Assembly (NCBI GenBank): GCA_964523645.1 | Contig: CAZGAW010000002.1 | Location: 30,253 to 94,252, forward strand | DNA: 64,000 nt | Reading direction: 5' to 3' | Source of the DNA: an uncultured bacterium | GTDB taxonomy: Bacteria > Poribacteria > WGA-4E > WGA-3G | Shown here: positions 1 through 64,000 of the stretch, piece after piece | Layout of the letters: each line of letters begins with the position of its first letter | Numbering within the stretch: the first letter of the stretch is position 1 | Translations under genes and position numbers: made by a program | The notes under the pieces: generated by a model | Told to the model about the DNA's origin: nothing | Databases searched by the model: none | The model's input: the letters and a program-made list of their open reading frames with translations, nothing else

Positions 1-13
1 CTACCCGAATATT

Positions 14-38
14 ACTGACAACCGACAACTGACAACTA
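14..38. repeat. heptad-arm repeat, right arm only (ACTGACA ACCGACA ACTGACA ACTA); left arm would lie off-window
   Basis: Three 7-nt units with conserved CYGA core ending in CTA, identical in design to arms at 14200-14243 and 28591-28628. Confidence 0.7.
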
Positions 39-70
39 TTATAACACTTTTGAAAAATATTGCAAAGGTT

Positions 71-99
71 TTGCACCAATTCTTGAGGTATGGTATAAT
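71..99 (+). promoter_or_regulatory. sigma70-type promoter (TTGCAC-17 nt-TGG TATAAT)
   Basis: -35 TTGCAC at 71-76, 17-nt spacer, extended -10 TGgTATAAT at 91-99; would give a ~165-nt leader before ATG 273. Confidence 0.6.
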
Positions 100-240
100 T
101 ACGAAAGTTCCAAAGGTCCGAAGCGTCCTAAAGCTAGGCAAGTTTGCAAGTGTATCTAAAGTTTCAAAATACCTCTTTCAACTTCCCAACTTTACAGATT
201 TTAGAACACTTTACAACTTTCTAAACGTTATCTCACCAAT

Positions 241-272
241 TCACCTGAACGAACCGCAAGGTATCATAAAAA
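241..272 (+). promoter_or_regulatory. conserved leader motif TCACCTGAACGAACCGCAAGG-N12 directly before ATG
   Basis: Near-identical to 17677-17707; related copies at 16531-16569, 37098-23, 59691-724 and 33402-35(-). Confidence 0.7.
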
Positions 273-869
273 ATGGCACGGCAGCTCAGAATGGTACGCA
301 CTAATTTAGAAAATTTACCGGAATTAGAACTTCCGCCAGGCTACGGCATGCGAACCTATCGCGAAGGTGATGAGGCACACTGGGCACGTATTATCAGCGA
401 CTCATTCGGTGGTAGGGAACGCACCGCGCAAGACACGAGGAATGAGATTACCAGCAGAGATGTATTTCTGCCTGATGGATTCTACTTCGCAACACATCAG
501 GATATTCCTGTTGGAACTGCCTGTGCATGGCGGCAATCTGTAGATGAAAAGGATGTCGGATATGTACACATGGTAGGTGTTGTTGCTGAGCACACCGGAC
601 ACAAACTTGGCAAATGGGTGTCCCTCGCTGTTCTTACCTACTTCCGCGACAACGGATTCAAATGCTCAATGCTGGATACCGATGATTTCCGTGTTCCTGC
701 TGTCAAAACTTACCTGAATTTAGGATTTATACCCGTTTACGTTGAAGAGGGTCAATCAAAGCGGTGGCGGGATATTTTTGAGAAGTTGGGGCTACCCGCT
801 ATGTCCGAAGAAATTGCGAACGTTAGAAAAATACTCCCTAAAGAACTATGGGCGAAAGTCTCAAGTTAA
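273..869 (+). CDS. GNAT-family N-acetyltransferase (paralog 1)
   Basis: 198-aa ORF; C-terminal half VGYVHMVGVVAEHTGHKLGKWV...YLNLGFIPV looks like a GNAT acetyl-CoA-binding core; tandem paralog follows. Confidence 0.65.
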   Translation: MARQLRMVRTNLENLPELELPPGYGMRTYREGDEAHWARIISDSFGGRERTAQDTRNEITSRDVFLPDGFYFATHQDIPVGTACAWRQSVDEKDVGYVHMVGVVAEHTGHKLGKWVSLAVLTYFRDNGFKCSMLDTDDFRVPAVKTYLNLGFIPVYVEEGQSKRWRDIFEKLGLPAMSEEIANVRKILPKELWAKVSS

Positions 870-876
870 GAAACGA

Positions 877-1410
877 ATGGAAGATCAACTCAAAATGGCG
901 CGCCACAGTTTGGAAAATCTGCCGACACTCCAATGTCCTGACGGGTATCATATCCGAACCTATCGGCAAGGAGATGAAATATACTGGGCGCGAATAATGG
1001 ATAGAACCTTTGTAGACAACGGAAGAACTGCCGAAGACACCTACGCTAATGTTATTAACCAACCCAATTTTGATCCAGACGGCTTCTGTTTCGCTATCCA
1101 CAATGATGTCCCTATCGGCACGGCGTGTGCTTGGAATAAATGTCTTCGCGGCAAACCTATTGGTTATATTGACATGCTCGCTGTGCTTCCAGAGCACACA
1201 GGACATAAACTCGGCAAATGGTTAACAGTGTTCCTCCTCCACTATTTCAAAGCACAACGTGTGGTGTATGTCATGTTAGACACAGACGATTTTCGACTCC
1301 CCGCAATCAAAAATTATCTCAACCTCGGGTTTGTTCCCGTTTATGCGGGTGAAAGTCACCTGCGACGTTGGCGAAGTATCTTTGAAAAGTTAGGACTTTT
1401 CAAAAAATGA
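877..1410 (+). CDS. GNAT-family N-acetyltransferase (paralog 2)
   Basis: MEDQLKMARHSLENLP aligns with MARQLRMVRTNLENLP of the upstream gene; same EHTGHKLGKW and YLNLGF motifs; start trimmed from ORF-track 742 (overlaps upstream gene) to ATG 877. Confidence 0.65.
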   Translation: MEDQLKMARHSLENLPTLQCPDGYHIRTYRQGDEIYWARIMDRTFVDNGRTAEDTYANVINQPNFDPDGFCFAIHNDVPIGTACAWNKCLRGKPIGYIDMLAVLPEHTGHKLGKWLTVFLLHYFKAQRVVYVMLDTDDFRLPAIKNYLNLGFVPVYAGESHLRRWRSIFEKLGLFKK

Positions 1411-3128
1411 GAGTGCTTCTCGCCGTGAGAAACTGTTTTCGTTTATCGAATAACTTCGTTATATCCGCAATTCTCATCGGCGGCTTCAGTTTCCGACTCA
1501 TCGGCATAACCGTTGGCTTGCCTGATGCTCCCGACCCACGTGAAGTGCTAATCGCACAAGATGTGCTAAATCTCATCCACTTCACAGCACCCCCTGAAAT
1601 CTACAATTGGCCCGGAACAGCATGGTTTTACGTCATTGCTGCGGTGGGCAAATTGCTATCCCTCGTAGGTCTGCCTCTCACGGAAACTCGCGTAATTTTA
1701 TTGGCACGCTGTATCAATACGCTGTTGTCTACAGCGACCCTCTGGTTCACCTATCGCATCGGGGTTCACGGCTACAATAGGCGTGTCGGTCAACTCGCAG
1801 CCGGATTGCTCGCTGTTGCGATGCTACATGCCACCAACGAATCACGTTTTGCACTTGTGGACATTCCCGCAACCTTCTGTGTGACACTGTTTCTTTGGCT
1901 TGTGGCGCGTACGCGTTCTTCTTCAGTTTCTCCTACCTTCCAAACTGCGATATGGCTCGGTGTCATTGCGGGAATCGGTTTCGCCGTCAAATTTACAACC
2001 GTCTTTGCCGGTTTTTCTGTGTTGGTTTTCATTAGAAGTGAGGGTTTTTATAAAAAATTAGCAACAATTATAGGTATTTCTGCATTAACCTTTTCGTTCC
2101 TCTGTCCTTATTGGTTCATTGATCTGGTTTCACCCGAATGGAATCTCTTCTTTGAGGATTTCTGGTATGAAGCAACCCATTATCACCGCGGGCATTTCGG
2201 TCTCATCACTACGGCAGAATCTGGATTATTCCATCGGTTTATCTATTTGTGGACGCTCCTTAAGTGGGGGATGGGCTTGCCACTCGCACTCCTTGTTAGC
2301 TTGGGGGTCTTGTGTGCGCTCGCATCGCTTAAAGCGGTCAGCCGTCAGCAAAAAGGGTTCGTTAAACGGAAACCTCTTGACCGAAAGCCGATAGTTTCCG
2401 ATAATCAACAATTAGAAATACTCCTGCTCGCTTTTGTTGTGCCCTATCTACTCTTTATCGGGGTACACAAGGTTAAGTTTGTGCGTCATCTATTGATACT
2501 CTATCCAGCATTCACGCTGCTTGCCGCTGCCGCACTCACACGTATGCCAAACATTGTGGAGGCACTTCTACAGTCAAGACATTTCACTAAAAAGGTGCCA
2601 CCGAGAGGACTGAGTACATTTCCGGAATGGTTTGGTATAATTTTGGGGAGTGTTGTAGTGCTTTACTCGTTAGTTTACACGCTTGCCTTTGCTTCTATCC
2701 TATTCTCGCAGCCGACGAAGATTGCAGCATCCGATTGGGTAACCGCGCACATTCCTCAGGAAGAATCTATTGCTGTTGCGCCAGAGATCCTATTCAACTG
2801 GCTTCTCCCTGAATTAGACTTCGTAGGAACAGATGAAAAGGTGAAATGGGTGCTTATCCTTGTGCCGGACTATGAAGTGTTCAGAAAATACCAAGAATCT
2901 CCGCAACGGTATCAAGATGAGGATTGGTACCCTCTCAGCGAGATTGAGTTCGAGGAAACGCTCACATTTTACACGCGAGTTTTAAGGGAAGGAAGTCCGT
3001 ATGAATTGCAAAAGACCTTCCGCCGCATACCGAAGTTCTTAGGTATCCAGATCTCCGATGACGGCGCGCCGTTTCCGATGCGAGCCCTTGCACATCCGGA
3101 ACTCCGCATCTACCGGTACCTCAATTGA
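1407..3128 (+). CDS. polytopic membrane protein, GT-C/GT39 (ArnT/PMT)-like glycosyltransferase candidate
   Basis: 573 aa, many hydrophobic helices, ATGA start/stop overlap with the upstream GNAT gene; family assignment by overall layout only. Confidence 0.45.
   Translation: MRVLLAVRNCFRLSNNFVISAILIGGFSFRLIGITVGLPDAPDPREVLIAQDVLNLIHFTAPPEIYNWPGTAWFYVIAAVGKLLSLVGLPLTETRVILLARCINTLLSTATLWFTYRIGVHGYNRRVGQLAAGLLAVAMLHATNESRFALVDIPATFCVTLFLWLVARTRSSSVSPTFQTAIWLGVIAGIGFAVKFTTVFAGFSVLVFIRSEGFYKKLATIIGISALTFSFLCPYWFIDLVSPEWNLFFEDFWYEATHYHRGHFGLITTAESGLFHRFIYLWTLLKWGMGLPLALLVSLGVLCALASLKAVSRQQKGFVKRKPLDRKPIVSDNQQLEILLLAFVVPYLLFIGVHKVKFVRHLLILYPAFTLLAAAALTRMPNIVEALLQSRHFTKKVPPRGLSTFPEWFGIILGSVVVLYSLVYTLAFASILFSQPTKIAASDWVTAHIPQEESIAVAPEILFNWLLPELDFVGTDEKVKWVLILVPDYEVFRKYQESPQRYQDEDWYPLSEIEFEETLTFYTRVLREGSPYELQKTFRRIPKFLGIQISDDGAPFPMRALAHPELRIYRYLN
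2334..2414. repeat. heptad-armed palindromic element inside CDS, in frame (81 bp)
   Basis: GCGGTCAGCCGTCAGCAAAAAGGG-loop-GAAACCTCTT-GACCGAAAGCCGATAG...; encodes KAVSRQQKGFVKRKPLDRKPIVSDNQQ in a loop of the membrane protein. Confidence 0.65.
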
Positions 3129-3172
3129 GGAATGCAGTAAAGTGTACAAGATATAGGATATCGCGTAGCTAT

Positions 3173-3823
3173 TTACATCAGTGGAGACTTGAAGTGATTC
3201 TTCTGAATAGGCACAATCGTTGAGAGGATTTGATGAAGCACTGCCGCTGGAATCGCATCAGCATCAATGATCCGGATTAAGTCTTGCGGATAGTAATCAA
3301 TCAGCGGCTCGGTTTCCCGTTTGTAAACGTCCCACCGGTAGCGAACGACCACTTCTTCGGCATCGTCGATTCGGTGTTCTTTGAGTGACCGTCCCCGGAT
3401 ACGTTTAAACATAACTTCTCGGTCTTCACAGACCATGTAGATGACCTTAAAAAGCTTTATATAAGGTGCTATCAAGCCTGCTTGTGTAATGTTCCGTGGA
3501 ATACCATCGAGGATGAGCAGATCGCTTTCTGGCGCGTAAACTCCGTCACGAACTTTTGCCGCCATGTAGTCTTGCCAGATATTGACGGTAATATGGTCTG
3601 GGACTAACTTACCGATGCTTGCGTATTCTTGGAAAATCTGTCCGCATTTGGAATTGATGTCAAGTTCGCGGAACATATCCCCACTGGAGACATGGAAAAT
3701 GCCGGGGATTTGGGCAAGCATTTTCCCTTGTGTTCCCTTACCTACACCAGGGGGACCAACAAGCATCACTGCCTGATAACACGCTCCATCCGCCTCGTAT
3801 AGAGGGCTCTTATCCGTTGTCAT
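3173..3823 (-). CDS. adk: adenylate kinase family protein
   Basis: P-loop GPPGVGKGTQ, SSGDMFRE and LILDGIPRNITQA match classic Adk signatures. Confidence 0.7.
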   Translation of the reverse strand: MTTDKSPLYEADGACYQAVMLVGPPGVGKGTQGKMLAQIPGIFHVSSGDMFRELDINSKCGQIFQEYASIGKLVPDHITVNIWQDYMAAKVRDGVYAPESDLLILDGIPRNITQAGLIAPYIKLFKVIYMVCEDREVMFKRIRGRSLKEHRIDDAEEVVVRYRWDVYKRETEPLIDYYPQDLIRIIDADAIPAAVLHQILSTIVPIQKNHFKSPLM

Positions 3824-3910
3824 GTCTATTTTTGTCCTCTGCCGCCTTTATACCTCTTCGTTGAGATGGCGTATCTTGCAAAAAAGTTTTAAATACTCCT
3901 ATAATAAGCC

Positions 3911-4963
3911 TTACGTGCCAAGAAGGTGTTCAAGAATGTAGAAATCCAAACCTTCATAGTCACGGGCTGCGATAAATTCCTGTTCGACTTTTTTATCAAA
4001 CGTTCGGACCTTCTCAAGTAGGTTAAGAAAGGTTCTGCGACTGCTCAATAAGTGCTTTGTTGAGATGTCGCGTGGTTGGGTTCGCATTACTTTCACATCT
4101 AATCCAATGAATTCGCCGTTTCGACCGTATCCGTTTTCTTCGAGTACCCGCACCTGATTAAACGCACGCCGCAAATTAACGGAACCGAACGCTTTGTCTT
4201 GGTCGAATTTTAACCCATTCTGATCGTTAAGATGTACACTCCAAAGTTTCTTATGGTAAAGGGCATATCCCATTTCGTCGGAGGGTTCTAAACCTGCAAG
4301 AATCGCATGCGCACTTTCGATCAAACCACCGACACGTTCGGGAACATCGCTGGCATAAGCTAATCCGATAGCGTGCCCGATGGTAGGAATATAAGCAATG
4401 TCCATCGGCTCATTCGGTTTCGGTTCTATTAAGATTCGGATTTCCGGATCGTATTCGAGCAGTGCGTTAATTGCTTCCAAAATCTGACCGACTGCACCCG
4501 CTGCGTCTTTCGTTTCCCGAATGTAGGTGCCTTCACGAGCAAGCCATAACACGAGGTTTTTACACCCGATCTCATTGGCAATATCTACACACCGTTTTGA
4601 ACGTTCTACGGCATACTGTCTCTCTTTTGGAGAATTAGAAGTGTAAGCCCCATCAATCGTCTGTGGAGATTCCCACAATCGCGGTGCCACGACTTCCGCA
4701 GTCAAACCGTGGTCGTCGAGTTGTTTTTTGACAGTTTTTGTCCGATCTATGAGTTGGGCATGTGTTTTCTCGTCAATATCCGGCACAATATCATCGTCAT
4801 GAAATTGAATTCCAACGAAACCGAGATCACGATAAATTCCAACTTTTTCATCAAAACTGAACGCTTCCCGAACAGGGGGACCAAAAGGGTCTGTTCCTTC
4901 GTGTATGTTCCATGGCCCGAAAGAGAAACAATATTCTGTTGTTCCTTTAAAGGGTTCGCTCAT
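3911..4963 (-). CDS. xylose isomerase-like (class I XylA-type) TIM-barrel sugar isomerase
   Basis: FSFGPWN..GTDPFG, QFHDDD and EPKPNEP motifs as in actinobacterial-type xylose isomerases; 350 aa is shorter than typical XylA. Confidence 0.6.
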   Translation of the reverse strand: MSEPFKGTTEYCFSFGPWNIHEGTDPFGPPVREAFSFDEKVGIYRDLGFVGIQFHDDDIVPDIDEKTHAQLIDRTKTVKKQLDDHGLTAEVVAPRLWESPQTIDGAYTSNSPKERQYAVERSKRCVDIANEIGCKNLVLWLAREGTYIRETKDAAGAVGQILEAINALLEYDPEIRILIEPKPNEPMDIAYIPTIGHAIGLAYASDVPERVGGLIESAHAILAGLEPSDEMGYALYHKKLWSVHLNDQNGLKFDQDKAFGSVNLRRAFNQVRVLEENGYGRNGEFIGLDVKVMRTQPRDISTKHLLSSRRTFLNLLEKVRTFDKKVEQEFIAARDYEGLDFYILEHLLGT

Positions 4964-5188
4964 CTTCTTCTCCTGTACGCAACGTTTTTTCTTTCACTTT
5001 GTTACAAAAATTATCTTTGATCGCTTTGTTTTGAAAACGCTACGATAATGATAAAGGATACGAAAAACTGCTTGACTTTTCTAATAAGTATAAAGTATTA
5101 TTTAAAATGTGTCAAGCAATTCTGTAATCACGGTTTTCAAACCGATATTTCTATGTCATATATCCATTAAATAAGGAACCTTCCCGGA

Positions 5189-8100
5189 ATGTTACCCGTA
5201 TCACGCGCAATTTTTCCTTATTCATATTTATGTTATTTTTTTCTCCTCACGCTGAACCTGCCTGTCCAGCCTATAAACGCAGCCGATCACGAAGGCGTAG
5301 CAAATCCGCCGCTTCCAACGGCTAACGACTCAGGCAGCGAAACGCAAACATTAATATTCGGGACAACCTCAACAGAAACCTTCAGTTTTGAAGATGTTTA
5401 TCGCATAGAACTCAGTTTAAATGTATCGGGAAATATTGAAATCATTGCTACAGAGGATAATGCCATCGCCGTCACGCTTGAAAAACAGGCACAGGCTACA
5501 AACACAGAACAAGATGACCTGGTTCGCGATTATCTTGATAACATTACCTTGAGAGGAACGCGAAGTGATAACACACTCCAGTTAACGATACGACTGCCGG
5601 GAAATTCTCCTCAAACCGAACCAAACCCACTTTCTAATATAGGCGAATCACAAGCGATACGCTCTGATGGACTTCAACTGAAATGTACAATTAAAACCCC
5701 AGCGGATGTCGCTGTTAAACTCCAGGCAAAAGTTGGAGATATACACCTTCAGCGTATCCGAGGGAAGATAGAAGCTTCGACAGGGACAGGAAACGTCCAT
5801 TTAAGTGAAACCTTAGGCAACTATAACATCAGTGTAACCCAGGGCAACATTGACGGGAAAATTTTGCTGACCCACGGACAAAACAAGTTGGAAACCCAAA
5901 ATGGCGCAATTGGATTGGTAATACTTGACCGTGTTGCAGCACCCATGGATATAACCGCTCAAGGGGGCAGCATCCGTTTACGACTTCCTGAGAATTATGC
6001 TGCGGATGTTGAATTTGAGAGTGAGAAACAGCAAATCGTTATTAATTTGCCCGTACAACTGGACGAGGAAACCGGATTAACCCTTATTAACGACGGGGGT
6101 CCACTGTTCCGGTTGAAAGCCACCGACGCGATTTCTCTACTACCGAGTTCACCAGGCGGCGAAAACACACCCATAGATGCTGAAGCGGATCCATTCATAG
6201 ATGCCGTTCAACCTGTCCCACAAATAGCAGCCCACCCCACTATTGATGGCGATTTATCTGAAATCGCTTGGCAATCAGCCGCGCGACTCTCCCCGTTCCA
6301 AAATCCAGATGGTACTGATGTGCCAAACAATCCAACTGAAACTTTTTTAATGTGGGATGCCGAGAATTTTTATGTCGGTGTAAAAGCCTATCTGTCTGAT
6401 TCATATCTTCCGTATATCTCACAAACGCAGCAGGATTCACCAATTTGGGAGGACGAATGTATCGAAATCCTAATTGATTCTAATCCGGAAACTGATACCT
6501 ATTATCATCTTGTCATCAATCCAATTAACGCGTATTTTGACCAGCAGGTGAATACATCTGGCGAGCCCAATTTTCGGTTTGCACCTCATGATGTCCAACG
6601 GACTTTAAGCCAGAAAACAATGCAAACGGCGTTCAAAGCGGATAGCGCGTGGAACTCAGAGGCGAAAGTTGCCAGCCAAATTAACAGCACTTTTTGGAGT
6701 CTTGAAGTTTCACTTCCGCGTAAAATGTTAGAATCCGTTTCAAAAGTGGATTCGCAGCCGACATCCCCTTTTGAAAACAAGTGGCTTTTTAATATCCACC
6801 GTAAGATGCACAGTAGCAATATGAAGAGCCTTATACCTGCTACGTCCAGAGAATATAGTTACTGGCTGCCAATTTACGATAACGAGCATCCGTGGTGGCC
6901 GCATTCGCCACAAGAGTATACGGGACCGCTTTCAAAACGCAATGGACCCGCAATGGGTGTCTTAGAATTCATAGCGACCCCGCCTACCGCTGAAGATTTT
7001 GCATCCGAAACAAAATTTCAGGTTGCTGCTATTGAAATTAAAGGGAACACCACGATTCCAACAGAGGTCATCCAACAGTCACTTCCCATCCAACCTGGGG
7101 ATATTATCACAAGTCCGCAGCTTTCTTGGTTGATCGCGGAATTGGGGGAACAGGACCGGTTCCAAGACGTGCGTTTGGAAACTAAGCAGGTCAGTATTGA
7201 CAGTGAAGAAACCATTAACAGTCAGCAATCAGAAATCAGTAACCAGCAGGCAGGTGTGAATGCATCGGAAACCTCTGTACCGATGGCTGAAAACCGACAA
7301 TTGAAAGCCATTCCAAGTGTCAGTTTGCATATCCGAGTTACAGAAACCCTTGTGCTTTTTGTCGAGCAAATCGAGATCAAAGGAAATAGGAGTTTCCCTG
7401 CGCAATTCATTAAAGAGTGGTTTCAGTTAGAATCCGGCTATCTCGCTGTTGCAGTTGTTATACTAAAACAACAATTAATTGCTGATTTTTATTCAAATCG
7501 CGGATATGAATTCGCCACGGTTACGTATCAATCTACCGACAATGTACTTGAATTTAACGTCAACGAGGGAACATTGCACGAAATTCGTTTCACTGGTAAC
7601 ACGCAAATCTCGCGGGCGGAACTGTTGTCAGCACTTGACTTAAAGACTGAAGATAACGATGAAAAACAAGGTTCACAAACTTCGGATATCTACCATCATG
7701 CGCTTGGTCAATCGAAAATAAACCGTATGCGCAAAGAGCTCAGCGAAAACAGCGAACATTTCAGATCAATACGGGATTGGCGTGTTCAGCGCGAAGGTGG
7801 AAAAAACATCATGATTGTTGAAATTGAAGAACGTCCATTAGTGAGACCGGGGGGGTTCCCAATTCTTCAATTCAATCGTGTTCACGGGTTAATGCTTGGC
7901 GCGGGGGGAAGACTCTCGACGCATCTCACGGGTAAGGAACAGGTTTTCGGTTCAATAAGCCGTGGATTTTCGAGCAAAATATGGAACTATCACGCCGGTA
8001 TAGAAAAAGGGGTCCTTAAACGGCAGCCCCTCAGGTTCGGAGGTAGTTTCTATAAACTCACCGATATTAGCTCCAGCGTCTATTTGGGGCCTACTGAGGT

Positions 8101-8968
8101 TAATCTGAGTGCTGCTTATTACGGTTTCGCACTTCAGGATTATTACGAGCGTCAGGGCTCGCGCGGATGGATAACGTATGCACCATCAGAATCGACCTAT
8201 CTTAAAATGGAATTCACAGGCGAGAGACACGGTAACCTTTCCAAATCGACGGATTGGAGTTACTTAAACCGAAATCGACTCAAGCGCGGGAATTCGCGGA
8301 TTAACCGTGGACACTTGAGAAGCCTTTCTCTCGTTTATGCCTTTGATACACGAGACCACAAATCCGCTATCACACGGCATTTTCATACCTTGTTTCGTGC
8401 AAATGAACGGACCCGACGCGGGTGGCGCGGTCAATTTGTAATTGAGATGGCAGGACAGGACTTTGGCGGGGACTACACCTTTAGTCGTTTTGGATTTGAA
8501 TTGGCACGCTACACACCTTTGTCGAATCTACATCACTTAAACGTTCGGATTGGCGGCGATTTTTCTGATGCACCCCTACCCAGACAACGCCTCCTGCATC
8601 TTGGCGGTGCTAATAACCTGCGTGGTTACAATTTTAACGCCTTCGCTGGGGATAACAGGCTTCTGATTAACCTTGAGTATCGACTCATCAAAGAGATAAT
8701 TCCGAGCGATCAAGATGCTGTAATCGGGTGGACGCTCAGTTGTTTCTTGGATGCGGGTAATGTGTGGTGGCATGATGATATAACTTCTGATCTTGAGAAC
8801 TTTATAACGCAGATCAAAACGTCAATCGGGGTCGGAGGCTCTGTTTTTGTAGACCCATTCGGGAACTCTGCCCCCTGGAGCCTTGGGGTTGAAGTGGCAG
8901 AACCCCTTAACGCATCTTTTTCCTTACGAAATCCGAGCATCATTCTGCGCTTGGATCGTATGTTTTAA
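5189..8968 (+). CDS. large outer-membrane fusion protein: signal peptide, DUF4097/toastrack-like, CBM9-like, POTRA repeats, Omp85 (D15) beta-barrel
   Basis: 1259 aa. GDIHLQRIRGKIEASTGTGNVHL-type beta-solenoid repeats; IDGDLSEIAWQSA...WDAENFYVGV (CBM9-like); IEIKGNTTIP and IEIKGNRSFP (POTRA); aromatic-rich C-terminal barrel ending in F. Confidence 0.6.
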   Translation: MLPVSRAIFPYSYLCYFFLLTLNLPVQPINAADHEGVANPPLPTANDSGSETQTLIFGTTSTETFSFEDVYRIELSLNVSGNIEIIATEDNAIAVTLEKQAQATNTEQDDLVRDYLDNITLRGTRSDNTLQLTIRLPGNSPQTEPNPLSNIGESQAIRSDGLQLKCTIKTPADVAVKLQAKVGDIHLQRIRGKIEASTGTGNVHLSETLGNYNISVTQGNIDGKILLTHGQNKLETQNGAIGLVILDRVAAPMDITAQGGSIRLRLPENYAADVEFESEKQQIVINLPVQLDEETGLTLINDGGPLFRLKATDAISLLPSSPGGENTPIDAEADPFIDAVQPVPQIAAHPTIDGDLSEIAWQSAARLSPFQNPDGTDVPNNPTETFLMWDAENFYVGVKAYLSDSYLPYISQTQQDSPIWEDECIEILIDSNPETDTYYHLVINPINAYFDQQVNTSGEPNFRFAPHDVQRTLSQKTMQTAFKADSAWNSEAKVASQINSTFWSLEVSLPRKMLESVSKVDSQPTSPFENKWLFNIHRKMHSSNMKSLIPATSREYSYWLPIYDNEHPWWPHSPQEYTGPLSKRNGPAMGVLEFIATPPTAEDFASETKFQVAAIEIKGNTTIPTEVIQQSLPIQPGDIITSPQLSWLIAELGEQDRFQDVRLETKQVSIDSEETINSQQSEISNQQAGVNASETSVPMAENRQLKAIPSVSLHIRVTETLVLFVEQIEIKGNRSFPAQFIKEWFQLESGYLAVAVVILKQQLIADFYSNRGYEFATVTYQSTDNVLEFNVNEGTLHEIRFTGNTQISRAELLSALDLKTEDNDEKQGSQTSDIYHHALGQSKINRMRKELSENSEHFRSIRDWRVQREGGKNIMIVEIEERPLVRPGGFPILQFNRVHGLMLGAGGRLSTHLTGKEQVFGSISRGFSSKIWNYHAGIEKGVLKRQPLRFGGSFYKLTDISSSVYLGPTEVNLSAAYYGFALQDYYERQGSRGWITYAPSESTYLKMEFTGERHGNLSKSTDWSYLNRNRLKRGNSRINRGHLRSLSLVYAFDTRDHKSAITRHFHTLFRANERTRRGWRGQFVIEMAGQDFGGDYTFSRFGFELARYTPLSNLHHLNVRIGGDFSDAPLPRQRLLHLGGANNLRGYNFNAFAGDNRLLINLEYRLIKEIIPSDQDAVIGWTLSCFLDAGNVWWHDDITSDLENFITQIKTSIGVGGSVFVDPFGNSAPWSLGVEVAEPLNASFSLRNPSIILRLDRMF
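7219..7310. repeat. heptad-armed palindromic element inside CDS, in frame
   Basis: CAGTCAG CAATCAG AAATCAG TAACCAG CAGGCAGGTGTG-loop-GAAACCTCTG-...GCTGAAA ACCGACA ATTGAAA GCCA; almost the same inner core as the intergenic copy at 20740-20780; encodes NSQQSEISNQQAGVNASETSVPMAENRQLKA in an inter-POTRA linker. Confidence 0.65.
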
Positions 8969-8970
8969 GG

Positions 8971-9095
8971 GCTGTCAGCAACCTGGGCGTTCGCTTCACT
9001 CACTTTCGGCGGTCAGTCGGGTGTAGCGATTACGTCTCGCGGACATACCATGAAAATCTCTTTGCTGAAAGCCGACAACTGACTGCTGATGGCTA
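8971..9095. repeat. heptad-armed palindromic element (intergenic)
   Basis: Left GCTGTCAGCAACC / CGGTCAGTCGGGTG, right GCTGAAA GCCGACA ACTGACT GCTGATG GCTA; ends 7 nt before ATG 9103. Confidence 0.7.
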
Positions 9096-9102
9096 TTAAA
9101 AT

Positions 9103-10215
9103 ATGAAAACAACACCACTTTATCCCATGCATGAACAACTCGGTGCAGTATTCGCAAAAAAGCATTCGGATTGGAATATCGCTACTGAATTCACCGATCC
9201 TGTGTCCGAACACCATGCCGTCAGAAACGATGTCGGTATTGCTGATGTGTCCTATCGAGGTAGGTATCGATTGACGGGTGAAGATCGAGCGAAATTTCTA
9301 CACCGTATCATCTCCAATGATGTTGAAGGTCTTTCGGCTGGACAGGGCACTTACGCCATGCTGTTAACACACCGCGGTAAAATCATAGCCGATTTGAATA
9401 TCTCTGTCCTTGAAGATGTAATCAGTATTGATGCCGCCCCTGAAACCACAGAGAGCCTCTTCAACGAATTGGATAAATACATTATTGCTGACGATGTTGA
9501 ACTCTCTGAGGTAACCGCTGAAACTGGAGCGATTGCTGTTCACGGTTCAAAAGCAGCAGACCTCGTTCAAACTGCCCTAGGGATAGACGCACTTGCTGCA
9601 CTGCCAGAGCGACATAACTGCTTGCGTGAAGCAGACGCGCTTTTTGAACATGCTGTTGTCTGTGTAAGAACAGATAGCACTGGCGAAACAGGTTATACGC
9701 TTTACACTGCTGCTGAGGCACTCATACCGCTCTGGGAAATATTAATGACTGAAGGGTCGCGCTTTAACGTTCAGCCAATCGGTTGGAAGGCACTTGAGTC
9801 GCTCCGCATTGAAGCAGGTGTGCCGAGATACGGGACAGAATTGACCGATGCTGTTATCCCGCTTGAAGCTGAGTTGGAACACGCTATCGACTTTGAGAAG
9901 GGCTGTTATATTGGACAAGAAATTGTGGCACGCATGAAGTATCGAGGTCACCCAAATCGCCTCTTGCGCGGTATTGAAATTAAATCGGATTTAACGGCAC
10001 AAGACTGTCATACGTTTTACGCGGGTGCCAAGGTTTTCAACGGCGACAAAGAGGTGGGTTGGCTTACGAGTGCTACCTTTGCTCCGACCCTCGAAAAACC
10101 GATTGCGCTTGGTTATGTTCGGATGGCAGTTACTGAAGCAGGCAGTCGTGTCCAAATTGAAACCTCAGACGGACGTATTGATGGTACGGTCGTACTGCTG
10201 CCCTTTTCAACTTAA
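9103..10215 (+). CDS. ygfZ: folate-binding YgfZ/CAF17-type protein (GcvT aminomethyltransferase fold)
   Basis: GcvT-like N-terminal region plus KGCYIGQE, the signature motif of the YgfZ family. Confidence 0.65.
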   Translation: MKTTPLYPMHEQLGAVFAKKHSDWNIATEFTDPVSEHHAVRNDVGIADVSYRGRYRLTGEDRAKFLHRIISNDVEGLSAGQGTYAMLLTHRGKIIADLNISVLEDVISIDAAPETTESLFNELDKYIIADDVELSEVTAETGAIAVHGSKAADLVQTALGIDALAALPERHNCLREADALFEHAVVCVRTDSTGETGYTLYTAAEALIPLWEILMTEGSRFNVQPIGWKALESLRIEAGVPRYGTELTDAVIPLEAELEHAIDFEKGCYIGQEIVARMKYRGHPNRLLRGIEIKSDLTAQDCHTFYAGAKVFNGDKEVGWLTSATFAPTLEKPIALGYVRMAVTEAGSRVQIETSDGRIDGTVVLLPFST

Positions 10216-10285
10216 CTCGCAGGGCTCCGACTTCCGCCGCTGGCGAGGTCTCATGCCGTTTAAATAAATATTTCGGTAATTCTTT

Positions 10286-10334
10286 AACTGAAAACTGAAA
10301 ACTGAAAACTGAAAACTATCACAACTGACAACCA
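10286..10334. repeat. heptad tandem repeat, right-arm type (AACTGAA x4 then ACAACTGACAACCA)
   Basis: Perfect 7-nt periodicity: CTGAAAA CTGAAAA CTGAAAA CTGAAAA CTATCAC AACTGACAACCA. Confidence 0.8.
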
Positions 10335-10357
10335 TATTAGGAGGTAAATTTAAACCC

Positions 10358-11266
10358 ATGATATACAGCAAATTCTATTTTCGTATATCCCTTTTACTCT
10401 TCCTCCCTGTACTTTTAGGTGGGTGCGGTCTCGCGAAGCTATCGAGAATTCAGGGGGAAGGCGACCTGACTGTCGTAGAAGCCACCCTTGAAGGGAATAT
10501 CGGTACGCTTGAACGGCTATCTAAGATTGGGAATAAGAATCTCATTGTTAAGACGGCTCGCGCCTACTCATCTTATGCCGGCTTTATTGAAGATAAAATG
10601 GAAGAGGCTGAAATAGCAGGCGACTATGAGACTGCAGACAAGATGCGTGCACAGGCAATTGCGCTCTATACCCGTTCTGAGGGATACGCGCTCAAGGCTT
10701 TAGCGAAGTCCGATAAAACCTTCAATGAAGCAAGAACTGTTGATCTCGAGGCGTTTCAAAAAGCACTTCAGAAGCTGAAAAAGCAGGATGTCGAACCTCT
10801 GTTTTGGACGGCTTATTCGATTGCACGCGGCATTAGCCTCCAGAAGGACGATCCGATGCAGGTCATTGACCTGGCTCGGGTTGAGTTGATGATGGGGCGC
10901 GTGCTTGAATTGGATGAAACCTTTTACTTCGGCAGCGCGCATCTGTTTTATGCCGTCTATTACGGTGACCGGGCCCCGACAATCGGGGGAGACCCGGAGA
11001 AGGCAAAGGAACATATCGCACATGTAGATAGAATTAATGACGGCAAATTCTTGATGAGCAAACTCTATCTCGCTCGCTACTACGCCTACCCTAAACAGGA
11101 CCTGAAACTTTACAAACAATCGTTGCAAGAAGTTCTTGACGCACCATCGGACATTTATCCTGGAGAAGAAGCCGCAACTTCGTTAGCAAAATCAAGATCC
11201 AAACGCTGGCTCGATCAGGCGGATGTCCTTTTTGACCCAGAATTGGAAGAAGGAGGTACCGAATAA
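10358..11266 (+). CDS. TRAP transporter TatT-component-like TPR lipoprotein
   Basis: Lipobox LLGGC, all-helical, ...YYGDRAPTIGGDPEKAKEHIAH... resembles the TatT family; immediately upstream of and coupled to (ATAATG) a DctP-type binding protein. Confidence 0.5.
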   Translation: MIYSKFYFRISLLLFLPVLLGGCGLAKLSRIQGEGDLTVVEATLEGNIGTLERLSKIGNKNLIVKTARAYSSYAGFIEDKMEEAEIAGDYETADKMRAQAIALYTRSEGYALKALAKSDKTFNEARTVDLEAFQKALQKLKKQDVEPLFWTAYSIARGISLQKDDPMQVIDLARVELMMGRVLELDETFYFGSAHLFYAVYYGDRAPTIGGDPEKAKEHIAHVDRINDGKFLMSKLYLARYYAYPKQDLKLYKQSLQEVLDAPSDIYPGEEAATSLAKSRSKRWLDQADVLFDPELEEGGTE

Positions 11267-12309
11267 TGAGAAAAAAGAAAACAGACTATAAAACGCACGC
11301 TGCTAAATTAGCAGGCGTGTTTCTATTGATTTTAGGGATGCTCTGCCTACCCATCCCGCACCTTGAGGCCGAATCTATTAAGTTCGCCACACTCGCGCCA
11401 AAAGGTTCTACGTGGATGAATAACTTTGAAGCGATGGGCAAAGAAATTCGCACCAAAACCGATAGTGAACTCCGACTCCGTATCTATCCGAATGGTGTCC
11501 AAGGCGATGAACTTGATGTCATCCGCAAGATGCGCGCTGGGTTAATCCACGCAGGAGCTATGACTGCCACGGGGCTCGGCGAGATACAAGAAGAGGTTTT
11601 GATTTTTCAACTGCCTCGAATGTTCAGAACCTACGAAGAACTTGACTATGTACGCGACTATCTCCGCGGAGATCTTGACAAAGCCTTTATGGATGCCGGG
11701 TACGTCCTACTCGGTATGGGAGACATCGGCTTTTATTATCTCTTCAGCAATCAACCCATACGCACTATTGCCGACCTTCAGTCCCCAAATGTCAAGATGT
11801 GGGCGCGTACGAGCGACAGAATTGCGCTTGAATTTTACAAAAATGCCGAGATTGGAACTGTACCGAGAGAGGTCACGCAGGTGCTGTCTTCCCTGTATTC
11901 GGGGCATCTTAACACCTTAGCCGCATCGCCGTATGTCACTGTCGCACTGCAATGGCACGATAGGTTCAAGTACATGACGAACCTTCCCGTGAATGTGGGT
12001 GTCGGTGCCACAGTTATTACAAAGGAGAAGTTTGACGAACTCTCCCCGGACCAACAGAAGGTTTTGCGTGAAGTCGCGGACGCATATCAGGGCGATTTAA
12101 TTCAGAACATTCGCACGGATAATGAAAGGGCACTTGAGGCACTCCAAAAGAAGGCGGGCATTGAAGTGGTTGAATTCGAGGATGATTCCCTGAAAGCGTG
12201 GGATGCCATTGCTGCGGAAACGCATAAAGCCCTCGTCGGTGAGATTTACTCACAAGAATTTCTTGACAAAATCAACGCCCTCTTGGAAGAGTACCGAAAG
12301 AAAAATTAG
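11266..12309 (+). CDS. TRAP transporter substrate-binding protein (DctP family)
   Basis: IKFATLAPKGSTWMNNFEAMGKEIRTKTDSELRLRIYPNGVQGDE matches the DctP N-terminal pattern (xKFAhxxPxGSxW...YPxGxLG). Confidence 0.7.
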   Translation: MRKKKTDYKTHAAKLAGVFLLILGMLCLPIPHLEAESIKFATLAPKGSTWMNNFEAMGKEIRTKTDSELRLRIYPNGVQGDELDVIRKMRAGLIHAGAMTATGLGEIQEEVLIFQLPRMFRTYEELDYVRDYLRGDLDKAFMDAGYVLLGMGDIGFYYLFSNQPIRTIADLQSPNVKMWARTSDRIALEFYKNAEIGTVPREVTQVLSSLYSGHLNTLAASPYVTVALQWHDRFKYMTNLPVNVGVGATVITKEKFDELSPDQQKVLREVADAYQGDLIQNIRTDNERALEALQKKAGIEVVEFEDDSLKAWDAIAAETHKALVGEIYSQEFLDKINALLEEYRKKN

Positions 12310-12342
12310 GCACTGACGCAATCTTTCAATAACTTTTTTAGT

Positions 12343-12379
12343 GATAGGCGCGCTTTAACAGCGCACCTATCAAATTTTT
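12343..12379 (+). terminator. rho-independent terminator after the TRAP binding-protein gene
   Basis: GATAGGCGCGC-TTTAACA-GCGCACCTATC followed by AAATTTTT. Confidence 0.65.
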
Positions 12380-12578
12380 GGAACGTGAATTCCATAAAGG
12401 GTGTTTAGCTTAAACTGTATGAAGTTTAAGAATCTAATTCGGTAATGCTGCAGATACCCTCATAAGTGTCAATTTTAAAAAAATTCTATCGTAGGTTGGG
12501 TAGAACGGATAATAATAGAAGATTATCGCTTCAAGAACAATGCATCGGCTGCCCAAGCACCTACCATCGCAAAGATAT

Positions 12579-12651
12579 AGAGTGAAACCCAACAATCTCG
12601 CTGACGTTACCGAACATCTGGGCATAAAAAGTTGGGTTTCGCTCTGTTTTT
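12579..12651 (+). other. long hairpin (15-bp stem, 37-nt loop) followed by a T-tract
   Basis: AGAGTGAAACCCAAC ... GTTGGGTTTCGCTCT then GTTTTT; lies in a ~1-kb gene-free stretch. Confidence 0.5.
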
Positions 12652-13091
12652 AGTGTGATACACAAGCTATAGCGTTGAGAGGCTCTTATGTTATCAGCAT
12701 TACTTTTCTCGGTTCCGCTCTACCTGGCGGAAACACCCAAGCAAAAACACCTACAATGAAAATCGCCCGTTATGGAGCGTTTAGAACCCTTTTACTGCCC
12801 GCATCGGCGCACAACCTACACACTCAATTGACACTTATGGTGCGGTTTCCCAACCACACCGGGCATCGGTGAAAATTACCCGATTAAATTCTTAATCTTC
12901 ATCTGGCATGAAGAAGTCTTTATCTGTAAAGATACCTTCTTGCTCCAGCGGAGCAATATGTCTATAGAAAAGACGGGGAACCTTCTTGCAAGCCGAAGAA
13001 AGTGCTATGTGTCAAGTCAAACAATGCGGCATTAGAAAATGATGAACAGATGTGTATCAAAACCTTTACACAGCCTATAACATCCAAAATG

Positions 13092-13121
13092 TTGTCAAAA
13101 CGCTAAACGATGTGATATAAT
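13092..13121 (+). promoter_or_regulatory. sigma70-type promoter (TTGTCA-18 nt-TGa TATAAT)
   Basis: Seen directly. A second candidate (TTGCTA-18-TATTAT) is at 13283-13312, just before the SD GAGGAGGG. Confidence 0.45.
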
Positions 13122-13339
13122 GCTGTAAAGAAAGGGAACCTGGAAAGTGTGTGGCACTCGCCTGACGACGATTACATACGAAAACAACTTCTCAAACCTA
13201 CGATTTCTATCAACATTGCGTAAGTCCTAAATATCCTAAAAAGCGGAAAACTAAATCGCCCTACCTTAAACGTAAATTTCATTTGCTATTTTCTTGGGGG
13301 GTGTGGTATTATATCCGTTTGAGGAGGGCTTCAAAACTC

Positions 13340-14098
13340 GTGGCATCTATTAATGACATCGCAAACGAATTTATCCGGGAAGAGATTGAAGAGTTCCTGG
13401 AGCAACCTGATGAGATAGCACGTACCATTGACATGTTCGCACAAGCGACACCTGCTATGCAAAACATCGCTGCTGCACTTATCGATGGTGATCATCACAC
13501 TGTGGACGAATTGACGGAAACCGCTCTGGCGGAAGGCACAGAAGCGTTAGAGATTATGGATGACGGACTCATCGCTGGGATGGGGATCGTCGGCATCAAG
13601 TTTCGGGAAAACTTCATCTTTGTGCCAGAGGTCCTGGCGTGTGCCCGGGCAATGAAAGCAGGTATGGCACACATCGAACCGATTCTCTCAGATTCAGGTA
13701 TCGAACCGATCGGTGTAGTGATTATGGGAACCGTCAAGGGCGACCTACACGATATTGGTAAGAATTTATGCATCATGATGTTGCGTGGGGCGGGTTTCGT
13801 CGTACACGATTTAGGTGTTGATACCTCTGAGGATGATTTCATTGAAGCCGTTGAGGAATATGAAGCACCCATTTTGGGAATGTCAGCACTCCTAACGACA
13901 ACAATGCCGAACATGGGAAAGACAATTGACGCTTTTATTGACGAAGACTTACGGGAAGAGGTCAAGATTATGGTAGGCGGTGCACCTGTTACACAAACGT
14001 TTGCCGATGATATGGGTGCCGATGGATACGGCAAAGATGCACTGGCATGCGTTGCACTCGCTAAGCAATTCCTTGAGGCACCGGACGAAGACTGGTAG
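13340..14098 (+). CDS. corrinoid (cobalamin-binding) methyltransferase protein, MtbC/MetH-B12-domain type
   Basis: B12-binding DxHxxG motif GDLHDIGKN, SALLTTT, MVGGAPV, preceded by a helical cap domain. Start set to GTG 13340, 11 nt after SD GAGGAGGG; the ORF-track start is TTG 13283. Confidence 0.8.
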   Translation: MASINDIANEFIREEIEEFLEQPDEIARTIDMFAQATPAMQNIAAALIDGDHHTVDELTETALAEGTEALEIMDDGLIAGMGIVGIKFRENFIFVPEVLACARAMKAGMAHIEPILSDSGIEPIGVVIMGTVKGDLHDIGKNLCIMMLRGAGFVVHDLGVDTSEDDFIEAVEEYEAPILGMSALLTTTMPNMGKTIDAFIDEDLREEVKIMVGGAPVTQTFADDMGADGYGKDALACVALAKQFLEAPDEDW

Positions 14099-14105
14099 GT
14101 AACGG

Positions 14106-14243
14106 CTATCAGTTGTCAGTCGTCAGTTGTCAGTTAAGAGGTTTCTTTGTTACGGCTTATTACACCTTGGCGTACTCCAAGCAAAAATAAATTGTTACCG
14201 AAAGTCTTTTAACTGATAACCGATAACTGATAACTGATAACTA
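14106..14243. repeat. heptad-armed palindromic element (complete, intergenic)
   Basis: Left CTATCAGTTGTCAGTCGTCAGTTGTCAGTTAAGAGGTTTC, right GAAAGTCTTTTAACTGATAACCGATAACTGATAACTGATAACTA; arms are imperfect reverse complements; ends 8 nt before ATG 14252. Confidence 0.85.
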
Positions 14244-14251
14244 ATACAAAT

Positions 14252-16147
14252 ATGAAGAAAATAGATAAGGCGGAATACGAGAAACGACTCAATAAAATTA
14301 CACAGATTTTTGAAGACTTGGTTGTTCATGCCGATGAACAAGCGACGTACCGATGTCCCTACAAAAATCGCTTTGACCACTGCACGGCGAAGTTCGGCTG
14401 TCGAAACCAGCGAAAAATTGATGAAGGGACAGGGCTTCTTTGTGTTGGCGACGATAAGTTAGATTATCGTAACGCCTGGGAGACGGATGCCCCTGACCAA
14501 TCAGCAGAAACACACAGCACCGGCACAATTACATCTGACGGAAAAGTATATCAACTTACCCCTGGCAAAACCATTTTTGACTACGCAGACGATTTAACCG
14601 TCCAAGTTCCTACCTCCTGTTTCCGAACCGGACAGTGCCACGAATGTATCGTTGAAATTAAACAGGGTATGGACAGCCTCCGCCCCCCAAATGAAGCGGA
14701 AGCCTTTCTACGGGATAACTATCGACTTGCCTGCCAAGCCGTTGTTCTTGATATTGACAAGGACATCGAATTCACACCCCTTCGACGCGCGCCAAGAATC
14801 TTGACGCATGCCGTCACGACGAATGACCCGACGGCAGCACTAAACCCGCGCGTTACCCATCGCGATGGCGTTGTTCATTACAAAGACGAACCTATTGATC
14901 GCTACCGGGGACACCTCTACGGACTTGCCTTGGATATCGGAACGACAACAGTCGTGGCAAATCTGGTTGATTTAGAGAACGGGAAAACGGTTTCTGTCAG
15001 CTCCTTTGAAAACCCGCAGCGTTTTGGCGGTAGCGATATTATGAATCGTATCTCCTACGACGGTGAATTTCAAGGTGAACTGCGCCGCTCACTTATTGCC
15101 GCACTCAACAGCGAAATTATGGAGATGTGTGAACGCCACAACTTCGTCCGCCAGGAGATTTATGAAGTTGTTGTTGCTGGTAACACGACAATGCGCGATA
15201 TTTTCTTCAGACAGGATGTCCAGAGCATCGGGCAGAAACCGTATAAATCTCTGATTGAACACGAGTATCGGGACGGAGTCCGTTCAACCACTTCACTTAT
15301 TGAAAAGACGCGTCGGTTGGGTATTCGAGCGAACCCGAAGGCGATGGTCTATAGCTTACCGCTAATTGCCAGCCACGTCGGTGCAGATGTTGCCGCGGAT
15401 TTAGTTTCCATTGACCTTCCCGCCCAGGATGAGATTGTTATGTTAGTCGATGTGGGGACGAACACGGAAGTGGTGGTCGGAAATGCGAAGCGGATGGTCG
15501 CTGCGTCATGTCCTGCGGGTCCTGCCTTTGAAGGTGGCGGTATTGAATACGGAATGCCCGCTTACCCAGGCGCTATTGAATCTATGAAGTGGAATGACGG
15601 TCAATTCAATTATGAGACGATTGATGGAGAGACACCGCACGGTTTATGCGGTTCTGGGTTGATTTCACTTCTCGCCGAACTTCGCCGAAATGATCAGATG
15701 AGTCCGAAAGGCGTTTTTGCGGACAGAAAGCAACGTGTTATGTCCCTTTTGCCGGAACACGGTATTACCTTCTCGCGCGAGGATGCAAGCAATTTGGCGC
15801 AAGCAAAAGCAGCAAACTATTGTGGACAATATATTGTTCTCCGACACTTTGGCTGCGCCCCGGAAGAAATTAAGACGCTCTTTTTAGCGGGCGGTTTTGC
15901 CAACTATGTTAACCTACAAGATGCTATTGAAATTGGATTCCTTGCACCCGTTCCAGAAGCAAATGTCGTTAAAATCGGTAACGCTGCAGTAGCAGGTGCG
16001 ATGGCAGTCCTGCTTTCTGAAAAGAAGCGCGCCGATATTGAAGCATTTGTCAGCAATATTGAGCATATTGAGTTGGAGACGACACCCGATTTCTTTGAGG
16101 TGTTCGTGGAAGGTTGTCAATTCAAACCGATGCCCGTAACGTTTTAA
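14252..16147 (+). CDS. RACo/RamA-like reductive activase of corrinoid proteins (2Fe-2S ferredoxin domain + ASKHA ATPase, DUF4445-type)
   Basis: CFRTGQCHECIVEI...LACQ ferredoxin-like Cys pattern; ASKHA phosphate motifs DIGTTTVVANL and VDVGTNTEVV; 631 aa. Confidence 0.7.
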   Translation: MKKIDKAEYEKRLNKITQIFEDLVVHADEQATYRCPYKNRFDHCTAKFGCRNQRKIDEGTGLLCVGDDKLDYRNAWETDAPDQSAETHSTGTITSDGKVYQLTPGKTIFDYADDLTVQVPTSCFRTGQCHECIVEIKQGMDSLRPPNEAEAFLRDNYRLACQAVVLDIDKDIEFTPLRRAPRILTHAVTTNDPTAALNPRVTHRDGVVHYKDEPIDRYRGHLYGLALDIGTTTVVANLVDLENGKTVSVSSFENPQRFGGSDIMNRISYDGEFQGELRRSLIAALNSEIMEMCERHNFVRQEIYEVVVAGNTTMRDIFFRQDVQSIGQKPYKSLIEHEYRDGVRSTTSLIEKTRRLGIRANPKAMVYSLPLIASHVGADVAADLVSIDLPAQDEIVMLVDVGTNTEVVVGNAKRMVAASCPAGPAFEGGGIEYGMPAYPGAIESMKWNDGQFNYETIDGETPHGLCGSGLISLLAELRRNDQMSPKGVFADRKQRVMSLLPEHGITFSREDASNLAQAKAANYCGQYIVLRHFGCAPEEIKTLFLAGGFANYVNLQDAIEIGFLAPVPEANVVKIGNAAVAGAMAVLLSEKKRADIEAFVSNIEHIELETTPDFFEVFVEGCQFKPMPVTF

Positions 16148-16181
16148 GGAAAGCAAAAGTCTGAACTATGATTTGGAGATT

Positions 16182-16416
16182 TATAGGATTAGGACTTACG
16201 CAGCCTGCTCATTTGAGCATCTGACTTTATGGTTTGTGTCTCTTTGTAGCACAAACTTTCCAGTTTGTGTCTCTGTGTAGCACAAACCTTATAGTTTTTG
16301 GCTCTTTGTAGCACAAACTTTCCAGTTTGTGTCAGAAGAACGTGTGTTTTTGCGAGAGTTCCCATCTCACAGGACGGGCTACCGAAACTACAATTGCGTA
16401 AGTCCTGAGGATTATA
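16182..16416. mobile_element. MITE-like element bounded by ~21-bp inverted repeats (TATAGGATTAGGACTTACGCA / TGCGTAAGTCCTGAGGATTATA)
   Basis: Terminal inverted repeats seen directly; the interior carries the 31-bp tandem hairpin array; no ORF. Confidence 0.55.
16232..16334 (+). repeat. 3.3 tandem copies of a 31-bp unit, each containing hairpin GTTTGTG-N11-CACAAAC
   Basis: Copies at 16232-62, 16263-93, 16294-324 and a partial copy at 16325-34; units are contiguous with no spacers. Confidence 0.85.
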
Positions 16417-16494
16417 GGTTTTCAGGATAATCCTAAGCGCATAGCCCATAATGAAATTATGCCTTAAATGGCATAATTTGTCTTTGCTTTACAT

Positions 16495-17565
16495 TTGGAG
16501 GGCGGATATACGGAAAGGGATGTCAATCCACAAACCGAACTGACCGATCCGCAAGGTAAAATTAAAAACTTTCAAGAACGCTTGAGATCTGATGAACCAA
16601 TTTTATACGATGGCGGGTTCGGTTCGCAGTTGTTCGCACGGGATATAGAACTCGCGAACAGCGCACTCGCCAATAATTTGCATCCCACGGCTGTTGTTGA
16701 CATTCATTCGGATTATATCAAGGCAGGTGCTGAGGCGATCGGGACAAATACGTTCGTCGCATCCCCGCTTCATCTTGAGATGGCGGGACAAAATGTATCC
16801 GATGCGAAACGGCTTATACGACTCGCCGTTCAACACGCGAAAACGGCTGTCGCACAGAGTGGAAAAGATGTTTATATTGCCGGTTCCGTGGGACCCTCCC
16901 CCGGCGCGATTGAAGCCGACAGCGGCGATACCACTTTCGGAATCCCAAATGCGGATGCCAGAGAAGCGCATAAATTAGTTATCCATACCCTCGCGGAAGA
17001 AGGCGCGGATTTCCTCTGCCTTGAGACGATGTTCTCTGCAAAAGAAGCAGCGATGGCTGTAGATGTCGCGCGTGAGACAGGAATCCCTATTGCAGTGAAC
17101 CTGACTTACAAATGGACGAAAGAACGGCGGACCGGCAATATCGTCTATCGGACAGACTGGGGAAATTCTCCCGCAGATTTACTCGATATTCTCATAAACA
17201 ACGAATTTTCGGAAGGAGACTCACTATTGGAGGCTGTTAGTATCCTTGGCGTGAACTGCGGGGCTGAATCCAGACGTGATGAACATACCGGAATGCCTTA
17301 CGCGATTGCTGGAACCCAGCAGGTCCACGCAGCACTCACTGAAGTAGGCGTTGATGGTAAGCGGATGATGGCATATCCTAACGCTGGCATGCCGAAACTT
17401 GATGAAAACCATAATACCGTCTATACGCAGACCCCAACAGAGATGGCAAGCCACGTTCCCGCCCTCCTTGAGGCAGGTGCTTATTTAATAGGTGGCTGTT
17501 GCGGGACAACCCCGACACATATTAAAGCCTTCCGTGAGGCAATCACATCGTATCGTTCGACATAG
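16495..17565 (+). CDS. homocysteine S-methyltransferase-domain protein (stand-alone MetH Hcy-binding module type)
   Basis: GGFGSQL, GTNTF, GSVGP, LGVNCG and GGCCGTTPTHI (Zn-Cys context) as in the PF02574-type domain. The start is uncertain: the leader motif lies inside the ORF-track N-terminus, and TTG 16582 is an alternative. Confidence 0.7.
   Translation: MEGGYTERDVNPQTELTDPQGKIKNFQERLRSDEPILYDGGFGSQLFARDIELANSALANNLHPTAVVDIHSDYIKAGAEAIGTNTFVASPLHLEMAGQNVSDAKRLIRLAVQHAKTAVAQSGKDVYIAGSVGPSPGAIEADSGDTTFGIPNADAREAHKLVIHTLAEEGADFLCLETMFSAKEAAMAVDVARETGIPIAVNLTYKWTKERRTGNIVYRTDWGNSPADLLDILINNEFSEGDSLLEAVSILGVNCGAESRRDEHTGMPYAIAGTQQVHAALTEVGVDGKRMMAYPNAGMPKLDENHNTVYTQTPTEMASHVPALLEAGAYLIGGCCGTTPTHIKAFREAITSYRST
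16506..16569 (+). promoter_or_regulatory. extended leader motif copy (ATATACGGAAAG...CCGAACTGACCGATCCGCAAGGTAAAATTAAAAAC)
   Basis: Aligns with 17647-17707 over about 60 nt, but here no ATG follows. Confidence 0.55.
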
Positions 17566-17646
17566 ACATAATTGCTGGAGTGAGGAGAACGATGCGTAAG
17601 TCCTACGTTGAAAGGGCGCGTAGCTTGGAATGTAATGGAAATCGAG

Positions 17647-17707
17647 TATACGGAACGAAACTTTCAAGCACCAACCCACCTGAACGAACCGCAAGGAAAA
17701 GTAAAAA
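17647..17707 (+). promoter_or_regulatory. extended leader motif (TATACGGAACG...CACCTGAACGAACCGCAAGGAAAAGTAAAAA) directly before ATG
   Basis: The last 31 nt are nearly identical to 241-272. Confidence 0.7.
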
Positions 17708-18262
17708 ATGGAGACAGTAACACTTACCTATAAAAGACCTCCTGATCGAGTTAACCACTTTCAGCAGCAATTACTTTATCTCGACGAGGATGTTATTGTT
17801 ACATCTCAACGGGTGAAACCGTCTTCACCTATCGTTCAGAACGGTCAGACGGTTTTGGCGGATAACTTCGCCGCTGTCTGGTTCGTATTCACAGGGCTTT
17901 GGTACGATGTCGGCAAAGTTTATAATCTGAAAAACGAGTGGACTGGCTATTACTGTGATATTATGAAGCCGGTCAAACGAAACATAGATGTCAACCGGAA
18001 ACTCAACCGTTTTGAAATAACCGACCTGTTCCTGGATCTTTGGATAAATCCAGATGGCACCTATGAAATTCAGGATGAGGACGAATTTGAAGATGCAGTT
18101 CAGGATGGTGCCATTGATGCCGCGTTGGGAAAAAAAGCATTGGAGGTCCTAAAGGCATTAATTGTTGAAGTTGAGTCGGGAGACGTGGAACATCGTTTGC
18201 AAGAGGTAATGCGTAGCGCAGAATTTCCAGATTTGCAGGATTATATAGAAAGGTTACCTTAG
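17708..18262 (+). CDS. DUF402-domain protein (FomD/nucleoside-diphosphatase-like fold)
   Basis: 184 aa; W..YYCDI..P pattern typical of DUF402. Confidence 0.5.
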   Translation: METVTLTYKRPPDRVNHFQQQLLYLDEDVIVTSQRVKPSSPIVQNGQTVLADNFAAVWFVFTGLWYDVGKVYNLKNEWTGYYCDIMKPVKRNIDVNRKLNRFEITDLFLDLWINPDGTYEIQDEDEFEDAVQDGAIDAALGKKALEVLKALIVEVESGDVEHRLQEVMRSAEFPDLQDYIERLP

Positions 18263-18285
18263 GAATTAAGAGGAGGGATGAAGAT

Positions 18286-19500
18286 ATGGCAAGATTAGCA
18301 ATAAACGGCGGCGAACCTGTCCGAACTAATTCTTACCCGACCTGGCCCACGCAGGATCCTACCGATATTGAAGCGTTTGAAAGTATTTACAAAAGTGGAC
18401 AATGGGGGGTTGGTGGACCGAAAGTTCCAGAATTTGCGCAACAATTCGCCGATTTCCAAGGTGCAAAGTATGGTGTTTGCGTCAATAGCGGCACCTCGGC
18501 ACTCTATATCGCTCTAAAAGCGGCGGGTGTTTGCCCGGGCGATGAAGTTATCACCACACCCTATACATTCCAAGCAACAGTCGTCGCCATTCTAATGACG
18601 CACGCTGTGCCGGTCTTTGTGGATACTGCACCGGATAGTTTCCTGTTGGATCCCTCTAAGGTCGAAGCCGCGATAACGGAAAAAACGAAGGTGATTTTAC
18701 CCGTTCATATCGCCGGATATCCAGCGGATCTGGATGCACTCGTTGACATTGCGAATCAGCATAACCTTAAGGTTGTTGAGGATTGTGCGCAGGCACACGG
18801 CGCGGAATGGCGCGGGCGCGGTGTCGGCAGCTGGGGACATTTCGGGTGCTTCAGTTTCCAGTCATCCAAAAATCTTTGTGCCGGTGAAGGTGGCATCGTC
18901 CTCATAAACGATCGAGAACTCTACGAACGTGCCTATGCGCTCCATAACTGTGGTCGCACTCTACCAGATGCCGAGTTCGGAGACGTAGAGCCTTTTGGTG
19001 GAAACTTCCGAATGACGGAATGGCAAGCTGGGTTACTTCTCTCCCGGTTAACCCGACTTGAAGCTGAAACCAACTATCGGCATAAGAACATGCGGTGGTT
19101 AGATGGTTGGCTCGGCGAGATTCCGGGCATTAAAGTTACACCGCTTGATCCGCGCGCCACGCGTGGCGGATGCCACGGCTATAAGGCAATCTTTGATTCT
19201 GAGGAGTTTGAAGGTATCTCACGCGAGACGTTTCTCCGTGCAATGCGCGCCGAAGGGATACCGATGGGATATTGGTATACCACCCCTATGTATCAGGCAG
19301 ACTTTCTCGCCTCTAATCTTTTAGGTCAGGGCCTCAATTATGATGATGTGCATTGCCCTGAAACTGAGAAACTATGTCAAACAGGTCTCTCCTTAAGTCA
19401 AAATGTATTGATGGCGAGTGAAAAGGATATAGAGGATATTGTCAAGGCAGCGATTAAAATTCGCCGGAATGTCGCTGAGCTAAAGCCGGAAACCTCTTAG
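18286..19500 (+). CDS. DegT/DnrJ/EryC1/StrS-family PLP-dependent sugar aminotransferase
   Basis: VNSGTSALYIAL, EDCAQAHGA and SFQSSKNL (PLP lysine context). Confidence 0.8.
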   Translation: MARLAINGGEPVRTNSYPTWPTQDPTDIEAFESIYKSGQWGVGGPKVPEFAQQFADFQGAKYGVCVNSGTSALYIALKAAGVCPGDEVITTPYTFQATVVAILMTHAVPVFVDTAPDSFLLDPSKVEAAITEKTKVILPVHIAGYPADLDALVDIANQHNLKVVEDCAQAHGAEWRGRGVGSWGHFGCFSFQSSKNLCAGEGGIVLINDRELYERAYALHNCGRTLPDAEFGDVEPFGGNFRMTEWQAGLLLSRLTRLEAETNYRHKNMRWLDGWLGEIPGIKVTPLDPRATRGGCHGYKAIFDSEEFEGISRETFLRAMRAEGIPMGYWYTTPMYQADFLASNLLGQGLNYDDVHCPETEKLCQTGLSLSQNVLMASEKDIEDIVKAAIKIRRNVAELKPETS

Positions 19501-19628
19501 TAAGATAGTTAGCAGTTGCCAATTTGCCTCACAGTAAGAGATACAAGCGGCGTGTCTTTGCTTGGGGCATCCTCATTTCTTCGGATTTCTTCAAGGCTAT
19601 TCAAACCTTCCTTTAACCGACAACGCTT

Positions 19629-19768
19629 TATAGTAAATCCCACAATTAACTTATACACCAACGGGAAGGCGAGGTTACCAGGGGAAACACCCCAGCAAAA
19701 ACACCTCGCCAGCGACGGAAGGGGGCTTGTGTTTATAGCGTATGCACTTATTTTTAGGATTTACTATA
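19629..19768. mobile_element. MITE-like element with perfect 12-bp TIRs TATAGTAAATCC / GGATTTACTATA (copy 1)
   Basis: The interior aligns, in reverse orientation, with the interior of 23915-24032, including hairpin GGCGAGGT...ACCTCGCC and CAGCGACGGA. Confidence 0.75.
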
Positions 19769-19823
19769 ACTGAAAACTGAAAAGATTTTTTCTAAAAAAA
19801 GTCCGACTGACTGCTGAAAACTA
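19768..19823. repeat. heptad repeats (AACTGAAAACTGAAAAG ... CCGACTGACTGCTGAAAACTA)
   Basis: 7-nt CYGANNN periodicity, abutting the MITE right end. Confidence 0.6.
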
Positions 19824-19826
19824 TTC

Positions 19827-19861
19827 TACTATCCTTTTGGTCTGAAGCGAGTCTATATAGA
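19827..19861 (+). repeat. ~36-bp direct repeat, copy 1 (TACTATCCTTTTGGTCTGAAGCGAGTCTATATAGA)
   Basis: About 80 percent identical to 20041-20075; both end in the palindrome CTATATAG. Confidence 0.7.
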
Positions 19862-20040
19862 CAACCCGACAGACAGATTTTTAACGTTTAACTCTGAGCT
19901 GCTGTGCCCGTTTACTTTACAGTGAGAATGCACTATTCCAATTGTTAAAAGCTTTTCATCATCCAGAAACGTTTGGACTTAACCGAAAACCACCCTGAAA
20001 CATAGTGGAACGGTGCCCAGATTTAATAGTTAAAAAATTT

Positions 20041-20075
20041 TACTATCCTTTTCAGTCTTAAGGGACTCTATATAG
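20041..20075 (+). repeat. ~36-bp direct repeat, copy 2 (TACTATCCTTTTCAGTCTTAAGGGACTCTATATAG)
   Basis: See 19827-19861; lies 55 nt upstream of ATG 20129. Confidence 0.7.
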
Positions 20076-20128
20076 GCAAATCCATAAGCGCAAGCCGCTG
20101 TAGGCTTGCCGGACAATAGGAGAAAATA

Positions 20129-20713
20129 ATGTCTAACGAACGTGAAAACCAGAAGGAAAATCGTCGGCAAAAGGAAATCCGCCAAATTCTTCGGCTATTG
20201 GAAATGACTGCACGCCTCATAGAAAGTTCAGCGATTACAGACCAATTTTCAGGCAGTGAAGAGCGATGTGCTCGTCAATTTAACAACGCACTTGAACTCC
20301 TGACCGATCTCGGTGCGGTGCCTGAGAATCTGTTTGAACCTTTAGAGGATGATAATGCCTCTTTTGGCGATATTTGCTTTGCCTGTCACCAGGCCGCTGC
20401 CTATGTTAAAGAAAGCTGCACTGATGATTTTGTTGACTTTACGCAAATCAAGAAAACGATTGGCGATGAGTTGAAAGATGTCAGCGAGGTTGTCCGACAA
20501 TCGATGCCCACCTTCCTGAAAGATGTATGGGGCGGACAAACACAAGAAGTGGATATTGATATTGCTGAGACTGTTGAGGTCACCTCAGACGACGAGGAGG
20601 ACACCACATCTGTCGAGCAGCGTATTGCCAAACTTGAAGGGCAAATGGAGACCGTTGTGGAAATCCTCCAAGAGATCCGGACACAACAGGTTGAACAGAA
20701 CAAAGAAGTATAG
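20129..20713 (+). CDS. hypothetical acidic coiled-coil protein
   Basis: 194-aa ORF with SD AGGAG 8 nt upstream; no recognisable motif. Confidence 0.5.
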   Translation: MSNERENQKENRRQKEIRQILRLLEMTARLIESSAITDQFSGSEERCARQFNNALELLTDLGAVPENLFEPLEDDNASFGDICFACHQAAAYVKESCTDDFVDFTQIKKTIGDELKDVSEVVRQSMPTFLKDVWGGQTQEVDIDIAETVEVTSDDEEDTTSVEQRIAKLEGQMETVVEILQEIRTQQVEQNKEV

Positions 20714-20720
20714 AATAGGA

Positions 20721-20815
20721 GTCAGCCATCAGCAGTCAGCAGTCAGCAAGAGGGTGTAATTACATCAGAAAACCTCTTAACTAACAGCCGATTGCTGATA
20801 CCCTGATAGCCACTG
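20721..20815. repeat. heptad-armed palindromic element (complete, intergenic)
   Basis: GTCAGCCATCAGCAGTCAGCAGTCAGCAAGAGGGTG-loop-AAAACCTCTTAACTAACAGCCGATTGCTGATACCCTGATAGCCACTG; ends 2 nt before ATG 20818. Confidence 0.8.
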
Positions 20816-20817
20816 TA

Positions 20818-21897
20818 ATGAAAGTATTTATCGCGTTAGTTGTCTTTTTTTTATTCTCACTTCTATTCTATGGTATTGGCTGCCAATTTACATCTCTAAC
20901 GGCGGAGGAACCCGTTTTGGAAACAATTAAAAAAACATACGATGTCAAGAGTGGCGGGACTTTAAGCGTTTCGTCGGAGTTCGGTGCAATTGAAATCCGA
21001 ACCGCTGAACAGGATAAGGTTGAGGTTGTTGTCACGAAACAATCAAAGTCGAAACTGGTTAAGGCATCTCAAGAAATGCTCGCAGATTTTGAACTGGCGT
21101 TTGAACACAATGATTCCGATGTACGTATTGACGGGAGTTTCAAGCACGGTCGGGAGCATTGGCGGAAGCATTTGAATCGCCTGAAAGTTCAGTTTCTGAT
21201 AACAGTACCACAACGTTACAACCTTGACTTGGACACCTCAAGCGGTAGCATTTCTGTGGCAGACCTTGGGGGTACTGTGCGTGCAAAGACTTCAGGCGGC
21301 AGTTTGCGGCTTGGGAAGATTACGGGCACCGTGTGGGGACATACATCCGGTGGAAACATTGATCTCACATCGTGTGGCAATTCGGTGGATCTCAAAACGT
21401 CTGGTGGGAATGTTGAAGTCGTTGATGTCGCGGGTGATGTAAAGGCACAAACTTCTGGAGGTAACCTCCGTTTTGGGGCGATTGAGGGTTCTATTTGGGG
21501 CAAAACTTCAGGCGGCAGCATCAAGGTTGCGAGTTGTAGCGGCGGTGCAGATGTTCGGACCTCAGGCGGTAGTATCAGACTCCAGAACGTTGGCGGGAGT
21601 GTAAACGCGAAAACTTCGGGAGGTTCCATCTATGCCGCTATGACAACACAACCGCAGCGTGAATGTAACTTGCGCACATCGGGCGGTGGGATCACCGTTG
21701 CGCTTATTCCAGATATCGCTGTTGATGTAGAAGCAAAAACAAGTGGCGGACATGTCTCCACGGATTTTGCGGTGGAATCGGTTATTCAAGGAAAGGTTCC
21801 CCAAAATAGGTTGGAAGGTAGCATAAACGGCGGCGGTCCCTTGCTGAAATTGCGCACCTCTGGAGGGAACATTCATTTGCAGAAGAAGGAAGATTAA
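20818..21897 (+). CDS. DUF4097 'toastrack' beta-solenoid protein (putative adhesin family)
   Basis: More than 10 repeats of the type TSGGSI/TSGGNI-x-L/V; N-terminal TM/signal. Confidence 0.7.
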   Translation: MKVFIALVVFFLFSLLFYGIGCQFTSLTAEEPVLETIKKTYDVKSGGTLSVSSEFGAIEIRTAEQDKVEVVVTKQSKSKLVKASQEMLADFELAFEHNDSDVRIDGSFKHGREHWRKHLNRLKVQFLITVPQRYNLDLDTSSGSISVADLGGTVRAKTSGGSLRLGKITGTVWGHTSGGNIDLTSCGNSVDLKTSGGNVEVVDVAGDVKAQTSGGNLRFGAIEGSIWGKTSGGSIKVASCSGGADVRTSGGSIRLQNVGGSVNAKTSGGSIYAAMTTQPQRECNLRTSGGGITVALIPDIAVDVEAKTSGGHVSTDFAVESVIQGKVPQNRLEGSINGGGPLLKLRTSGGNIHLQKKED

Positions 21898-21928
21898 GAG
21901 CATTTCGGGACGCGAAGTTGTGTTTAGC

Positions 21929-21974
21929 AGGACAAGAGAGTTATATGATACGCACAACCGATAACTGATAACCA
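21929..21974. repeat. partial heptad element (CAAGAGAG ... ACAACCGATAACTGATAACCA)
   Basis: Right-arm heptads plus an AAGAG-like core; no clear left arm. Confidence 0.5.
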
Positions 21975-21976
21975 TT

Positions 21977-23899
21977 CTACCAATGTTTAAAGGAATACAT
22001 CCGCTGTCCGAGAAGCAGCCCTAAAATTGCCCATATACTTCCCATCACAAATTCGCCGAGCATTGTACCGAAAAAGAACGGCAGTGTTCGGCGATACGCG
22101 CCGATCCCGCCGTGACGAATCAATATAGACTTTATCACCCAAGCGAGAAACACAGGAAACCAGAGCCGACCGAAATTCCAATTACCAGCGAGTGGATAGG
22201 CAAGTGGGTGAAGCTGCCACCAAATGAACCGCAAACGCATAAAGAGCGTGGCAAGCGTGAGAGAAATACCGAAACCGAAAAATCCGACGTGTCTCCAATC
22301 TGTATCACTTGGAAGCGTTAGCCACCGTTGCAAATCACTGAATGCCTCCTGCCCACGCCATGTCCCCAAACTGCCGTGCAGATAACCTGCGTGTAGAAAC
22401 GCGATGAACCCCATAACTAACCCGATAACCGTCGCGCCCCACATCACCCAAAGGAGCTGACGGGTATTGATTGCGCCCTTATCGGCGAGTTTGAACCCTT
22501 CTAATTGATTCGGCATCGGTTGCGAACGGTAGTTGCGAGTAAATCCATAGAGGAAAGCGAACCCTGTCAGCGTCGGAGCACCAATCTTTCGGGATCCGAA
22601 GAGTGAGGTCAGAAAAATGCCAGGACCGGCTCGGTAGAAATCCTGTGTCGGTGTTCCGAGTTCCGCTCGCATCCGAGTGAACGCCAAAACAAGAATGAAG
22701 TGGATACTGAAAAATCCCAAGACACCCCACCACGACATACCCGCCTTGAGACAAAACCCGAATACAATCGCGATACTGACCAATAGCCCAAACACGGCAG
22801 TGCGATACCCTATCGGTTCGCTTCTTGGGTCAAGATTAGTTTTCAATCCTAAGATGTTCCGCACCACCTGCCATAAATGCTTGTGTGTTATCCAGAGTGC
22901 AAAGAAACAAAGCCCGAAATATGCGCCAAGCGATTGCATATCAATATGTGGATAACCGGGCGTCTGATTCAATCCCGTCATCGCGCCGAAGACAAGCTGC
23001 GCCTTCCAAAAGAGATAGAACAACCAGCAAGAGAGCGACAGATCCAGTGGCATTAAGAAACCGATACCGATGGCGTAAGGATTCAGATGAATAGGCGTTG
23101 AACCGATAGCATTGAGCGGCTTCTCCGTGAATAACAGTCCAATATCGTGACGGATGGGGATACTCGGTACATAAGGATAAAGAAAACTGATACCGTTGAG
23201 CAGATCAATCCCACATCCAACGGCGAACCCTATCCAGAGGAGCCGATTTCGGTAGAAACTTGGACCTTTCGTCATTTCAAAGGGAAGTAAGATGATGGGG
23301 TAGCTTAGTTTTTCGTGTTCGATCCACTGTTTGCGGAGGATGACACTCAGCATCATCATGGAGAACGCGAGTGCTGAGAAGAAAAGCAGCCATGCCAACA
23401 CGGGGGTCAGCCATGCCTGGATATGCTCCATTTCAAATAGGTTTGAGGTGCCTTCATAGTAACCGGTTAAAGCACGTCGATCTGTTACGGCGATCCAGTC
23501 AGGAATGTATCGGAAAAATAGAGATTGCCATTCATTCTCCGGTGTAGCAAACCACGTGGCGTGGCCCAGGACACACATTGTCGCTTGCAATAAGTCGTGT
23601 CCGCAGACGACGCATGCCAGCGTCACCATGAGATACACCGTCAGCATTTCGGCTTGTGTAAGCTGCCATTTCGGAAGATAACGCGTTAAAAATAGGTTGA
23701 GAAGTGCAATGAGAAAGAGCGTGAAGACGGCGTTGAAGAAAATCGCCATCGTGGTAGGATATTGCGTTGTCCACACTGTTTCCGTTTGTACGACAAGGTA
23801 GATATTGAGCGGCAGCGATAGCAGCCCTAATAGTATGGCTCGCCAAGTAATGTTCTCAACGGAGGCACGCGAAGGTATGTCCATGTCTTTTATTTTCAA
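21977..23899 (-). CDS. large polytopic membrane protein, function unknown
   Basis: 640 aa, at least 12 hydrophobic segments, W/F-rich; no motif recognised. Confidence 0.6.
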   Translation of the reverse strand: MKIKDMDIPSRASVENITWRAILLGLLSLPLNIYLVVQTETVWTTQYPTTMAIFFNAVFTLFLIALLNLFLTRYLPKWQLTQAEMLTVYLMVTLACVVCGHDLLQATMCVLGHATWFATPENEWQSLFFRYIPDWIAVTDRRALTGYYEGTSNLFEMEHIQAWLTPVLAWLLFFSALAFSMMMLSVILRKQWIEHEKLSYPIILLPFEMTKGPSFYRNRLLWIGFAVGCGIDLLNGISFLYPYVPSIPIRHDIGLLFTEKPLNAIGSTPIHLNPYAIGIGFLMPLDLSLSCWLFYLFWKAQLVFGAMTGLNQTPGYPHIDMQSLGAYFGLCFFALWITHKHLWQVVRNILGLKTNLDPRSEPIGYRTAVFGLLVSIAIVFGFCLKAGMSWWGVLGFFSIHFILVLAFTRMRAELGTPTQDFYRAGPGIFLTSLFGSRKIGAPTLTGFAFLYGFTRNYRSQPMPNQLEGFKLADKGAINTRQLLWVMWGATVIGLVMGFIAFLHAGYLHGSLGTWRGQEAFSDLQRWLTLPSDTDWRHVGFFGFGISLTLATLFMRLRFIWWQLHPLAYPLAGNWNFGRLWFPVFLAWVIKSILIRHGGIGAYRRTLPFFFGTMLGEFVMGSIWAILGLLLGQRMYSFKHW

Positions 23900-23914
23900 C
23901 GTGTAACGGAATTT

Positions 23915-24032
23915 TATAGTAAAGCCTGAAAATAAGTGAACACGCTATAAAACGCAAATACCTTTCCTCCGCTGGCGAGGTTTCTAACCTCGCCCATCTG
24001 TTGGTGTCCAAATAATTATGGGCTTTACTATA
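23915..24032. mobile_element. MITE-like element with perfect 12-bp TIRs TATAGTAAAGCC / GGCTTTACTATA (copy 2)
   Basis: Homologous to 19629-19768 in inverted orientation, with a shorter central hairpin GGCGAGGTTTCTAACCTCGCC. Confidence 0.75.
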
Positions 24033-24046
24033 ATGGCGTTTATATC

Positions 24047-26038
24047 TCAGAAGGTATGCTCAATCCCCCAAAAAATCATCTGTTTGAACGATGGATCCGA
24101 GGGTGCATCGAGTGGAAAAGCGAATTCAACCCGAAATATGCCAGCATTGCTAACTTTGGCAAATCCACCTCGTAGTCCGAATCCAACGCTCCGTTTGGGT
24201 TCGGCAAAGTTAAATGTGTGTTGCCCATTCCAGATGTAACCGATGTCAGTAAAGGCAATGCCACTTAAGATGAGACCGAGGTTGACAGAGCGTTTGATAA
24301 ACGGCTTCACAATGAATGTAGCAACGGCTTCAATTCCATCATCAAGCTTCCTGAAGAGCGTTCCACCGAAAACTGTTCGACTTTCAAGGCGTAGTACCAT
24401 CATTTTTTCACCGTTAAATTGCCGGTAGTTGTAACCCCGCAACCCATTGAAAGCACCAAGGATGACTTGGCTTTCACCCCGCCATCCGAACAGCATTTCT
24501 GTCTTAAATTCCGCTACGAACGTTTGATGAAAATCGAAAAAGCCGTTCTTACGAAATCCTTTGTCAACTGTATAGATGTCCCCTGTATTGAATACATCTG
24601 TGTAATACCATGAAGTCCGCGCCTGAATCATAGAACGCTCAATTCGGGTTGTAAGATATGTCCCGATGTCTATAAGCATTGTGCCTAATATGTGGTTTCC
24701 GCCTGTCCACCCCGATCTACCAATAAGGTTTGCATAAGTTTCTGCCCTGTCTGAACCGAATAAAGAGGAGGCTTGTCCTAATGAGAAAGCGTATTCAGAC
24801 CCGACAAAAAAGTCTTCTTCACGCCCTATTCTCCTGATGAACCGAGTTTTGTGGTAGGTGACGCGTTTCCGACCCATAGTGACACCGACCAGTTTAATGT
24901 CACGGTTTGATGGTTCCGCCATAGAAGCATGAGGTTTCTCGATTAACACGTAATTTGAGCGGCGTGAGCTTGCCCAAAGTCCAACGTAATTTTGCCGTTT
25001 CCGGTCCCCAAAATACCGTCGGATTCTCCCAGACGCGCCTTGAAGGTTCACCTCAAATCTATCTGTTGCGACTAACCCATGCGTGTGCGACTCCGTTTCA
25101 TACCATGCAAAATCGCCTGTTGCTTCTGAGAAGCTAAACCGCGCGCTCCAACGGCTCTTCAACGTGTATTGCGGACGTTCCAGCACAACCGCCCATGAAT
25201 CTCCTTCACGTTTTTGGATATAGGCACCATCAAAGTTCCAATGTGAACTGAAAACACGCGGCATTCTATACTTCCATGTGAGTAGACTCTTGGTCTTTTC
25301 TCCAATTTCGCTAATCCGTTGATAGCGAAGTTCGGTGTCATGACCAGAACCGAATACATTGGATTCCCGTATCCCTAAAAGAAATACCCCGCCTTGACTG
25401 TTCAATGCCGGATCGAAGGACGGAAGAGGCGGAGACCAGAGTTCTGTGATGTTGACTTGAATCGTAACCGAGTTTGAATTGGCATTCCAAAGCGTCTCAA
25501 TTCGAGCGGCTCCAATGTAAGTCTTATCTCGAAGTATTTGTTCGCTTTCTTCTTTATCTGCTTCTACATAAACATCCCCCACCTCAAATAGGAGTTCACG
25601 GAGAATTACGTCTTCTTTCGTTTTTTCGTTACCTGATAAAGTAATGTCCCCAACAAGACCTTCGTCAATCTCAATGCCGAGATAAATACCATCTCTGAAT
25701 TTTTTCACGGAGAGTTGTTCTTCATCCACACGCGCATAACGGTAGCCGTTTTCCTGATAGAAACGTGTAATCGCTTCAAAGTCTGCCTTCAGGATCGTTT
25801 CCTCGTAAATACTCCACACATCTGTCCGCATCAGCGCACGGATTTGCTGTTCAGAAAATGATTGGTTTCCCTTGATTACGACACTGCGGACAATATTCGC
25901 TTCATCTTCTATAGGGGTTATTCTGTGCTGCGCGGTATTTCCCGTTTCGGATGAAATCTCAACTTGTATACCGATACTCAGTAGAATAATTATGCAAAAA
26001 GTCCGAAACGAGTGCCAGACATACTGAAAATCTGTCAT
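24047..26038 (-). CDS. Omp85/BamA-family outer-membrane protein (POTRA + surface-antigen barrel)
   Basis: VVIKGNQSFSEQQIRALM and TLSGNEKTKEDVILREL (POTRA); C-terminal barrel ending ...WGIEHTF; start overlaps the upstream stop (TAATG). Confidence 0.7.
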   Translation of the reverse strand: MTDFQYVWHSFRTFCIIILLSIGIQVEISSETGNTAQHRITPIEDEANIVRSVVIKGNQSFSEQQIRALMRTDVWSIYEETILKADFEAITRFYQENGYRYARVDEEQLSVKKFRDGIYLGIEIDEGLVGDITLSGNEKTKEDVILRELLFEVGDVYVEADKEESEQILRDKTYIGAARIETLWNANSNSVTIQVNITELWSPPLPSFDPALNSQGGVFLLGIRESNVFGSGHDTELRYQRISEIGEKTKSLLTWKYRMPRVFSSHWNFDGAYIQKREGDSWAVVLERPQYTLKSRWSARFSFSEATGDFAWYETESHTHGLVATDRFEVNLQGASGRIRRYFGDRKRQNYVGLWASSRRSNYVLIEKPHASMAEPSNRDIKLVGVTMGRKRVTYHKTRFIRRIGREEDFFVGSEYAFSLGQASSLFGSDRAETYANLIGRSGWTGGNHILGTMLIDIGTYLTTRIERSMIQARTSWYYTDVFNTGDIYTVDKGFRKNGFFDFHQTFVAEFKTEMLFGWRGESQVILGAFNGLRGYNYRQFNGEKMMVLRLESRTVFGGTLFRKLDDGIEAVATFIVKPFIKRSVNLGLILSGIAFTDIGYIWNGQHTFNFAEPKRSVGFGLRGGFAKVSNAGIFRVEFAFPLDAPSDPSFKQMIFWGIEHTF

Positions 26039-28464
26039 TATACTTCACCTACAGTCAGCGCACCTTCGCGGTTTGATAGAAAACTTTCGAGAAGCATAAG
26101 ACAGACGACTAAAACGAGCAATTCACCCCAAATTTCCCTGCCGTGTCGCTTGACGTTGTAGGTATCGACTGCTGCCGCGTTTCCCTCGATTTCCGGATCT
26201 GCTGCTGTCTGTGCCCCGATGCGTGCCGCTGCCTGTGCCAGCGAAATTTCTGTTAAGTCGGCTTCCGTAGTGTCAACATTAACCGCAAAAAAGTCTCGTT
26301 GCGTTCTATCTTGCGTCTGTACCTCGATCTGATAGATACCGGGACGTTCTGTGCCTTGAAATCGCAGTGTGCCATCTTCAGCGATTGGTACGACTGTGGA
26401 ATGGCTCTTGGCTTTCGGTTCGCGGTTCTCGGTTCTTGGAACTTGTGGCGGTTGCGCGCTACCTTCTGCCGGCTGTTGACTGTTGACTGGCATTAGATGA
26501 ATAGCGGCCTTCCCGCCAGCACTGCGAGGATAATGCGCCGTATAGGTATCACCGATATGTCCACCCCATGTTAAGAAATTCTTGCTGGATACCGTCGCGT
26601 AAAGCACGCTCTGTTGGAGCATCGGAAGGAAATACGGATTAACAAGCAGATCGTTTGTATAATGGCTGTCAGAAAGCATCGGTTGTCGATTGTCAGTTAA
26701 TCGGTTTTCTGGTGTAGGGGCAATCCCTTGTGGTTGCCCGTTTGGGGCAGGCACAAGACCTGCCCCTACAAACCGACCGCTGACCCCTGATTGCTGACGG
26801 CTGACCGCCATTAAGCCACAGTTATAAAGCAGGACGGTACCTGTGCCTTGACTTCGTTCAACGAGAAAAGGTGTGTCGTCCCCGAAACGGGCAATTACAT
26901 TAGATTCTGACACAGGCTGTAATGCCATACCGTTATAAAACTGCGGGGCGTACTGCATAGAAAACCCTTCACTTGGAAAGATATCAAAGATAGGATGTAT
27001 TTCCTGGTACGCTTGCACTCGTTGTGGAGGTGTCCATGTCAGTGTGCTACCAAGTTGTGCAGGCAACCAAACATTACTGAACCCATTGTAGCTTGTTGCC
27101 TCGGTACGGCTGCTCACGAAAACAATGATACTTTTACCTTGTCGGATGAATTCTTGCAGTTGCGCATTAATCTGGCGCGACATTGTCAACACATCCGCGA
27201 GGATAATGACATCATAGTCCTCCAACGGGAAGGTTTCAAAATCAACAGGTGTGCATTGCGTCGGCAGAATCATTACATTGGCTGTCGGCAATCGGCTATC
27301 AGCAATCAGTTGATCGCTGTAGCGGTTGCTATCCTTTTCACCGGTTTCCACAAGACTCTCTTGCTGACGGCTGACGGCTGACGGGTGACCGCTATGTCTA
27401 TGTGGATTTAACGCTAATGTGAGATATTCCGTTTGTTCGCCTACACAGAGTACGCGGACTTCCCCGAGGGCATCCAAAGCAAAATAACGCTGGTTGTCGA
27501 TATTAAGGCGGTCATCCGTTAGTGTGAAGTGACCGATATGCGTACCGGGCGTAGAAAAGTTGTATGTTAAAGCGGTGTTCAGCGATTGGTTCGCTGCCGC
27601 GGAAAAACTCATGGTTTTTTGTTTCTCGCCTCCAATAAACAGTGTAAGTATATTTTGATCCAAAGGTGCTACTGAATGATTCACAGTCGTCACGTTCAAT
27701 TGGAATGGTAAATCTACGCCTATTAGTTGATTTGAAGGACGAATTTCTTTAATACTTATATTATGTGCGTCACCTTCGGCAACCGGAATCAGAGAGATAC
27801 GGGCACCAGAGCGGTTTGGGAGTCTACCCCAATTCTTCCATCCGTTTCGGGCGAAGTCTGAAATCAAATATATTTCCTTGTGTAGGGGCGCGGTTACCTC
27901 GCCCTTACGTTCAGTGAGAATTTCGTGGGCGAGTTCTAGGCTGGATTGGACATTCGTCGTACGGTAAGAAGTTTCTGTGTCGTTGATTGCTGTGATAACG
28001 CTCTCAAGGTCCGGTGTGAGTTGCCGAAAGATAGGTTTCGGGATGTCTGACATTAATATAAGCGCAGCACTATCGCCGTGCCGCAAGGTATCAATGATGT
28101 CGGTTGCCAAAGTTTTCGCTTTCTCGAATCTGATACCATTAATGTCTTGATACGCCATGCTATAAGAATTATCTAAGACAATAACCACATCTGTCTTCGC
28201 TCGCACGGAGGCAACAGGCAGTCCGAGCGTCAAAAACGGACGTGCCAAGGCGAGTGCAATGAGTGCAATAATCGCCATCCGTAAGAGCAAAATGAGAAGT
28301 TGACGGAGTTGGAAGCGACGGGCATTCTCTCGGTGTGCTGCCGTGAGAAATATCAGGCTGCTAAAGTCGATTGTCACAACACGACGACGGTTCCAGAGGT
28401 GGATGACCAGGGGGATACCAGCGGCAAGAAGTCCAAAGAGAAAAAGCGGGTTGAGAAATGCCAT
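26038..28464 (-). CDS. BatA-N (aerotolerance N-terminal double-TM) + VWA-domain protein, 808 aa
   Basis: MAFLNPLFLFGLLAAGIPLVIHLWNRRR is the classic BatA_N/TIGR02226-type start; VVIVLDNSYSM looks like a VWA MIDAS start; C-terminal TM. Confidence 0.7.
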   Translation of the reverse strand: MAFLNPLFLFGLLAAGIPLVIHLWNRRRVVTIDFSSLIFLTAAHRENARRFQLRQLLILLLRMAIIALIALALARPFLTLGLPVASVRAKTDVVIVLDNSYSMAYQDINGIRFEKAKTLATDIIDTLRHGDSAALILMSDIPKPIFRQLTPDLESVITAINDTETSYRTTNVQSSLELAHEILTERKGEVTAPLHKEIYLISDFARNGWKNWGRLPNRSGARISLIPVAEGDAHNISIKEIRPSNQLIGVDLPFQLNVTTVNHSVAPLDQNILTLFIGGEKQKTMSFSAAANQSLNTALTYNFSTPGTHIGHFTLTDDRLNIDNQRYFALDALGEVRVLCVGEQTEYLTLALNPHRHSGHPSAVSRQQESLVETGEKDSNRYSDQLIADSRLPTANVMILPTQCTPVDFETFPLEDYDVIILADVLTMSRQINAQLQEFIRQGKSIIVFVSSRTEATSYNGFSNVWLPAQLGSTLTWTPPQRVQAYQEIHPIFDIFPSEGFSMQYAPQFYNGMALQPVSESNVIARFGDDTPFLVERSQGTGTVLLYNCGLMAVSRQQSGVSGRFVGAGLVPAPNGQPQGIAPTPENRLTDNRQPMLSDSHYTNDLLVNPYFLPMLQQSVLYATVSSKNFLTWGGHIGDTYTAHYPRSAGGKAAIHLMPVNSQQPAEGSAQPPQVPRTENREPKAKSHSTVVPIAEDGTLRFQGTERPGIYQIEVQTQDRTQRDFFAVNVDTTEADLTEISLAQAAARIGAQTAADPEIEGNAAAVDTYNVKRHGREIWGELLVLVVCLMLLESFLSNREGALTVGEV
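26664..26810. repeat. heptad-armed palindromic element inside CDS, in frame (147 bp)
   Basis: GGCTGTCAGAAAGCATCGGTTGTCGATTGTCAGTTAATCGG - hairpin GGGGCAGG..CCTGCCCC - CCGCTGACCCCTGATTGCTGACGGCTGACCGCC; encodes AVSRQQSGVSGRFVGAGLVPAPNGQPQGIAPTPENRLTDNRQPMLSDS. Confidence 0.7.
27281..27394. repeat. heptad-armed palindromic element inside CDS, in frame (114 bp)
   Basis: GGCTGTCGGCAATCGGCTATCAGCAATCAGTTGATCGC ... CCACAAGACTCTCTTGCTGACGGCTGACGGCTGACGGGTGACCGCTA; encodes HPSAVSRQQESLVETGEKDSNRYSDQLIADSRLPTA. Confidence 0.7.
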
Positions 28465-28467
28465 TTT

Positions 28468-28628
28468 AGTTATCAGGTGTCAGTCGTCAGTCATCAGTTT
28501 TTAGAGTCGTCAGTTAAGAGGGTTTTTTAACAATCTTATCTTCGTTGGGCATCAGTCTCTATTTAGAACGATGAGTGTTACCAAACCTCTCTTGTGACTG
28601 ATAACTGATAACCGATAACTGACAACTA
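28468..28628. repeat. heptad-armed palindromic element (complete, intergenic)
   Basis: AGTTATCAGGTGTCAGTCGTCAGTCATCAG...GTCGTCAGTTAAGAGGGTTTTTT - 60 nt - AAACCTCTCTTGTGACTGATAACTGATAACCGATAACTGACAACTA. The terminal CTA is the TAG stop of the upstream (minus) gene; the other end is 3 nt from start 28464. Confidence 0.85.
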
Positions 28629-30146
28629 ATAGATCGTAATTTCAAGTTGATTGAGGGTATGTAAAACACCTTCTGCGAATTCCATAAGATTGTCCGACTC
28701 CAGAATGCTACCGCCGAGTTGAATGTGGTTCGCATCAGCAATGAGCTGATCCAACGTTGGATCCATCTGTACCCATTTACCGACATAGACTTCGGGCCAG
28801 AAATGGTAATAGAAGGCATCCTTTGCAAATACAACACCCGAGCAAATCCGTGCTGGGATTCCGGCAGCACGTGCCAGCGCGATAAATAGTACTGTATGTT
28901 CCGTGCAATCGCCAGAGAGTGACTGTAGTACTGTTAATGACGAAGCAAAACCTCCACTCATTTTTTTATCGTTAATCGATGTGTAAACCCAACGACATAA
29001 TTTTTCCGCGGCACGCCACGAATTAACTTCGTCCTCCAAAATTTCCGCAGCCTTTGCCTGAATATCGGGATGATTGGCTTGAATATATGCACTTGCAGCA
29101 AGGAATTCACCTTCTGGACTCTGGATGGGTAGAGCGAGGCAATCTTCCGCTACAATGAGTGGAACCTGAATGGAAAGTTTACCAGCGTGTGCAGTGTTTA
29201 CCTCGAGTTTCTGCCGACGGGTAGACATAACAACTTCGGCGATGTTCCCTGTTGGGAGTTTCACTTCTGCCTCAAGGTGTTTTGCTGTTGGAATCGGATG
29301 TTTACCTGAAGGCAGGATACGAGTTTTTAAGACAACATCAACTTCTTCGATACCACCAAGCGCAGTCTCCTTATCCGTCTTCGTAGTTACCATGGAAAGC
29401 CCCATTAAAGGCACTTCTGTCCGATAGTTTACACCCTCTCGGTCAATCCACAGTTTCGCCGTAATGCCATTCATTATGTCAATTGTCTGTCTTAAAACAT
29501 AAACCTGCTTTTCCTCCGACTGATACCTTAAGGTTTCCTCTCCTAAAATCTCGATTTCCGTTTGCGCAGGTTTCAGCAGGTCAAAAATGAACATGTGAAA
29601 GGTACGTTTATCGCCTACTTTAAGTGCCTTCTGGGTTAGCAATGATGCTACACCTGTGTATTCAGAAATGGTATCTGGTGGTACCGAGATTTCTGATTCG
29701 GTGATTTCACCGTTGAGTGCTGTTTTAACGTGGGCAATTCCATCTACAATCTGTCCCTCAATCTGTTTTAATCCAGATTCATTAGAGGTCGAAAGAAAGT
29801 AGCGAGGCGTTAAGTCGGAACCTATATATTCAACGCGAGTAATTTCAACGGTTATGTCGGTCCCAAGTGCCTTAAAATTCATCACGATATCGGTTTTGTT
29901 CCGAGCGACCTGTTCCCCTTGATACTCGGTTTCTTCAGTAGATGTGTGCATGTAACCGATCTTGGTGTTCATCAAGGTGAGATTATACCAGTGTTCTTGC
30001 GGATGATTTAGCATGTTTTGGAATGTGCTTTGTTCTTCGTCTGCAGCGTCCGCTGACGTAGCGGCTTGCAGGCAGAGCATCGCTGCTATGCAGGCAAACG
30101 CAAAGCGGCGCAGATGATAAAACTTCAAAAATTTTGATAATATCAT
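28626..30146 (-). CDS. transglutaminase-like (Cys-His-Asp) domain protein, secreted
   Basis: GDCTEHTVLFIALARAAGIPAR, YYHFWPEVY and MDPT give the C/H/D triad context of the transglutaminase-core superfamily; signal peptide present. Confidence 0.7.
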   Translation of the reverse strand: MILSKFLKFYHLRRFAFACIAAMLCLQAATSADAADEEQSTFQNMLNHPQEHWYNLTLMNTKIGYMHTSTEETEYQGEQVARNKTDIVMNFKALGTDITVEITRVEYIGSDLTPRYFLSTSNESGLKQIEGQIVDGIAHVKTALNGEITESEISVPPDTISEYTGVASLLTQKALKVGDKRTFHMFIFDLLKPAQTEIEILGEETLRYQSEEKQVYVLRQTIDIMNGITAKLWIDREGVNYRTEVPLMGLSMVTTKTDKETALGGIEEVDVVLKTRILPSGKHPIPTAKHLEAEVKLPTGNIAEVVMSTRRQKLEVNTAHAGKLSIQVPLIVAEDCLALPIQSPEGEFLAASAYIQANHPDIQAKAAEILEDEVNSWRAAEKLCRWVYTSINDKKMSGGFASSLTVLQSLSGDCTEHTVLFIALARAAGIPARICSGVVFAKDAFYYHFWPEVYVGKWVQMDPTLDQLIADANHIQLGGSILESDNLMEFAEGVLHTLNQLEITIY

Positions 30147-30234
30147 GATAGATCGTGGTTCCTCATGAACACAGACCGAACAACACAGCTACCATCTGCC
30201 ATGGGGTTTCTAAGTAGTGTCCTATATAGTATTA

Positions 30235-30263
30235 ATTATACTTGATGGGGGTGCCTATGTCAA
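30235..30263 (-). promoter_or_regulatory. consensus sigma70 promoter (TTGACA-17 nt-TATAAT) for the 30146-24047 operon
   Basis: The reverse complement reads cTTGACAtaggcacccccatcaagTATAATtaat, about 80 nt upstream of ATG 30146. Confidence 0.7.
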
Positions 30264-30415
30264 GTCTACTGCGAAAGCAGCAGATATGCAGCTCTCTTAT
30301 AAGAGAAATCTCTGGATTTAGATATACTTCCTTTGCGCCTGATCTCTTGATCGCGACTTAAAAAAATGGTAGAAAACTGGAAGGCTTTGGAAAGCGGGAT
30401 AGCCTTTCGATTGTC

Positions 30416-30991
30416 TTATACGCGGGTTGCCATGGCAACCGTATGGGTATGGCGCTGTTTGACCTTCTGATAATTCTCAAATATCGTCAGAAAGTTACGC
30501 TTGATGAACTGCCGAAGTCCGGAAATGGTAACGACATAGAGGCATCCATTCGGTTTGAGATACCGTTTAGCATCTGACAGAAAGATTTGTAAGAGTTCTT
30601 TGCCGACGTTGGCAGGTAGGTTAGAGGCGATTAAATCGAATTGGATATCGGGCAGATGGCTAAAACCGTTGCTTAGGAGAACATGACAATTCTGGAGCTG
30701 ATTCTGTTTAACGTTTTTACGGGCGTAGTCAACAGCTACGAAATCCTTGTCCACCATATAGACGGTTGCTGTTTGTGTACATTTGGCGAGTGTGGTACCG
30801 ATAGCACCATATCCACATCCGAGATCAAGGCAGACATCGTTCTCTCGGATATCCAGATGTTCAATCAACAAGCGTGTTCCTGCGTCAATCGCTTTTGGCG
30901 AGAAAAGCCCCCATGTTGCAGAAAAGGCAAGGGACATACCGCGCAATTCCGCCCGGAAGTCAACTTCTCGTGGAAAGGAATCTACTGCCAT
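30416..30991 (-). CDS. class I SAM-dependent methyltransferase (MTS/RsmC-like small domain)
   Basis: VCLDLGCGYGAIG (motif I) and LIASNLPANVG (NPPxx-like motif IV). Confidence 0.7.
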   Translation of the reverse strand: MAVDSFPREVDFRAELRGMSLAFSATWGLFSPKAIDAGTRLLIEHLDIRENDVCLDLGCGYGAIGTTLAKCTQTATVYMVDKDFVAVDYARKNVKQNQLQNCHVLLSNGFSHLPDIQFDLIASNLPANVGKELLQIFLSDAKRYLKPNGCLYVVTISGLRQFIKRNFLTIFENYQKVKQRHTHTVAMATRV

Positions 30992-31944
30992 TTTATTAGG
31001 ACTCCAAGGGCATCCCCCGGAGAATTCCAGAGAAGATCGAACGCATCTTTTGCTTCTGTATAGTGGAAGCGATGGGTAATCATCTCAGACGCGCGAATCT
31101 CGCCATTTTGTATCTTTTGCAAAGCGCGTGTCGCAATTTGTGAACGCGGTTCGTCTGTTAAAATACCAGCGACGAGACGTTTACTCATCATTTTTGAGGA
31201 ATGTAAAGGTAAAGGTGCTTGCTGGTAGAGAGCGATAAGTTGAATAATACCAAACCGACAGGTCATATCTTGTGCCTGCTCGAACGATTTGATCCCAGCA
31301 TATCCACCGACGCAATCAATCACCAGATCTGCGCCCTTGCCACCGGTGAGACCCAAAACTGCTTCCACCGGGTCTACGTCCTCAGCATTTATGACTGCAT
31401 CGGCACCAAGTTGTGCCGACAATTCACACCGAAGCGGCAATGCATCCACAGTTATAATTCGTTCCGGATTGTAGCCTCGCAGTACCTGCATCATCAGACT
31501 TCCGACCAAACCTTGTCCCAAAATGACAACGGTATCTCCTGCTTTCACACCGGATGAGTCTGACCAAGCGACGGCACTGGTTGCAAGCGGCAGAAAAGTT
31601 CCCTCTTCAAAACTGACCCCCTCAAGGAGCGGTACGATACGTCCCTCAGTTGCATTCGGTTCAGCAACGGTATATTCCTCATGCGGGGCAACAACCATGA
31701 CACGCTCACCAACCTGATAATCTCTTATCTCTGCCCCAACTGCATCCACGGTCCCTGTAAGGGAGTACCCCATGATTGACGGCGAGACCGCCTCTTCTCG
31801 AATGTAGCGTCGAAAGAGTTCGGAACCTCGGCTAATTAACGTTGTATCCGTCTGTACCCGAACCTGTTGGGCGTTGACCTCTGGTATCGGCACCTCTTCC
31901 AGTTGGATGTTCCCGAAACCTTCCGGTTTGGTTACTCGTAACAT
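30982..31944 (-). CDS. MDR-superfamily zinc-type alcohol dehydrogenase-like oxidoreductase
   Basis: GAEIRDYQVGERVMV and the Rossmann motif ILGQGLVGSL. Confidence 0.7.
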   Translation of the reverse strand: MLRVTKPEGFGNIQLEEVPIPEVNAQQVRVQTDTTLISRGSELFRRYIREEAVSPSIMGYSLTGTVDAVGAEIRDYQVGERVMVVAPHEEYTVAEPNATEGRIVPLLEGVSFEEGTFLPLATSAVAWSDSSGVKAGDTVVILGQGLVGSLMMQVLRGYNPERIITVDALPLRCELSAQLGADAVINAEDVDPVEAVLGLTGGKGADLVIDCVGGYAGIKSFEQAQDMTCRFGIIQLIALYQQAPLPLHSSKMMSKRLVAGILTDEPRSQIATRALQKIQNGEIRASEMITHRFHYTEAKDAFDLLWNSPGDALGVLIKWQ

Positions 31945-31993
31945 GTTTTTCCTCCCCTTGATTAACAGTGAGGTCGGATTTTTTCAAAAAATT

Positions 31994-32075
31994 CTGTCAG
32001 TTATCAGGCACAAGAGATATAAGGAGCATCAAAACCTCTTGTAACTGACGACTCATAACCGACAACTGGCGACTA
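31994..32075. repeat. heptad-armed palindromic element (intergenic)
   Basis: CTGTCAGTTATCAGGCACAAGAGAT-loop-AAAACCTCTTGTAACTGACGACTCATAACCGACAACTGGCGACTA. Confidence 0.8.
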
Positions 32076-32086
32076 TTTTGTTGTGT

Positions 32087-33484
32087 CTACTGCTGCAAAC
32101 GTCTGGCTAAATCCTCTCGAGTGACAGGTTTGTCAAAAGACATAAGGTAGATGTGGAAAGTATCGCTCCTGTCGGAAACGAACGCGATGTGTCGTCCATC
32201 AGGTGAAAAAGCAGGTTGAATAGATCTGCCGATGTCGCTGGTTATACGCCGTTCATTTTTACCGTCTGCATCAATGAGATAAATCTCCCAATCACCGTCT
32301 CTTGCTGAAACGTACGCAATCGTTTGTCCGTCAGGCGACACCGTAGGGTTGTAACAATCGTAGCGATTTGGATTGAAATGTTTCTCGTTTTGTGCGTCAA
32401 TGTCTATCGTATAGAGTTGGTTGACCTCATTTCGAGAGGAGACAAATACAATGCGCTTTCCGTCTGGGAAGAATGCGGGACTTCCGTCATCAGTTTCGTT
32501 AAAGGTGATACGTTTCGGTTCAACGTCTTCTGGCGTGAGCTGCGCCAGATCAAGTCCTGCCAAGTTGAGGAGATATAATTCCAGGTTTCCATCTACATTA
32601 GATTCGTAAACAACCTGATTGCCAGCGGGGGATGCACGCGGTACGCGGGCACCAAAACTGACTGGCAAAACGGCTCGCGTCGTTTTGCTGTGGATATGTG
32701 TCACGTTGAATCCTGCGTAAATTGGGGTGGAGCCACTGCTCTGGATGACGACTTTAACTTCACGGGATGACTTCGGTTCACTGCTGTAAAACAGGTAGTT
32801 TGGGGTCGTAAGGAATGCTGGCGAACTGTCGTTAAAATCTGTTGTGAAAGTGACACGACGCTGGATACGCCCGTTAAGATCCATTAAATAGATTTCGCCG
32901 TTGTCGAGTCGAAACGAGGCAAAGGCAATTTGCGTGCCATCTGGTGAGAAAGTCGGTGAATAGTTATCCGAGTCGCCACGGGTCAGCTGCTTTGTGTGGT
33001 AACTGTCTCCCACGAGTTCGATAATTTTGCGCAAGACTTCAGGATCCAGCGTGCTGCGCTGAACGAGTCGGAGTACGCGAAACGCGGAATTTCTGTCTCC
33101 GAATCTCAGATAAGTACGCGCCAATTCGAGTCGTGCTGCGACCCGTTCTTCCGGTTGTGCGGCATAAAGTTGTGAAGCCTTTTGCAACTCCATAACTGCA
33201 TCGTTGTAACGCCCTACATCATTATAGGCTTGGCCGAGTAACATCCGGGCCTTCGGCTCTTCAGGTGCCATTTCAATGAAAGCCTCGAGTTCTTCAACTG
33301 CGGCTTGTGGCGTTCCAGCGTTCAACAGTTCTTCACTCTTTTTCAGAACTGCCATATTATCTTCACATCCAATTATTAGGACAACGAGAAGGATGCTACA
33401 TATTTTAATGATTCCTTGCGGTTTGGTCAGGTAGGTTGATATTTTCACGTTCTTTCCCGTAGAGTCACCTGCGTGTTTTTGCAA
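32087..33484 (-). CDS. TPR + TolB-like PD40 beta-propeller lipoprotein
   Basis: FSPDGTQIAFAS, VSPDGQTIAYVS and FSPDGRHIAFVS PD40 repeats; lipobox LIIGC. The likely true start is GTG 33448 (MKISTYLTKPQGIIKICSILLVVLIIGC). Confidence 0.75.
   Translation of the reverse strand: MQKHAGDSTGKNVKISTYLTKPQGIIKICSILLVVLIIGCEDNMAVLKKSEELLNAGTPQAAVEELEAFIEMAPEEPKARMLLGQAYNDVGRYNDAVMELQKASQLYAAQPEERVAARLELARTYLRFGDRNSAFRVLRLVQRSTLDPEVLRKIIELVGDSYHTKQLTRGDSDNYSPTFSPDGTQIAFASFRLDNGEIYLMDLNGRIQRRVTFTTDFNDSSPAFLTTPNYLFYSSEPKSSREVKVVIQSSGSTPIYAGFNVTHIHSKTTRAVLPVSFGARVPRASPAGNQVVYESNVDGNLELYLLNLAGLDLAQLTPEDVEPKRITFNETDDGSPAFFPDGKRIVFVSSRNEVNQLYTIDIDAQNEKHFNPNRYDCYNPTVSPDGQTIAYVSARDGDWEIYLIDADGKNERRITSDIGRSIQPAFSPDGRHIAFVSDRSDTFHIYLMSFDKPVTREDLARRLQQ
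33402..33435 (-). promoter_or_regulatory. leader motif copy (CCTACCTGACCAAACCGCAAGGAATCATTAAAAT) lying inside the predicted signal-peptide coding region
   Basis: Same CCGCAAGG-N-TTAAAA design; the ATG at the expected position is out of frame and followed by TAG. Confidence 0.5.
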
Positions 33485-33647
33485 ACGCTGAAATCCAACG
33501 CGAAGAAAGTATTTCTGCGTATTGTTGCAGGCTCCGTTTTGGTATCACTCAAAGTACACTCCTGTCATCAAGAGTCGAGAATCGGAGTGTTTTTGATAGG
33601 GGTATTTGCTTGGGTGTTTCCTCGTATTTCTTCCCTCTTACAGAAAA

Positions 33648-34109
33648 TTAATTATAAGTGCTTCGGTTTCTGCGTCTGCCTCTCAATCCATCGCCAACTG
33701 CGTAAAACCAACATAGAATGCCTTGTACGGACGCACTAATTTTCAGTTTCCAAGAAGGTCGGTACATCAATTTTTCGCCGTCATCAAACGTCCAGATGTG
33801 AATTGAATAAGGCTCCTGGGCTTCTGAGTTCTCGGTCTTGTCTGTTGAAGTGTTTCCTTCCGCTGTAGGTTTAAACCGCGTTAAATCACGCCATTCTGTT
33901 ACAGGCAATGAATTGAGGTAAAAAAGCCCAACGGCAGAAGCAAAAACAACGAAAACAACGATTGCTTTTGGAAATTGTCCTAAGTAGAGTTGACCCAGTC
34001 CTGGAAGAATTGCGGACAGTACCATCGCAACGAAAGAACGGTTGGCAGACTTACCTTCTGCGCCTCCAGCATTACTGGAGGCGGTGGGCGTGTTTGTGGG
34101 CTCTACCAT
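33648..34109 (-). CDS. hypothetical small membrane protein
   Basis: 153-aa ORF; LSAILPGLGQLYLGQFPKAIVVFVVFA hydrophobic hairpin. Confidence 0.4.
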   Translation of the reverse strand: MVEPTNTPTASSNAGGAEGKSANRSFVAMVLSAILPGLGQLYLGQFPKAIVVFVVFASAVGLFYLNSLPVTEWRDLTRFKPTAEGNTSTDKTENSEAQEPYSIHIWTFDDGEKLMYRPSWKLKISASVQGILCWFYAVGDGLRGRRRNRSTYN

Positions 34110-34112
34110 TGA

Positions 34113-34481
34113 TTAAGATTCTCCTTGTGCGACAAGATAGACACCGATACAGATGATCAGGGCACCTATTATGCGAATCTTGGGGATAGATTCCTTGAAG
34201 AACATCCACGAAAATAGAATTGACAGGACATATCCGGAACTTAACATCGGATACGCAATACTCAGTTTGACACGCGATAAGATAATCAGCCAAACAAGCG
34301 TTGTAAAACCGTATATCGCGATCCCACTGAGAATATAAGGGTTCAGAAATGCCTGTGTCAATTTATCCAACGCGTCCCGTAAGCTATTGATACGACCAAT
34401 CGTATTCATACCGTGCTTAAACAGGATCTGTCCTATCACCGTCAGTAAAACGTTGAAGAATAGGAGTAAAAAATCTTTCAT
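34113..34481 (-). CDS. EamA/SMR-like 4-TM small transporter (ArnE-like)
   Basis: 122 aa, four hydrophobic helices, FKHG...ILSRVKLSIAYP pattern of EamA half-domains. Confidence 0.55.
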   Translation of the reverse strand: MKDFLLLFFNVLLTVIGQILFKHGMNTIGRINSLRDALDKLTQAFLNPYILSGIAIYGFTTLVWLIILSRVKLSIAYPMLSSGYVLSILFSWMFFKESIPKIRIIGALIICIGVYLVAQGES

Positions 34482-34527
34482 GCCTTTATTATATCACATC
34501 TTGATTCTTTTTACAATTTTTAGATGA

Positions 34528-36762
34528 CTATAGATTATAGAGAAACGTTACCTTAACAACAATAACCCGATTCTCCAATTGTAACGCACGACGAGGGGTC
34601 GTCCCAATGAGAGCATCACCCCAAGCCTCGTTATATGCAACGAAAAAATGACTTTTCGGACTATATTCCCATCCGAATAGAAGGCTAAGCAGATAACTCT
34701 GATGGATTTCGGTAGAAAGTGGACGTTCCCGGTTTGCCTGTGCAAACATTCGGAGAAACGATTCTCGCGTAAATAAGTAGGTCGCACGCAACGAACTAAC
34801 GAAAAACCTGCCATCAATTGCACCTTCCAAATCAAGACTCTGGGCGTAACTGCTGTCTAATTCTATGGAAAAGTTGCTCTGTGGACGTAAAGTCGATTGG
34901 AGCGTGATACCCCGTTGTCTGCCGGCTTGTTGTCGTGCAAAATTAAAATAGTCTGCGAAATCCATAGCGATACCGATAGCAATCGGATATGTGGCGTTGG
35001 TATCAAACTCAACCCCGTATCTGTTTGCCGTAAATACTTCAGTGAGTTCAACTTCCCGACTTCGAGTATAGTAGGCATTAATATCATCTAAGAGGATTTC
35101 CCTGAAATCCATTCCAAGGTCCGCCCCGACACTCCACCTGAGCAAATCTTCATCAAATTTAGGCGAAAGAGACAGTTCTGGGTTCTGTAACCCCCACTCC
35201 GTAAAATACAATGGTGTGTAAAGGCTTTGCGAAAGCCGGGTGGTTATACTGGAGAAAAATTGATGATTGCCCCAATGTGGGGAATAAGAGCCTCGCATAT
35301 AGACGCGCTGCCAGCCGCGATTCCGTTCTTTCCGTAGAAACCCTGTTTGGTTAATCTCAAAGTGGGGCGCGACCCGTTCAAATCCGATACCACTACTCCA
35401 GAGATAATTGCGCTGTGCGAAGTCAACAGTATACGCGGCGTTGTCGCTATCCTCGCCGGGATGAAAACTACCAGCGTATTGTCCGGTGAGATGATAGGTT
35501 TTACCCAAAGCGAGGTTCATATCAATACCACCCACTCGACTGTGTTCCCAATGATCACTGCCGGGCTGTTCCTTATTCACGAATAGGATTCCGACGTTCG
35601 AGCGTTTGAGGATGTCGCGTTTAACACGGATTGCAGAAAACCATGCTTCCTCCTTATCGGATGGCGTGCTATCAGAGAACCTGAATTCGCCTGTTTGGTT
35701 TCCCAAAACCCCGATAGAATAGTCACCAACTTTCCCCGTGAATTTACTGCCCCAAAGGATATTGCCACGGCTCCCGATACGACGGCTGAACATTAGATCG
35801 TATGGCGTTTCAAAGAAACTGTTGCCTTCAACAAAAAATGGACGTTTTTCTGGAAAACGCGTCGGGAATCGGGTCAGATTAATCTCTAACTGATCTGCTT
35901 CGACTTGTGCGAAGTCGGGATTGACAGTGACGTTCGCCTTTAAGGCACTCGTGAGGCTGTATTGCACATCCAACCCTGTTCCGAGTTGCCGCGTTAAATT
36001 AGAATCGGCGGCACGCATGCCGCCCCCTAAAAAATAAGGGGTGATTTCAAAATTCTTTCCCGTCTTAATCCCTTGGATACCTATAATATGCCCTAAATCG
36101 GACATCCGCGTGACGACACCCGCTTGGGTCAACTGTTTCCAGACTGTAACCTCACTTTTTCGGCGGTTTACTCGCTCAATGTCGAACCCCCAAATCTGTG
36201 TTGGCTTATCAGTGAACCGGAAGTTTGAAAACGGGATTTTGAACTCGGCACTCCACCCCAATTCATCAATATTGCTTTCAACCCACCAGATGCCTTTCCA
36301 GTTGCTGTCGCGTTGGGTGTCCTCATACCGATAATTATCACTCTGGACACCTGCTGGATTTGTGGCGAATTTATAGCCTGTACGGTGATCGTGGTGTGGA
36401 TCAATGAAGAAGGAGATGACATCCGAGGCATAGAGGTCCCCGCGTCGCGTCATCCGATTGATAATTTTGTTCGGTTCAGCGTCGTAACATCGGAATGCGA
36501 CATAGATGTTATGCACATCGTAAGCGATGCGGAATTCTGTGTCGTCAGTTGCTGGGTTCCCGCGTGACGGTTCGAGTTGAATAAAGCCGCTACGCGGTTC
36601 TGCCTGCTGCCATACCGCATCGTCCAACACGCCATCAATTTTTGGCGGTTCGCCTACAATTCGGTACGCTTCAATGACATGTTCACCCACACCTTCTGGG
36701 TGCGCAAAAAGGTATAGTGGATAGGCAATGAATAGCAGTAGTGCAGCTATAAATTTTAGCAT
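34528..36762 (-). CDS. CBM9-like + DUF5916-type outer-membrane protein
   Basis: IDGVLDDAVWQQAEPRSGFIQLEPSRGNPATDDTEFRIAYDVHNIYVAFRCYD N-terminal pattern; long beta-rich C-terminus ending in an aromatic-rich strand. Confidence 0.6.
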   Translation of the reverse strand: MLKFIAALLLFIAYPLYLFAHPEGVGEHVIEAYRIVGEPPKIDGVLDDAVWQQAEPRSGFIQLEPSRGNPATDDTEFRIAYDVHNIYVAFRCYDAEPNKIINRMTRRGDLYASDVISFFIDPHHDHRTGYKFATNPAGVQSDNYRYEDTQRDSNWKGIWWVESNIDELGWSAEFKIPFSNFRFTDKPTQIWGFDIERVNRRKSEVTVWKQLTQAGVVTRMSDLGHIIGIQGIKTGKNFEITPYFLGGGMRAADSNLTRQLGTGLDVQYSLTSALKANVTVNPDFAQVEADQLEINLTRFPTRFPEKRPFFVEGNSFFETPYDLMFSRRIGSRGNILWGSKFTGKVGDYSIGVLGNQTGEFRFSDSTPSDKEEAWFSAIRVKRDILKRSNVGILFVNKEQPGSDHWEHSRVGGIDMNLALGKTYHLTGQYAGSFHPGEDSDNAAYTVDFAQRNYLWSSGIGFERVAPHFEINQTGFLRKERNRGWQRVYMRGSYSPHWGNHQFFSSITTRLSQSLYTPLYFTEWGLQNPELSLSPKFDEDLLRWSVGADLGMDFREILLDDINAYYTRSREVELTEVFTANRYGVEFDTNATYPIAIGIAMDFADYFNFARQQAGRQRGITLQSTLRPQSNFSIELDSSYAQSLDLEGAIDGRFFVSSLRATYLFTRESFLRMFAQANRERPLSTEIHQSYLLSLLFGWEYSPKSHFFVAYNEAWGDALIGTTPRRALQLENRVIVVKVTFLYNL

Positions 36763-36814
36763 GCGTCAATTATAGTGGAAGTGTGCTGTGTTGTCAAATT
36801 TACTATTTTCTTTC

Positions 36815-36868
36815 CAGAGGGGTTTCAAACTCCTTATACTGACCGCCGACCGCTGATTGCTGACTGCC
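36815..36868. repeat. partial heptad element (CAGAGGGGTTTCAAACTCCT... ACTGACCGCCGACCGCTGATTGCTGACTGCC)
   Basis: Core hairpin plus 4-5 right-arm heptads. Confidence 0.6.
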
Positions 36869-37097
36869 GTTTTGTCGCTTTTCCTTGAAAAAATCGTTGA
36901 ATTCCTTTAAAATTCTTGAAATGTGGTTAGAGCAATGTGCCTATTTCTTTTTGGGTATAGCGGAATTCGAGAAAGGCACGTGAACCCCGAAGTCCACTTA
37001 AAGTTGTCCAAAGATTAGTCTTCATCGCATAACGCGCGTAACTCGTAACGAAATGGAGAGCGGATTCGAGAAAGGCGCGTGAAGCACAAACTCACGT

Positions 37098-37123
37098 CAT
37101 TTAACCGCAAGGAATAATTAAAA
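37098..37123 (+). promoter_or_regulatory. leader motif copy (TCATTTAACCGCAAGGAATAATTAAAA) directly before ATG
   Basis: CCGCAAGG-N12-ATG spacing as at 273 and 17708. A 25-bp direct repeat GCGGA(A)TTCGAGAAAGGC(A/G)CGTGAA occurs at 36960 and 37060 upstream. Confidence 0.6.
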
Positions 37124-37915
37124 ATGGTTGAACTTACACGGGAAGACATTGAATTTTTCAAAAATGAAGGGTATTTGGTGAAGCGAAACGTCCTGGACCC
37201 GGCATTGATGGAACGGGCACGGGCAAGACTCTGGGATGGTGCACCTGAAGGGCGTAAACGTGAGGACCCTGACACTTGGATAGGCCCCTTCACCCCTGAA
37301 GAGGAAAACATTGACAAAAACAACAACCGGCGCGGGTTCCGGTGGAACTTCCGTGAACCGGGTGGCGAAGATTGGATGGTTCAACTGCTCGCGACCGATC
37401 CAAACGTCTGGCGGATGGCTGAACAGTTTTTAGGTGAGGGAAATTTGGTGCAACCCGACCGTGTGCGTGGCATCTATTGCACGCTACCTTACGGCGATGT
37501 CCCGAAGAAATCGATCGGGTGTCACGTGGATGCGCATCCGTTTCATCTCGGTGCTGTCGGGTATATTGATGATGTGCCACCGGAAGGTGGCGGATTTACC
37601 GTTTGGCCAGGAAGCCATAAAACCTTCTATTACGATTACAATTCCCAATACAAGAACGAGCCGACACCGCAATACGAGATTGATCGTGAACGTCTCAGCA
37701 GAGAGTCAGGTGTTGAATGCTACGGGAACGCAGGGGATGTTGTCTTCTGGCACCATCGCATCGGTCATGCCGCCGGACATAACTATTCGCGACAGATCCG
37801 GCAGGCAGTTCTGTACGACTTCCGAAAGACGGAATTGGAGCAAACGCAGGAAGAGCCACCGAACGAGGATATGTGGCGAGATTGGCCCGGCATCAAGGCG
37901 TTGGAAAATTTTTAA
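37124..37915 (+). CDS. phytanoyl-CoA dioxygenase (PhyH)-family Fe(II)/2-oxoglutarate oxygenase
   Basis: LTREDIEFFKNEGYLV start, HVDAHP (HxD), distal HHRIGHAAGHN. Confidence 0.7.
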   Translation: MVELTREDIEFFKNEGYLVKRNVLDPALMERARARLWDGAPEGRKREDPDTWIGPFTPEEENIDKNNNRRGFRWNFREPGGEDWMVQLLATDPNVWRMAEQFLGEGNLVQPDRVRGIYCTLPYGDVPKKSIGCHVDAHPFHLGAVGYIDDVPPEGGGFTVWPGSHKTFYYDYNSQYKNEPTPQYEIDRERLSRESGVECYGNAGDVVFWHHRIGHAAGHNYSRQIRQAVLYDFRKTELEQTQEEPPNEDMWRDWPGIKALENF

Positions 37916-38078
37916 ATATACCTTGCGGGAGAACAACGCGGATTAGAACTTTGACGCACCTTGTTCTCAAGTCGCCTGCGCCGGTGTTGGAGGAAAAGGT
38001 CTGGCCCCAGCGTGTATTCAAAAACTTGAGTTCTTCCGAACTGTCTTTGGGGTTGATTGGTTGGGTCATAAGCGGAGC

Positions 38079-38098
38079 TGGCGTGGCGGTGGCCCTAA
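38079..38098 (+). repeat. 20-nt direct repeat, copy 1 (TGGCGTGGCGGTGGCCCTAA)
   Basis: 19/20 identical to 39895-39914. Confidence 0.8.
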
Positions 38099-38263
38099 TT
38101 AGAAATGAAGCCTAACAGTTGATTAGAATTGAGAACAGGGCGAGTGTCGTGAGGGAGAGGAGTATAGCGAACCGAAATAGCGTTGCCTTTTCCATTGACA
38201 AAACTTATCTTAACTTTGCGAAATTGTGGCCCAAATAAGCGTATGCACTACAGTTTTCATGTT

Positions 38264-38299
38264 AAAAAAAAAGGCGGCCCCACGTGAATAAAACCGCCT
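38264..38299 (-). terminator. rho-independent terminator of the 331-aa gene
   Basis: The minus strand reads AGGCGG-loop-CCGCCT followed by T9 (A-run 38264-38272 on the plus strand), 17 nt after the stop. Confidence 0.65.
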
Positions 38300-38315
38300 A
38301 TAAAAATAGTCTGGT

Positions 38316-39311
38316 TCAAGATTTAGGCAATCTGTTCCCCGTATTTTGTCTTAAAAGTTCATCTCTCACCTCTGCAATACGCTGTTTTAGCTCTTTTTCT
38401 ATGCTCATTCTTAACCATAGAAAATCATCTGAAGGAATTGCGTTCTTGAGTATTTTAGAACTGGCTTCTTCTGGGGGGAGTTTGAGATAATCAGGATCCT
38501 GACAACAATAGATAGCAATGGCATTTATACCATCTTTCACATGCCCCAGTGAATTCTCCTTAAAAAATCCAAGTTGACATATCCAGCGGACTGCACTACC
38601 ATAACTCATGTTCATGAGATGGCCAGATACACCGTAGTCATAAAACTCACATATCTCCCCCATAAAATTGTTCACAGTGTCCATCAAAGTTCTTAAATCA
38701 GAAACCATAAAAGAGTTAGAGTCGCCATATTCATATTTGTCATCAAGATGGGCGACCTTAGAATCGACATAATTCCAGAGATTTTTCATTGACTCTGCCG
38801 CCTTTATATGAGACTCAAGACGTTCTAAAAAGAGTGTAAACTCTTCGGTGTCTGCTTTGATGCTCGTATGCAAGTTACATATTTGGGTTTTTATCCTTTT
38901 CATAGAAATGGCTTTTCCAACCCCTGAAGATTTATCTGTTGTTAATTTCCGTAAGTTCACGAGTAAGGAATCGAAAGTTGATAATGTTAGATGTATCCAC
39001 AGAGGGGGATTCAGATCACGGAGGTCTTTATGATACTTAATTAAATCTTCTTCGGCGGCATGATAAGTTAAGTCAGACGGTTTTACATCCGCAAAGGCTA
39101 AGTATAGCCCGCGCTGATAATGCGCTATGAGAAATAGTTCCTTAAATTTCTTATACGATGAACTAAAGTCGCTTGCAAATTTCTGAATCTGCTTATCAAT
39201 GCTGTCAACCTTTTGGGGAGTTGCCTTTTGGCGAACGTCTTCATATTTAGCAATTATGTTCGCTTCAAGTTGTTCAAAATCTTCTGATTCCATATTTATG
39301 TCAAGTCTCAT
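38316..39311 (-). CDS. hypothetical all-helical protein, 331 aa, no recognisable family
   Basis: Long ORF in an A+T-rich segment, SD GGAAGG upstream, own terminator; no catalytic motif recognised by eye. Confidence 0.55.
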   Translation of the reverse strand: MRLDINMESEDFEQLEANIIAKYEDVRQKATPQKVDSIDKQIQKFASDFSSSYKKFKELFLIAHYQRGLYLAFADVKPSDLTYHAAEEDLIKYHKDLRDLNPPLWIHLTLSTFDSLLVNLRKLTTDKSSGVGKAISMKRIKTQICNLHTSIKADTEEFTLFLERLESHIKAAESMKNLWNYVDSKVAHLDDKYEYGDSNSFMVSDLRTLMDTVNNFMGEICEFYDYGVSGHLMNMSYGSAVRWICQLGFFKENSLGHVKDGINAIAIYCCQDPDYLKLPPEEASSKILKNAIPSDDFLWLRMSIEKELKQRIAEVRDELLRQNTGNRLPKS

Positions 39312-39340
39312 TAGGGTTTACCTTCCTTTGTTCTTGTAAT

Positions 39341-39368
39341 AGAGCGGTCCCACGCGAATAGAACCGCC
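39341..39368. repeat. second copy of the 38272-38299 hairpin (GAGCGGTCCCACGCGAATAGAACCGCCC)
   Basis: About 22/28 identical to AGGCGGCCCCACGTGAATAAAACCGCCT; the two copies bracket the 331-aa gene. Confidence 0.6.
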
Positions 39369-39894
39369 CTTTTCTATTTTCAGAGGGATCTCTACTTCAA
39401 AATCACCCTCACTGTTTTTCCAAGGCACCCCACGTCGTGCTGAGTTTTCGGCGGAGTATAGAAGGGGCCGATGGGGCAGATGTCTCGGGTTCGGGGAACA
39501 ACCAATCGCTTCACCGATTGAAAATCTGAAAAGGTTGGTAGCAACCCCAACGTGTAGACTTTCACCCCTGTTCCGAAGTATTACGCGCGCTACCGATACA
39601 TATTTAGAGTGGTGTCGCACTTCGCACTTACACCCGCACTACCGGGTCGGTTAGGACTCTGCTAGGGTGTGGCAGAGGTAGTGATTCCTAACCAAGTGCT
39701 TGATTACTATTAAGCCACACTTTCGGGGGAATGTCAAGTTTTTTTCAACAACACCCTACGCGCGTCCTTTCGCTTGTCGACGGCGCACACCGGGGCTGTT
39801 AGGGGCGGGCTGTCTTTATCGGTGCAGGTGTGGCTTTATTCACAAGCGTGCGGTGAAGTCTCAGATGGCATGTGTTGTGTGTCAACATAGCGAA

Positions 39895-39914
39895 ATGGCG
39901 TGGCGGTGGTCCTA
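39895..39914 (+). repeat. 20-nt direct repeat, copy 2 (TGGCGTGGCGGTGGTCCTAA)
   Basis: See 38079-38098. Confidence 0.8.
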
Positions 39915-40124
39915 AGTCTGATGACTTGCCTCATTTTTGACTTTTGTGTTATACTTTTCATTAACTTGGCGGATAGGAGTTTCACCTTGGCACCCCTCGT
40001 GTCGAGTCCTATCCAATCTCGTGAAACAGGTTGCATGCCAAATCGCCAAGGGAAGCCTAATTTGACATACTACTAACGGATAACTAATTATTGATCTGGC
40101 ACTTCACTCTATAGGAGAATTATC

Positions 40125-40982
40125 ATGAAAGAACCCCAATTTACTCAGCATCCAACGGAAATATTTGGTTATCCTTTTACTAACAAAAGCTCATACGCAC
40201 AAGAGGCGAGGGAAGAACAGTTCTGTCCCTTCTTAAAGGGTGAATGTAAAAAACCCCGAAAAAGTGAACCTGAAGTTAAAATTGGAACTTGCACACTTGG
40301 TTACAAAGGTAGTTTTCTCGAAAAGGTAACGCCTATTATTGTATGCCCTCATCGTTTTGAAGTAGCAGGTGTCTACAATACGATTCAGAAATTATATTTT
40401 GGCAATTTACCAGATGACTATCAGATAAGATGGGCATCTGAGGTATCTTGTGGAGGGGCAGGAAGTATTGATTTTGTCGCTGCCAAAATAAAAGGAGAGG
40501 AAATAGAGGATTTTCTATGTGTTGAAGTTCAAACGGCCGGGACCACTGGAACGCCTTGGGATGCAGTTACAGACTTTAAACAGACCGGAGGCTTTCAGGA
40601 GGAAAGCTATAACTATGGAATCAATTGGGCGAATCAGTTTATCAAAACAATGATGCAGCAGGTCTACAAAAAAGGGATGGTAATTACGAGTTGGGGCAAG
40701 AAAATTGTGTTTGTTATTCAAGATGTCGCACTCGCCTATATTCAGTCTACTACTGATACCCAGGATTTACATGAGGCAAGAGATAGTGATGCTATCCATT
40801 TTTGTACATTTCGGATGGTATGGGATGAAAATTCAAAGGCTTGGCAGCTGAAATTTGACCAGCAAGTGAGCACAGATATAGAAGGCATTCGGAAAATCTT
40901 AGGCGGGGCTCATGAAGATGAATTCCCCACCATCAGTGAGTTTGAAAATAATATCAATAGGCGATTAAATTTCCAAAGCTAA
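40125..40982 (+). CDS. type II restriction endonuclease, NotI-family-like
   Basis: N-terminal EIFGYPF...CPFLKGECKK...GTCTL...IIVCPHRF reproduces the Cys4 metal-site pattern and spacing of the NotI family; convergent with and overlapping a DNA methyltransferase. Confidence 0.6.
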   Translation: MKEPQFTQHPTEIFGYPFTNKSSYAQEAREEQFCPFLKGECKKPRKSEPEVKIGTCTLGYKGSFLEKVTPIIVCPHRFEVAGVYNTIQKLYFGNLPDDYQIRWASEVSCGGAGSIDFVAAKIKGEEIEDFLCVEVQTAGTTGTPWDAVTDFKQTGGFQEESYNYGINWANQFIKTMMQQVYKKGMVITSWGKKIVFVIQDVALAYIQSTTDTQDLHEARDSDAIHFCTFRMVWDENSKAWQLKFDQQVSTDIEGIRKILGGAHEDEFPTISEFENNINRRLNFQS

Positions 40983-42113
40983 TTGATCGAGATTTAACCG
41001 ATTTCTGGCAATTTCCGCATATTCTTCGCTTAACTCAATTCCAAGTCCCTGTCTATTAAGTTCATTCGCAGCCACTAACGTACTTCCTGTACCCATAAAG
41101 GGATCAAGGATAACGCTCCCAATTCTACTGGTCGCTTTAATCGGTAGCTCCAGTAGCTTTGTCGGAAAAACAGCGTAATGAACATCTTTTCTCCATTCAT
41201 CCTCTGGAACGATATTCCAAATATCACTCGGTAAATGTCCTTTAGCGGTGCTTGCCGTAATATAAAAACCTTTTGTCTTTAATTCCTTGGCACGTCCACT
41301 GACCTCCAAATTATCACTATGAAAGGTCCGTTGCTCACCTCTAATCGTCATTCTAAAATCAACTAACTCACCTTCTCTCATTCTTTCTAACGTCTCGTCA
41401 AGGGCTCTGATCGCCGCTGTGCGTTCTTGTTCATCTAATTCCTTAGACTCAAGAATCTGTCTACGGTATTTTTTCCCGCTGACGCCCGTGGCAGAAATAA
41501 CCTCTTTGCCATTTATTGATGGAAGTTTTTTCGGTTTAATCCTGACCCTGTCAGTATCGTAATAGTATCTCTTATTCTTAACAAAGTGAAATACATGTTC
41601 ATGGACATCTCTGAGTCTATCTTTCGCACTTTGCGTTCCTCTAATTTGATGCCATATCACATCATTCCTGAGAATCCATCCATCCTCCTGCATTGCGAGC
41701 GCAACCCGCCAAGGCATCCCCATCAGATTTTTGTTATGATATTTATCTCCTAAATTTAACCATACGGACCCATCCGGTTTTAATATTCTCTTTACCTGAA
41801 GGAAAATTCCAGCAAGTCTTTTCACATATTCTTCAGGTGTTTTTTCCTCACCAATCATCACATCAGTATCGTTTCCATTTGTGTGATATTTTCTCATTTG
41901 CCAGTACGGAGGTGAGGTAATGACGCAACCAATGCTCTCATCAGGGATTTCAGCCAAAATATCTTCACAATTCCCTATCAATACCCCATTTTTCTGATTT
42001 TCACTGAGGACCTTAGAAATTATCTGTTGATTTGTCATATTAATATTTCCTTCTGATTTTGGTAAGTTAGAATCTAATCCAACGTACTGTTTATCACTAA
42101 CACAATTGGTCAA
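40965..42113 (-). CDS. DNA methyltransferase, beta-class N4-cytosine/N6-adenine (N6_N4_Mtase type)
   Basis: Catalytic motif IV ITSPPYW near the N-terminus and AdoMet motif I ILDPFMGTGST near the C-terminus (beta-group order). Confidence 0.85.
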   Translation of the reverse strand: MTNCVSDKQYVGLDSNLPKSEGNINMTNQQIISKVLSENQKNGVLIGNCEDILAEIPDESIGCVITSPPYWQMRKYHTNGNDTDVMIGEEKTPEEYVKRLAGIFLQVKRILKPDGSVWLNLGDKYHNKNLMGMPWRVALAMQEDGWILRNDVIWHQIRGTQSAKDRLRDVHEHVFHFVKNKRYYYDTDRVRIKPKKLPSINGKEVISATGVSGKKYRRQILESKELDEQERTAAIRALDETLERMREGELVDFRMTIRGEQRTFHSDNLEVSGRAKELKTKGFYITASTAKGHLPSDIWNIVPEDEWRKDVHYAVFPTKLLELPIKATSRIGSVILDPFMGTGSTLVAANELNRQGLGIELSEEYAEIARNRLNLDQLALEI

Positions 42114-42221
42114 AATGTAGATTCCAGGATTTTCAGAGGGTTACCTCGTTATAGAATAGATGCCTCGTCCTACTGGAATAGGCGGTGGAGTGTTCCAGCA
42201 CCCCACCAACGAGGTCATACT

Positions 42222-42251
42222 ATTATACCATAAATCTAAAAGGATTCTCAA
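42222..42251 (-). promoter_or_regulatory. sigma70-type promoter (TTGAGA-18 nt-TGg TATAAT) for the methyltransferase
   Basis: The reverse complement reads TTGAGAatccttttagatttatggTATAAT, about 105 nt upstream of ATG 42113. Confidence 0.5.
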
Positions 42252-42420
42252 GAAAAATCAATGCCCATCTGAGGCATCCAGCGGGCTAGCGGTGTACCTG
42301 CTGCGTCGCGGGCTGCACGAATGTCGATCCCATTTTCTCGTGGTTCGTTTTCGTCAAAATGTTCCAGTCTTACCCATTGGATTTTGAGATCATGTCAGCA
42401 GTATGTTCAAGTTCTTCCGA

Positions 42421-42708
42421 TTAAACTTCAATGACCGATACTCCCTTCTCTGTGATTCTCCAGTGACCTCCGATAAAGCCATAAACATACTTATCAGCTT
42501 CAAGAAGGTCAAGAATGCCAGGAATCAAACGATTTTTTCCGTATAGGTGCCGCGGTATGTCAAGCTGTTCGCAGATTTCTTTCTGGGTCAAGGTTTCTCT
42601 ATGCTCACCTGTAGAATCTAAAGGTTGTTGATATAACACCAATAGCACTGCCCGCTTGAGTATTTCTAACCCGTAAGCGGCAAACTCGTTTCGTGTGTTG
42701 TTATTCAT
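42421..42708 (-). CDS. small winged-helix-like DNA-binding protein candidate
   Basis: 95 aa; LTQKEICEQLDIP...GILDLLEADKYV resembles a wHTH; located between the HNH-like and MTase genes. Confidence 0.4.
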   Translation of the reverse strand: MNNNTRNEFAAYGLEILKRAVLLVLYQQPLDSTGEHRETLTQKEICEQLDIPRHLYGKNRLIPGILDLLEADKYVYGFIGGHWRITEKGVSVIEV

Positions 42709-42911
42709 AAATCCACTTTTCCCCTTCCCCCGATATGCCGAGGTTCTTCTGACCTGAGCATTCCCCCCTAAAAAGAGCAGGGTGAGGATTGAAGAGCCAA
42801 TCCGACCTATCTGGGTGTTATGTGCGAGTCGTAAGCCAGTTCTCGACCGTCTTTATGAGTTCTGACATATTTCTTAAGTATCTTGTCATCGCAGATTTTT
42901 TGTTCAGAATA

Positions 42912-43406
42912 TCATTTGCCATATCTATCATATAAAACCTTTGCCTTCTGATAATCAATAAGGCAACTACCATGAGGAATAGCCGTTACAAACTGTCGGA
43001 TCTCTGCAGGAGAGAAAGACCAGTTAGAAGGAAGGTTTAACTTCCTTTTAGCAAGTCCATCTGCCGAGTTGCAGTCTCCACAAATAACAGTCTCTAAAAA
43101 ACGATCCAATGTTGAATGATCATGATGCCTTGTAAGAGAAGCAATCCATCCCCAGAAAACTTTACCTCCTGGCTTTCGTTTCGTCCAGCGTAGGATCTCA
43201 CGTTTATTTCTACCACATCCAGGACAAAACCAAGATTCAGGGGTTTCCTTCCAAAGGATCGGGCAATGTCCTCCATCATAGTTTTGGTATTCACTGTCTG
43301 TGGGAATACGCTGATGTTTCATCAAGAGGTCCTTCGGTGGAAAATCAGTCAGCAGTATTGAGCACCTTGAGCAACTCGTTGGAAGAATGGCGGGGGCGTT
43401 AGACAT
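42912..43406 (-). CDS. HNH / endonuclease VII-like zinc-finger nuclease candidate
   Basis: FCPGCGR ... LTRHHDHS ... ICGDCNSADG gives the CxxC...HxDH...CxxCN pattern of the T4 EndoVII/HNH superfamily. Confidence 0.5.
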   Translation of the reverse strand: MSNAPAILPTSCSRCSILLTDFPPKDLLMKHQRIPTDSEYQNYDGGHCPILWKETPESWFCPGCGRNKREILRWTKRKPGGKVFWGWIASLTRHHDHSTLDRFLETVICGDCNSADGLAKRKLNLPSNWSFSPAEIRQFVTAIPHGSCLIDYQKAKVLYDRYGK

Positions 43407-43430
43407 CCAAAAAAAACTGTTGGACCCACC

Positions 43431-43637
43431 TTAGCTGAAAAGCGATGCTTCATTTCGGCATTGCAGCAAGGGCATTCCGTGCGAGATATTTGTGAAATCC
43501 TCGGTGTCAACCGGGGCAGTTTCTATTATCAACCCAAAGAAGATCCGTCCGAAGCGGTTCTGCTCGCTGAAATAGAGAAACTTTCGGGACTGTACTGCCA
43601 TCGGTTTTTTAGACCACTGTCTAAACCAAGATTGTGA
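43431..43637 (+). pseudogene. IS3-family transposase OrfB 5' fragment
   Basis: Translation ...GHSVRDICEILGVNRGSFYYQPKEDPSEAVLLAEIEKLSG resembles the HTH_21 / N-terminus of IS3 OrfB; no start, truncated, and no DDE domain follows. Confidence 0.5.
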
Positions 43638-43668
43638 GACAATACAATCTACTTGAAAGGAGCATCCG

Positions 43669-43860
43669 ATGGCGAAACGCAAACGAAGAAACTTCACCCC
43701 CCAGTTTAAAGCGGAGGTTGTTCTGGAGGCTCTCCGCGGTGAAAGTTCGCAAGCAGAGCTGTGTCCTCAACATAACCTCAGCGATGAACAACTCTCGAAG
43801 TGGAAGCAGCAAGTCGTTGAAAATATGACATCTGTGTTTGTCTCATGTAGGTCGGTGTAG
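43669..43860 (+). pseudogene. IS3-family OrfA (HTH_Tnp_1) fragment
   Basis: MAKRKRRNFTPQFKAEVVLEALRGESSQAELCPQHNLSDEQLSKWKQQVVE is the canonical IS3/IS911 OrfA N-terminus; it is truncated and sits after, not before, the OrfB fragment. Confidence 0.65.
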
Positions 43861-43869
43861 AATGCAGCT

Positions 43870-44691
43870 TTATCTCAAACCCAATTCCTTCAATGTGCTT
43901 GCCATCATATCATGAGCAATCTGTGCCTTCTCCATCCGCATGTGTGGGAACGTTTCCACGGATATATACTTATCGTAACCGACTTTCCCTAAACTCTCCG
44001 CAAAGGTTCGGAAATCCAGTTCATCTCCGTCTTCACCCGGAATCAAAAAAGTACTATACGGATACATGCCTGTCACGCCTTTTACATGGCAGTGCGTCGT
44101 GAGCGGTCCCAATTTTTCGGTAACTTCGGCGATGTCTTCACCGATATGATAGAAATTGGTGATGTCGTTGAGGGACCTCAGCGCGTCAGAACCGACGTGT
44201 TCAATCAGAAGCGTAACTTTGGAAGAGGCATCGATTGTCGTCGCTTCGTGATTGTGGATGTTCATTGTAATGCCGAGTTCTTCAGCGCGTTGACAGATCG
44301 GTTTCAGCACGTTAACGAGGAGTCGCCATGCGAAGGCATCACCGTTCTCGCCACCGTATCCAGTGAGGAAGTTAACACCACCTGCCCCAAGTGCAACGGC
44401 TACATCTTGCAGCAGCGCGTAATGGTCAACTGCGCGCTGTTGATCCTCCACCGCCAATTGGTATAGACCGCCGCCAGTAAACGGATTAATAACAGAGACT
44501 TTTAATCCGCTGTCAGCTACCATCGTTTTAACTTCCTTAAGCAAGCCGTCGGTGACTTCACCGGAGGGGATATGCGCTTCGGGACCGCACATCATCTCGA
44601 TTGCATCGTAGCCAGCATCGGCGAGAATCGTAATAACTTCTTGTAGGGGAATGTCTTTCATCCCGCCTGCGTGATAAGAGATACCAATCAC
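43870..44691 (-). CDS. sugar phosphate isomerase/epimerase (xylose-isomerase-like TIM barrel)
   Basis: 273 aa; AGYDAIE, NIHNHE..T and VKG..H pattern of the AP_endonuc_2 family. Confidence 0.7.
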   Translation of the reverse strand: MIGISYHAGGMKDIPLQEVITILADAGYDAIEMMCGPEAHIPSGEVTDGLLKEVKTMVADSGLKVSVINPFTGGGLYQLAVEDQQRAVDHYALLQDVAVALGAGGVNFLTGYGGENGDAFAWRLLVNVLKPICQRAEELGITMNIHNHEATTIDASSKVTLLIEHVGSDALRSLNDITNFYHIGEDIAEVTEKLGPLTTHCHVKGVTGMYPYSTFLIPGEDGDELDFRTFAESLGKVGYDKYISVETFPHMRMEKAQIAHDMMASTLKELGLR

Positions 44692-45216
44692 TGTTATTCC
44701 TCCTTTACTTGTTCACTTTTTGTTCTTCCCGTTATATCCCAGATATGTACAATCCCGTTAACGTGGCCACTGGCGAGCGTAATACTATCAGGATGTGTGT
44801 ATTCTTGAGCATATTTCTTAGGTTAATACGAGGCATCCGTTAGCAATATGAATATGGCTTTATCCGCAATGTAGAGTAGGAGCACATCAAATGCCGCGCA
44901 GATCAACACAATTAACACGAAAATCCATTTCTTCCGTTTCAAAGTCTGTCCGGGCAGTCTGTCGCTCCTGCACCATCGAATACGTTCGCGGACGGATCGT
45001 CTCAGCCTCATTGCTTTCTCCTTTCAAGGACAGCGTGGACACTTTGTTACCCTTATAGAGACTTCTCCGATTAAAAAGATAGGAGAAAGCAACTTTAGCA
45101 GCAGGAAAATAAAAACGCTGAATCCGTTTGTAGGTGCAGCGATTATATTTCACCGCCTACCTTCAAAAGAATTTGAACGTTAGGTTCATTCAGATTCAAC
45201 TTGTTTTCCGGTGGAT

Positions 45217-46110
45217 TCATCGTTCCCTGACAAAGAGCGAACCTTCCTGCGTCGCGCATATAAGTTTTTCGCCATCTGCTGAAAATGTTAATTCTCGGAT
45301 GGGACTCTCTTGGACTGGGAACATGGATACTGGCTTACCATCACTTACATCCCATAACTGAATGTAGTTATCTCTCCCGCCGCTTACAAGTAGCTCTCCA
45401 TCGGTAGAGAATGCCAAGGCGTTGACTGAATCAGTATGCCCCCTGAATATCGTGAGTAAATGCTTGCTTTCCAAATTCCACAATTTCACAAGTGTGTCCG
45501 AACCGCCGCTCACCAGCGTCTCACTTTCAGGTGAAAATGCCAAAGCCAAAACAAGTCCATCATGTGCCGAGAAAGTAGACAGCAGCCCGCCCGTTTCAAC
45601 TTCCCACAAACGAATCTTACCGTCCGCACTTCCACTGGCGAGTGTTGTTCCATCCGGTGAAAATGCCAAACTTCTAATGCGCCCTGGGGCTTCCGTAGAA
45701 GAAGCGAGCAACCGTTCCGTGCGCGGATCCCATCCGGGGAGTGGAACGCCATCGGGTGAAGATGATGCTAACGCGTTCACCAGATTAGAATCCCCGGCAA
45801 GTGTTAGCACTTCGCGCGCCGTGGCGGTATCCCAGAGTCGGAGCGTGTTATCTTCACTTCCACTGGCAAGCAGCGAATTGTCTGGCGCGAATGCCAATGC
45901 CCGCATGTGTTCGGTATAACCTGAGAGCATCGCAAATTGCGCGCCACTCTCTGTGTCGTATATCCAGATACGTCCATCACCCCCCGCGGCGAGCCGTGTG
46001 CCATCTGGCGAGAAAGTGATAGCCATTACTTGCTTTTTATCGAACCTCGTTTTGAGTCCCGGAGGTAACTCAGATGGGATACTGTTCTGAAACAGTTCTA
46101 TTTTTTCCAT
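45217..46110 (-). CDS. WD40-repeat protein
   Basis: Repeats ending LASGSEDNTLRLWD, LASGSADGKIRLWE, LVSGGSDTLVKLWN and LVSGGRDNYIQLWD. Confidence 0.85.
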   Translation of the reverse strand: MEKIELFQNSIPSELPPGLKTRFDKKQVMAITFSPDGTRLAAGGDGRIWIYDTESGAQFAMLSGYTEHMRALAFAPDNSLLASGSEDNTLRLWDTATAREVLTLAGDSNLVNALASSSPDGVPLPGWDPRTERLLASSTEAPGRIRSLAFSPDGTTLASGSADGKIRLWEVETGGLLSTFSAHDGLVLALAFSPESETLVSGGSDTLVKLWNLESKHLLTIFRGHTDSVNALAFSTDGELLVSGGRDNYIQLWDVSDGKPVSMFPVQESPIRELTFSADGEKLICATQEGSLFVRER

Positions 46111-46223
46111 TTTTTAACTATTGCTCCTGGGCTAAAGAAATCCCAAGCAAAAACCCCTCCATTTCGTTTCGGGCAGATTTCTGGTTCAGTCTACTGAATT
46201 GGAGCCGTTTGCGGTTTCCAGTA

Positions 46224-47291
46224 TTAAAGTGAAGAATTCCAATCCAAAACGACGCCTGTGTATATATTCGGTTCATTGAGGAGACCGTCATAAGCCTGTT
46301 TAATCTGATCGGGTTTGAGACGATGCGAAATTAGAGGTTCAACGTGCAATTTTCCGCGTGCCATCCAATCAAAGATCGTCTGCTGTTTGCTCCATTGCGA
46401 AGTGCGATTCCCGATGTCCGGGTACATCGGCACACACCACTCCAATGCCCCACGGATTGTAATCCATCGCAGATGCGTTTCGGAAAGCAGGTCGGTCAGG
46501 TTGCCTTGAACTTCGACGCGCGGTGAACCGAGAATAATCAGTTGTCCGTGGTTAGCGGTAGCACGGAGTGCTTGCATAACGACACCGCTGTGTCCGACGG
46601 CATCGACGGTGATATTACCGAGTTCACCGCCCGTAATTTCCTCAACCTCTGCTTGCGCCTCGTCAGCAGTACCGCCGACGGTATGATTAATTCCACACCG
46701 CTGTGCGAGTTTTCGCCGCGCTGCTACCGGATCTACACCGATCACGCGGCATCCATGAATTTGAAACATCTGTGATGCCAGATTGCCAACAAGCCCTAAC
46801 CCGAAAACAACAACCCAAGGATTCGTACCGATTTCTCCAACGACAATCGCGGTCATCGCAACACCTGCCATTCGCGATGCCGCAACGACAGCAGGATCCA
46901 CGGTTTCTCTAACAGGAGCGACCAGCCGATCTTGTGAGTATCGGATTGTCGAGGCGTGCCGTCCGTATGTGAAAACCCGATCGCCGGGTGCTGCACGGTT
47001 AACACCCGCACCCACTTCTCGCACAATGCCGACGTTCGCGTAACCAGAACGCCACGGATATTCGCACCATGCCCCCTTTTGGAACACTTTTGGCTCTCTC
47101 CCGGTATAATTTGCGAGTTCTGTGCCACTACTGATAAAAGTATATTCTGTGTCTATCAGTAATTCATTGGAAGCGAGTACCGGCGCGTCTATATCCGCAG
47201 TCTGCAGCTCGACTTGGTTCTGACCCGTTACAACAACCTCTCTTATTTTGATACTCCCACGCCTAAAGTCGTGGGATTCTTGTTTCTTCAT
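46224..47291 (-). CDS. MDR-superfamily dehydrogenase with an N-terminus apparently supplied by the adjacent IS end
   Basis: VFGLGLVGNLASQ Rossmann motif and GDRVF; ATG 47291 has SD GGAGG 6 nt upstream; ORF-track start is 47330. Confidence 0.65.
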   Translation of the reverse strand: MKKQESHDFRRGSIKIREVVVTGQNQVELQTADIDAPVLASNELLIDTEYTFISSGTELANYTGREPKVFQKGAWCEYPWRSGYANVGIVREVGAGVNRAAPGDRVFTYGRHASTIRYSQDRLVAPVRETVDPAVVAASRMAGVAMTAIVVGEIGTNPWVVVFGLGLVGNLASQMFQIHGCRVIGVDPVAARRKLAQRCGINHTVGGTADEAQAEVEEITGGELGNITVDAVGHSGVVMQALRATANHGQLIILGSPRVEVQGNLTDLLSETHLRWITIRGALEWCVPMYPDIGNRTSQWSKQQTIFDWMARGKLHVEPLISHRLKPDQIKQAYDGLLNEPNIYTGVVLDWNSSL

Positions 47292-47335
47292 TCGTAGCCT
47301 CCCTGTGGAGGTCTTACACAAACTCCACAAGCGTT

Positions 47336-48427
47336 TTACTTCTCCGTGTAGCCCACGGCGAGGTTCTTTAGATTTATCGCAGCGTTTTGGTCTCTGTCTA
47401 TAGACTTATAGCAGAAATCACAATTGAATTGACGCTCTGATAAGGATAGTTCGTCTTTTACATATCCACAACTGCTACACGTTTTACTGGACGCAAAGAA
47501 TTGTGGGGATTCTATAACAGGTATTCCAAGCACTTCTGCTTTGGATTTGAGTTTAGAGAGAAAACCGCCTAATGCTGAATCTGATAGGGCTTTGGCAAGT
47601 TTTCTATTTTTGAGCATATTGGTAATCATAAGCGTTTCTATTCCGATCACACTTGCCATGTTGACTATTTCTGTAGTCGCTTGCTGGTGTGCGTCCTCAC
47701 GGATACAAGCAATGCGATAATGTAGTTTTGCCACTCTTTCTTTTTGCTTATACCAGTTATTAGATAGAAATTTCTTACGACTTAACTTGCGTTGCTCACG
47801 GGCAAGTTTTCTCTCAAAGCGTTTGAGTGGTCTTGGATTATCATAGTGTTTACCGTTATCAAGGGTGGCAAGTGAGTTGATACCTACGTCTATGCCGATA
47901 ATAGGGAGTCCGCGTGTATCACGGGGAGTGTTTGGTGTTCCTGTGTCAACAGTTATAGAGACAAACCACCTCTGTGCCATCTTGGATAGGGTAACACGGA
48001 TAATCTTACCTTCAAAACGCAACTCTTGAAACATTTTGACCCAACCGATTTTGGGCAACTTGATACGCTTTCCGTCTATTCTTACTGCCTGTTCGTCTGT
48101 GGTATAAGATAGTTTGTGTCCACGTTTCTTATACTTTGGAAACCCGCTGATTTTATTTGACCAACGGCTTATACTGTTCGCTAATGCCTTAATAGCATAT
48201 AAGCCCGCACGCTGGTCTTGTGCTTTTGCCCACTCATATTCCTTTTTCTGTTTATTCCAACGATTATTTAAATCAACTTCGGAACGGAATTCGTTAGACT
48301 CTAACCCACTTTTAAAATCAGAGAGTCCATTATTATAGGCAAAGCGAGCATAACCGCATTGACTATGAAACCAGTGCTCTTGAACGCTATTTGGGCGTAA
48401 CGCTATTTTGTGAGACTTGTGTGCCAT
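47336..48427 (-). CDS. tnpB: TnpB (IS605 OrfB-family RNA-guided nuclease)
   Basis: IGIDVGINS (RuvC-I), zinc finger CSSCG...CDFCY, DRDQNAAINL (RuvC-III); N-terminal HKIALRPN...FHSQCGYARFAYN is typical of OrfB_IS605. Confidence 0.85.
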   Translation of the reverse strand: MAHKSHKIALRPNSVQEHWFHSQCGYARFAYNNGLSDFKSGLESNEFRSEVDLNNRWNKQKKEYEWAKAQDQRAGLYAIKALANSISRWSNKISGFPKYKKRGHKLSYTTDEQAVRIDGKRIKLPKIGWVKMFQELRFEGKIIRVTLSKMAQRWFVSITVDTGTPNTPRDTRGLPIIGIDVGINSLATLDNGKHYDNPRPLKRFERKLAREQRKLSRKKFLSNNWYKQKERVAKLHYRIACIREDAHQQATTEIVNMASVIGIETLMITNMLKNRKLAKALSDSALGGFLSKLKSKAEVLGIPVIESPQFFASSKTCSSCGYVKDELSLSERQFNCDFCYKSIDRDQNAAINLKNLAVGYTEK

Positions 48428-48519
48428 TTTGGGTATTACCTATTCTGTGAAGTTTCCTATTCCCTCTGCTAAAGGCGTGGCGGGTATTAGCAGTACCCAC
48501 CACTGAATAGGTAACATAA

Positions 48520-48547
48520 TTATACCACAAAATGCACCTAAAGTCAA
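48520..48547 (-). promoter_or_regulatory. sigma70 promoter inside the IS left end (TTGACT-16 nt-TGg TATAAT) driving tnpB
   Basis: The reverse complement reads TTGACTtaggtgcattttgtggTATAAT, about 90 nt upstream of ATG 48427. Confidence 0.6.
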
Positions 48548-48624
48548 ACTTTTTTTCGGTGTCGGTAGACTCCCAACTGGGTTGGACCCACAGCTAAAGC
48601 AGTGGGATTGTTAGACAATGCCCT

Positions 48625-48954
48625 TCATGGTGAATCTTTTTCTTCTAATTCTTTTAATTCTTCCTGCTTAATCTTATGAATCAGTGCTTGCATCCGTTTG
48701 TATCTGAAAAGCCCAACGAAGAAAGTCGCAATGCCGAGTAAAATGAAGATGATACCGATTATCTCAACGATATACGAACTAAAGATCTCTTTGAGATGCA
48801 CAAAGGATAAGCCTGCAACGAACAGCGTTAGCGCCGTACGAATGTAGGCAAGGAAAGTCCGCTCATTCGCGAGGATAGTTCGGTCTGCAGCGAGATGATC
48901 CCGCAAAATAAGTTGGTCTTCCAGTCCTTTGTAAGGCGTTGGTTTATCTGACAT
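48625..48954 (-). CDS. DUF202 (YidH-like) membrane protein
   Basis: LRDHLAADRTILANERTFLAYIRTAL is the DUF202 signature; two further TM helices. Confidence 0.6.
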   Translation of the reverse strand: MSDKPTPYKGLEDQLILRDHLAADRTILANERTFLAYIRTALTLFVAGLSFVHLKEIFSSYIVEIIGIIFILLGIATFFVGLFRYKRMQALIHKIKQEELKELEEKDSP

Positions 48955-48974
48955 TCACTTGTTCCCTTCTTCAC

Positions 48975-49304
48975 TCAAAAGAGATTCAAAATAATAACAC
49001 CGGCAAGCCATCCATAAAAAGTTCGCATGCACCGTAGCCTTTTCGCGGCTCGCTGATATTCCACCGTGTAATACGCCGGATTTTGGAAGTAGAACGTCAG
49101 TCGTTTCGGCGTGGACAAGTCAATTTTAGGCGTTAAAGCCATCATAACAACGGTGCTTAAACCGAGAAGCACAATATTGAATATGGGCAGGATACTGAGC
49201 ACCGCGCCAAATACTGTCCAACGCCACTTAGAAACACTACGGGATGCGTCAACCCGTGCCATGCAGATCAGCAATGCGGATGGTGTTTTTGTTCCTGAAA
49301 CCAT
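48975..49304 (-). CDS. hypothetical small membrane protein
   Basis: ORF with two hydrophobic segments between the PhyH and DUF202 genes; no other support. Confidence 0.3.
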   Translation of the reverse strand: MVSGTKTPSALLICMARVDASRSVSKWRWTVFGAVLSILPIFNIVLLGLSTVVMMALTPKIDLSTPKRLTFYFQNPAYYTVEYQRAAKRLRCMRTFYGWLAGVIILNLF

Positions 49305-49385
49305 GCATGATGTCCGAATTGAAACGCGAGGCTTCCCTGCGCCGCTCTTTTATCGTGTAGAAAGACTTTCTGCGCGCGACACGCG

Positions 49386-50129
49386 TTAGTCCTCATAACG
49401 TAGGTTTTTGCCGTTATCGGGACCGCTTTGATGCCAAACCCAGACGTTACGGAAATATGCCTGTTTTTCTGGGGGTAACCCTTCAATGATGTGCTTGGGC
49501 ACTGATGGCTTATGAAATTGACACCCGACGAAATTGTAGCAATTGAAGATGGCGATCCGCGGTCGATCCGGGTTTTGCCACGCAACCCCGGAATGGCAGA
49601 GGTTTTCCGTGAAGATAACGACGGAACCTGGCGGGCAGCTATAGGTTTCAAACAACGGTGAATCTGTCTGGCGATGCGCTTCAGGAATTTGGAAGTTTGC
49701 TTTATGGCTTCCCGGCAAGAATAACGTGCCACCTTCACCCGCTTCGACTTCGTTGAGTTCAAAGACAACCCGCGTCAAGGCGGAGTATATCTTTCCTCCA
49801 TGACACTGATAATTGAAATTAGGATTCACATTTCGCACGCCACCATGAGGCGGCGGACCGCCATCTCCAACAGTGCGGTAGGTGAACCAGCTGGATTCCA
49901 TTCGAATTTCTCCAAGAATCTCACGGAGAATGTCAATTACGACTGGATGATCAATTAAAGATGATGCCGTCCCACCTGGAAACCGTCGTTCATGTGGCGG
50001 TAAAGCTTCAGGATCCGTTCGGATGGTCTCAATTTGCGCTTTCAGTGCCTCGATTTCCGAAGACTTTAAAACTTCAGGTATTAACAGGTAGCCCTTGAGA
50101 TCAAAGATGAATTTCTGTTCTTCCGTCAT
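49386..50129 (-). CDS. phytanoyl-CoA dioxygenase (PhyH)-family oxygenase
   Basis: FDLKGYLLIPEVL start, H..D-type PPHGG.. region, distal LPGSHK and CHSG. Confidence 0.65.
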   Translation of the reverse strand: MTEEQKFIFDLKGYLLIPEVLKSSEIEALKAQIETIRTDPEALPPHERRFPGGTASSLIDHPVVIDILREILGEIRMESSWFTYRTVGDGGPPPHGGVRNVNPNFNYQCHGGKIYSALTRVVFELNEVEAGEGGTLFLPGSHKANFQIPEAHRQTDSPLFETYSCPPGSVVIFTENLCHSGVAWQNPDRPRIAIFNCYNFVGCQFHKPSVPKHIIEGLPPEKQAYFRNVWVWHQSGPDNGKNLRYED

Positions 50130-50356
50130 AGCAATCCCCTCTAACGACTAACACTTCTATTTATGTTAACGATTATAGCAAATTTTAAGTTTTATTCAAA
50201 ACGATTTTTTAATAGAGAGGCACCGTAATCGACCACAAATCTGGTAGGGGCGGTTGCCTAACCGCACTAAGCACGGTCGTCAGTAAGAGAACAGTCTCCT
50301 TGTCCAAAAATCGGCAACCCATAGTTGAGATGCCCCGAAAAATTGATAACCTATTC

Positions 50357-50386
50357 TTGACACCAGCCTATACTGTATGCTATATT
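50357..50386 (+). promoter_or_regulatory. sigma70-type promoter (TTGACA-18 nt-TATATT)
   Basis: Seen directly; about 110 nt upstream of ATG 50503. Confidence 0.45.
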
Positions 50387-50502
50387 AAAAACATGCCACA
50401 AATAGTATGTTTCACCATGAATCTCAGACCGAAAAATACTATAAGAGGCATCGACATACCGTTAAATGTATTTATATATAAAGGAATGGAGTAACCAATT
50501 TA

Positions 50503-51093
50503 ATGGATTTCAAACAAGCGTTAGATAGCAAAATCGCAGATTATAACTTACTTAATCACCCGTTTTACCAAGCGTGGAGTGCTGGCGAGCTGCCTGTCAA
50601 GGCTCTACGCGCCTATGCGCGCGAGTATGGTGCTTTTATTGCTACGATACCCGACGGCTGGGAGGCACTCAACGAGGCTGAAATAGCGGAAGAAGAAACC
50701 GAACATATCGACTTATGGGCGGACTTCGCTGCTGGACTTGACACCGCCGTTGCCGAAGCACAAATTCCACAAGTGAAAGCACTAATGGAAACGGCACATG
50801 AACTCTTTTCCGAGCCGACGACTGCAGCCGGTGCGCTCTATGCGTTTGAGGCGCAGCAACCGGCAACTGCGCAATCGAAACTCACAGGTTTGAAGGCGTT
50901 CTATCAACTTCCACAATCGGTAGAGCCGTATTTTGAAACGCATTCACATAACGAGCATGAAGCGGAGAAACTACTTGCGCACATCGGCACGTTGCCATCG
51001 GATTCACACGCCACTGTCGTGCAGGCTTGTGAACAGATGAGCACGGCTTTGTGGGATGCTCTTACGGGAATTCACGATGCCGAATGCACATGA
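50503..51093 (+). CDS. heme-oxygenase-like di-iron fold protein (TenA/PqqC/CADD family)
   Basis: LLNHPFYQAWSAGELPVKALRAYAREYGAFI is the characteristic N-terminus of PqqC/CADD-like proteins; E..H pairs (EETEHID, HNEHEAE). Confidence 0.6.
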   Translation: MDFKQALDSKIADYNLLNHPFYQAWSAGELPVKALRAYAREYGAFIATIPDGWEALNEAEIAEEETEHIDLWADFAAGLDTAVAEAQIPQVKALMETAHELFSEPTTAAGALYAFEAQQPATAQSKLTGLKAFYQLPQSVEPYFETHSHNEHEAEKLLAHIGTLPSDSHATVVQACEQMSTALWDALTGIHDAECT

Positions 51094-51460
51094 TACAGTA
51101 AAAGCGTATTTTGACGCACTTGTTGTTGGAGATGCTGAAACCCTCATTGCAATGATGCTCCCTGCCGCTCACTACGTCAAGATCGGTACCGACGCTGACG
51201 AAGTTGTTGAAGGGAGCACAGAGATCGCGGCGTATTACCGAAACCACGTCGCGAGCACAGAGGATTTCAGCATTGAATTCATCAACCTTGATGTGCAGGA
51301 ACGGGACAATGTTGCCTGGTTCTACACGCGTCAGGTCTGGCGACTCAAATGGCAAGGCACGCCAGAGGAATTCGTGATGCGGATGACGGGGGTTTTGGAA
51401 AAGGTTGACGAGTTGTGGAAGTTTGCACAGATCCACGCCTCAATCGGTGTAAAATCGTAG
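51077..51460 (+). CDS. SnoaL/NTF2-like small protein
   Basis: VKAYFDALVVGDAETLIAMM start typical of SnoaL-like domains; start trimmed to ATG 51077 (17-nt overlap with the upstream gene). Confidence 0.5.
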   Translation: MPNAHDTVKAYFDALVVGDAETLIAMMLPAAHYVKIGTDADEVVEGSTEIAAYYRNHVASTEDFSIEFINLDVQERDNVAWFYTRQVWRLKWQGTPEEFVMRMTGVLEKVDELWKFAQIHASIGVKS

Positions 51461-51505
51461 GCACATATTGATGTCCCGTAGAAATTGACGTTTGGAGTAC
51501 AAATT

Positions 51506-51772
51506 ATGATTGCCCTTTCTAAAGAAATTCAACAAGCGATCCAGGATTCTCAGGAAACCCCTGTGCGGTTGGTGGATCCAGAAACGAATGTAGAATATGT
51601 TGTGTTACCTGCTGAAACGTTTGAACGGATGCGAAAAGGCGTATACTACGATGACGGTCCAATAACGGAAGAGGAACAGACGGTGTTGCTAATTGAATTT
51701 GGACAACGCGCGGGTTGGGATGACCCCGAGATGGATGTTTACAATGATCTCGCTCCAGGGGAGAAATCATGA
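51506..51772 (+). CDS. type II antitoxin candidate (partner of MazF-like toxin)
   Basis: 88-aa acidic protein; ATGA overlap with the downstream PemK/MazF gene. Confidence 0.55.
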   Translation: MIALSKEIQQAIQDSQETPVRLVDPETNVEYVVLPAETFERMRKGVYYDDGPITEEEQTVLLIEFGQRAGWDDPEMDVYNDLAPGEKS

Positions 51773-52128
51773 ATGTCCGACGAGGCGAGATAGTTATTGT
51801 GAATTACCCGTACAGTGACCAAATTGGACGCAAGGTGCGTCCAGCCCTTGTCGTACAAGCTGACGCATGGAACGAGCGGCTTGATAACACAATTCTTGCT
51901 AGTATCACGAGTAGCCCTAACCAAAGAATCGGAGATGCAACGCAATATTTTATTGATATTACTACGACGAATGGGCACCGAACAGGGCTGCGCCTTAATT
52001 CCGTGGTTCAATGTAAAAACCTAATTACTTTCGATCAAAGCCGAATTCAGAGTGTAATCGGCAGTCTCTCTGATGCCGCCATGCTAGAAATAGACGCTTG
52101 CTTGAAAGCTGCATTGGGTATTCCGTAA
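51769..52128 (+). CDS. PemK/MazF-family endoribonuclease toxin
   Basis: RRGEIVIVNYPYSDQIGRKVRPALVVQ is the canonical MazF/PemK N-terminus. Confidence 0.75.
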   Translation: MNVRRGEIVIVNYPYSDQIGRKVRPALVVQADAWNERLDNTILASITSSPNQRIGDATQYFIDITTTNGHRTGLRLNSVVQCKNLITFDQSRIQSVIGSLSDAAMLEIDACLKAALGIP

Positions 52129-52146
52129 GCATGTGATCAACTTCTA

Positions 52147-52881
52147 ATGGAGAAACGCTTGCAAATTTCAACGATCTCTTTTGATGGCGACATGACTTTG
52201 TGGGATTTCATGAAGGTTATGCATCATTCGCTCAAGCACACGTTAGCGGAGCTGCAAAAACAGGTGCCGACACCGCGCGTTTTAGAGCTGACTGTCGACG
52301 AGATGGTTGCAATTCGGAATCAATTTGCGGAAGAGGTAAAGGGAAAAATCTGGAATCTGGAGGAAATCAGGCTGGGCGCGTTTGAGCGAACCCTTGAACA
52401 TGTCGGATGCCCGGATAAAGAACTCGCTGCCCGTCTAAATGCAATATATCGAAAGCACCGTTTTGAAGATGTAGAATTATACCCGGATGTTATCCCAACT
52501 TTTGATATTCTGGCACCGCATTTCAAGTTGGGGCTGCTCTCAAACGGGAACACCTACCCAGAACGCTGTGGACTTGAAGGGTATTTCGCCTTTGTTGTTT
52601 TTTCCCAAGATGTGCAGATTGAGAAACCGCATCCAAAAATCTTTGAAATTGCTGCCAAGCAGGCGGGTTGTGAACTCGCACAGATGCTCCATGTAGGGGA
52701 TTCGCTCGAAACCGATATTGCAGGCGCACGAAACGCCGGCGTGAGTTCCATTTGGCTCAACCGAGAAGGCGTACCAAACGACACAGAAATGCAACCCGAC
52801 TACGAGGTGGCTTCATTGACTGAAATCCCTGAAATTTTAGGGTGGAGATTTACTGCGGAATCGTTCCCACTCCATGAATGA
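52147..52881 (+). CDS. HAD-superfamily hydrolase
   Basis: Motif I FDGDMTLWD, motif II LLSNG, motif III/IV K...HVGDSLETDIAGARNAG. Confidence 0.8.
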   Translation: MEKRLQISTISFDGDMTLWDFMKVMHHSLKHTLAELQKQVPTPRVLELTVDEMVAIRNQFAEEVKGKIWNLEEIRLGAFERTLEHVGCPDKELAARLNAIYRKHRFEDVELYPDVIPTFDILAPHFKLGLLSNGNTYPERCGLEGYFAFVVFSQDVQIEKPHPKIFEIAAKQAGCELAQMLHVGDSLETDIAGARNAGVSSIWLNREGVPNDTEMQPDYEVASLTEIPEILGWRFTAESFPLHE

Positions 52882-53140
52882 TCGTCTTCCTCCCTTTCAC
52901 ATTAACACCCATAATCCGTTATCGACATCAAGGGTATGGGATATTCATTCGAGACAGCGTTTCTTATCTTTTTACTGATAACTAACCTACGAAGTATAGG
53001 TACACAGAAAAGGTTGTCGTTTATTCTCTCCGGCATAAACAATCCCTTGAATCGCCTGAATCCGTGATTCTATCAATTGATTTGTTTTCGCAAATCCCAC
53101 AACGACTTATTGCGCAGCAAAATAACCGCTGCGTGGCCCC

Positions 53141-53347
53141 TTATCGAAACTGTTGGTTCTGCGTGTATGCATTCGGGAGCGTCACAAACACACCCCCCGT
53201 CTGCAAGGCGACCTGTTGTTGAAAGGCGTCGGCGGCACCGATGACACTGACGACGACAGGGAGTTCTTTGAGTAGCACGATAGTGCCTGCTATTAGAGGT
53301 TTATTGGAATAGGGTGCCATGTTCCCCCTGTTACGGCTGCGAGCCAT
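53141..53347 (-). pseudogene. remnant of a second VWA domain C-terminus
   Basis: LPVVVSVIGAADAFQQQVALQTGGVFVTLP aligns with HALVSVVGTYDDFQQEVATKTGGIWVPIP at the C-terminus of the 591-aa paralog (60965-62740); it is out of frame with the upstream VWA gene. Confidence 0.5.
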
Positions 53348-54486
53348 TTATGCTTAGGTTGATCAATACCCAGTACATTGACAGACACTTTGTTTTTTCG
53401 ACAGCGATTGATGGCATCATCTACGGTAAATCCGTGTAGACTCGTGAAGTCTTCATCTGTAACGACGATCAGATGTTTGATCGCATTGCTGCGGAACCGC
53501 AGTTTCATCATAGTTTCATTGATGGCATCTAATGCGTGTTCATCACCACCGAGTTCTATCCCATAGAGTGCCGTTTGTATTTTTGATAAATCCTGCGTCA
53601 GTTGGAAAACCCGGATACGATTGCGATTTTCTTCATTCGTTGAGAAATGTGTCAGACCGAGTTGATAGTCAATCTCCGATGCTTTGTAGGTATCAACCAT
53701 CTGCCCAAGATGTTCAGCGACGGCGTTGATATTATCGCCCATACTCCCAGAGGCATCGACAACGAAGACGACATCGAGAGGCAACCCTCCACTCGAGGCA
53801 ATAATATCCTCGGTCAGTTCACCGATGACGCTGCTAAAGGTGGATCCTTCGCCGCTATCTGCGGTGCCACCGCCAGTCCCCTGCCCTGTGGGTGTTTCTG
53901 CGATACCCGTACCCGGCTTCTTCCCCGCACCTGTTTCCTCAGTTGGTTTACTGATGCCTGCACTCGGTCTCTTACGGGGGTTTTTCACACCGCTGAGACG
54001 CCGCCGGGTATAACTCTCAACGTTGTCGGTCGCCACCGAACGCCTCGCAGATAACACCGCTTCGGGCGTCGTCGGTAAATCGGCATCCGTGGATAACAAC
54101 GTCGGATCGGCATCTATAGGCTTCGGGGAAGCAGGTGGAATCTCAACGGCTTTCGGCACGTTGACAGGGAGCTTCGCAATATCCAATGACGTGTCCGGCT
54201 CGATAACCTTTACCTGTTTCTTTAAAGGAAGCTTTTCGCGGATGGGGGTCGGTGTGGTTTCCTCAGTGACGATGGGCTCTTGGATAACCTGTTTTTTGAC
54301 GATCGGCTCTCGCGGTAACTCTGAAAACAACTCGACCTGGATCTCATCTTCATCTTCTTGCATCTCAGATCTTATAACGATGAAAGAAAGCACAACGATC
54401 AGGATGACATGCGCAATGACAGAAATCCGAAGGGCATACATCCGATACTGTTGACGGAACGTCTTGCGGAGAACCCAGCCATTCAT
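53293..54486 (-). CDS. membrane-anchored VWA-domain protein (paralog of 60965-62740)
   Basis: N-terminal TM, Pro-rich linker, MIDAS DVVFVVDASGSMGDN; alignable along its length with VWA1 of the 591-aa protein. Confidence 0.7.
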   Translation of the reverse strand: MNGWVLRKTFRQQYRMYALRISVIAHVILIVVLSFIVIRSEMQEDEDEIQVELFSELPREPIVKKQVIQEPIVTEETTPTPIREKLPLKKQVKVIEPDTSLDIAKLPVNVPKAVEIPPASPKPIDADPTLLSTDADLPTTPEAVLSARRSVATDNVESYTRRRLSGVKNPRKRPSAGISKPTEETGAGKKPGTGIAETPTGQGTGGGTADSGEGSTFSSVIGELTEDIIASSGGLPLDVVFVVDASGSMGDNINAVAEHLGQMVDTYKASEIDYQLGLTHFSTNEENRNRIRVFQLTQDLSKIQTALYGIELGGDEHALDAINETMMKLRFRSNAIKHLIVVTDEDFTSLHGFTVDDAINRCRKNKVSVNVLGIDQPKHKWLAAVTGGTWHPIPINL

Positions 54487-54502
54487 AGCACGACTCCTTT
54501 TT

Positions 54503-55651
54503 CTACTTGATAGAGAGATAAACAGATGTTGTCGCTAATGCCGTTTGAGACCTATTTAACACTTGGATTTTCAGCGATACCCTTCGCCCCCGGACTTTTT
54601 TATCCGCAACGATCGGGATCCGCAGTGTTTCAAACCCCTGTGGGGCAATATTCAAGGGTCTCTCGGGTGCTTGAAAACGCAAGCCATCTATGGTTTGCGG
54701 CAGTAGTACGACGCTGAGATCCTTCGCCGCACCCCCGGAATTTGAAATTGTTACCTTTAACCGCACATGTTCACCGGGATCGATATACCCATTATTGTTT
54801 GCCGGATCTTCCAAAGTCGTGTCAATCCAAAGCGCGGGAGGACGTTTTTGTGGCAAGATACCTCTCAACAAACCCAATTGGGACGCGATGAAAACACCGA
54901 CGACCAAAACTGCCAACGGCAGCAAGACCTTTATCAGTTTCTTCTGGATTCGCTGTTGCCTTTCTCTTTTCGCGAGAAAGGTTATCGCACTTTTCAGGTC
55001 GCGGGCAGGTTGGTATTGTGGCGTGATACGCAACACCTCATCCGCTTGACTTTCGGCATCAGTGAGGGCACCCGTTTCCATGTAGGTCTGTGCGAGATGG
55101 TAATGCGCGAGGGCATTCTCGGGCGATGCCTTTAGGACCTTTTTGAAGGCAGCCGTAGCTTGAGGATATTGCTTATTCCCCAGAAAAACACGTCCGCGTT
55201 CCATCTCTTTGTCAGGGTCAATCTCAGTATCATCCGCAGGCGGTTTGGGTTTTTTCTTTGCGTCGATGTCGCCAGCGGGTTGAACAGATACGTCCGCAGA
55301 TGCCCGCACAAGCGGCTCAGCCGTAGGCGGATGTTCCTTCTCTTTTGCACCAATTTGCACAGCCGGGGCAACAGATAGACCCGCAGGTGGTGAAACACGA
55401 GGCTCGATGGTTTGTAAAAAGGAGAGCACCGGCAGGTAGTTTGCGTCTATCTTCAGGGCTTCTCTGGCAGCATTTCGGGCATCTTGTAACCGATGCTCAC
55501 CGAAGTAGGCAAGCGCAAGCCCATGGTAGGCATCAATAAAAGTAGAATCCTCTCGCAGAACCGCCTGAAAATGCGTGATCGCTTCAGCATACGCTTCGGC
55601 ATTCAGATAGGCAATGCCGAGTCTGTAGTGGCCATCTCTAATCTCGTTCAT
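54503..55651 (-). CDS. TPR-repeat protein with an internal TM segment
   Basis: LGIAYLNAEAYAEAITHFQAVL and AHYHLAQTYMETGALTDAE TPR units; LLPLAVLVVGVFIASQLGLL TM. Confidence 0.65.
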   Translation of the reverse strand: MNEIRDGHYRLGIAYLNAEAYAEAITHFQAVLREDSTFIDAYHGLALAYFGEHRLQDARNAAREALKIDANYLPVLSFLQTIEPRVSPPAGLSVAPAVQIGAKEKEHPPTAEPLVRASADVSVQPAGDIDAKKKPKPPADDTEIDPDKEMERGRVFLGNKQYPQATAAFKKVLKASPENALAHYHLAQTYMETGALTDAESQADEVLRITPQYQPARDLKSAITFLAKRERQQRIQKKLIKVLLPLAVLVVGVFIASQLGLLRGILPQKRPPALWIDTTLEDPANNNGYIDPGEHVRLKVTISNSGGAAKDLSVVLLPQTIDGLRFQAPERPLNIAPQGFETLRIPIVADKKVRGRRVSLKIQVLNRSQTALATTSVYLSIK

Positions 55652-55680
55652 ATCAACTTTTGATTTGCCAGCGTTTGATT

Positions 55681-56397
55681 TTATGGATTATTTGGAAGAC
55701 TGATTCGCCCCTGTGGGGTGATATAGGTTCGCATCTGTCGTCTTTTCAAGATAGTAAACAACCGCTTTTCGTAAGTTGAGAGTTCATCCATAGGGTAGTC
55801 TACCTCGTGGAGCTGTCTAAAAAAGTTTTGATCGACGTATGTCCAGACCCCATCCCATCGTAAAACCTTGCCTGCCTCCTCTTTAGGGGTCTTATCGAGA
55901 ATTTTAAGAAGTCCCTGCGAACGCTGATACCGCGCCGAGCTTTGGGTCACATGAGATATATAGCCGTTGATATACACAAGCGTATGGTAATCCGCCCAAA
56001 CCATGCCGCCAGAGATCATATCGATTGGCTCTCCCAACGTTTCAGCAACATGATTGAAAATCTCCATGGCATTTTTGACGGGTCTATCTGTGAGATAGCC
56101 CGCGACGCGGAGTCGGTCGTTTTCAAAACAGTAAACGAGCTTGACAGGCATATCCGAAATGCGTTCATTATAGACAAGTGTGTTCTCTTTTCGGAAGTCT
56201 AAACGGGTGCCCTGTTTCTGTTCACTGAGCTGTACCATTGCCTGTGAGTAGCCCCACCGGGTTTTGCGAAAATGGTAATCCCCCTCCTCTGACAGAGTGT
56301 GTCGTATTTTTTCTAAGTTCGCACACCCGAACGCGAGAAGAATTGCCCCCCATCCGATGATGTGTTTGAATCTGCGAAGCCCGTTATATGCTGGCAT
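55681..56397 (-). CDS. hypothetical lipoprotein
   Basis: 238-aa ORF with lipobox ILLAFGC. Confidence 0.5.
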   Translation of the reverse strand: MPAYNGLRRFKHIIGWGAILLAFGCANLEKIRHTLSEEGDYHFRKTRWGYSQAMVQLSEQKQGTRLDFRKENTLVYNERISDMPVKLVYCFENDRLRVAGYLTDRPVKNAMEIFNHVAETLGEPIDMISGGMVWADYHTLVYINGYISHVTQSSARYQRSQGLLKILDKTPKEEAGKVLRWDGVWTYVDQNFFRQLHEVDYPMDELSTYEKRLFTILKRRQMRTYITPQGRISLPNNP

Positions 56398-56953
56398 TTA
56401 TACACCTCCTCTCTATTTAAAAGCCCCGTCTCTTGCTATATAAGAATAGAGACCTATCCTCACTATATTTTTTCACGCAATAAGTAGTTTTGGGATTGGT
56501 TAAATTATATAACATTCCTTAATCAGTAGTTAGGTTTTATTTATCAAGGGTTAATCAATTCCATTCTGCATCGGTGAGTCGCCAACCTATTCTAACTTTG
56601 CCTGACTCACTCCACAAAGACTCAACCCGACACTCATCTTGCAATTTGTTAAGAAGTTTTCTATGCGACCGCCCAAAGGGGGCACCGGACGACGGGGCAT
56701 ATCTCCTATAGGTCCCCATTTCTTTGCCTATGTCGGCACCACTACAGATCTCCAAATTGAATGGAAAGTATTCCCCGGACCTTGGCGGTTTGATATTTCC
56801 ACAATAGCGGTGAGCATTTCTTCATCCACGATATTGTCTTCATACGCCGGCAATCTGTATGTGCCGTTCTTCTTTGACTCAGATAATCCAGAATCAAGTC
56901 CGTACACAGCACCAATTGATGCTGAAAAAATGTTTATTTGAGCGGATGCCCCC

Positions 56954-57382
56954 TTAATTCGTTGTCATTGGGTAGGCGACACCTATTTCAATGGCGACAT
57001 TGTATAAATCTGCGTCTAACGTTGCTAATGACAGTTCAAGACGCGACGCTAGTTCCAGATAACTGGCATCATAAGTTGTCAGCCCATGTTTCTCTGCTAA
57101 CTCACAAACCCTTTTCATTGTACTTCCTTGTGTTGCAGCAGCAGTATCAACTGTAACGGGCAACATCGTTATCACGTCAAGATACCGCTGCAAAACATCC
57201 CTATTTATACGCTTTCGTCGGTAAGCCATGAGCAGTGCATTACTGATTTCCTGATAAAATAACGAAGGAACAACTGCCACAGTTCTGCCGTGCTGTAAGT
57301 CTTCAAGAAGCAACTGTGCTTGTATTTCAACTTCATCAGGGAGAAGACCCGCTATTAGAACTGAACAGTCAACCACTATCAT
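56954..57382 (-). CDS. vapC: PIN-domain VapC toxin
   Basis: MIVVDCSVL (first acidic residue) and TYDASYLELA motifs; ATG 57382 overlaps the antitoxin stop (TGATG); ORF-track start is 57403. Confidence 0.75.
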   Translation of the reverse strand: MIVVDCSVLIAGLLPDEVEIQAQLLLEDLQHGRTVAVVPSLFYQEISNALLMAYRRKRINRDVLQRYLDVITMLPVTVDTAAATQGSTMKRVCELAEKHGLTTYDASYLELASRLELSLATLDADLYNVAIEIGVAYPMTTN

Positions 57383-57621
57383 CAGCGGCCTTGGTTTTTC
57401 CAATCTGTTACCTCACGTACCGTGCCGATAGGAAATTTTGTGCGTAGTGCAATTAATTGACGGTAAGCGTCATTTGCTTCATCCGGTGCTATATCATGAG
57501 GTGGCATCATTACCGCTACCACTTTGCCTCTGTTCGTTATAGAAAAACGTTCTCCGTCCTCAACACGCTTGAGAAGTTTTGAAAAATGCGTCTTTGCTTC
57601 ATGAACACCTATCTCAGTCAT
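57382..57621 (-). CDS. Phd/YefM-family antitoxin
   Basis: HEAKTHFSKLLKRVEDGERFSITNRGKVVAVMMP is the canonical prevent-host-death N-terminus. Confidence 0.7.
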   Translation of the reverse strand: MTEIGVHEAKTHFSKLLKRVEDGERFSITNRGKVVAVMMPPHDIAPDEANDAYRQLIALRTKFPIGTVREVTDWKNQGR

Positions 57622-57855
57622 TCGATTGATCTCCTTATTATATTGAACTAAGGTTATTATACTGAATTACCTTATTTTTTTCAAATTTTATCCCTTATGG
57701 ACTGGCACGAATTCAGGATGAAATAGATTTTAAGAAAAATACCTGTTCTGTTGTCGGTTCAATCGACGTAAGTTGCGATTCAGGCTGTGTTATCGGGGAT
57801 CAACTTTTTTAAAATTACCTTGCCTAAAACTGTTCCTTCATGCTATCATGTAAAC

Positions 57856-58755
57856 ATGGAGAGCACGAACGGCGTTACAAAAAAAAACATCCTAAATATC
57901 ACAAAGCCGAGAGAATCTCGAACAGCACTCGTAGAAAGCAATACACCAGATGCCTTTCAGAAACTCTGTCGAGAGTATTGGACGTGGCACTTCGACGAAT
58001 CACTGTCGGATGCCGCCCGGTTACTATTAAGCACAGAACTGGGTTGGGAGGCGATGCCCCAACTCACAACACCGCCCGTTGGTGAAGTCATCTCCCCACT
58101 CGGTTACGCGCTTGCACATGAAGATAAAGATATCCGCGATGCTGCACTACAGGTATTGGATGCAAACGTTCATATTCCTGCAGGCGTTGCTCATATCGGT
58201 GAAGAATGCGAACCGCTGGAGATGGATGAATTTAAGCTTGGCGTTTATCCTGTAACCAATGCCCAGTACCAGCGATTCGTTCAGGATACTGGGCACGCAC
58301 CACCTCAGGATTGGACAGAGGGTATCTATCCAGCAAACAGAGGCGATCATCCTGTTGTTTGGGTTACGTGCGAAGATGGAGAGGCGTATGCGCGTTATAT
58401 CGGTGGAAGGCTACCAACATTTCCAGAATGGCAATACGCTGCACGCGGTGTTGATGACAGACTTTTTCCGTGGGGATATGAAGTTGATAGACCGCGATGT
58501 AATACTGCGGAACTCGGTGCGGGGGCGACAACTCCGGTCGTTAGTTTCAGAGATGGCGTAAGTCCGTTCGGCTGCTACGACATGGTCGGCAACGTCTGGG
58601 AATGGACAGACACACCTTATGACGATGCAGGGAATTTCCGTGTGGCATGTGGAGGCGCATGGTATTACAACCACGACTATAGCACCTGCACCAGTTACGA
58701 TTTTTTTAGCAATGGGTATGCAGAGTTTGTAATTGGATTCCGTGTCGCGTGGTGA
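57856..58755 (+). CDS. formylglycine-generating enzyme (FGE-sulfatase/SUMF1) family protein
   Basis: YPVTNAQYQRFV, HPVVWVTCEDGEAYARYIGGRLPTFPEWQYAARG and DMVGNVWEWT motifs; start trimmed to ATG 57856. Confidence 0.8.
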   Translation: MESTNGVTKKNILNITKPRESRTALVESNTPDAFQKLCREYWTWHFDESLSDAARLLLSTELGWEAMPQLTTPPVGEVISPLGYALAHEDKDIRDAALQVLDANVHIPAGVAHIGEECEPLEMDEFKLGVYPVTNAQYQRFVQDTGHAPPQDWTEGIYPANRGDHPVVWVTCEDGEAYARYIGGRLPTFPEWQYAARGVDDRLFPWGYEVDRPRCNTAELGAGATTPVVSFRDGVSPFGCYDMVGNVWEWTDTPYDDAGNFRVACGGAWYYNHDYSTCTSYDFFSNGYAEFVIGFRVAW

Positions 58756-58799
58756 TATTATACAATCACACTCGAATTTGCGCCGATGGGGAAAGAGCA

Positions 58800-59345
58800 A
58801 TGAGAAATAAAAAAAACGATCCAGAACGTGCCTTAGCACCTGAAAAATCCTCGGTATCCTCAGATGGGTTGCAAAAGGAACTCATCCAGCGGGGGCGCGT
58901 CGATATTCACACACATCAGACCGCTGCGAAGCACTTGAAACAAGGAGCGGATGCCCTAAACGTTCGAGACTACGCGAAAGCAATTGAAGAATTTCAGCAG
59001 GTAATTCAACATAATCGTGAATCGGCTGAGGCACACTTTCATCTCGGTTTGGCACATTTTATGTTGGAAGACTATGAAAGGGCGATAGACGCATACAAAA
59101 TGGCGATAGCCTGCGAACCGAGCGAAGCGACGGCATACCTCAATCTCGCAGCAACCTATCGCATGCTCAAACGTTACGACGAGGCTGTTGATGTTTACAC
59201 GCGTGCCATCCGTTTTATACCGAGTCACCCTGAGTTGCATTCTGAACTTGGGGCAGTCTATACGTTTCAAGGTAAGCGACGTGAAGCAGTCGGTGCTTAT
59301 AAAACAGCGTTGCGCCTTAAATTGCAACTTACCTCGGACAGATAA
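58800..59345 (+). CDS. TPR-repeat protein
   Basis: AHFHLGLAHFMLEDYERAIDAYKMAI, AYLNLAATYRMLKRYDEAV...; start trimmed to ATG 58800. Confidence 0.65.
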   Translation: MRNKKNDPERALAPEKSSVSSDGLQKELIQRGRVDIHTHQTAAKHLKQGADALNVRDYAKAIEEFQQVIQHNRESAEAHFHLGLAHFMLEDYERAIDAYKMAIACEPSEATAYLNLAATYRMLKRYDEAVDVYTRAIRFIPSHPELHSELGAVYTFQGKRREAVGAYKTALRLKLQLTSDR

Positions 59346-59400
59346 CGGACTGCGTAGGGAATCTTGAGCTGTGGAGTGTTGACCACACAGGAGGAATGTC

Positions 59401-59679
59401 ATGTCAGACCAAGAATTTCGCGAACGAATTTTGTCGGCGTTGAATGACTTAAAGGATCAGATCAAAACCACTGAAAATCGCACAGAAAAGCGTTTTGATT
59501 CCATAGAAAACCGATTGGATTCTATTGATCAGCGTGTAGGATCGCTTGAGAGAGACGTTGGATGGATTAAAGGAAAATTGGAAGGTAGACAGGAGACAGG
59601 CACACGGTGGGTAAGTTTCATTGCAGTGGGAACAGCGATTGTCTCTGCGGTTATTGCCTTAATCGCTCTTGTGACGTGA
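59401..59679 (+). CDS. small coiled-coil protein with a C-terminal TM anchor
   Basis: 92 aa; repeated RFDSIENRLDSIDQRVGSLERDV heptads, then VSFIAVGTAIVSAVIALIALV. Confidence 0.5.
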   Translation: MSDQEFRERILSALNDLKDQIKTTENRTEKRFDSIENRLDSIDQRVGSLERDVGWIKGKLEGRQETGTRWVSFIAVGTAIVSAVIALIALVT

Positions 59680-59690
59680 ACGTTCAAATT

Positions 59691-59724
59691 TACGCCTAAA
59701 CGAACCGCAAGGAACATTAAAAAA
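59691..59724 (+). promoter_or_regulatory. leader motif copy (TACGCCTAAACGAACCGCAAGGAACATTAAAAAA) directly before ATG of the ECF sigma gene
   Basis: Same AACGAACCGCAAGG-N12/13-ATG design. Confidence 0.65.
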
Positions 59725-60327
59725 ATGTTTGTTTCAGATGAAGATTTGATGGTCAAATGTAGTAAAGGGGATATGAGTGCCTTCGAGTTGTTGGTGCGGC
59801 GCTATCAGAACCCTTTGATTAACTACATTCACCGCGCTATTGACGATTATCAGCGCGCCGAAGACCTCTCCCAAGAGACGTTCCTCCGGGTCTTCAAGAG
59901 TGCAAATCGTTACGAACCAAAGGCATCGTTCAAAAGTTGGCTCTATACAATCGCCACCAATTTATGTCGAAATGAGATCCGGAACCGTACGCGTCGCAAT
60001 ACCTGTTTTCTGGAAGATTTGGTTGAAGAGGGCGAGGATGTTTACCATGCCGACATCATGCGGGATACCCGCTACCTACCAGATTTGCTCGTTGAAAAAA
60101 AAGAACAGAGACAGATTATCCGGAAAGCACTCGCACAATTACCAGAAAATCAACGCGTGGCCCTAACGCTCGTCACCTATCAGGACTTACGGTATGAAGA
60201 TGTAGCGAAAGTTCTTGGATGCTCGGTAGGTGCTGTAAAGGCATTGATTCATCGTGCTCGGCAGAAAATGAGAAAACTGCTCACCAAAGCAGGCATAGGA
60301 GAGGAGAGTCTCAATGCGAAAATATAA
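59725..60327 (+). CDS. ECF (sigma-70 group IV) RNA polymerase sigma factor
   Basis: Region 2 AEDLSQETFLRVF and region 4 LPENQRVALTLVTYQDLRYEDVAKVLGCSVGAVKALIHRARQKM. Confidence 0.85.
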   Translation: MFVSDEDLMVKCSKGDMSAFELLVRRYQNPLINYIHRAIDDYQRAEDLSQETFLRVFKSANRYEPKASFKSWLYTIATNLCRNEIRNRTRRNTCFLEDLVEEGEDVYHADIMRDTRYLPDLLVEKKEQRQIIRKALAQLPENQRVALTLVTYQDLRYEDVAKVLGCSVGAVKALIHRARQKMRKLLTKAGIGEESLNAKI

Positions 60328-60946
60328 ACAGACTGGATTTCGACATGTGCTCAACTCGGAATGTGAAACACAATTTGCGAGTCCAGATGAACTTTCAGCG
60401 TACATTGATAAAGAATTGCCAGCATGGAAACGCCATCTCATCCGCCGGCATCTCAGGAAATGTGCGACTTGTGCGGGGCACATTCAACAGTTAAAACAAA
60501 CAGACCACTTCCTGCGCCAAAGCGATGGGGTTGAAGTCTCTGATGGCTTTTTAAACGATGTAATGATGCGCGTATCGGAAGCAACGAAACACCAGCAACA
60601 ACAGGATTCGCTTTGGGTACGTGCCATGCAATTCATTGGAACATCGCTTGGATGGGCGCGGCACGGTTCAGTACTGACTGACAAGCTTCGGTACAGTATT
60701 CGGACCCGCAGTCCGGTTTATATCTTTGTACTGACCTTCGCTGTTTTTACGATGGTGGGGGCGACGCTTTACCAATCCTCGAGTGATAGATTTGGACAAT
60801 CACGACACACACTGAAGAATTCACAAGAACTCGATGGTGAAAGATTAATTTCCTTTGAGGTTATTCAACACGAGCCACCGAAACGCTTACTTACAACCTA
60901 CCTGAGTCAGCCATCAGCCGTCAGTCGTCAGCCGTCATCAAGATAG
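60314..60946 (+). CDS. anti-sigma factor (zf-HC2) with TM segment
   Basis: HLRKCATCAGH (Hx3Cx2C), overlap with the sigma gene, central TM VYIFVLTFAVFTMVGATL; the last ~14 codons are read from a heptad repeat. Confidence 0.6.
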   Translation: MRKYKQTGFRHVLNSECETQFASPDELSAYIDKELPAWKRHLIRRHLRKCATCAGHIQQLKQTDHFLRQSDGVEVSDGFLNDVMMRVSEATKHQQQQDSLWVRAMQFIGTSLGWARHGSVLTDKLRYSIRTRSPVYIFVLTFAVFTMVGATLYQSSSDRFGQSRHTLKNSQELDGERLISFEVIQHEPPKRLLTTYLSQPSAVSRQPSSR

Positions 60947-60955
60947 CCGATAGCG
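60904..60955. repeat. heptad repeat (left-arm type) forming the 3' end of the anti-sigma ORF
   Basis: GAGTCAG CCATCAG CCGTCAG TCGTCAG CCGTCAT CAAGATAGCCGATAGCG; translated as LSQPSAVSRQPSSR-stop. Confidence 0.7.
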
Positions 60956-60964
60956 AACAAAAAT

Positions 60965-62740
60965 ATGAAGTCTGCAACTCGTAGCGCGTTATTCATTTCA
61001 CTAATGCTCCACCTCTTTTTTTTCATCACGACGTTTTACTTCGTGATGCAGAACCAACCGATCGCGTCCGAGAAGGCGAATTTGGCGGCGGAACTCATTG
61101 CAGTCGAAAACACTTCCCGACCGAAGTCTCCGCTGAAAAAGGTTTCGCCGCGCTTTCTCGCCGCCGAACGCGAGTCCATAGAGCCTCATGTCAGTACTGG
61201 GGAGGCACTCCCCTCTCTCGCAGCCCCTATTGCGGTGAATACTGAAACGTCACGTCCTGCTTTAGGGCGCAGTTTGCAAGCTGAAGTTGAAGCCGAAAAC
61301 CCATCGCCCGCTTTAGACCTGTCAAGAGAAAACTGGGGAGAGGTCAGCACTGCAACCCGCACACTTCAGGATGTTGAGGAAAATTTATCGAAAACGGAAG
61401 CCGCGAGTCCAGCAGGCGATACGACTTTCGGGGCAAAACGTCCTGGTCCGCCGAGGGTTCGGCGCGCCCCAGAGATTTCAACCCTTAAAATAGTAGAAGA
61501 AGAGGAGATAGGATTGTCCGTAGCGCAGCTAGCAGAAATTAATGAAAAGCGGAAAACATTGCCGCATGTCCCGTTTTCGAGGATTATGAAGACGCTCGCA
61601 CAAGAGATTGTCGAAACAAGTGACGGCGGTCCAATTGATGTGGTTTTTGTCATTGACGCCAGCGGTAGTATGGGGGATAATATCAAATCCGTTATAGAAC
61701 ACTTGAGCGAGATGGTGGATGTATATAAAGCCTCTAAAATAAATTACGCACTCGGTGTGACAGAGTTTTGGGCGCGTCAAAAACAGAACGTCATCAAAGT
61801 CGTCCAGTTGACCAAGAGTTTTACCCAGTACAAACGTACCCTCCAAGCGATTTATCCGCATCAGGACGAAAACGCCTTGGATGCCGTCGTTCAGACCGTC
61901 AAAGAACTCCGATTCCGCCCTACATCCAAAAGACATTTCATTCTTGTTACCGATGAACCTTTCACAAGCCGAGACGGATTAGAGGTGGAAGATGCCATCG
62001 CATACTGCCGAGAATTCGGCATCTATGTGAATGTGCTTGGACTTCCTTTCGGTGAACACCAAAGACTTGCTGCTGAAACCGGTGGCAAATGGCATCTCAT
62101 TCCTGAAGCACCACGACCACAAACGGCACAACGTTCCAACAAGCCGATGCATCCGAGAACCAGAGCCGTTTCATTACGCCAAGCGAAATGGGCAGACGTT
62201 ACAAAAGTCGGAGAGGCCGCGCTAAAATTCGGGAGCAACATCCCCGTCGATATTGTTCTATTCGTTGACAGCAGCAAGAGCATGGACGATAAACTTCCAC
62301 ATTTCTTGAAGCAGCTTGATATCCTTGTTCGTGATTGGGATAACGCCTTTGTAGACTATCAAATAGGTGTAGTGCGTTTCAGGTCCCGAGCGTCTGTAAA
62401 CATGATAAACGTTTACAATCCACCGCAAACGCTTGAACAGATCCGGAAAATCGTTGCGCTGCCATGCCAAGACAATGAAATGTTATTGGATGCCGTAGCG
62501 GAGGGGCTACGGCGGTTAAAACTTCGTTCAAATGCGCGCCCGTATTTCATTCTGGTTACAGATGAACCCGCGGACGGTGAATACTCACCCCTCGCGATTA
62601 TCCAAATGTTACAACAAGAACATGCCCTCGTCAGTGTCGTCGGTACCTATGACGACTTTCAGCAGGAAGTCGCGACCAAAACTGGCGGCATCTGGGTACC
62701 TATCCCAGAGGGACATACAACAAATAATTCTTATTGGTAA
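60965..62740 (+). CDS. membrane-anchored protein with two VWA domains
   Basis: N-terminal TM; MIDAS-like DVVFVIDASGSMGDN and DIVLFVDSSKSMDDK. Confidence 0.7.
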   Translation: MKSATRSALFISLMLHLFFFITTFYFVMQNQPIASEKANLAAELIAVENTSRPKSPLKKVSPRFLAAERESIEPHVSTGEALPSLAAPIAVNTETSRPALGRSLQAEVEAENPSPALDLSRENWGEVSTATRTLQDVEENLSKTEAASPAGDTTFGAKRPGPPRVRRAPEISTLKIVEEEEIGLSVAQLAEINEKRKTLPHVPFSRIMKTLAQEIVETSDGGPIDVVFVIDASGSMGDNIKSVIEHLSEMVDVYKASKINYALGVTEFWARQKQNVIKVVQLTKSFTQYKRTLQAIYPHQDENALDAVVQTVKELRFRPTSKRHFILVTDEPFTSRDGLEVEDAIAYCREFGIYVNVLGLPFGEHQRLAAETGGKWHLIPEAPRPQTAQRSNKPMHPRTRAVSLRQAKWADVTKVGEAALKFGSNIPVDIVLFVDSSKSMDDKLPHFLKQLDILVRDWDNAFVDYQIGVVRFRSRASVNMINVYNPPQTLEQIRKIVALPCQDNEMLLDAVAEGLRRLKLRSNARPYFILVTDEPADGEYSPLAIIQMLQQEHALVSVVGTYDDFQQEVATKTGGIWVPIPEGHTTNNSYW

Positions 62741-62750
62741 AGGATCAAGA

Positions 62751-63353
62751 TTGAAGATTGCAGTCCTCGTTTCAGGAAGCGGCACCAACCTACAAACCCT
62801 GATTGAGCAACTACATCAAGACGAAACAAGTGGTATTGAGATCGCAGTCGTCCTCAGTGATCGGCGTAAGGCTTACGCGCTTACACGCGCGAAACGTGCA
62901 AGTATACCGACGCGCGTTGTCAGAACCCAAGATTTTGAAACCCGTCTCGATTTTGACGCAGAAATTTCAAAACTCGTCGAGCACTACGGTGTTGAATTAA
63001 TCGTCCTTGCGGGCTTCATGAAGTTGTTTCAACCTCCCTTCGTCCAGAAATACCGGAACCGGATTATCAACGTCCATCCTACGCTTTTACCGGCGTTTCC
63101 CGGCACTCATCCTGTTGCGGATACATTGGCATACGGTGTGAAAATCGCGGGTGTCACTGTGCATTTCGTTGATGAGGATGTAGATACAGGTCCCATCATT
63201 GCGCAGTCGGCTGTTCCCGTTTTGGATACGGACGACGAAGAAAGTTTACACGACCGAATTCAGGTTGAAGAGCATAAACTCTATCCCGAAGTTATTAAAT
63301 GGTACGCCCAAGGTAGATTAAAAATTGAGGGACGAAAGGTAATAATACAGTAA
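62751..63353 (+). CDS. purN: phosphoribosylglycinamide formyltransferase
   Basis: KIAVLVSGSGTNLQ, INVHPTLLPAFPG, VTVHFVDEDVDTGPIIAQ and VEEHKLYP match PurN throughout. Start set to TTG 62751 after AAAGGA; ORF-track start 62532 overlaps the upstream gene. Confidence 0.85.
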   Translation: MKIAVLVSGSGTNLQTLIEQLHQDETSGIEIAVVLSDRRKAYALTRAKRASIPTRVVRTQDFETRLDFDAEISKLVEHYGVELIVLAGFMKLFQPPFVQKYRNRIINVHPTLLPAFPGTHPVADTLAYGVKIAGVTVHFVDEDVDTGPIIAQSAVPVLDTDDEESLHDRIQVEEHKLYPEVIKWYAQGRLKIEGRKVIIQ

Positions 63354-63454
63354 TCATCGGCAGTCAGTCATCAGTAGAACGTGTAGTGGTTCCGAATCTT
63401 CTATCTACCATAACGTTACTGGGCTGACCGCTGAAAGCCGATTGCTGAAAGCCA
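63353..63454. repeat. heptad-armed palindromic element (intergenic)
   Basis: ATCATCGGCAGTCAGTCATCAGTA - 40 nt - TTACTGGGCTGACCGCTGAAAGCCGATTGCTGAAAGCCA; ends 7 nt before ATG 63462. Confidence 0.75.
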
Positions 63455-63461
63455 TAAAAAA

Positions 63462-64000
63462 ATGTTAGCAATTTCAACAATGTGGAACGCCTTGAAACAG
63501 CAAGACGGTGCTGCCCTGTTCGATGAGCTCAAAAACCTCGGTTTTGAAACGCTCGAACTCAGTAGACATCTCACACCCGATCAGGTAGAGCAACTCAAGC
63601 CGTATCTCCGCGAAAACCCGCCGTGTTCGATCCACAACTTTTGCCCTATCCTCCCCGGAACGTCGCAAGCAACGGCAGAACAGGACAAGATTTTGCTTTC
63701 GAGCCTCAATGCGGATGAACGGAAGGAGGCTGTCCGTCGTACCATCCAAACAATGGAACTTGCTGTTGAATTGGAAGTGCCGATCGTAGTCGTCCACCTC
63801 GGTGAAGTCGATACCTACGACAGATCCTATTTGATGCGAGACCTATACGATTATGGTGAGCGCGAATTTGAAGCCTTCGATCAAAAAGTGACCGAAGCCA
63901 CTGAATGGCGGAAGCGTAAAGAGACAAAACATCAAGACGCAGTGTTACGGAGTCTTGATGAACTCAACGAGTGTGCGCTGAAAATGGAACTCTGTATCGC
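63462..64000 (+). CDS. xylose-isomerase-like TIM-barrel protein (partial, runs off window)
   Basis: Open frame from ATG 63462 to the window end (absent from the ORF track because it has no stop): MLAISTMWNALKQQDGAALFDELKNLGFETLELS...VPIVVVHLGE, typical of the AP_endonuc_2 family. Confidence 0.55.
   Translation, partial: MLAISTMWNALKQQDGAALFDELKNLGFETLELSRHLTPDQVEQLKPYLRENPPCSIHNFCPILPGTSQATAEQDKILLSSLNADERKEAVRRTIQTMELAVELEVPIVVVHLGEVDTYDRSYLMRDLYDYGEREFEAFDQKVTEATEWRKRKETKHQDAVLRSLDELNECALKMELCI

Follow-up and report, generated by a model that had tools for sequence, protein, structure and literature searches.

A dispersed, hairpin-forming repeat lying in frame in a Poribacteria BatA/VWA gene, with behavior like that of Rickettsia palindromic elements

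Palindromic elements lying in frame within protein-coding genes came as a surprise when they were discovered in Rickettsia, and they are still regarded as nearly unique to Rickettsia. Two other kinds of small repeat offer points of comparison: the STRR heptamer repeats of cyanobacteria have the units CCCCAGT, TTGGTCA, and CAACAGT, with very small mobile elements of about 20-30 nt reportedly nested in heptamer arrays, and REP elements typically carry a GTAG head. The Rickettsia palindromic elements (RPEs) were described by Ogata et al. (2000, 2002) and are summarized in a 2024 review of MITEs (PMC10969869), which goes no further than calling comparable MITE-mediated protein evolution in other prokaryotes "conceivable". 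Bacterial MITEs with in-frame fusions include ERIC, BOX, and the Anabaena MITEs (PMC10969869). Hairpins formed by STRR heptamer repeats are described in one paper (PMC2670836), and the work on the small dispersed repeats (SDR) of Nostoc (Elhai et al., 2008) is cited in another (Bertels and Rainey, 2011; PMC3116915), which describes the mobilization of REP/REPIN elements by RAYT transposases.

The DNA analyzed here is a 64-kb stretch from a member of the Poribacteria, hereafter the window, to which all coordinates refer. It holds about 16 copies, mostly intergenic, of a repeat with the architecture (NNGTCAG)n, core, (CYGAYNN)n, that is, inverted heptad arms around a core, in a census that is small (64 kb and gene-centered loci) and in which many counted copies are orthologous and so not independent. 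The canonical core is CAAGAG-N15-GAAAACCTCTT, and the mutually inverted arms constitute terminal inverted repeats of the kind by which MITEs are recognized. With at most one mismatch allowed, the window contains 23 instances of CTGACNGCTGAC, compared with 0.66 expected from shuffles, and 0 of 100 shuffles reached that number. Three of the intergenic copies are listed here, the first of them the reference copy:

20719 to 20801, plus strand: intergenic canonical copy with GTCAG arms, a CAAGAG-N15-GAAAACCTCTT core, and CYGAY arms; RNA fold z = -4.4
14106 to 14240, plus strand: intergenic copy forming a near-perfect 135-nt hairpin; RNA fold z = -8.5
28470 to 28625, minus strand: intergenic copy with A/T-rich arms and a strong hairpin; RNA fold z = -6.2

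Intergenic copies often start a few bases from a stop codon. They include copies with CTGATAA and CTGAAAA heptads, as the first-pass annotation of this DNA had recorded, and others with CTGACAA. The copy at 28470-28625 fills the gap between an upstream transglutaminase-like gene and the start of the BatA gene discussed below; it is shorter in L074, and the spacer is wholly missing in L002 and L072. The arms of the copy at 20719-20801 differ in length from those in L074 by 14 and 22 nt. Rfam, which may not include RPEs, gave no matching family when the window was scanned. In JGI metagenome contigs, a collection that seems poor in Poribacteria, the canonical core had four matches, two real (in one gene) and two due to chance, and the subfamily core GGTGAAAANGATAGCAACCG had none. 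Searches at the protein level used short, low-complexity queries that say little about absence: a 48-aa consensus peptide had no match in an index of 5.8 billion proteins, and the 48-aa window peptide had none at E <= 0.001 among 1.84 billion representatives. No paper connecting Poribacteria with such repeats was found in the literature, and none of the 21 ORFs scanned, drawn from the window and the loci, looked like a transposase or other mobilizing gene.

Copies of the repeat also lie inside a gene for a membrane protein, where the following features were delineated:

26038 to 28464, minus strand: host gene, an intact ORF for an 808-aa membrane protein of the BatA_N + VWA + ThuA-like type (ORF and Pfam)
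27277 to 27393, minus strand: site 1 element, in frame and heptad-armed, aa 358-396, SGHPSAVSRQQESLVETGEKDSNRYSDQLIADSRLPTAN
26665 to 26808, minus strand: site 2 element, likewise in frame and heptad-armed, aa 553-600, a member of the canonical subfamily with its core mostly displaced by a nested palindrome
26714 to 26769, minus strand: nested REPIN-like doublet of 56 bp, made up of two palindromes, each headed by GTAG and inverted relative to the other, read as VGAGLVPAPNGQPQGIAPT
about 26398 to 26490, minus strand: site 3, a probable decayed third in-frame copy, aa 659-689

The first-pass annotation had reported two in-frame copies of a dispersed repeat in this 808-aa BatA/VWA gene, and both are present, as are both of its peptides in the ORF translation. 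Their arm-core-arm structure is likewise evident, with complementary arms formed by plus-strand heptad runs, which lie at 27282-27309 and 27364-27384 in one element and at 26664-26704 and 26773-26807 in the other. The elements it placed at 26664-26810 and 27281-27394 are real, but these ranges are out of codon register and their direct translation gives stops; the peptides map to 26665-26808 (aa 553-600) and 27280-27387 (aa 360-395). The observation that both lengths are multiples of 3 holds for the coordinates chosen but follows necessarily from the open ORF.

On the sense strand the left arm of site 1 reads GGTCACC CGTCAGC CGTCAGC CGTCAG and the right arm CTGATTG CTGATAG CCGATTG CCGACAG, around the core "GEKDSNR". 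The family to which this core belongs (GAAAANGATAGCAACCG) is found at site 1 in some lineages and at site 2 in others. The un-nested canonical form of site 2 occurs in L050, L015, and L041, and the site 2 element is missing from L001, L003-5, and distant homologs. The doublet nested in site 2 has a DNA fold z of -5.1 (-4.5 and -2.7 for its halves) and is carried by P0001-P0004 only; no further copy was found, the doublet being single in the window and having 0 matches in 71 loci. Site 3 retains two left heptads (GTCAACA twice) and three right heptads (CCGAGAA CCGCGAA CCGAAAG); the orthologs have clear elements at this site, and the hairpin potential of the window copy is gone (z = +0.68). The 56-bp nested palindrome and the site 3 copy are additional to the two elements of the first-pass annotation. 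The predicted peptides encoded by the inserts include QQEGVTSPENLLTDSR and VGAGLVPAPNGQPQGIAPTPENR.

The host gene was compared with about 170 orthologs, with state counts per site taken from 120; more than 120 orthologs are from Poribacteria, and the source organism of the window belongs to Candidatus Poribacteria. The 808-aa ORF matches BatA, VWA_2, and, weakly, a ThuA-like domain in Pfam. Outside the inserts, substitutions are strongly biased toward third positions (e.g., 62/37/223), and the host gene is under purifying selection. Because the ORF is intact and the divergence outside the inserts is third-position biased, a pseudogene is ruled out. An assembly artifact is ruled out as well, since over 100 assemblies made independently of one another, closed long-read genomes among them, show the same in-frame architecture.

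The comparison among relatives shows that exactly these segments come and go, which is the check that the first-pass annotation had proposed. They are missing at these positions from distant homologs, both Poribacteria at 53-58% identity and Planctomycetota, all of which have short linkers or none there, and close relatives vary by having or not having them. The conditions under which the first-pass annotation would have been refuted, homologous peptides in distant orthologs or a pseudogene, thus do not hold. Sites 1 and 2 are hypervariable in the 120 orthologs, with presence/absence changes, counted by parsimony on the gene tree, of at least 13 at site 1 and at least 12 at site 2. In L071 and L070, whose genes are 93.5% identical at the nucleotide level, a clean element difference of 69 bp is flanked by a GATAGC direct repeat, which could equally mark deletion between repeats as insertion; the two also differ by a nested element of 30 bp. 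This is the one clean filled/empty pair with a possible target-site duplication (the 6-bp GATAGC), the other pairs being replacements with no interpretable duplication. L072 and L073, both from sample ERZ24894577 and approximately 99% identical over 5.5 kb, differ only at element sites, and in one of them the native linker is swapped completely for a 117-nt element. In the window and its nearest relative L074 (91% identical), different site 1 elements lie between identical flanks. The RPE-like, in-frame behavior claimed in the first-pass annotation is supported by the orthologs, but plain insertion is too simple a description, given the replacement at site 2 and, relative to L074, at site 1. 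Several sites are hot spots of replacement rather than of simple insertion, and because the changes at site 2 and at site 1 of L074 are replacements, recombination would fit them better than classical transposition.

It is very improbable that the segments are instead native low-complexity linkers grown by heptanucleotide slippage, with a merely convergent likeness to the intergenic repeats. Heptad arrays are naturally prone to slippage, and arm lengths do vary by whole heptads or 21-nt steps in coding copies (42 nt between L050 and L015) and by 14, 21, and 22 nt in intergenic copies. However, a single core aligns the coding copies with the intergenic ones, and slippage is largely refuted by non-repetitive cores of 15-60 nt that recur at different coding sites, in other genes, and between genes. 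Slippage explains neither the inverted second arm nor a 69-bp arm-core-arm unit arising in one step, and distant homologs are without such linkers.

The open frame of the coding copies calls for a different explanation from the one first offered, namely that their G/C-rich heptads avoid the stops of intergenic copies through selection for read-through. That argument was made on the wrong strand, the plus-strand CTGACGG and CTGACCG arms being antisense to the gene, which is on the minus strand; TTATCAG, the reverse complement of CTGATAA, has no stop in any frame. The nearest relative, L074, reads A/T-rich CTGATAA heptads in sense at site 1. The arms truly needing stop avoidance are the other two, in which CCGA replaces CTGA solely at positions where a TGA would fall in frame. 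Every in-frame YGA is a CGA (0 T vs 35 C), whereas out-of-frame positions still have CTGA (78 T vs 105 C). The intergenic copy at 20719-20801 has one open frame only, and the two focal copies are open only in the frame used. The finding that no other frame is open in either copy contradicts a design selected for read-through and suggests that the open frame of coding copies reflects survivorship rather than purging of stops.

Within the inserts, substitutions are flat across codon positions, whereas the rest of the gene is strongly third-position biased, and the inserts accordingly display no protein-level constraint. Because this codon-position bias is absent, the coding copies look like tolerated neutral passengers. 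Element divergence does not follow gene divergence, a decoupling that could reflect, instead of neutrality, either gene conversion or constraint on the nucleotide sequence. Between the window and L003, L004, and L015, third-position divergence of the site 1 element is 0.10 compared with 0.33-0.35 in the rest of the gene (p about 0.001-0.002). This lower divergence and the strong fold of site 2 (z = -5.5) are what might be expected if in-gene copies were kept for a nucleic-acid function, such as a regulatory mRNA hairpin or a protein-binding site, the peptide being incidental, but we regard this as highly doubtful. The site 2 fold comes from the nested palindrome, and the remaining coding-copy folds are weak (z = -2.5, -0.75, -1.7, and +0.68) compared with -4.4 to -8.5 for intergenic copies; most of the hairpin potential is gone from the coding copies. 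In the minimum-energy fold of site 1 (z = -2.5) the arms are unpaired with each other, and other coding copies fold like shuffled sequence. Moreover, many orthologs are without any element, and in close pairs element divergence is higher, not lower.

At the protein level, the inserts are hydrophilic (GRAVY -0.6 to -1.7, compared with +0.03 for the rest of the protein). An AF2 model of the whole protein, from a 52-sequence alignment of orthologs more than 74% identical, has a mean pLDDT of 36 and is too poor for a fold search; in this low-confidence model both sites are coil between strands and helices. A sequence search of the PDB matched the VWA domain only and returned no solved homolog over the insert region. 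Judging from the integrity of the ORF, the inserts are probably translated as hydrophilic, disordered loop peptides, and a surface location would be consistent with their composition and with the tolerance of homologs for length changes at these positions.

The BatA gene is not the only host. At least three further genes of the window have in-frame copies:

2335 to 2394, plus strand: in-frame copy in a GT39/PMT_2 gene (ORF 1407-3128), aa 310-330, AVSRQQKGFVKRKPLDRKPIV
7219 to 7300, plus strand: in-frame copy in a 1259-aa POTRA/Omp85 gene (ORF 5189-8968), aa 677-704
60904 to 60946, plus strand: left arm of a family copy, which encodes the C-terminal 14 residues of a zf-HC2 anti-sigma-like ORF (60314-60946) and contributes its stop codon

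Orthologs have a native 9-aa loop or other elements at the GT39 site, and an unrelated ORF of 662 aa likewise has the canonical core in frame. The recurring peptide QQE(G/N)V(T/G)SPENLLTD is encoded by one frame of the element; at 6 or more independent sites the junction of arm and core gives QQE, QQK, or QQA, and SPENLLTDSR(Q/R)PIADSH is found again in BatA and in an L075 ORF.

All host genes seen encode envelope or membrane proteins (BatA, GT39, two POTRA/Omp85 proteins, and an anti-sigma factor), which raises the question of whether the loops are actively diversified as a functional hypervariability. The heptad arms might then act as portable homology arms, and gene conversion, drawing on co-resident strains and on the genome's own hundreds of copies, would shuffle cores and nested mini-palindromes. 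Exposed loops in envelope proteins such as BatA, GT39, Omp85/POTRA, and anti-sigma factors would in this way be rewritten continually, perhaps in response to phage or to recognition by the sponge host; such rewriting would go past mere tolerance of selfish DNA. The same arms with different cores in close relatives, the 12-13 or more state changes per site, the decoupling of element from gene divergence, and the restriction of differences to element sites in strains approximately 99% identical all agree with it. We nevertheless consider it unlikely. The envelope bias rests on about 6 genes in one neighborhood, intergenic copies turn over likewise, and a filter of pure tolerance also predicts that particular sites are hit repeatedly; the 21 ORFs scanned revealed no dedicated machinery, and inserts without codon-position bias give no sign of selection on the peptide.

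In our judgment the observations are most probably explained by a dispersed, hairpin-forming Poribacteria repeat whose in-frame copies survive in tolerant linkers and then turn over. Such a family would live mainly between genes, with some copies landing in, or being recombined into, protein linkers that tolerate insertions and deletions, where they would persist only if the host frame remained open across the element. A loop with a copy would become a hot spot of turnover through frame-preserving arm changes and exchange or deletion of the core, smaller palindromic elements such as the 56-bp REPIN-like doublet would nest inside copies, and short-tract recombination would swap whole alleles between strains. 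The changes would be brought about by transposition or recombination.

The family can be set beside each of the described systems. Like MITEs, its members are small, non-autonomous, and mostly intergenic, with inverted-repeat ends, and are sometimes intragenic with an open frame; unlike MITEs, they have no fixed terminal inverted repeats, since the heptad arrays vary, and no known parent insertion sequence, and target-site duplication is unproven here, with one 6-bp direct repeat. The unit at 26714-26769 resembles a REPIN in that its two halves, each a short imperfect palindrome headed by GTAG, are inverted relative to each other and together form one hairpin. However, it is translated within coding sequence, whereas REPs are extragenic by definition, and it is single-copy (in 64 kb and 71 loci) rather than of high copy number. 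Tandem 7-bp units forming intergenic hairpins occur both here and in the heterocystous cyanobacteria with STRR1-3, and the nesting of 26-33-bp palindromes and of the 56-bp doublet in heptad elements recalls STRR/SDR arrangements; the unit here is NNGTCAG / CYGAYNN, which differs from the STRR units, and the organism belongs to the Poribacteria and is not a cyanobacterium.

The closest likeness in behavior is to the RPEs, a comparison of functional class and not of sequence. In both cases a dispersed palindromic repeat of approximately 60-150 bp occurs between genes and in frame in unrelated genes, with a recurring peptide in one frame, and in both the host genes are intact and the segments are missing from orthologs. 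These shared features support the description of the Poribacteria family as RPE-like. The differences are that the hosts are not Rickettsia but members of a phylum of extracellular sponge symbionts and free-living relatives; that tandem heptads make up the arms in place of a unique palindrome, with interchangeable cores and nested smaller elements; and that the loops are repeatedly hit or replaced and are polymorphic between strains approximately 99% identical. One practical consequence is that, in MAGs of sponge symbionts, in-frame segments of this kind will mislead the alignment of orthologs, the annotation of domains, and the calling of variants at strain level. Many closed Poribacteria genomes (such as OZ246979.1, OX639992.1, and OY761015.1) and sponge metagenomes exist, so that it becomes testable how fast copies are gained and lost, how targets are chosen, what part recombination plays, and whether the peptide is sometimes co-opted, and questions that are hard to answer in Rickettsia are open to direct test in Poribacteria. 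RPE-like behavior is thereby found in an uncultivated phylum, in a form with modular heptad arms, nested tiny elements, and loop-specific turnover between strains approximately 99% identical.

Two heptad-armed elements reside in frame inside the BatA/VWA gene: both peptides quoted in the first-pass annotation are found in the translation, and the reading frame is intact. The nucleotide ranges proposed there did not hold, being off the codon alignment and producing stops when translated as given. The arm-core-arm anatomy is real, with plus-strand runs of NNRTCRG heptads at 26664-26704 (site 2) and 27282-27309 (site 1) facing CYGAYNN runs at 26773-26807 and 27364-27384, respectively. A third, decayed copy (site 3) and a 56-bp unit nested in the site 2 element were both overlooked in that annotation.

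Features of the BatA/VWA gene and its protein
26038-28464, minus strand: BatA/VWA ORF, intact, 808 aa
aa 1-76: Pfam BatA match
aa 93-204: Pfam VWA_2 match
aa 406-549: ThuA-like domain, weak match
27277-27393: site 1 element, complete copy of the 'GEKDSNR' subfamily
27280-27387, minus strand: site 1 peptide, aa 360-395
26665-26808: site 2 element, canonical copy with its core largely displaced by the nested 56-bp unit (un-nested form in related locus L050 for comparison)
26665-26808, minus strand: site 2 peptide, aa 553-600
26714-26769: nested unit in site 2, a 56-bp doublet of two inverted GTAG-headed imperfect palindromes, translated as VGAGLVPAPNGQPQGIAPT
~26398-26490, minus strand: site 3, probable third, decayed in-frame copy, aa 659-689

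Folded as DNA, the nested 56-bp doublet gives a single hairpin (z = -5.1; its halves score -4.5 and -2.7). The window has one copy of this unit and the 71 loci examined have none, and the version of site 2 carrying it is restricted to the four closest proteins, P0001-P0004. Site 3 in orthologues holds clear elements with several varied cores and nested mini-elements. Outside the inserts, differences between the window and loci L003, L004, and L015 are strongly biased to the third codon position (e.g., 62/37/223 at positions 1/2/3), and the reading of the host gene as a pseudogene is therefore rejected.

The motif CTGACNGCTGAC, allowing at most one mismatch, was observed 23 times in the window versus 0.66 expected, a count reached in 0 of 100 shuffles, and ∼16 elements or half-elements were seen in the 64 kb; no Rfam family matched anywhere in that window. 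Alignment places coding and intergenic copies in one family with the form (NNGTCAG)n, CAAGAG, 15 variable bases, GAAAACCTCTT, (CYGAYNN)n, and the intergenic copy at 20719-20801 has its core in common with three copies inside BatA, at site 2 (L050 and L015) and at both sites 1 and 3 of L071. The site 1 copy in the window represents a second subfamily with core ...GGTGAAAAGGATAGCAACCG.... The window and L015 carry this core at site 1, and L006, L071, and L073 carry it at site 2, indicating that one subfamily holds two different positions of the BatA gene depending on lineage. A metagenome contig has the canonical core in frame too, within an unrelated ORF of 662 aa where it reads ...NQQEGVTSPENLLTDSRRPIADSH..., and copies occur in three other genes of the window.

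Copies in other genes of the window
2335-2394, plus strand: in-frame copy in the GT39/PMT_2 gene
7219-7300, plus strand: in-frame copy in the 1259-aa POTRA/Omp85 gene
60904-60946, plus strand: copy forming the C-terminal 14 residues and stop codon of a zf-HC2 anti-sigma-like ORF

Among 120 GT39 orthologues, a 9-aa native loop is present in ∼40 and the others carry heptad elements, either bare arms or units whose cores differ or are nested, the same picture of loop turnover as in BatA. In relatives, the POTRA gene downstream of BatA has copies directly after the signal peptide. All hosts of in-frame copies so far are membrane or envelope proteins (BatA, GT39, two POTRA/Omp85 proteins, and the anti-sigma factor), a sample too small to distinguish bias from chance. 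Intergenic heptad elements often occupy the entire spacer between co-directional genes, and in five cases (14106, 20719, 63354, 28625, and 32075) they start 0-11 nt past the upstream stop codon.

The comparison set comprised 120 aligned orthologous proteins (74-100% identity), together with DNA of ∼50 species-level loci and targeted contigs. Across the 120 orthologues sites 1 and 2 are hypervariable and their flanks nearly invariant. At site 2 a subset carries a heptad element and many have a short, unrelated native linker, e.g., LLTQQTTASNVDTTSARAATYT, LLAQQGAAATAN, or LLARTATYT; at site 1 the elements are of no fewer than five types, and a native linker (HNPAALPFPSGNTYQD...) and near-empty forms also occur. 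In Planctomycetota and in deep Poribacteria (53-58% identity), the homologues have a short linker or none at each of the three sites. The outcome named in the first-pass annotation as refuting its idea, homologous peptides in distant orthologues without the repeat, was not observed. The variability of the segments among orthologues and their absence from distant homologues support in substance the earlier interpretation of insertions resembling Rickettsia palindromic elements. Its in-frame residence stands, but not simple insertion, as replacement is at least as common.

Recent differences are seen between close relatives. Over the gene, loci L070 and L071 share 93.5% identity; what separates them at site 1 is a clean 69-bp arm-core-arm segment flanked by a GATAGC direct repeat, and a 30-bp mini-palindrome nested in the third element site is a further difference. 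L072 and L073 come from one sample and share ∼99% identity along 5.5 kb; they differ only at element positions: site 2 is a 57-nt native linker in one and a 117-nt element in its place in the other, and at the BatA 5' end L073 has a 200-bp inverted-repeat element (1301-1500; inverted ends ACCTTGCGG...CCGCAAGGT) after the transglutaminase-like gene, whereas in L072 the genes abut as TAAATG. Within identical flanks, the site 1 elements of the window and of L074, its nearest relative (91% nucleotide identity across 18 kb), are wholly different, and many further indels between the two fall at small repeats belonging to several families. Among the 120 proteins, a neighbour-joining tree of conserved columns requires, under parsimony, at least 13 presence/absence changes at site 1 and at least 12 at site 2, part of which may be recombination and not new events. 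Arm length also varies: each arm differs by three heptads between L050 and L015 (42 nt in all), with the frame kept, and intergenic arm lengths differ by 14, 21, and 22 nt.

Other small elements were noted in the same regions. An unrelated MITE family of 116-138 bp with TA flanks and terminal inverted repeats TATAGTAAA(K)CC...GG(M)TTTACTATA lies at ∼23917-24032 and ∼19631-19768; L074 (91% identical) lacks both copies at these spots and has others of its own elsewhere. A 26-33 bp palindromic element, ATTGTCC(S)GC-stem-loop-stem, occurs at ∼20089-20114 in the window, at site 3 in L070, and at site 1 in L010, L007, and L048; it is polymorphic between close relatives and is translated in BatA orthologues as TLSR..IEARA or LALSRRSPTRGLRR. 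A GGAAGG/CCTTCC-rich element (peptide EEGKDGRMG...PTFQPSNLPT) is found at site 1 in L041 and L048, at site 3 of several orthologues, and in the GT39 loop of relatives, and is nested within heptad elements of several genes. The mini-palindrome GGAATCGGGGTTACAAACCCCTCCTAC (peptide MESGLQTPPT) lies in frame in the transglutaminase-like gene of L072 (∼900-1000), one of the two ∼99% identical strains, and within the 'native-type' BatA site 2 linker of the P0037-P0074 group. A 313-bp segment at ∼16180-16492, not in L074, contains ∼3 tandem copies of a ∼30-bp unit, ACAAACTGGAAAGTTTGTGCTACAAAGAG.

The proposal that G/C-rich heptads were selected to avoid stops fails, since the plus-strand CTGACGG/CTGACCG arms lie antisense to the gene, the A/T-rich heptads are stop-free in all frames once reverse-complemented, and site 1 of L074 has CTGATAA heptads read in sense. 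The TGA risk falls instead on the other two arms. Sense-oriented arms from all sequences have only CGA at the in-frame position (0 T, 35 C), and many CTGA remain at out-of-frame positions (78 T, 105 C), compared with 150 T and 57 C in intergenic arms and 167 T and 32 C in antisense arms, all counts including orthologous, and hence non-independent, copies. Of the six frames, the two focal copies keep open just the one that the gene uses; in full intergenic copies 0-2 are open. Every canonical in-gene copy examined reads its arm-core junction as QQE, QQK, or QQA, which fits the single open frame of the reference intergenic copy at 20719-20801. The simplest reading is a survivorship filter, in which only copies leaving the host frame open persist.

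Substitutions within the inserts are evenly spread over codon positions (e.g., 3/5/4), and combined first- and second-position divergence is higher there than in the rest of the gene, indicating little constraint at the protein level. Element divergence does not track gene divergence, lying below the gene's third-position divergence in distant pairs and above it in close pairs, a pattern compatible with allele exchange or gene conversion. Hairpin folding is strong for intergenic copies (z = -8.5, -6.2, and -4.4) and weak for coding copies (z = -2.5, -1.7, -0.75, and +0.68), except site 2, where the strong score is due to the nested palindrome. The inserts are hydrophilic (GRAVY -0.6 to -1.7 versus +0.03 for the remaining protein), and both sites 1 and 2 are coil in a low-confidence AF2 model (mean pLDDT 36); PDB homologues span the VWA domain only. 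The inserts may occupy surface loops.

The data show a dispersed family that resides in frame, varies between relatives by presence/absence and by replacement, harbours nested elements, and changes in length without breaking the frame. We infer that tolerant linkers would receive copies by some transposition or recombination step, that an occupied loop may then turn over by arm slippage, core exchange, and nesting, and that the resulting alleles might spread between strains by short-tract homologous recombination. No mobilising gene was found among the 21 ORFs scanned, and the GATAGC direct repeat, the sole one seen, could be a target duplication or a deletion footprint. The original observation is confirmed, and its interpretation holds in substance with the corrections described.

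Literature searches returned nothing on such repeats in Poribacteria, and the comparisons that follow are of likeness, with no family membership shown. In architecture, one of the closest matches to the heptad family is the nesting of tiny SDR elements in heptamer arrays, as reportedly described by Elhai et al. in 2008. The other is provided by the heptamer STRR hairpins of filamentous cyanobacteria (PMC2670836). The nested 56-bp unit is REPIN-like, with the architecture described for REPINs (PMC3116915). In behaviour, the heptad family most closely resembles the palindromic elements of Rickettsia; these enter many genes in frame and code for a conserved peptide (reviewed in PMC10969869).

Follow-up and report, generated by a model that had tools for sequence, protein, structure and literature searches.

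The segment from 37916 to 43869 of the 64-kb stretch of DNA analyzed here (the window) is very probably a horizontally assembled, strain-specific islet at a hot spot whose flanking genes encode a PhyH dioxygenase and a TIM-barrel protein. It would be a mosaic of separately mobile modules and not one system, with restriction-modification (R-M) and HEPN/AbiU2 layers and with promoter-leader units in a spacer. The chromosome that carries it was assigned to a sponge symbiont of Candidatus Poribacteria. The first-pass annotation had proposed the region as the best place to look for an undescribed defence function. Among the proteins no undescribed defence system came to light, the larger ones all falling into known families; what is undescribed is an RNA element, located in the stretch that had been called gene-free. 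The features are as follows.

37916-43869, no strand: full extent of the strain-specific insertion (defence islet), from past the PhyH stop to ahead of the TIM-barrel stop
38079-38098, plus strand: 20-nt direct repeat, copy 1, TGGCGTGGCGGTGGCCCTAA (repeat search)
38272-38299, minus strand: hairpin hp1 followed by a T-run, predicted intrinsic terminator of the AbiU2-like gene (terminator scan)
38316-39311, minus strand: solitary HEPN/AbiU2-like gene, 331 aa, predicted abortive-infection RNase (PF18734, 28.0 bits)
39342-39369, minus strand: hairpin hp2 without a T-run, 30 nt ahead of the AbiU2-like start (fold)
39608-39700, minus strand: leader RNA element copy B, facing the AbiU2-like gene (model R1, nhmmer)
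39706-39739, minus strand: promoter-like site of copy B, TTGACA, 18 nt, TTAATA (read from the sequence)
39896-39915, plus strand: 20-nt direct repeat, copy 2, 19/20 (repeat search)
39926-39955, plus strand: promoter-like site of copy A, TTGCCT, 18 nt, TG-n-TATACT (promoter scan)
39964-40055, plus strand: leader RNA element copy A, facing the REase gene (model R1, folds, covariation)
40125-40982, plus strand: NotI-family type II restriction endonuclease (REase), 285 aa (PF12183, 30.9 bits, cut-off 22)
40965-42113, minus strand: beta-class N4-C/N6-A DNA methyltransferase (MTase) (PF01555, 171 bits)
42421-42708, minus strand: possible winged-helix protein, 95 aa (MarR_2 only, 13.6 bits)
42912-43322, minus strand: EndoVII/HNH-like zinc-finger protein, 136 aa (conserved motifs)
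43431-43637, plus strand: transposase-type helix-turn-helix fragment (HTH_23 and HTH_28, ~23 bits, below cut-off)
43669-43860, plus strand: IS3-type OrfA N-terminal fragment, 63 aa (HTH_Tnp_1, 46 bits)

The edges were placed by synteny with relatives at 37916, right past the PhyH stop, and 43869, right before the TIM-barrel stop. The PhyH gene directly adjoins the TIM-barrel gene in two relatives, with only 96 nt at the site in L019 and 59 nt in L020; their PhyH is 93% (L019, on a 6.08-Mb contig) and 82% (L020) identical to that of the window. The flanks align with both relatives up to 37905 and again from 43872, and therefore the entire 5.95 kb is an insertion. The earlier suggestion of a horizontally acquired defence or mobile island, for which this synteny comparison had been proposed as a check, is thus supported by empty sites and by genes of defence or mobile types. 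Its gene list was borne out by HMM searches, and so was its observation that 38079-43860 is richer in A+T: G+C was 42.5% there versus 46.9% for the remainder of the window, third lowest among 583 windows of equal length and ~3.5 sd under the mean. The full insertion has 42.8% G+C compared to 46.9% elsewhere in the window, and the values inside it are uneven (genes 38-42%, inner non-coding piece 39370-39895 51%).

The REase matched PADLOC REase_II (6e-12) and was 30-32% identical, across 88% of its length, to annotated plasmid-borne NotI-family REases; in keeping with the family, it has four N-terminal cysteines. The MTase matched PADLOC MTase_II (245 bits); its nearest solved structures were 2zie and the N4-cytosine MTase 8s9n. 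Gene callers start it at the ATG at 42038, giving 357 aa, and its motifs are SPPY ... DPFMGTGST, with SPPY preceding the FxGxG motif as in NotI-family systems. The two adjacent genes are convergent with an 18-nt overlap. Judged from their sequences, they are an ordinary type II R-M pair, both HMMs scoring above cut-off, but there is no controller protein here and a structured leader precedes the REase gene instead. A PADLOC and HMM search of the island proteins had been suggested earlier; PADLOC matched this pair only.

The 331-aa protein had been listed as unknown. It is present as described, but it matched HEPN_AbiU2 (PF18734) just above the cut-off of 26.8 bits. Of the 16 members of its family, 8 matched PF18734 (best E 5e-11). 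It appears to be a weak HEPN/AbiU2 member, in a subfamily essentially confined to Poribacteria: 64 relatives were 66-80% identical, the named ones all from Poribacteria, and there were only 4 full-length clusters among 1.84 billion representatives. The canonical Rx4-6H motif was not visible in the protein; N119, R121, K122, D126, H148 and H188 are invariant in the family. The AF2 model is all-helical, without a significant PDB neighbour.

The AbiU2-like gene was transferred recently, since dS between homologues is 0.13-0.33 versus >1.2 in the flanking core PhyH and TIM-barrel genes. It also evolves fast, with dN/dS of 0.5-0.65 versus 0.03 in the core genes. Values near 0.6 are also compatible with relaxed constraint, and the homologue in L018 is frameshifted. 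DNA homology to other genomes extends no more than ~20 nt beyond the ORF; the neighbours vary by context: Type ISP R-M with a DDE transposase, DUF4268 genes, a Ymh HEPN gene, DUF2806/DUF5677 genes, or a SacI-like R-M with ParA and integrase on a 44.7-kb contig (name ending '_c'). The gene is bracketed by two hairpins, hp1 (-14.9 kcal/mol, z -3.5) being a 22/28 copy of hp2 (-16.7 kcal/mol, z -4.9). An hp2-type hairpin, with its interior inverted, also lies upstream of the homologue in L025.

Right of the R-M pair lie two small genes; no conserved partners were found for them or for the 331-aa gene across the contexts compared. The 95-aa protein may be a winged-helix protein, an assignment that stays weak; its homologue in L021 (38% identical) matches Mrr_N at 15.5 bits. 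The EndoVII/HNH-like protein was started at the Met used by its relatives (the ORF runs to 43406), and WxCPGCGR, HHDH and CxxCNSADG are kept in 23 relatives; 10 relatives are on IMG/VR viral contigs. Its small size, its relatives on phage contigs and the CxxC ... HHDH ... CxxCN zinc/catalytic motifs recall T4 endonuclease VII and the HNH beta-beta-alpha-Me fold (PF02945). Unlike these, it does not reach PF02945, which only 2 of the 23 relatives match; its high-confidence model (pLDDT 95) has neither a PDB nor a BFVD neighbour, and its C-terminal half (SFSPxEIRQF ... PH) is peculiar to its own family. A link of this phage-type gene and the small possible winged-helix gene to the remaining islet is not demonstrable. 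Of the two IS3 fragments reported earlier, both stand as transposase debris, but only 43669-43860 is IS3-type (positions 1-46 of 369 in NCBIfam transpos_IS3). HMM searches found no DDE domain in either. These decayed fragments would mark the right edge of the islet.

The 0.8-kb 'gene-free' spacer holds two divergent units. In each, a sigma-70-like promoter is followed by a pseudoknotted leader of ~93 nt, and they point towards the AbiU2-like gene and the REase gene respectively. Four leader instances were found, two in the window and one each on contigs L021 and L025, where other genes follow, and each begins 8-10 nt past a -10 box. The L021 leader heads a 1372-aa gene in a neighbourhood that lacks AbiU2-like genes; in L025 the order is leader, hairpin and AbiU2-like gene, with a 463-aa gene between. 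No further copies were found in the window, 21 other loci, viral contigs, or phage and plasmid records, and no Rfam family matched. The extended -10 TGnTATACT of copy A is kept in L021 and L025. The site of copy B was not picked up by the consensus promoter scan; its spacing to the element equals that of the other three.

In copy A the helices are P1 39965-70/40045-50, P2 39971-78/40007-14, P4 39986-92/40000-06 and P5 40016-19/40028-31, with the pseudoknot P3 at 39979-85/40021-27. Copy B scored 75.8 bits with model R1, of which it is a training sequence; nhmmer had found it at E 0.04 before its inclusion in any model. Its MFE fold contains P1, P2, P4 and P5 (z -3.0), and the single-sequence MFE folds independently agree on the P1/P2/P4(/P5) layout (z -2.4 to -3.5). 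RNAalifold recovered P2, P4 and P5. The unfitted MAFFT alignment showed pairing in 88.7% of cells, versus 78% when shuffled and 33-48% with partners slid, with 12 pairs changed on both sides; none of 500 shuffles reached any of five measures. P3 differs in each of the four copies with complementarity kept (GTTTCAC/GTGAAAC, GTTCTAA/TTAGAAC, GTCTCAA/TTGAGAC, CACTACC/GGTAGTG).

The tnpB leader of the window itself (48425-48514, fold z-score -4.6) is built on the same plan: besides its 5' strand it has two GAATAGG heptamers, as well as a hairpin with a loop, CUGCUAA, able to pair with a downstream UUAGCAG. Like this Poribacteria tnpB (IS200/IS605) leader, the islet elements are ~90 nt long and start right behind a sigma-70-like promoter. 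They too are closed by helix P1, the 5' strand of which can pair with either of two tandem heptamers, and contain an inner hairpin and a 7-bp loop pseudoknot. They differ in heading the REase and AbiU2-like genes, plus two non-tnpB genes elsewhere, in being unfused to the ribosome-binding sites of the faced genes, and in having no detectable sequence-level homology to the tnpB leader, to which R1 gives 8 bits.

Since copies A and B lie 70 and ~300 nt from the start codon, without overlapping the ribosome-binding site, they are possibly decayed mobile-element stubs and not working leaders. The units would then be left ends of tnpB-type (IS200/IS605) or PATE-like mini-elements that landed between defence genes, causing at most accidental outward transcription. 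We consider this unlikely, though with several points for it: the architecture shared with the tnpB leader, the likeness and direct orientation of hp1 and hp2 around a cargo gene, as at IS200/IS605 ends, their TCCCACG shared with the end hairpin of the tnpB element, and the core of the 20-nt repeat, GGCGTGGCGG, in the tnpB leader hairpin. Against it, all four instances point at a gene 70-300 nt downstream that is never tnpB, and no frame of the spacer yields a Pfam match, a tnpB remnant or an omega-RNA-like tail. At 8 bits, common descent with the tnpB leader is no more than possible; in L025 the hairpin is inverted, and L015 and L016 have not kept the hairpins beside the AbiU2-like gene.

The 20-nt repeat, present in two copies (19/20) in the 64 kb with no match in 100 shuffles and no extension past 20 nt, had been read as the island boundary on one side. 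Both copies lie inside and bracket the AbiU2-like module only. It is quite improbable that 38099-39915, which comprises the AbiU2-like gene, the hairpins, leader B and the spacer, is a small integrative cassette lacking an integrase, which inserted into an already existing R-M islet through site-specific recombination, with the 20-nt sequence as the target that is now present twice, as attL and attR. Such a repeat flanking a 1.8-kb module is not expected by chance, the closest homologue of the cargo is on a plasmid-like contig encoding a tyrosine integrase, and contigs of four samples break at or near 38204-38233 (L001-L003 at 38233; L007, L008 and L010 at 38204; L006 at 38223), suggesting alternative population paths. 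However, the breaks are 105-135 nt off the repeat, no empty-site variant was recovered, the 20-mer was found neither in viral contigs nor in L025 or any other locus except same-strain contigs, and the repeat may be a mere relic of leader-like sequence.

In ToxIN and CptIN loci a promoter is followed by a structured pseudoknot RNA, then by a hairpin and then by the RNase gene. That the leader is the RNA of such a type III-like toxin-antitoxin, neutralizing the HEPN toxin with hp2 limiting read-through, is very improbable: the order of elements here resembles those loci, with the endoribonuclease gene predicted, and recurs in L025, but the RNA does not form a tandem repeat array, hp2 has no U-tract, the leader also heads unrelated genes (the REase gene and that of L021), and 6 of 8 AbiU2-like contexts have no leader.

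The reading we favour takes the promoter-leader units as parts of a defence islet. The AbiU2-like and restriction genes diverge from the spacer, and each unit would give the gene in front of it a transcription start and a 5' leader. The leader may set mRNA stability or expression, because the two tandem heptamers can each pair with its 5' end. The R-M pair would cut incoming unmethylated DNA, and the solitary HEPN/AbiU2-family protein, judged by its family, may back up restriction as a second layer, aborting infection by RNase activity. AbiU2 HEPN domains have been reported in R-M operons (Anantharaman et al. 2013, PMC3710099). The islet differs in its marginal Pfam match and lack of a visible Rx4-6H motif, in the Poribacteria-confined, fast-evolving subfamily (dN/dS ~0.6), and in a gene that is divergent from the R-M pair with no shared operon. 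A predicted abortive-infection RNase of this family adjoining an R-M pair would nevertheless fit the HEPN-plus-R-M combination described there.

In two related genomes the PhyH gene adjoins the TIM-barrel gene, and the DNA alignment of the window with these relatives stops at 37905 and restarts at 43872, so all of 37916-43869 (5,954 bp) is an insertion. The PhyH orthologues lie on a 6.08-Mb contig (L019, 93% identical) and a 27-kb contig (L020, 82% identical), and a 273-aa TIM-barrel gene follows directly in each, after gaps of 96 nt and 59 nt, respectively; this is the island-free arrangement that the first-pass annotation had suggested looking for. The A+T-richer island that it described was borne out by composition. 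G+C content was 42.5% for 38079-43860 versus 46.9% for the rest of the window (~3.5 sd under the mean); of 583 equally long windows only 3 were as low, and different island ranges gave 42.5-42.8%, a departure from the host chromosome as expected of a genomic island. The drop was uneven, with genes at 38-42% and the inner non-coding stretch 39370-39895 at 51%. All of the ORFs originally listed were present. The main features, in window positions, are as follows.

38079-38098 and 39896-39915, the two copies of a 20-nt direct repeat
38272-38299, hairpin hp1
38316-39311, minus strand, AbiU2-like gene (331 aa)
39312-40124, spacer previously described as gene-free
39342-39369, hairpin hp2
39700-39608, minus strand, leader copy B, facing the AbiU2-like gene, with a promoter-like TTGACA-18-TTAATA ahead of it
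39926-39955, promoter-like site of leader copy A, TTGCCT-18-TGnTATACT
39964-40055, plus strand, leader copy A, facing the REase gene
40125-40982, plus strand, REase gene (285 aa)
40965-42113, minus strand, MTase gene
42912-43322, minus strand, EndoVII/HNH-like gene (136 aa)

The 20-nt repeat had been proposed as one boundary of the island. The repeat itself is real (19/20 match, none in 100 shuffles) and does not extend past 20 nt, but both copies are internal, and the left edge is the PhyH stop rather than the repeat at 38079. The island is thus not bounded by direct repeats. No tRNA gene was found in the 64 kb and no integrase, so neither marks its edges. The IS3 debris reported at the right edge was recovered as two transposase-type helix-turn-helix fragments, one of them the N-terminal part of an IS3-type OrfA (HTH_Tnp_1, 46 bits); no complete IS3 and no DDE domain were found there, and this sequence is debris, not an element.

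The locus is variable beyond the island. The tnpB element of the window (about 47253-48635) is missing in L019, the closest relative. Three L019 genes between DUF5916 and PhyH (6750-9660; 295 aa, Band_7/SHOCT 388 aa and 204 aa) are missing from the window (36763-37123), so there is variation to either side of PhyH. L019 also carries three PemK-toxin genes in a run (17869-20798), each with a small upstream partner, some 7 kb away from the syntenic position. Upstream of PhyH in the window there is a 30-nt direct repeat (36965-36994 and 37064-37093), and an 80-nt stretch before the PhyH start (37044-37125) matches three gene-upstream sites in L016, another comparison locus, at 81-85%. The stretch may be another recurrent Poribacteria promoter or leader element.

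The 285-aa REase matched the NotI family (PF12183, 30.9 bits, cut-off 22) and PADLOC REase_II (6.2e-12), shared 30-32% identity with annotated plasmid NotI-family REases across 88% of its length (tblastn E 2e-30), and has four N-terminal cysteines (C34, C41, C56, C74). The MTase matched N6_N4_Mtase (PF01555) at 171 bits; its motif order, SPPY then DPFMGTGST, is that of the beta class, and its nearest solved relatives include N4-cytosine enzymes. The two genes are convergent with an 18-nt overlap, and the pair is predicted to be an ordinary type II system. The 95-aa wHTH protein was rejected as its controller, because its gene, though on the same strand as the MTase gene, lies behind a terminator-like hairpin of its own, and the protein does not belong to the Xre type. 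Throughout the window (1-64000) there is strong avoidance of short palindromes, with GGCC occurring 30 times versus 164 expected, CTAG 9 versus 96 and GATC 176 versus 320, and GACGTC, CATATG, GGCGCC and AGCGCT not at all. The pattern points to a long history of contact with numerous R-M systems; the avoidance is genome-wide and not assignable to the R-M pair of the island.

Relatives of the 164-aa EndoVII/HNH-like ORF begin at its Met29, giving a protein of 136 aa. They keep WxCPGCGR, HHDH and CxxCNSADG, and across 23 sequences CPGC, HHDH and CGDCN are retained, as expected of the zinc/catalytic motifs of EndoVII/HNH proteins. The window protein gave no match to Endonuclease_7 (PF02945) at E up to 0.1, and two of 23 relatives reached that Pfam model (1.7e-5). 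In the predicted structure (pLDDT 95, pTM 0.87) HHDH lies at a strand end and CxxCN at the start of the next helix, in keeping with a beta-beta-alpha unit. Foldseek searches of PDB and BFVD gave no neighbour with E of 0.001 or less, and the protein may represent an elaboration of the HNH fold that has yet to be described. Ten relatives are on IMG/VR viral contigs. The closest copy (L021) has 80% DNA identity confined to the ORF, with a dN/dS of 0.39. The 95-aa protein gave only faint wHTH signals. Its pairing with the EndoVII-like gene as a conserved two-gene system was rejected, as the EndoVII-like relatives occur in differing contexts, beside AbiTii or DUF4268 genes; a wHTH homologue (38% identity) was found in L021 only, 2 kb upstream of its leader/EndoVII-like site.

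The 331-aa protein matched HEPN_AbiU2 (PF18734) at 28.0 bits, just over the curated cut-off of 26.8, and 8 of 16 family members matched the same model (best E 5.1e-11). There are 64 relatives at 66-80% identity, with the next relative down at 31%, and only four full-length clusters were obtained when 1.84 billion representatives were searched exhaustively with HMMER; no match was found in viral or JGI metagenome contigs. The canonical HEPN Rx4-6H motif was not visible, the register versus the Pfam model being unproven. Invariant residues are N119, R121, K122, L123, D126, H148 and H188; after R121, D126 stands where H is expected, and R164-x3-H168 is not kept in distant members. The AlphaFold (AF2) model is all-helical (pLDDT 79.6) with a top PDB Foldseek match of E 0.28, and the fold searches gave no significant neighbour for this protein or the EndoVII-like one. 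The AbiU2 HEPN family occurs in R-M operons, and RNase-based abortive infection has been predicted for it (Anantharaman et al. 2013, PMC3710099). On the strength of that family prediction, the AbiU2-like protein would be an RNase acting by abortive infection.

DNA homology of the AbiU2-like gene to other genomes ends within ~20 nt of the ORF (38298-39332), and its neighbours, in the loci listed here, are different in every context.

L015, Type ISP R-M enzyme and DDE transposase (duplicated as L018)
L016, DUF4268 genes
L025, SacI-like R-M pair, on a 44.7-kb contig
L036, Ymh-type HEPN gene
L037, DUF2806 and DUF5677 genes

The L025 contig encodes ParA, an RHH protein and a tyrosine integrase. It is probably a circular plasmid, given the ParA and integrase genes and a name that ends in '_c' versus '_l' on chromosomal contigs. 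The L015/L018 duplication (L015 6700-9649, L018 6700-9648) is 2.95 kb long at 99.97% identity, with the copies 2.5 Mb apart on one Poribacteria chromosome; the segment holds the DDE transposase, the AbiU2-like gene and a truncated GFO_IDH gene, and the L018 copy of the AbiU2-like gene has a frameshift near codon 58. In six pairs the AbiU2-like gene had dS of 0.13-0.33 and dN/dS of 0.51-0.65. The flanking PhyH and TIM-barrel genes, compared with their closest relative, had dS > 1.2 and dN/dS of 0.03. The spread of the gene among Poribacteria is therefore much younger than the divergence of the lineages. It evolves under relaxed or diversifying selection, which is common in defence and selfish genes. 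The relatives of the protein and the comparison loci belong to Candidatus Poribacteria, which are sponge symbionts.

The AbiU2-like gene lies between two related hairpins, hp1 being its intrinsic terminator and hp2, upstream of the gene, a 22/28 copy of hp1 without the T-run. In L025 the hp2 sequence is found at the same place with its interior inverted. Repeat, hairpin, gene, hairpin and repeat follow in that order, and the 1.8-kb module could have integrated at the 20-mer. Against this, neither an empty site nor a second occurrence of the 20-mer was found in the other loci or in viral contigs, and the breaks in contigs of four sponge samples fall at or next to 38204-38233 rather than at the repeat. 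An IS200/IS605-type element, or a PATE with cargo, is not supported, since subterminal hairpins travelling with the cargo were not found (hp1 and hp2 flank the gene in the window alone; they are missing from L015 and L016, and L025 has a single, inverted one). A genome-wide REP element was rejected as the window has these two copies only and L025 one. The hairpin pattern was absent from the metagenome contigs searched. An integron cassette seems unlikely, with no integrase and no attC-like R'/R'' boxes seen.

The Logan contigs L001-L003 end at 38233, L007, L008 and L010 at 38204 and L006 at 38223, and contigs from three other samples run through 38204-38233; the breaks point to a repeat or strain variant there. 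Positions 38212-38269 match L016 10397-10456 at 78%.

The spacer has stops in all six frames and no Pfam match at E up to 5, for which reasons a pseudogene was rejected; a known RNA was also rejected, with no tRNA, tmRNA or Rfam family present. A covariance search of 36000-46000 with Rfam 15 gave nothing at E up to 1 save a weak, below-threshold Ocean-VII outside the spacer (41423-41451, 17.3 bits, E 0.3), a search of 39560-40110 gave only sraL noise (E 4.7), and the spacer had no similarity to phage or plasmid records. The segment after the copy A promoter recurs in L021, where a 1372-aa gene lies downstream of it, and in L025, where the order is leader, 463-aa gene, hairpin, AbiU2-like gene. 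An nhmmer profile of these three sequences found a fourth, inverted copy in the same spacer (39705-39631, E 0.04), and the spacer therefore holds two divergent promoter-leader units. The L021 copy (6474-6689) has a ~130-nt insertion in its P4 loop and lies directly downstream of the EndoVII-like gene. With R1, a covariance model of the leader, the window and 21 loci yielded no additional copy, and neither the leader pattern nor the 20-mer was found in viral contigs.

Single-sequence MFE folds of copies A, B and the L025 copy gave the same layout (z -2.4, -3.0 and -3.5), in which a closing helix P1 is accompanied by P2 enclosing a hairpin P4, and by a small hairpin P5. P5 appears in the MFE folds of B and L025, and in copy A comes from the RNAalifold consensus; RNAalifold by itself yields P2, P4 and P5. 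Complementarity between the P5 loop and the unpaired 5' part of the P2 loop gives a seven-pair kissing/pseudoknot helix, P3, whose sequence varies per copy with complementarity kept (GTTTCAC/GTGAAAC, GTTCTAA/TTAGAAC, GTCTCAA/TTGAGAC, CACTACC/GGTAGTG). P2 covaries as well (GGATAGGA/TCCTATCC, GGACAGGG/TCCTGTCC, GGTTAGGA/TCCTAACC). Covariation was counted on an unfitted four-sequence MAFFT alignment in which P1 and P3 of copy B are shifted by one column; paired cells were 88.7% versus 78% in shuffled alignments and 33-48% with partners slid, changes on both sides were seen in 12 pairs, and 0 of 500 shuffles attained any of five measures. The structure is well supported and the family thinly sampled, there being four sequences, two of them from one spacer.

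Each copy ends in two tandem heptamers (TGCCAAA and CGCCAAG in copy A, AAGTGCG twice in copy B), either able to pair with the 5' strand of P1. The repeat array of a type III toxin-antitoxin system was not found, Tandem Repeats Finder giving only two trivial 7-9-nt repeats.

The leader of the tnpB-only element of the window (48514-48425, minus strand, z -4.6) has the same architecture as the island leaders. There are two GAAUAGG heptamers, each a possible partner of the 5' strand, ACCUAUUC, and the loop of its hairpin, CUGCUAA, has its complement, UUAGCAG, farther downstream. Sequence homology to the island leaders is not demonstrable (8 bits with R1). Two readings follow. The leader copies may be stubs of decayed tnpB-type elements, a reading favoured by their distances of 70-300 nt from the start codons and by the presence of the core of the 20-nt repeat (GGCGTGGCGG) in the tnpB leader hairpin as well. 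All four copies nevertheless face a nearby gene other than tnpB, and for this reason we prefer to see the leader as a portable module of several kinds of nuclease genes. More tentatively, and with a good deal of doubt, we propose that the ~93-nt promoter-coupled element (P1 with two alternative 3' heptamers, P2 around P4, and the P2-loop/P5-loop kissing helix) belongs to a class of 5' leader RNAs, portable and so far undescribed, in the Poribacteria mobilome that would be common to tnpB elements and defence genes (REase, HEPN/AbiU2), and is a two-state switch that would set the dose of a nuclease liable to harm its own cell, for instance once it has entered a new host.

The islet is thus a genuine, horizontally assembled defence islet with ordinary protein content, and the undescribed protein defence system anticipated within it did not emerge. 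As an island it is an ordinary case of sponge symbionts stacking defence genes in chromosomal hot spots. The AbiU2-like cassette, with synonymous divergence 4-10x below that of core genes and fast protein change, is a clear instance of individual defence genes that move among Poribacteria as sharply bounded cassettes, probably with a plasmid-like vehicle. Unexpected were the two divergent promoter-leader RNA units, uncatalogued in Rfam, which put a tnpB-type leader architecture on defence genes; a spacer thought empty carries a covarying leader RNA ahead of both the REase gene and the HEPN gene. Should nuclease expression be under the control of this leader, mobile restriction and abortive-infection genes would have a new, RNA-based way to spare a new host, and the leader would link the regulation of defence genes to the leaders of TnpB transposons.

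Follow-up and report, generated by a model that had tools for sequence, protein, structure and literature searches.

In the window, by which we mean the whole 64-kb stretch of DNA analysed here, a gene encoding a protein of 331 amino acids lies on the minus strand. It starts with ATG and is preceded by a GGAAGG Shine-Dalgarno sequence. As the original prediction had proposed, it also has a terminator of its own, a hairpin with 12 base pairs followed by a T9 tail. The gene is part of a 5.3-kb block (38253–43590) bracketed by two end fragments of an IS3-family element that face outwards. A non-coding spacer, a restriction-modification (R-M) pair, a wHTH gene and an HNH-like gene complete the contents of this block. 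A tnpB-only IS605-type element is located 8 kb from the gene. All features are summarized in Table 1.

Table 1. Position, strand and basis of the features assigned around the 331-aa gene (positions refer to the window).
Feature	Position	Strand	Basis or remark
20-mer copy A, TGGCGTGGCGGTGGCCCTAA	38079..38098	+	between PhyH gene and IS end fragment
IS3-family right-end fragment, IRR ...GCACTACA	38197..38252	+	dispersed repeat of about 56 nt
Hairpin D with T9 tail, intrinsic terminator of the gene	38262..38299	-	terminator scoring, folding
AbiU2-like (HEPN-superfamily) gene, 331 aa	38316..39311	-	ORF list, Pfam, alignment
Conserved leader with Shine-Dalgarno, ATTACAAGAACAAAGGAAGGTAAACCCTA	39312..39340	-	common to L001 and L012
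Hairpin U in 5' leader	39341..39370	-	repeat search, folding, comparison with L001
Non-coding spacer, unique to this locus	39371..39941		holds promoter-like element and 20-mer copy B
20-mer copy B, TGGCGTGGCGGTGGTCCTAA	39896..39915	+	in spacer near right edge
R-M block	39942..42419		NotI-like REase 40125-40982 (+), N4/N6 MTase 40965-42113 (-)
IS3-family left end, IRL TGTACTGCC..., with truncated OrfA (HTH_Tnp_1)	43591..43860	+	

Residues 102–224 of the protein matched the Pfam family HEPN_AbiU2 (PF18734) with 28.0 bits (E 1.8e-6), a marginal pass of the curated cut-off of 26.8 bits. Over the same region its relatives P0019, P0045 and P0013 scored 35.4 bits (E 1e-8), 26.7 and 24.5 bits respectively, and the more distant P0065 (31% identical) scored 15.5 bits. 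PF18734 was the sole recurring family in an alignment of 22 diverse members, six of which reached it at E ≤ 0.05; the other 16 gave no match to it at E 0.05. Neither PADLOC, NCBIfam nor PHROGs returned a match for the window protein, and a sequence search of the PDB gave nothing meaningful. The family comprises 65 clusters at 90% identity, of which the named ones belong to Candidatus Poribacteria, and a second subfamily is likewise poribacterial. A profile search of 1.84 billion representatives yielded 17 matches and did not reach canonical AbiU2 members. The family was absent from the JGI metagenome contigs and IMG/VR that were searched, and tblastn against plasmids found nothing.

HEPN domains adopt a four-helix up-down fold, and the hallmarks of HEPN families include an Rx4–6H motif and metal-independent RNase activity or an abortive-infection phenotype. 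In the family alignment, N119, R121, K122, D126, S136, H148, W179, Y181 and H188 are invariant down to 32% identity. The last of these is embedded in xVAHLDD or YNIHLED, and no arginine or lysine is kept 5–7 residues upstream of it, so that the family departs from the canonical Rx4–6H arrangement. The RLESH sequence, pointed out in the original prediction as a weak R-x3-H motif, is not conserved across the family and was discarded as a HEPN motif. That His188, Arg121, Lys122, His148 and Asp126 do not vary speaks for an active or binding site kept throughout the family. Structure prediction followed by a Foldseek search had been suggested as a check. The AlphaFold2 model of the whole protein is all-helical with a pLDDT of 77, confident in one of the five models only, and Foldseek found no structural neighbour for it in PDB and BFVD (best E 0.4–0.5). 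A model of the domain by itself (pLDDT 47) was too poor for structure search. An hhalign comparison with Ymh-type HEPN proteins encoded near family members was uninformative and showed no relation. HEPN families that have the conserved histidine and no arginine are known (PMC3710099). The assignment of the protein to the HEPN superfamily, which is drawn solely from the sequence profile, appears quite probable.

Eight contexts of family members were read, that of the window and those of seven other loci (L001–L003 and L012–L015). All eight are variable regions carrying defence or mobile-element genes. Methyltransferase genes were found within 5 kb of the gene in four of them, and a SacI-type restriction endonuclease is also present; a search for the same gene next to R-M systems in other contexts had been suggested as a check. 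Ymh-type HEPN proteins are encoded near the gene in L003, L012 and partly L014. The other genes of these regions code for AAA_15/21 ATPases, a ResIII helicase, HicB, PIN and DUF4268 proteins, and the mobile-element genes for integrases, Rep3 and transposases. The eight contexts have no partner gene in common.

The DNA homology between the window and its relatives ends within about 20–60 nt of the open reading frame. It covers 39328/9–38323 in L002, L003 and L013 and 39329–38357 in L014, in all four no more than the stretch from Shine-Dalgarno to stop, 39340–38308 in L012 and about 39390–38297 in L001. Between gene copies, dS ranges from 0.15 to 0.45 and dN/dS from 0.3 to 0.6. At such dS, neutral flanking DNA that had stayed with the gene would still be alignable, so the gene has moved between contexts recently. 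These data demonstrate that the gene has been shuffled between unrelated contexts as a gene-sized unit and that it evolves fast, as defence genes often do. In the closest relative, L001 (81% amino acid and 90% DNA identity to the window gene), the gene and its neighbour are enclosed by a 48-nt direct repeat, whose copies are 85% identical and which differs from the 20-mer of the window described below. Flanking repeats around the gene may therefore recur across loci.

The edges of the neighbouring blocks were resolved by comparison with loci found via the restriction endonuclease gene beside the AbiU2-like gene. Elements of the IS3 family are recognised by TG...CA at their termini, by terminal inverted repeats that are imperfect and by an OrfA carrying HTH_Tnp_1. 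At the window locus, an IRL starts at 43591, an IRR ends at 38252 and PF01527 is matched by the truncated OrfA (E 5.6e-12). As inverted repeats, IRL and IRR agree at 19 of 27 positions, and both end types are joined in mini-elements in L019 (9459–9714) and L020. The IRR fragment lies 11 nt from the tail of the gene's terminator. Further copies of it occur in L019 (three), in L020–L022 and in L012–L014, and fragments of the same IS adjoin the gene in L013 and lie near it in L012 and L014. The R-M block is 96% DNA-identical to that of L019, where an HNH_2/McrA-like gene fills the neighbouring slot, and in L020–L022 a GmrSD gene occupies the slot beside the same R-M block. These comparisons place block boundaries at 38252/38253 (the IS3-family end), at about 39340–39390 (the gene block) and at 39942 (the R-M block).

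In a second strain (L005 and L009), the tract 37841–40200 is 100% identical to the window, and the flanking PhyH gene differs by 3–10%. This identity despite diverged flanks indicates that the island was exchanged or swept recently. The identical tract ends inside the PhyH gene and not at the 20-mer. In several samples there are Logan contigs that stop at 38204 or 38233. For these breaks, a structural polymorphism at the gene edge was considered and rejected, because the 30-mer that they share belongs to the dispersed IS-end repeat.

Two copies of the same hairpin bracket the gene, as had been predicted. The core GCGGYCCCACGYGAATARAACCGCC occurs exactly twice in the window, at 38274–38298 and 39344–39368 and on the same strand; the two cores are 22/25 identical, shuffles yielded 0 matches, and no further copy of the 12-nt loop core is present in the window. 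Hairpin D, downstream of the gene, has a 12-bp stem with many G·U pairs and a UCAC tetraloop, and its folding energy is −15.4 kcal/mol (z −4.3) for the sense strand and −9.1 for the antisense strand. Hairpin U, upstream, combines a 13-bp stem with a UCGC tetraloop and is not followed by a U-tail (sense −19.3 kcal/mol, z −5.2; antisense −6.4). Where the stems of the two copies differ (U for C opposite G, G for A opposite U), pairing is kept in the sense RNA only. Hairpin U was assigned to the 5' leader since it precedes the ATG by 30 nt, which leaves no room for a later promoter, and since it has no U-tail. A promoter-like TTGACA-N17-CTTAAT element, recognised by its resemblance to the consensus only, is found on the minus strand at 39737–39709, about 370 nt upstream.

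The Shine-Dalgarno portion of the leader is common to all close relatives. L001 carries a hairpin at the same leader position, and the inner 14 nt of this hairpin are the exact reverse complement of those in the window. The change is, to judge from the two sequences, a small inversion between 7-nt arms, and it destroys the extended stem of the sense strand. A downstream copy is missing in L001, where the next gene begins after only 27 nt. The hairpin is missing from the six remaining loci of the seven (L002, L003 and L012–L015), and no further copy of it was detected in JGI metagenome contigs, in IMG/VR or in about 150 kb of related loci. Together, these results show that the gene's own transcript includes both hairpins, its rho-independent terminator downstream and, upstream, a very stable hairpin of the inherited leader. 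The original prediction had taken them for the packaging of a cassette, a reading that is not supported, given their strand-specific folding as RNA and their absence from most other loci. As to the likeness of the two hairpins, local duplication is the simplest guess.

The 20-nt direct repeat that had been noticed on both sides of the gene is also real, with its second copy one base to the right of the position first given (39895). The 20-mer TGGCGTGGCGGTGGYCCTAA has exactly two copies in the window, which are 19/20 identical, and shuffles gave 0 matches. Its edges are sharp, without extension past 20 nt (local alignment score 35 against a shuffle maximum of 26). Judged by a simple model, the repeat is thus more than a chance match. 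Short dispersed repeats are, however, common in the window, where 13 direct-repeat pairs reach 20 nt or more with no more than one mismatch (Markov shuffles give 0.17), which makes one more 20-nt pair less special. Copy A lies outside the IS-bracketed block, about 100 nt beyond the IS end fragment, and copy B 27 nt to the left of the R-M block boundary. Assemblies made independently from seven samples run unbroken through both copies. Neither an empty site nor an alternative junction was seen at the 20-mers in these assemblies or in reference genomes of the lineage; a site with one copy of the repeat had been named as the trace that an inserted cassette should leave. The 20-mer was absent from all related loci fetched and from IMG/VR, and a search of GTDB representative genomes gave a single match, in an unrelated actinobacterium, and none in the genomes of the lineage.

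The repeats enclose, besides the gene, about 0.55 kb of non-coding DNA, as described in the original prediction. The spacer had no match in any locus fetched. The roughly 525 nt between hairpin U and copy B contain no Rfam match, no open reading frame that matches Pfam and no meaningful tandem repeat, TRF reporting two trivial arrays of 15–23 nt for the region. The spacer folds slightly better than shuffles (z −1.5 and −2.4). A decayed partner gene was also considered for the spacer and dismissed: tblastn with 28 neighbour proteins of other loci found nothing there, and its open reading frames are without Pfam match.

These observations bear on two readings in which the gene would be bounded at the DNA level. 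According to one, the 1.8-kb segment between the 20-mers, comprising gene and spacer, would be a discrete insertion with the repeats as att-like or target-duplication scars. The sharply bounded 19/20 repeat, present just twice in the 64 kb, the closeness of copy B to the R-M block boundary and the different 48-nt repeat around gene and neighbour in L001 are all consistent with this. However, neither copy sits at a block boundary, and copy A lies beyond the IS end, so that the segment would include IS debris. Moreover, the assemblies of seven samples continue across the 20-mers without break or alternative junction, no related locus, lineage reference genome or viral contig contains the 20-mer, no recombinase is encoded nearby, and repeats of such size are common in the window. 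We consider such an insertion improbable; the repeat is real yet is not supported as an insertion mark, and the cassette bounded by 20-mers in the original prediction gives way to blocks whose boundaries lie elsewhere. The other reading regards the hairpins as the DNA ends of a small mobile unit, either IS200/IS605-like with a passenger gene or attC-like. That they flank a single gene as direct repeats, that a tnpB-only element is located at a distance of 8 kb and that the hairpin has the opposite orientation in L001 would agree with it. We nevertheless give it almost no credence, as the hairpin sequence is unlike those of the local tnpB element, its 28 nt fall far below the length of attC and include no core sites, no more copies were found in the window, in the related loci or in the JGI and IMG/VR collections, and the homology with relatives does not consistently end at the hairpins.

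Two further alternatives concern the RNA and the protein themselves. The twin hairpins could be cis-acting RNA partners of the protein, serving as sites where it binds or processes RNA or as an RNA antitoxin of a type III-like system. In favour of this, two copies of one hairpin specific to the sense strand flank the gene, the differences between them preserve pairing, and AbiF toxins have a neighbouring RNA with two repeated motifs that neutralises them (bioRxiv 10.1101/2025.04.15.648962). Yet the hairpin is missing from six of the seven other loci and its inner part is inverted in L001, there is no Rfam match, and the downstream copy is fully explained as terminator, which makes this possibility very unlikely. 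We hold it highly unlikely, too, that an HEPN-like protein would recognise or process the hairpin copies on its own mRNA, be it for autoregulation or as a type III-like pair, with the L001 inversion as a natural on/off variant; if true, such reading of mRNA hairpins would parallel AbiF with its abiF-motif RNA, within an AbiU2-like family. A weightier alternative is that the protein is not an active HEPN RNase and would instead be a non-catalytic helical sensor, scaffold or regulator, or an inactivated HEPN, that travels in defence islands. The missing Rx4–6H arginine, the lack of a structural neighbour by Foldseek and of a PADLOC match, the marginal Pfam score with 16 of the 22 members unmatched, and the finding that lactococcal AbiU does not owe its protective effect to AbiUii (PMC13064643) all point in that direction. 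On the other side stand the five residues (His188, Arg121, Lys122, His148 and Asp126) that stay invariant down to 32% identity, the existence of HEPN families with H and no R (PMC3710099) and a defence context that is consistent across loci. On balance we judge this alternative rather unlikely.

The explanation to which we lean, with some reserve, is that of a stand-alone, all-helical HEPN protein of the AbiU2 branch, restricted to Poribacteria, which would be a putative abortive-infection effector with hairpins in its transcript and with mobility of both gene and island. The protein may be an abortive-infection-type effector acting as an RNA-targeting toxin, either RNase or RNA binder. Its toxin function would be built around His188, possibly helped by Arg121/Lys122 and His148. 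The effector would stay silent in healthy cells and act on phage infection or on failure of the adjacent NotI-like R-M system, either by itself or backing up the R-M pair (model of PMC3710099). Hairpin U may insulate from or attenuate read-through, or it may stabilise the mRNA, the gene being potentially toxic. The gene and the island would be moved by IS3-family activity together with homologous recombination. AbiU2-family HEPN genes have been reported in R-M operons, and the linkage of HEPN and R-M genes has been read as layered defence (PMC3710099). A Vibrio integron cassette with an AbiU2 domain has been reported to be protective against T4 and T7. Against this explanation were counted that the name-giving AbiUii is not the protective component of AbiU in Lactococcus (PMC13064643), the marginal Pfam score with 16 of 22 members unmatched, the missing Rx4–6H arginine, the single confident AlphaFold2 model out of five with a poor model of the domain alone, and the lack of a Foldseek, PADLOC, NCBIfam or PHROGs match.

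The single-gene defence or Abi-type candidate of the original prediction is therefore supported, through the PF18734 match, the adjacency to R-M genes, the defence and mobile contexts of the relatives and the gene-sized exchange. Most likely, the gene codes for a rapidly evolving relative of the AbiU2/HEPN abortive-infection proteins that is specific to sponge symbionts, and it lies beside an R-M pair. It is most likely a fairly ordinary defence-island gene, a divergent relative within the known AbiU2/HEPN proteins. It adds to these a phylum-restricted, divergent branch with a conserved histidine and without the canonical arginine. The locus further shows the reshuffling of single defence genes and small islands in populations of sponge symbionts (Poribacteria), as evidenced by gene-sized homology at low dS, IS3-family debris at block edges and an island identical across diverged strains. 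Sponge symbionts have been described as rich in defence genes (PMC5649159, PMC5099237). The locus also illustrates that twin hairpins and a short direct repeat are weak evidence of a cassette unless a comparison of loci puts the boundaries there.

Among known mobile units, integron cassettes carry attC sites, imperfect palindromes of about 57–141 nt with core sites at the 3' end of the cassette, and depend on an intI/attI platform. In contrast, the hairpin at the window locus has 28 nt and no GTTRRRY/RYYYAAC cores, and no integrase is encoded among the neighbours at 36–44 kb. IS200/IS605 elements or PATEs have subterminal hairpins in common with a TnpA/TnpB element and occur in multiple copies; the hairpin here is unlike those of the local tnpB element, has just two copies in the window and had none in the other collections searched. 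An att-like insertion finds no better counterpart, the repeats lying off the block junctions, with no empty site seen in the genomes compared and no recombinase nearby. The block 38253–43590 resembles the IS-flanked blocks of composite transposons more closely, having an IRR at its left and an IRL at its right edge, both from one IS3-family element, but it keeps end fragments only, without intact transposase or outer ends.

With type III toxin-antitoxin systems, in which tandem RNA repeats and then a terminator precede the toxin gene, and with AbiF and its abiF-motif RNA, the locus shares a structured non-coding stretch and a hairpin upstream of a putative toxin gene and a repeated RNA motif. 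Unlike them, the locus has neither meaningful tandem repeats by TRF nor an Rfam match, its upstream RNA region is not kept in relatives, and the second copy of the motif lies downstream, as terminator. Like the HEPN genes paired with R-M systems (PrrC–PrrI; AbiJ and AbiF in R-M operons), the window gene has a type II R-M pair as its neighbour, the whole lying within a mobile block. It differs from them in that it is not part of the R-M operon, being divergent from the endonuclease gene at a distance of 0.8 kb, and the linkage is loose since the same R-M block pairs elsewhere with HNH/McrA-like or GmrSD genes. Compared with the AbiU2 (AbiUii) HEPN family PF18734 (Anantharaman et al. 2013, PMC3710099), the window family has no Rx4–6H arginine, has long helical N- and C-terminal extensions, and is tiny and confined to Poribacteria. 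The resemblance extends over about 125 residues of the profile, and the window protein is likewise all-helical (in the one confident AlphaFold2 model of five), stand-alone and linked to R-M genes, with the invariant histidine of its family falling where the HEPN motif is expected.

The island that carries the AbiU2-like gene in the window is 100% identical to the corresponding loci of a second strain (L005/L009), and the adjacent PhyH gene of that strain differs from the window by 3-10% per 100 nt. This tract of identity terminates within PhyH, a sign of recent recombination or of a sweep. An element of ~80 nt, which contains a local 30-nt direct repeat, ends at the PhyH start codon. It recurs twice, with 81-84% identity, on another poribacterial contig (L014), where the copies lie directly upstream of nuoE-like and nuoG-like genes.

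The leader hairpin of the AbiU2-like gene was compared with its counterpart in L001, a locus with another member of the family. Between the two loci, the arms (7 nt each) and the sequence on either side of the hairpin are conserved, and the inner 14 nt of one are the exact reverse complement of the other. The difference is a small inversion, mediated by the hairpin, that separates two close relatives. In L001, the AbiU2-like gene and a Trypsin_2/DUF4268 gene are enclosed by a 48-nt direct repeat, which has copies of 85% identity and contains two small hairpins. Each copy begins at the stop codon of one of two successive units. In three of the eight contexts, a Ymh-type HEPN gene is found upstream of the AbiU2-like gene, no more than two genes away. 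In L014, ~12 small co-directional ORFs, including HicB, two DUF4268 genes and the AbiU2-like gene, lie between the nuoD-like and nuoE-like genes of a complex I operon.

The window has 13 pairs of near-exact repeats that are 20 nt or longer, against 0.17 expected; a short repeat family, TCACCTGAACGAACCGCAAGG, has three copies. A GTG within copy B of the 20-mer direct repeat is the start of a 58-aa ORF whose N-terminus is hydrophobic, and the equivalent GTG of copy A opens a 6-codon frame only. No family match was found for this ORF.

Coordinates of the features described
Feature	Locus	Position
Identity tract	window	37841-40200
~80-nt element	window	37044-37125
~80-nt element	L014	8866-8947; 11172-11246
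30-nt direct repeat	window	36965-36994; 37064-37093
Leader hairpin	window	39341-39368
Leader hairpin	L001	5928-5955
48-nt repeat	L001	5858-5905; 8230-8276
Ymh-type HEPN gene	L003	4784-5524
Ymh-type HEPN gene	L012	275-1063
Ymh-type HEPN gene	L014	5523-5927
Small ORFs	L014	3700-8900
TCACCTGAACGAACCGCAAGG	window	241-263; 17676-17698; 59695-59714
58-aa ORF	window	39900-40076 (+)
IS3-family mini-element	L019	9459-9714
IS3-family mini-element	L020	9403-9592 (minus)
HNH_2/ScoMcrA-like gene	L019	5782-6765
GmrSD gene	L020	5172-6857

Miniature IS3-family derivatives of 190-260 nt, laid out as left end (IRL), OrfA stub and right end (IRR), adjoin the NotI-like R-M block in L019 and L020, and solo IS3-family ends are dispersed across these islands. 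The slot beside the NotI-like REase is occupied by an HNH_2/ScoMcrA-like gene in L019 and by a GmrSD gene in L020-L022; the NotI-like R-M block thus pairs with different second-line defence genes across genomes.
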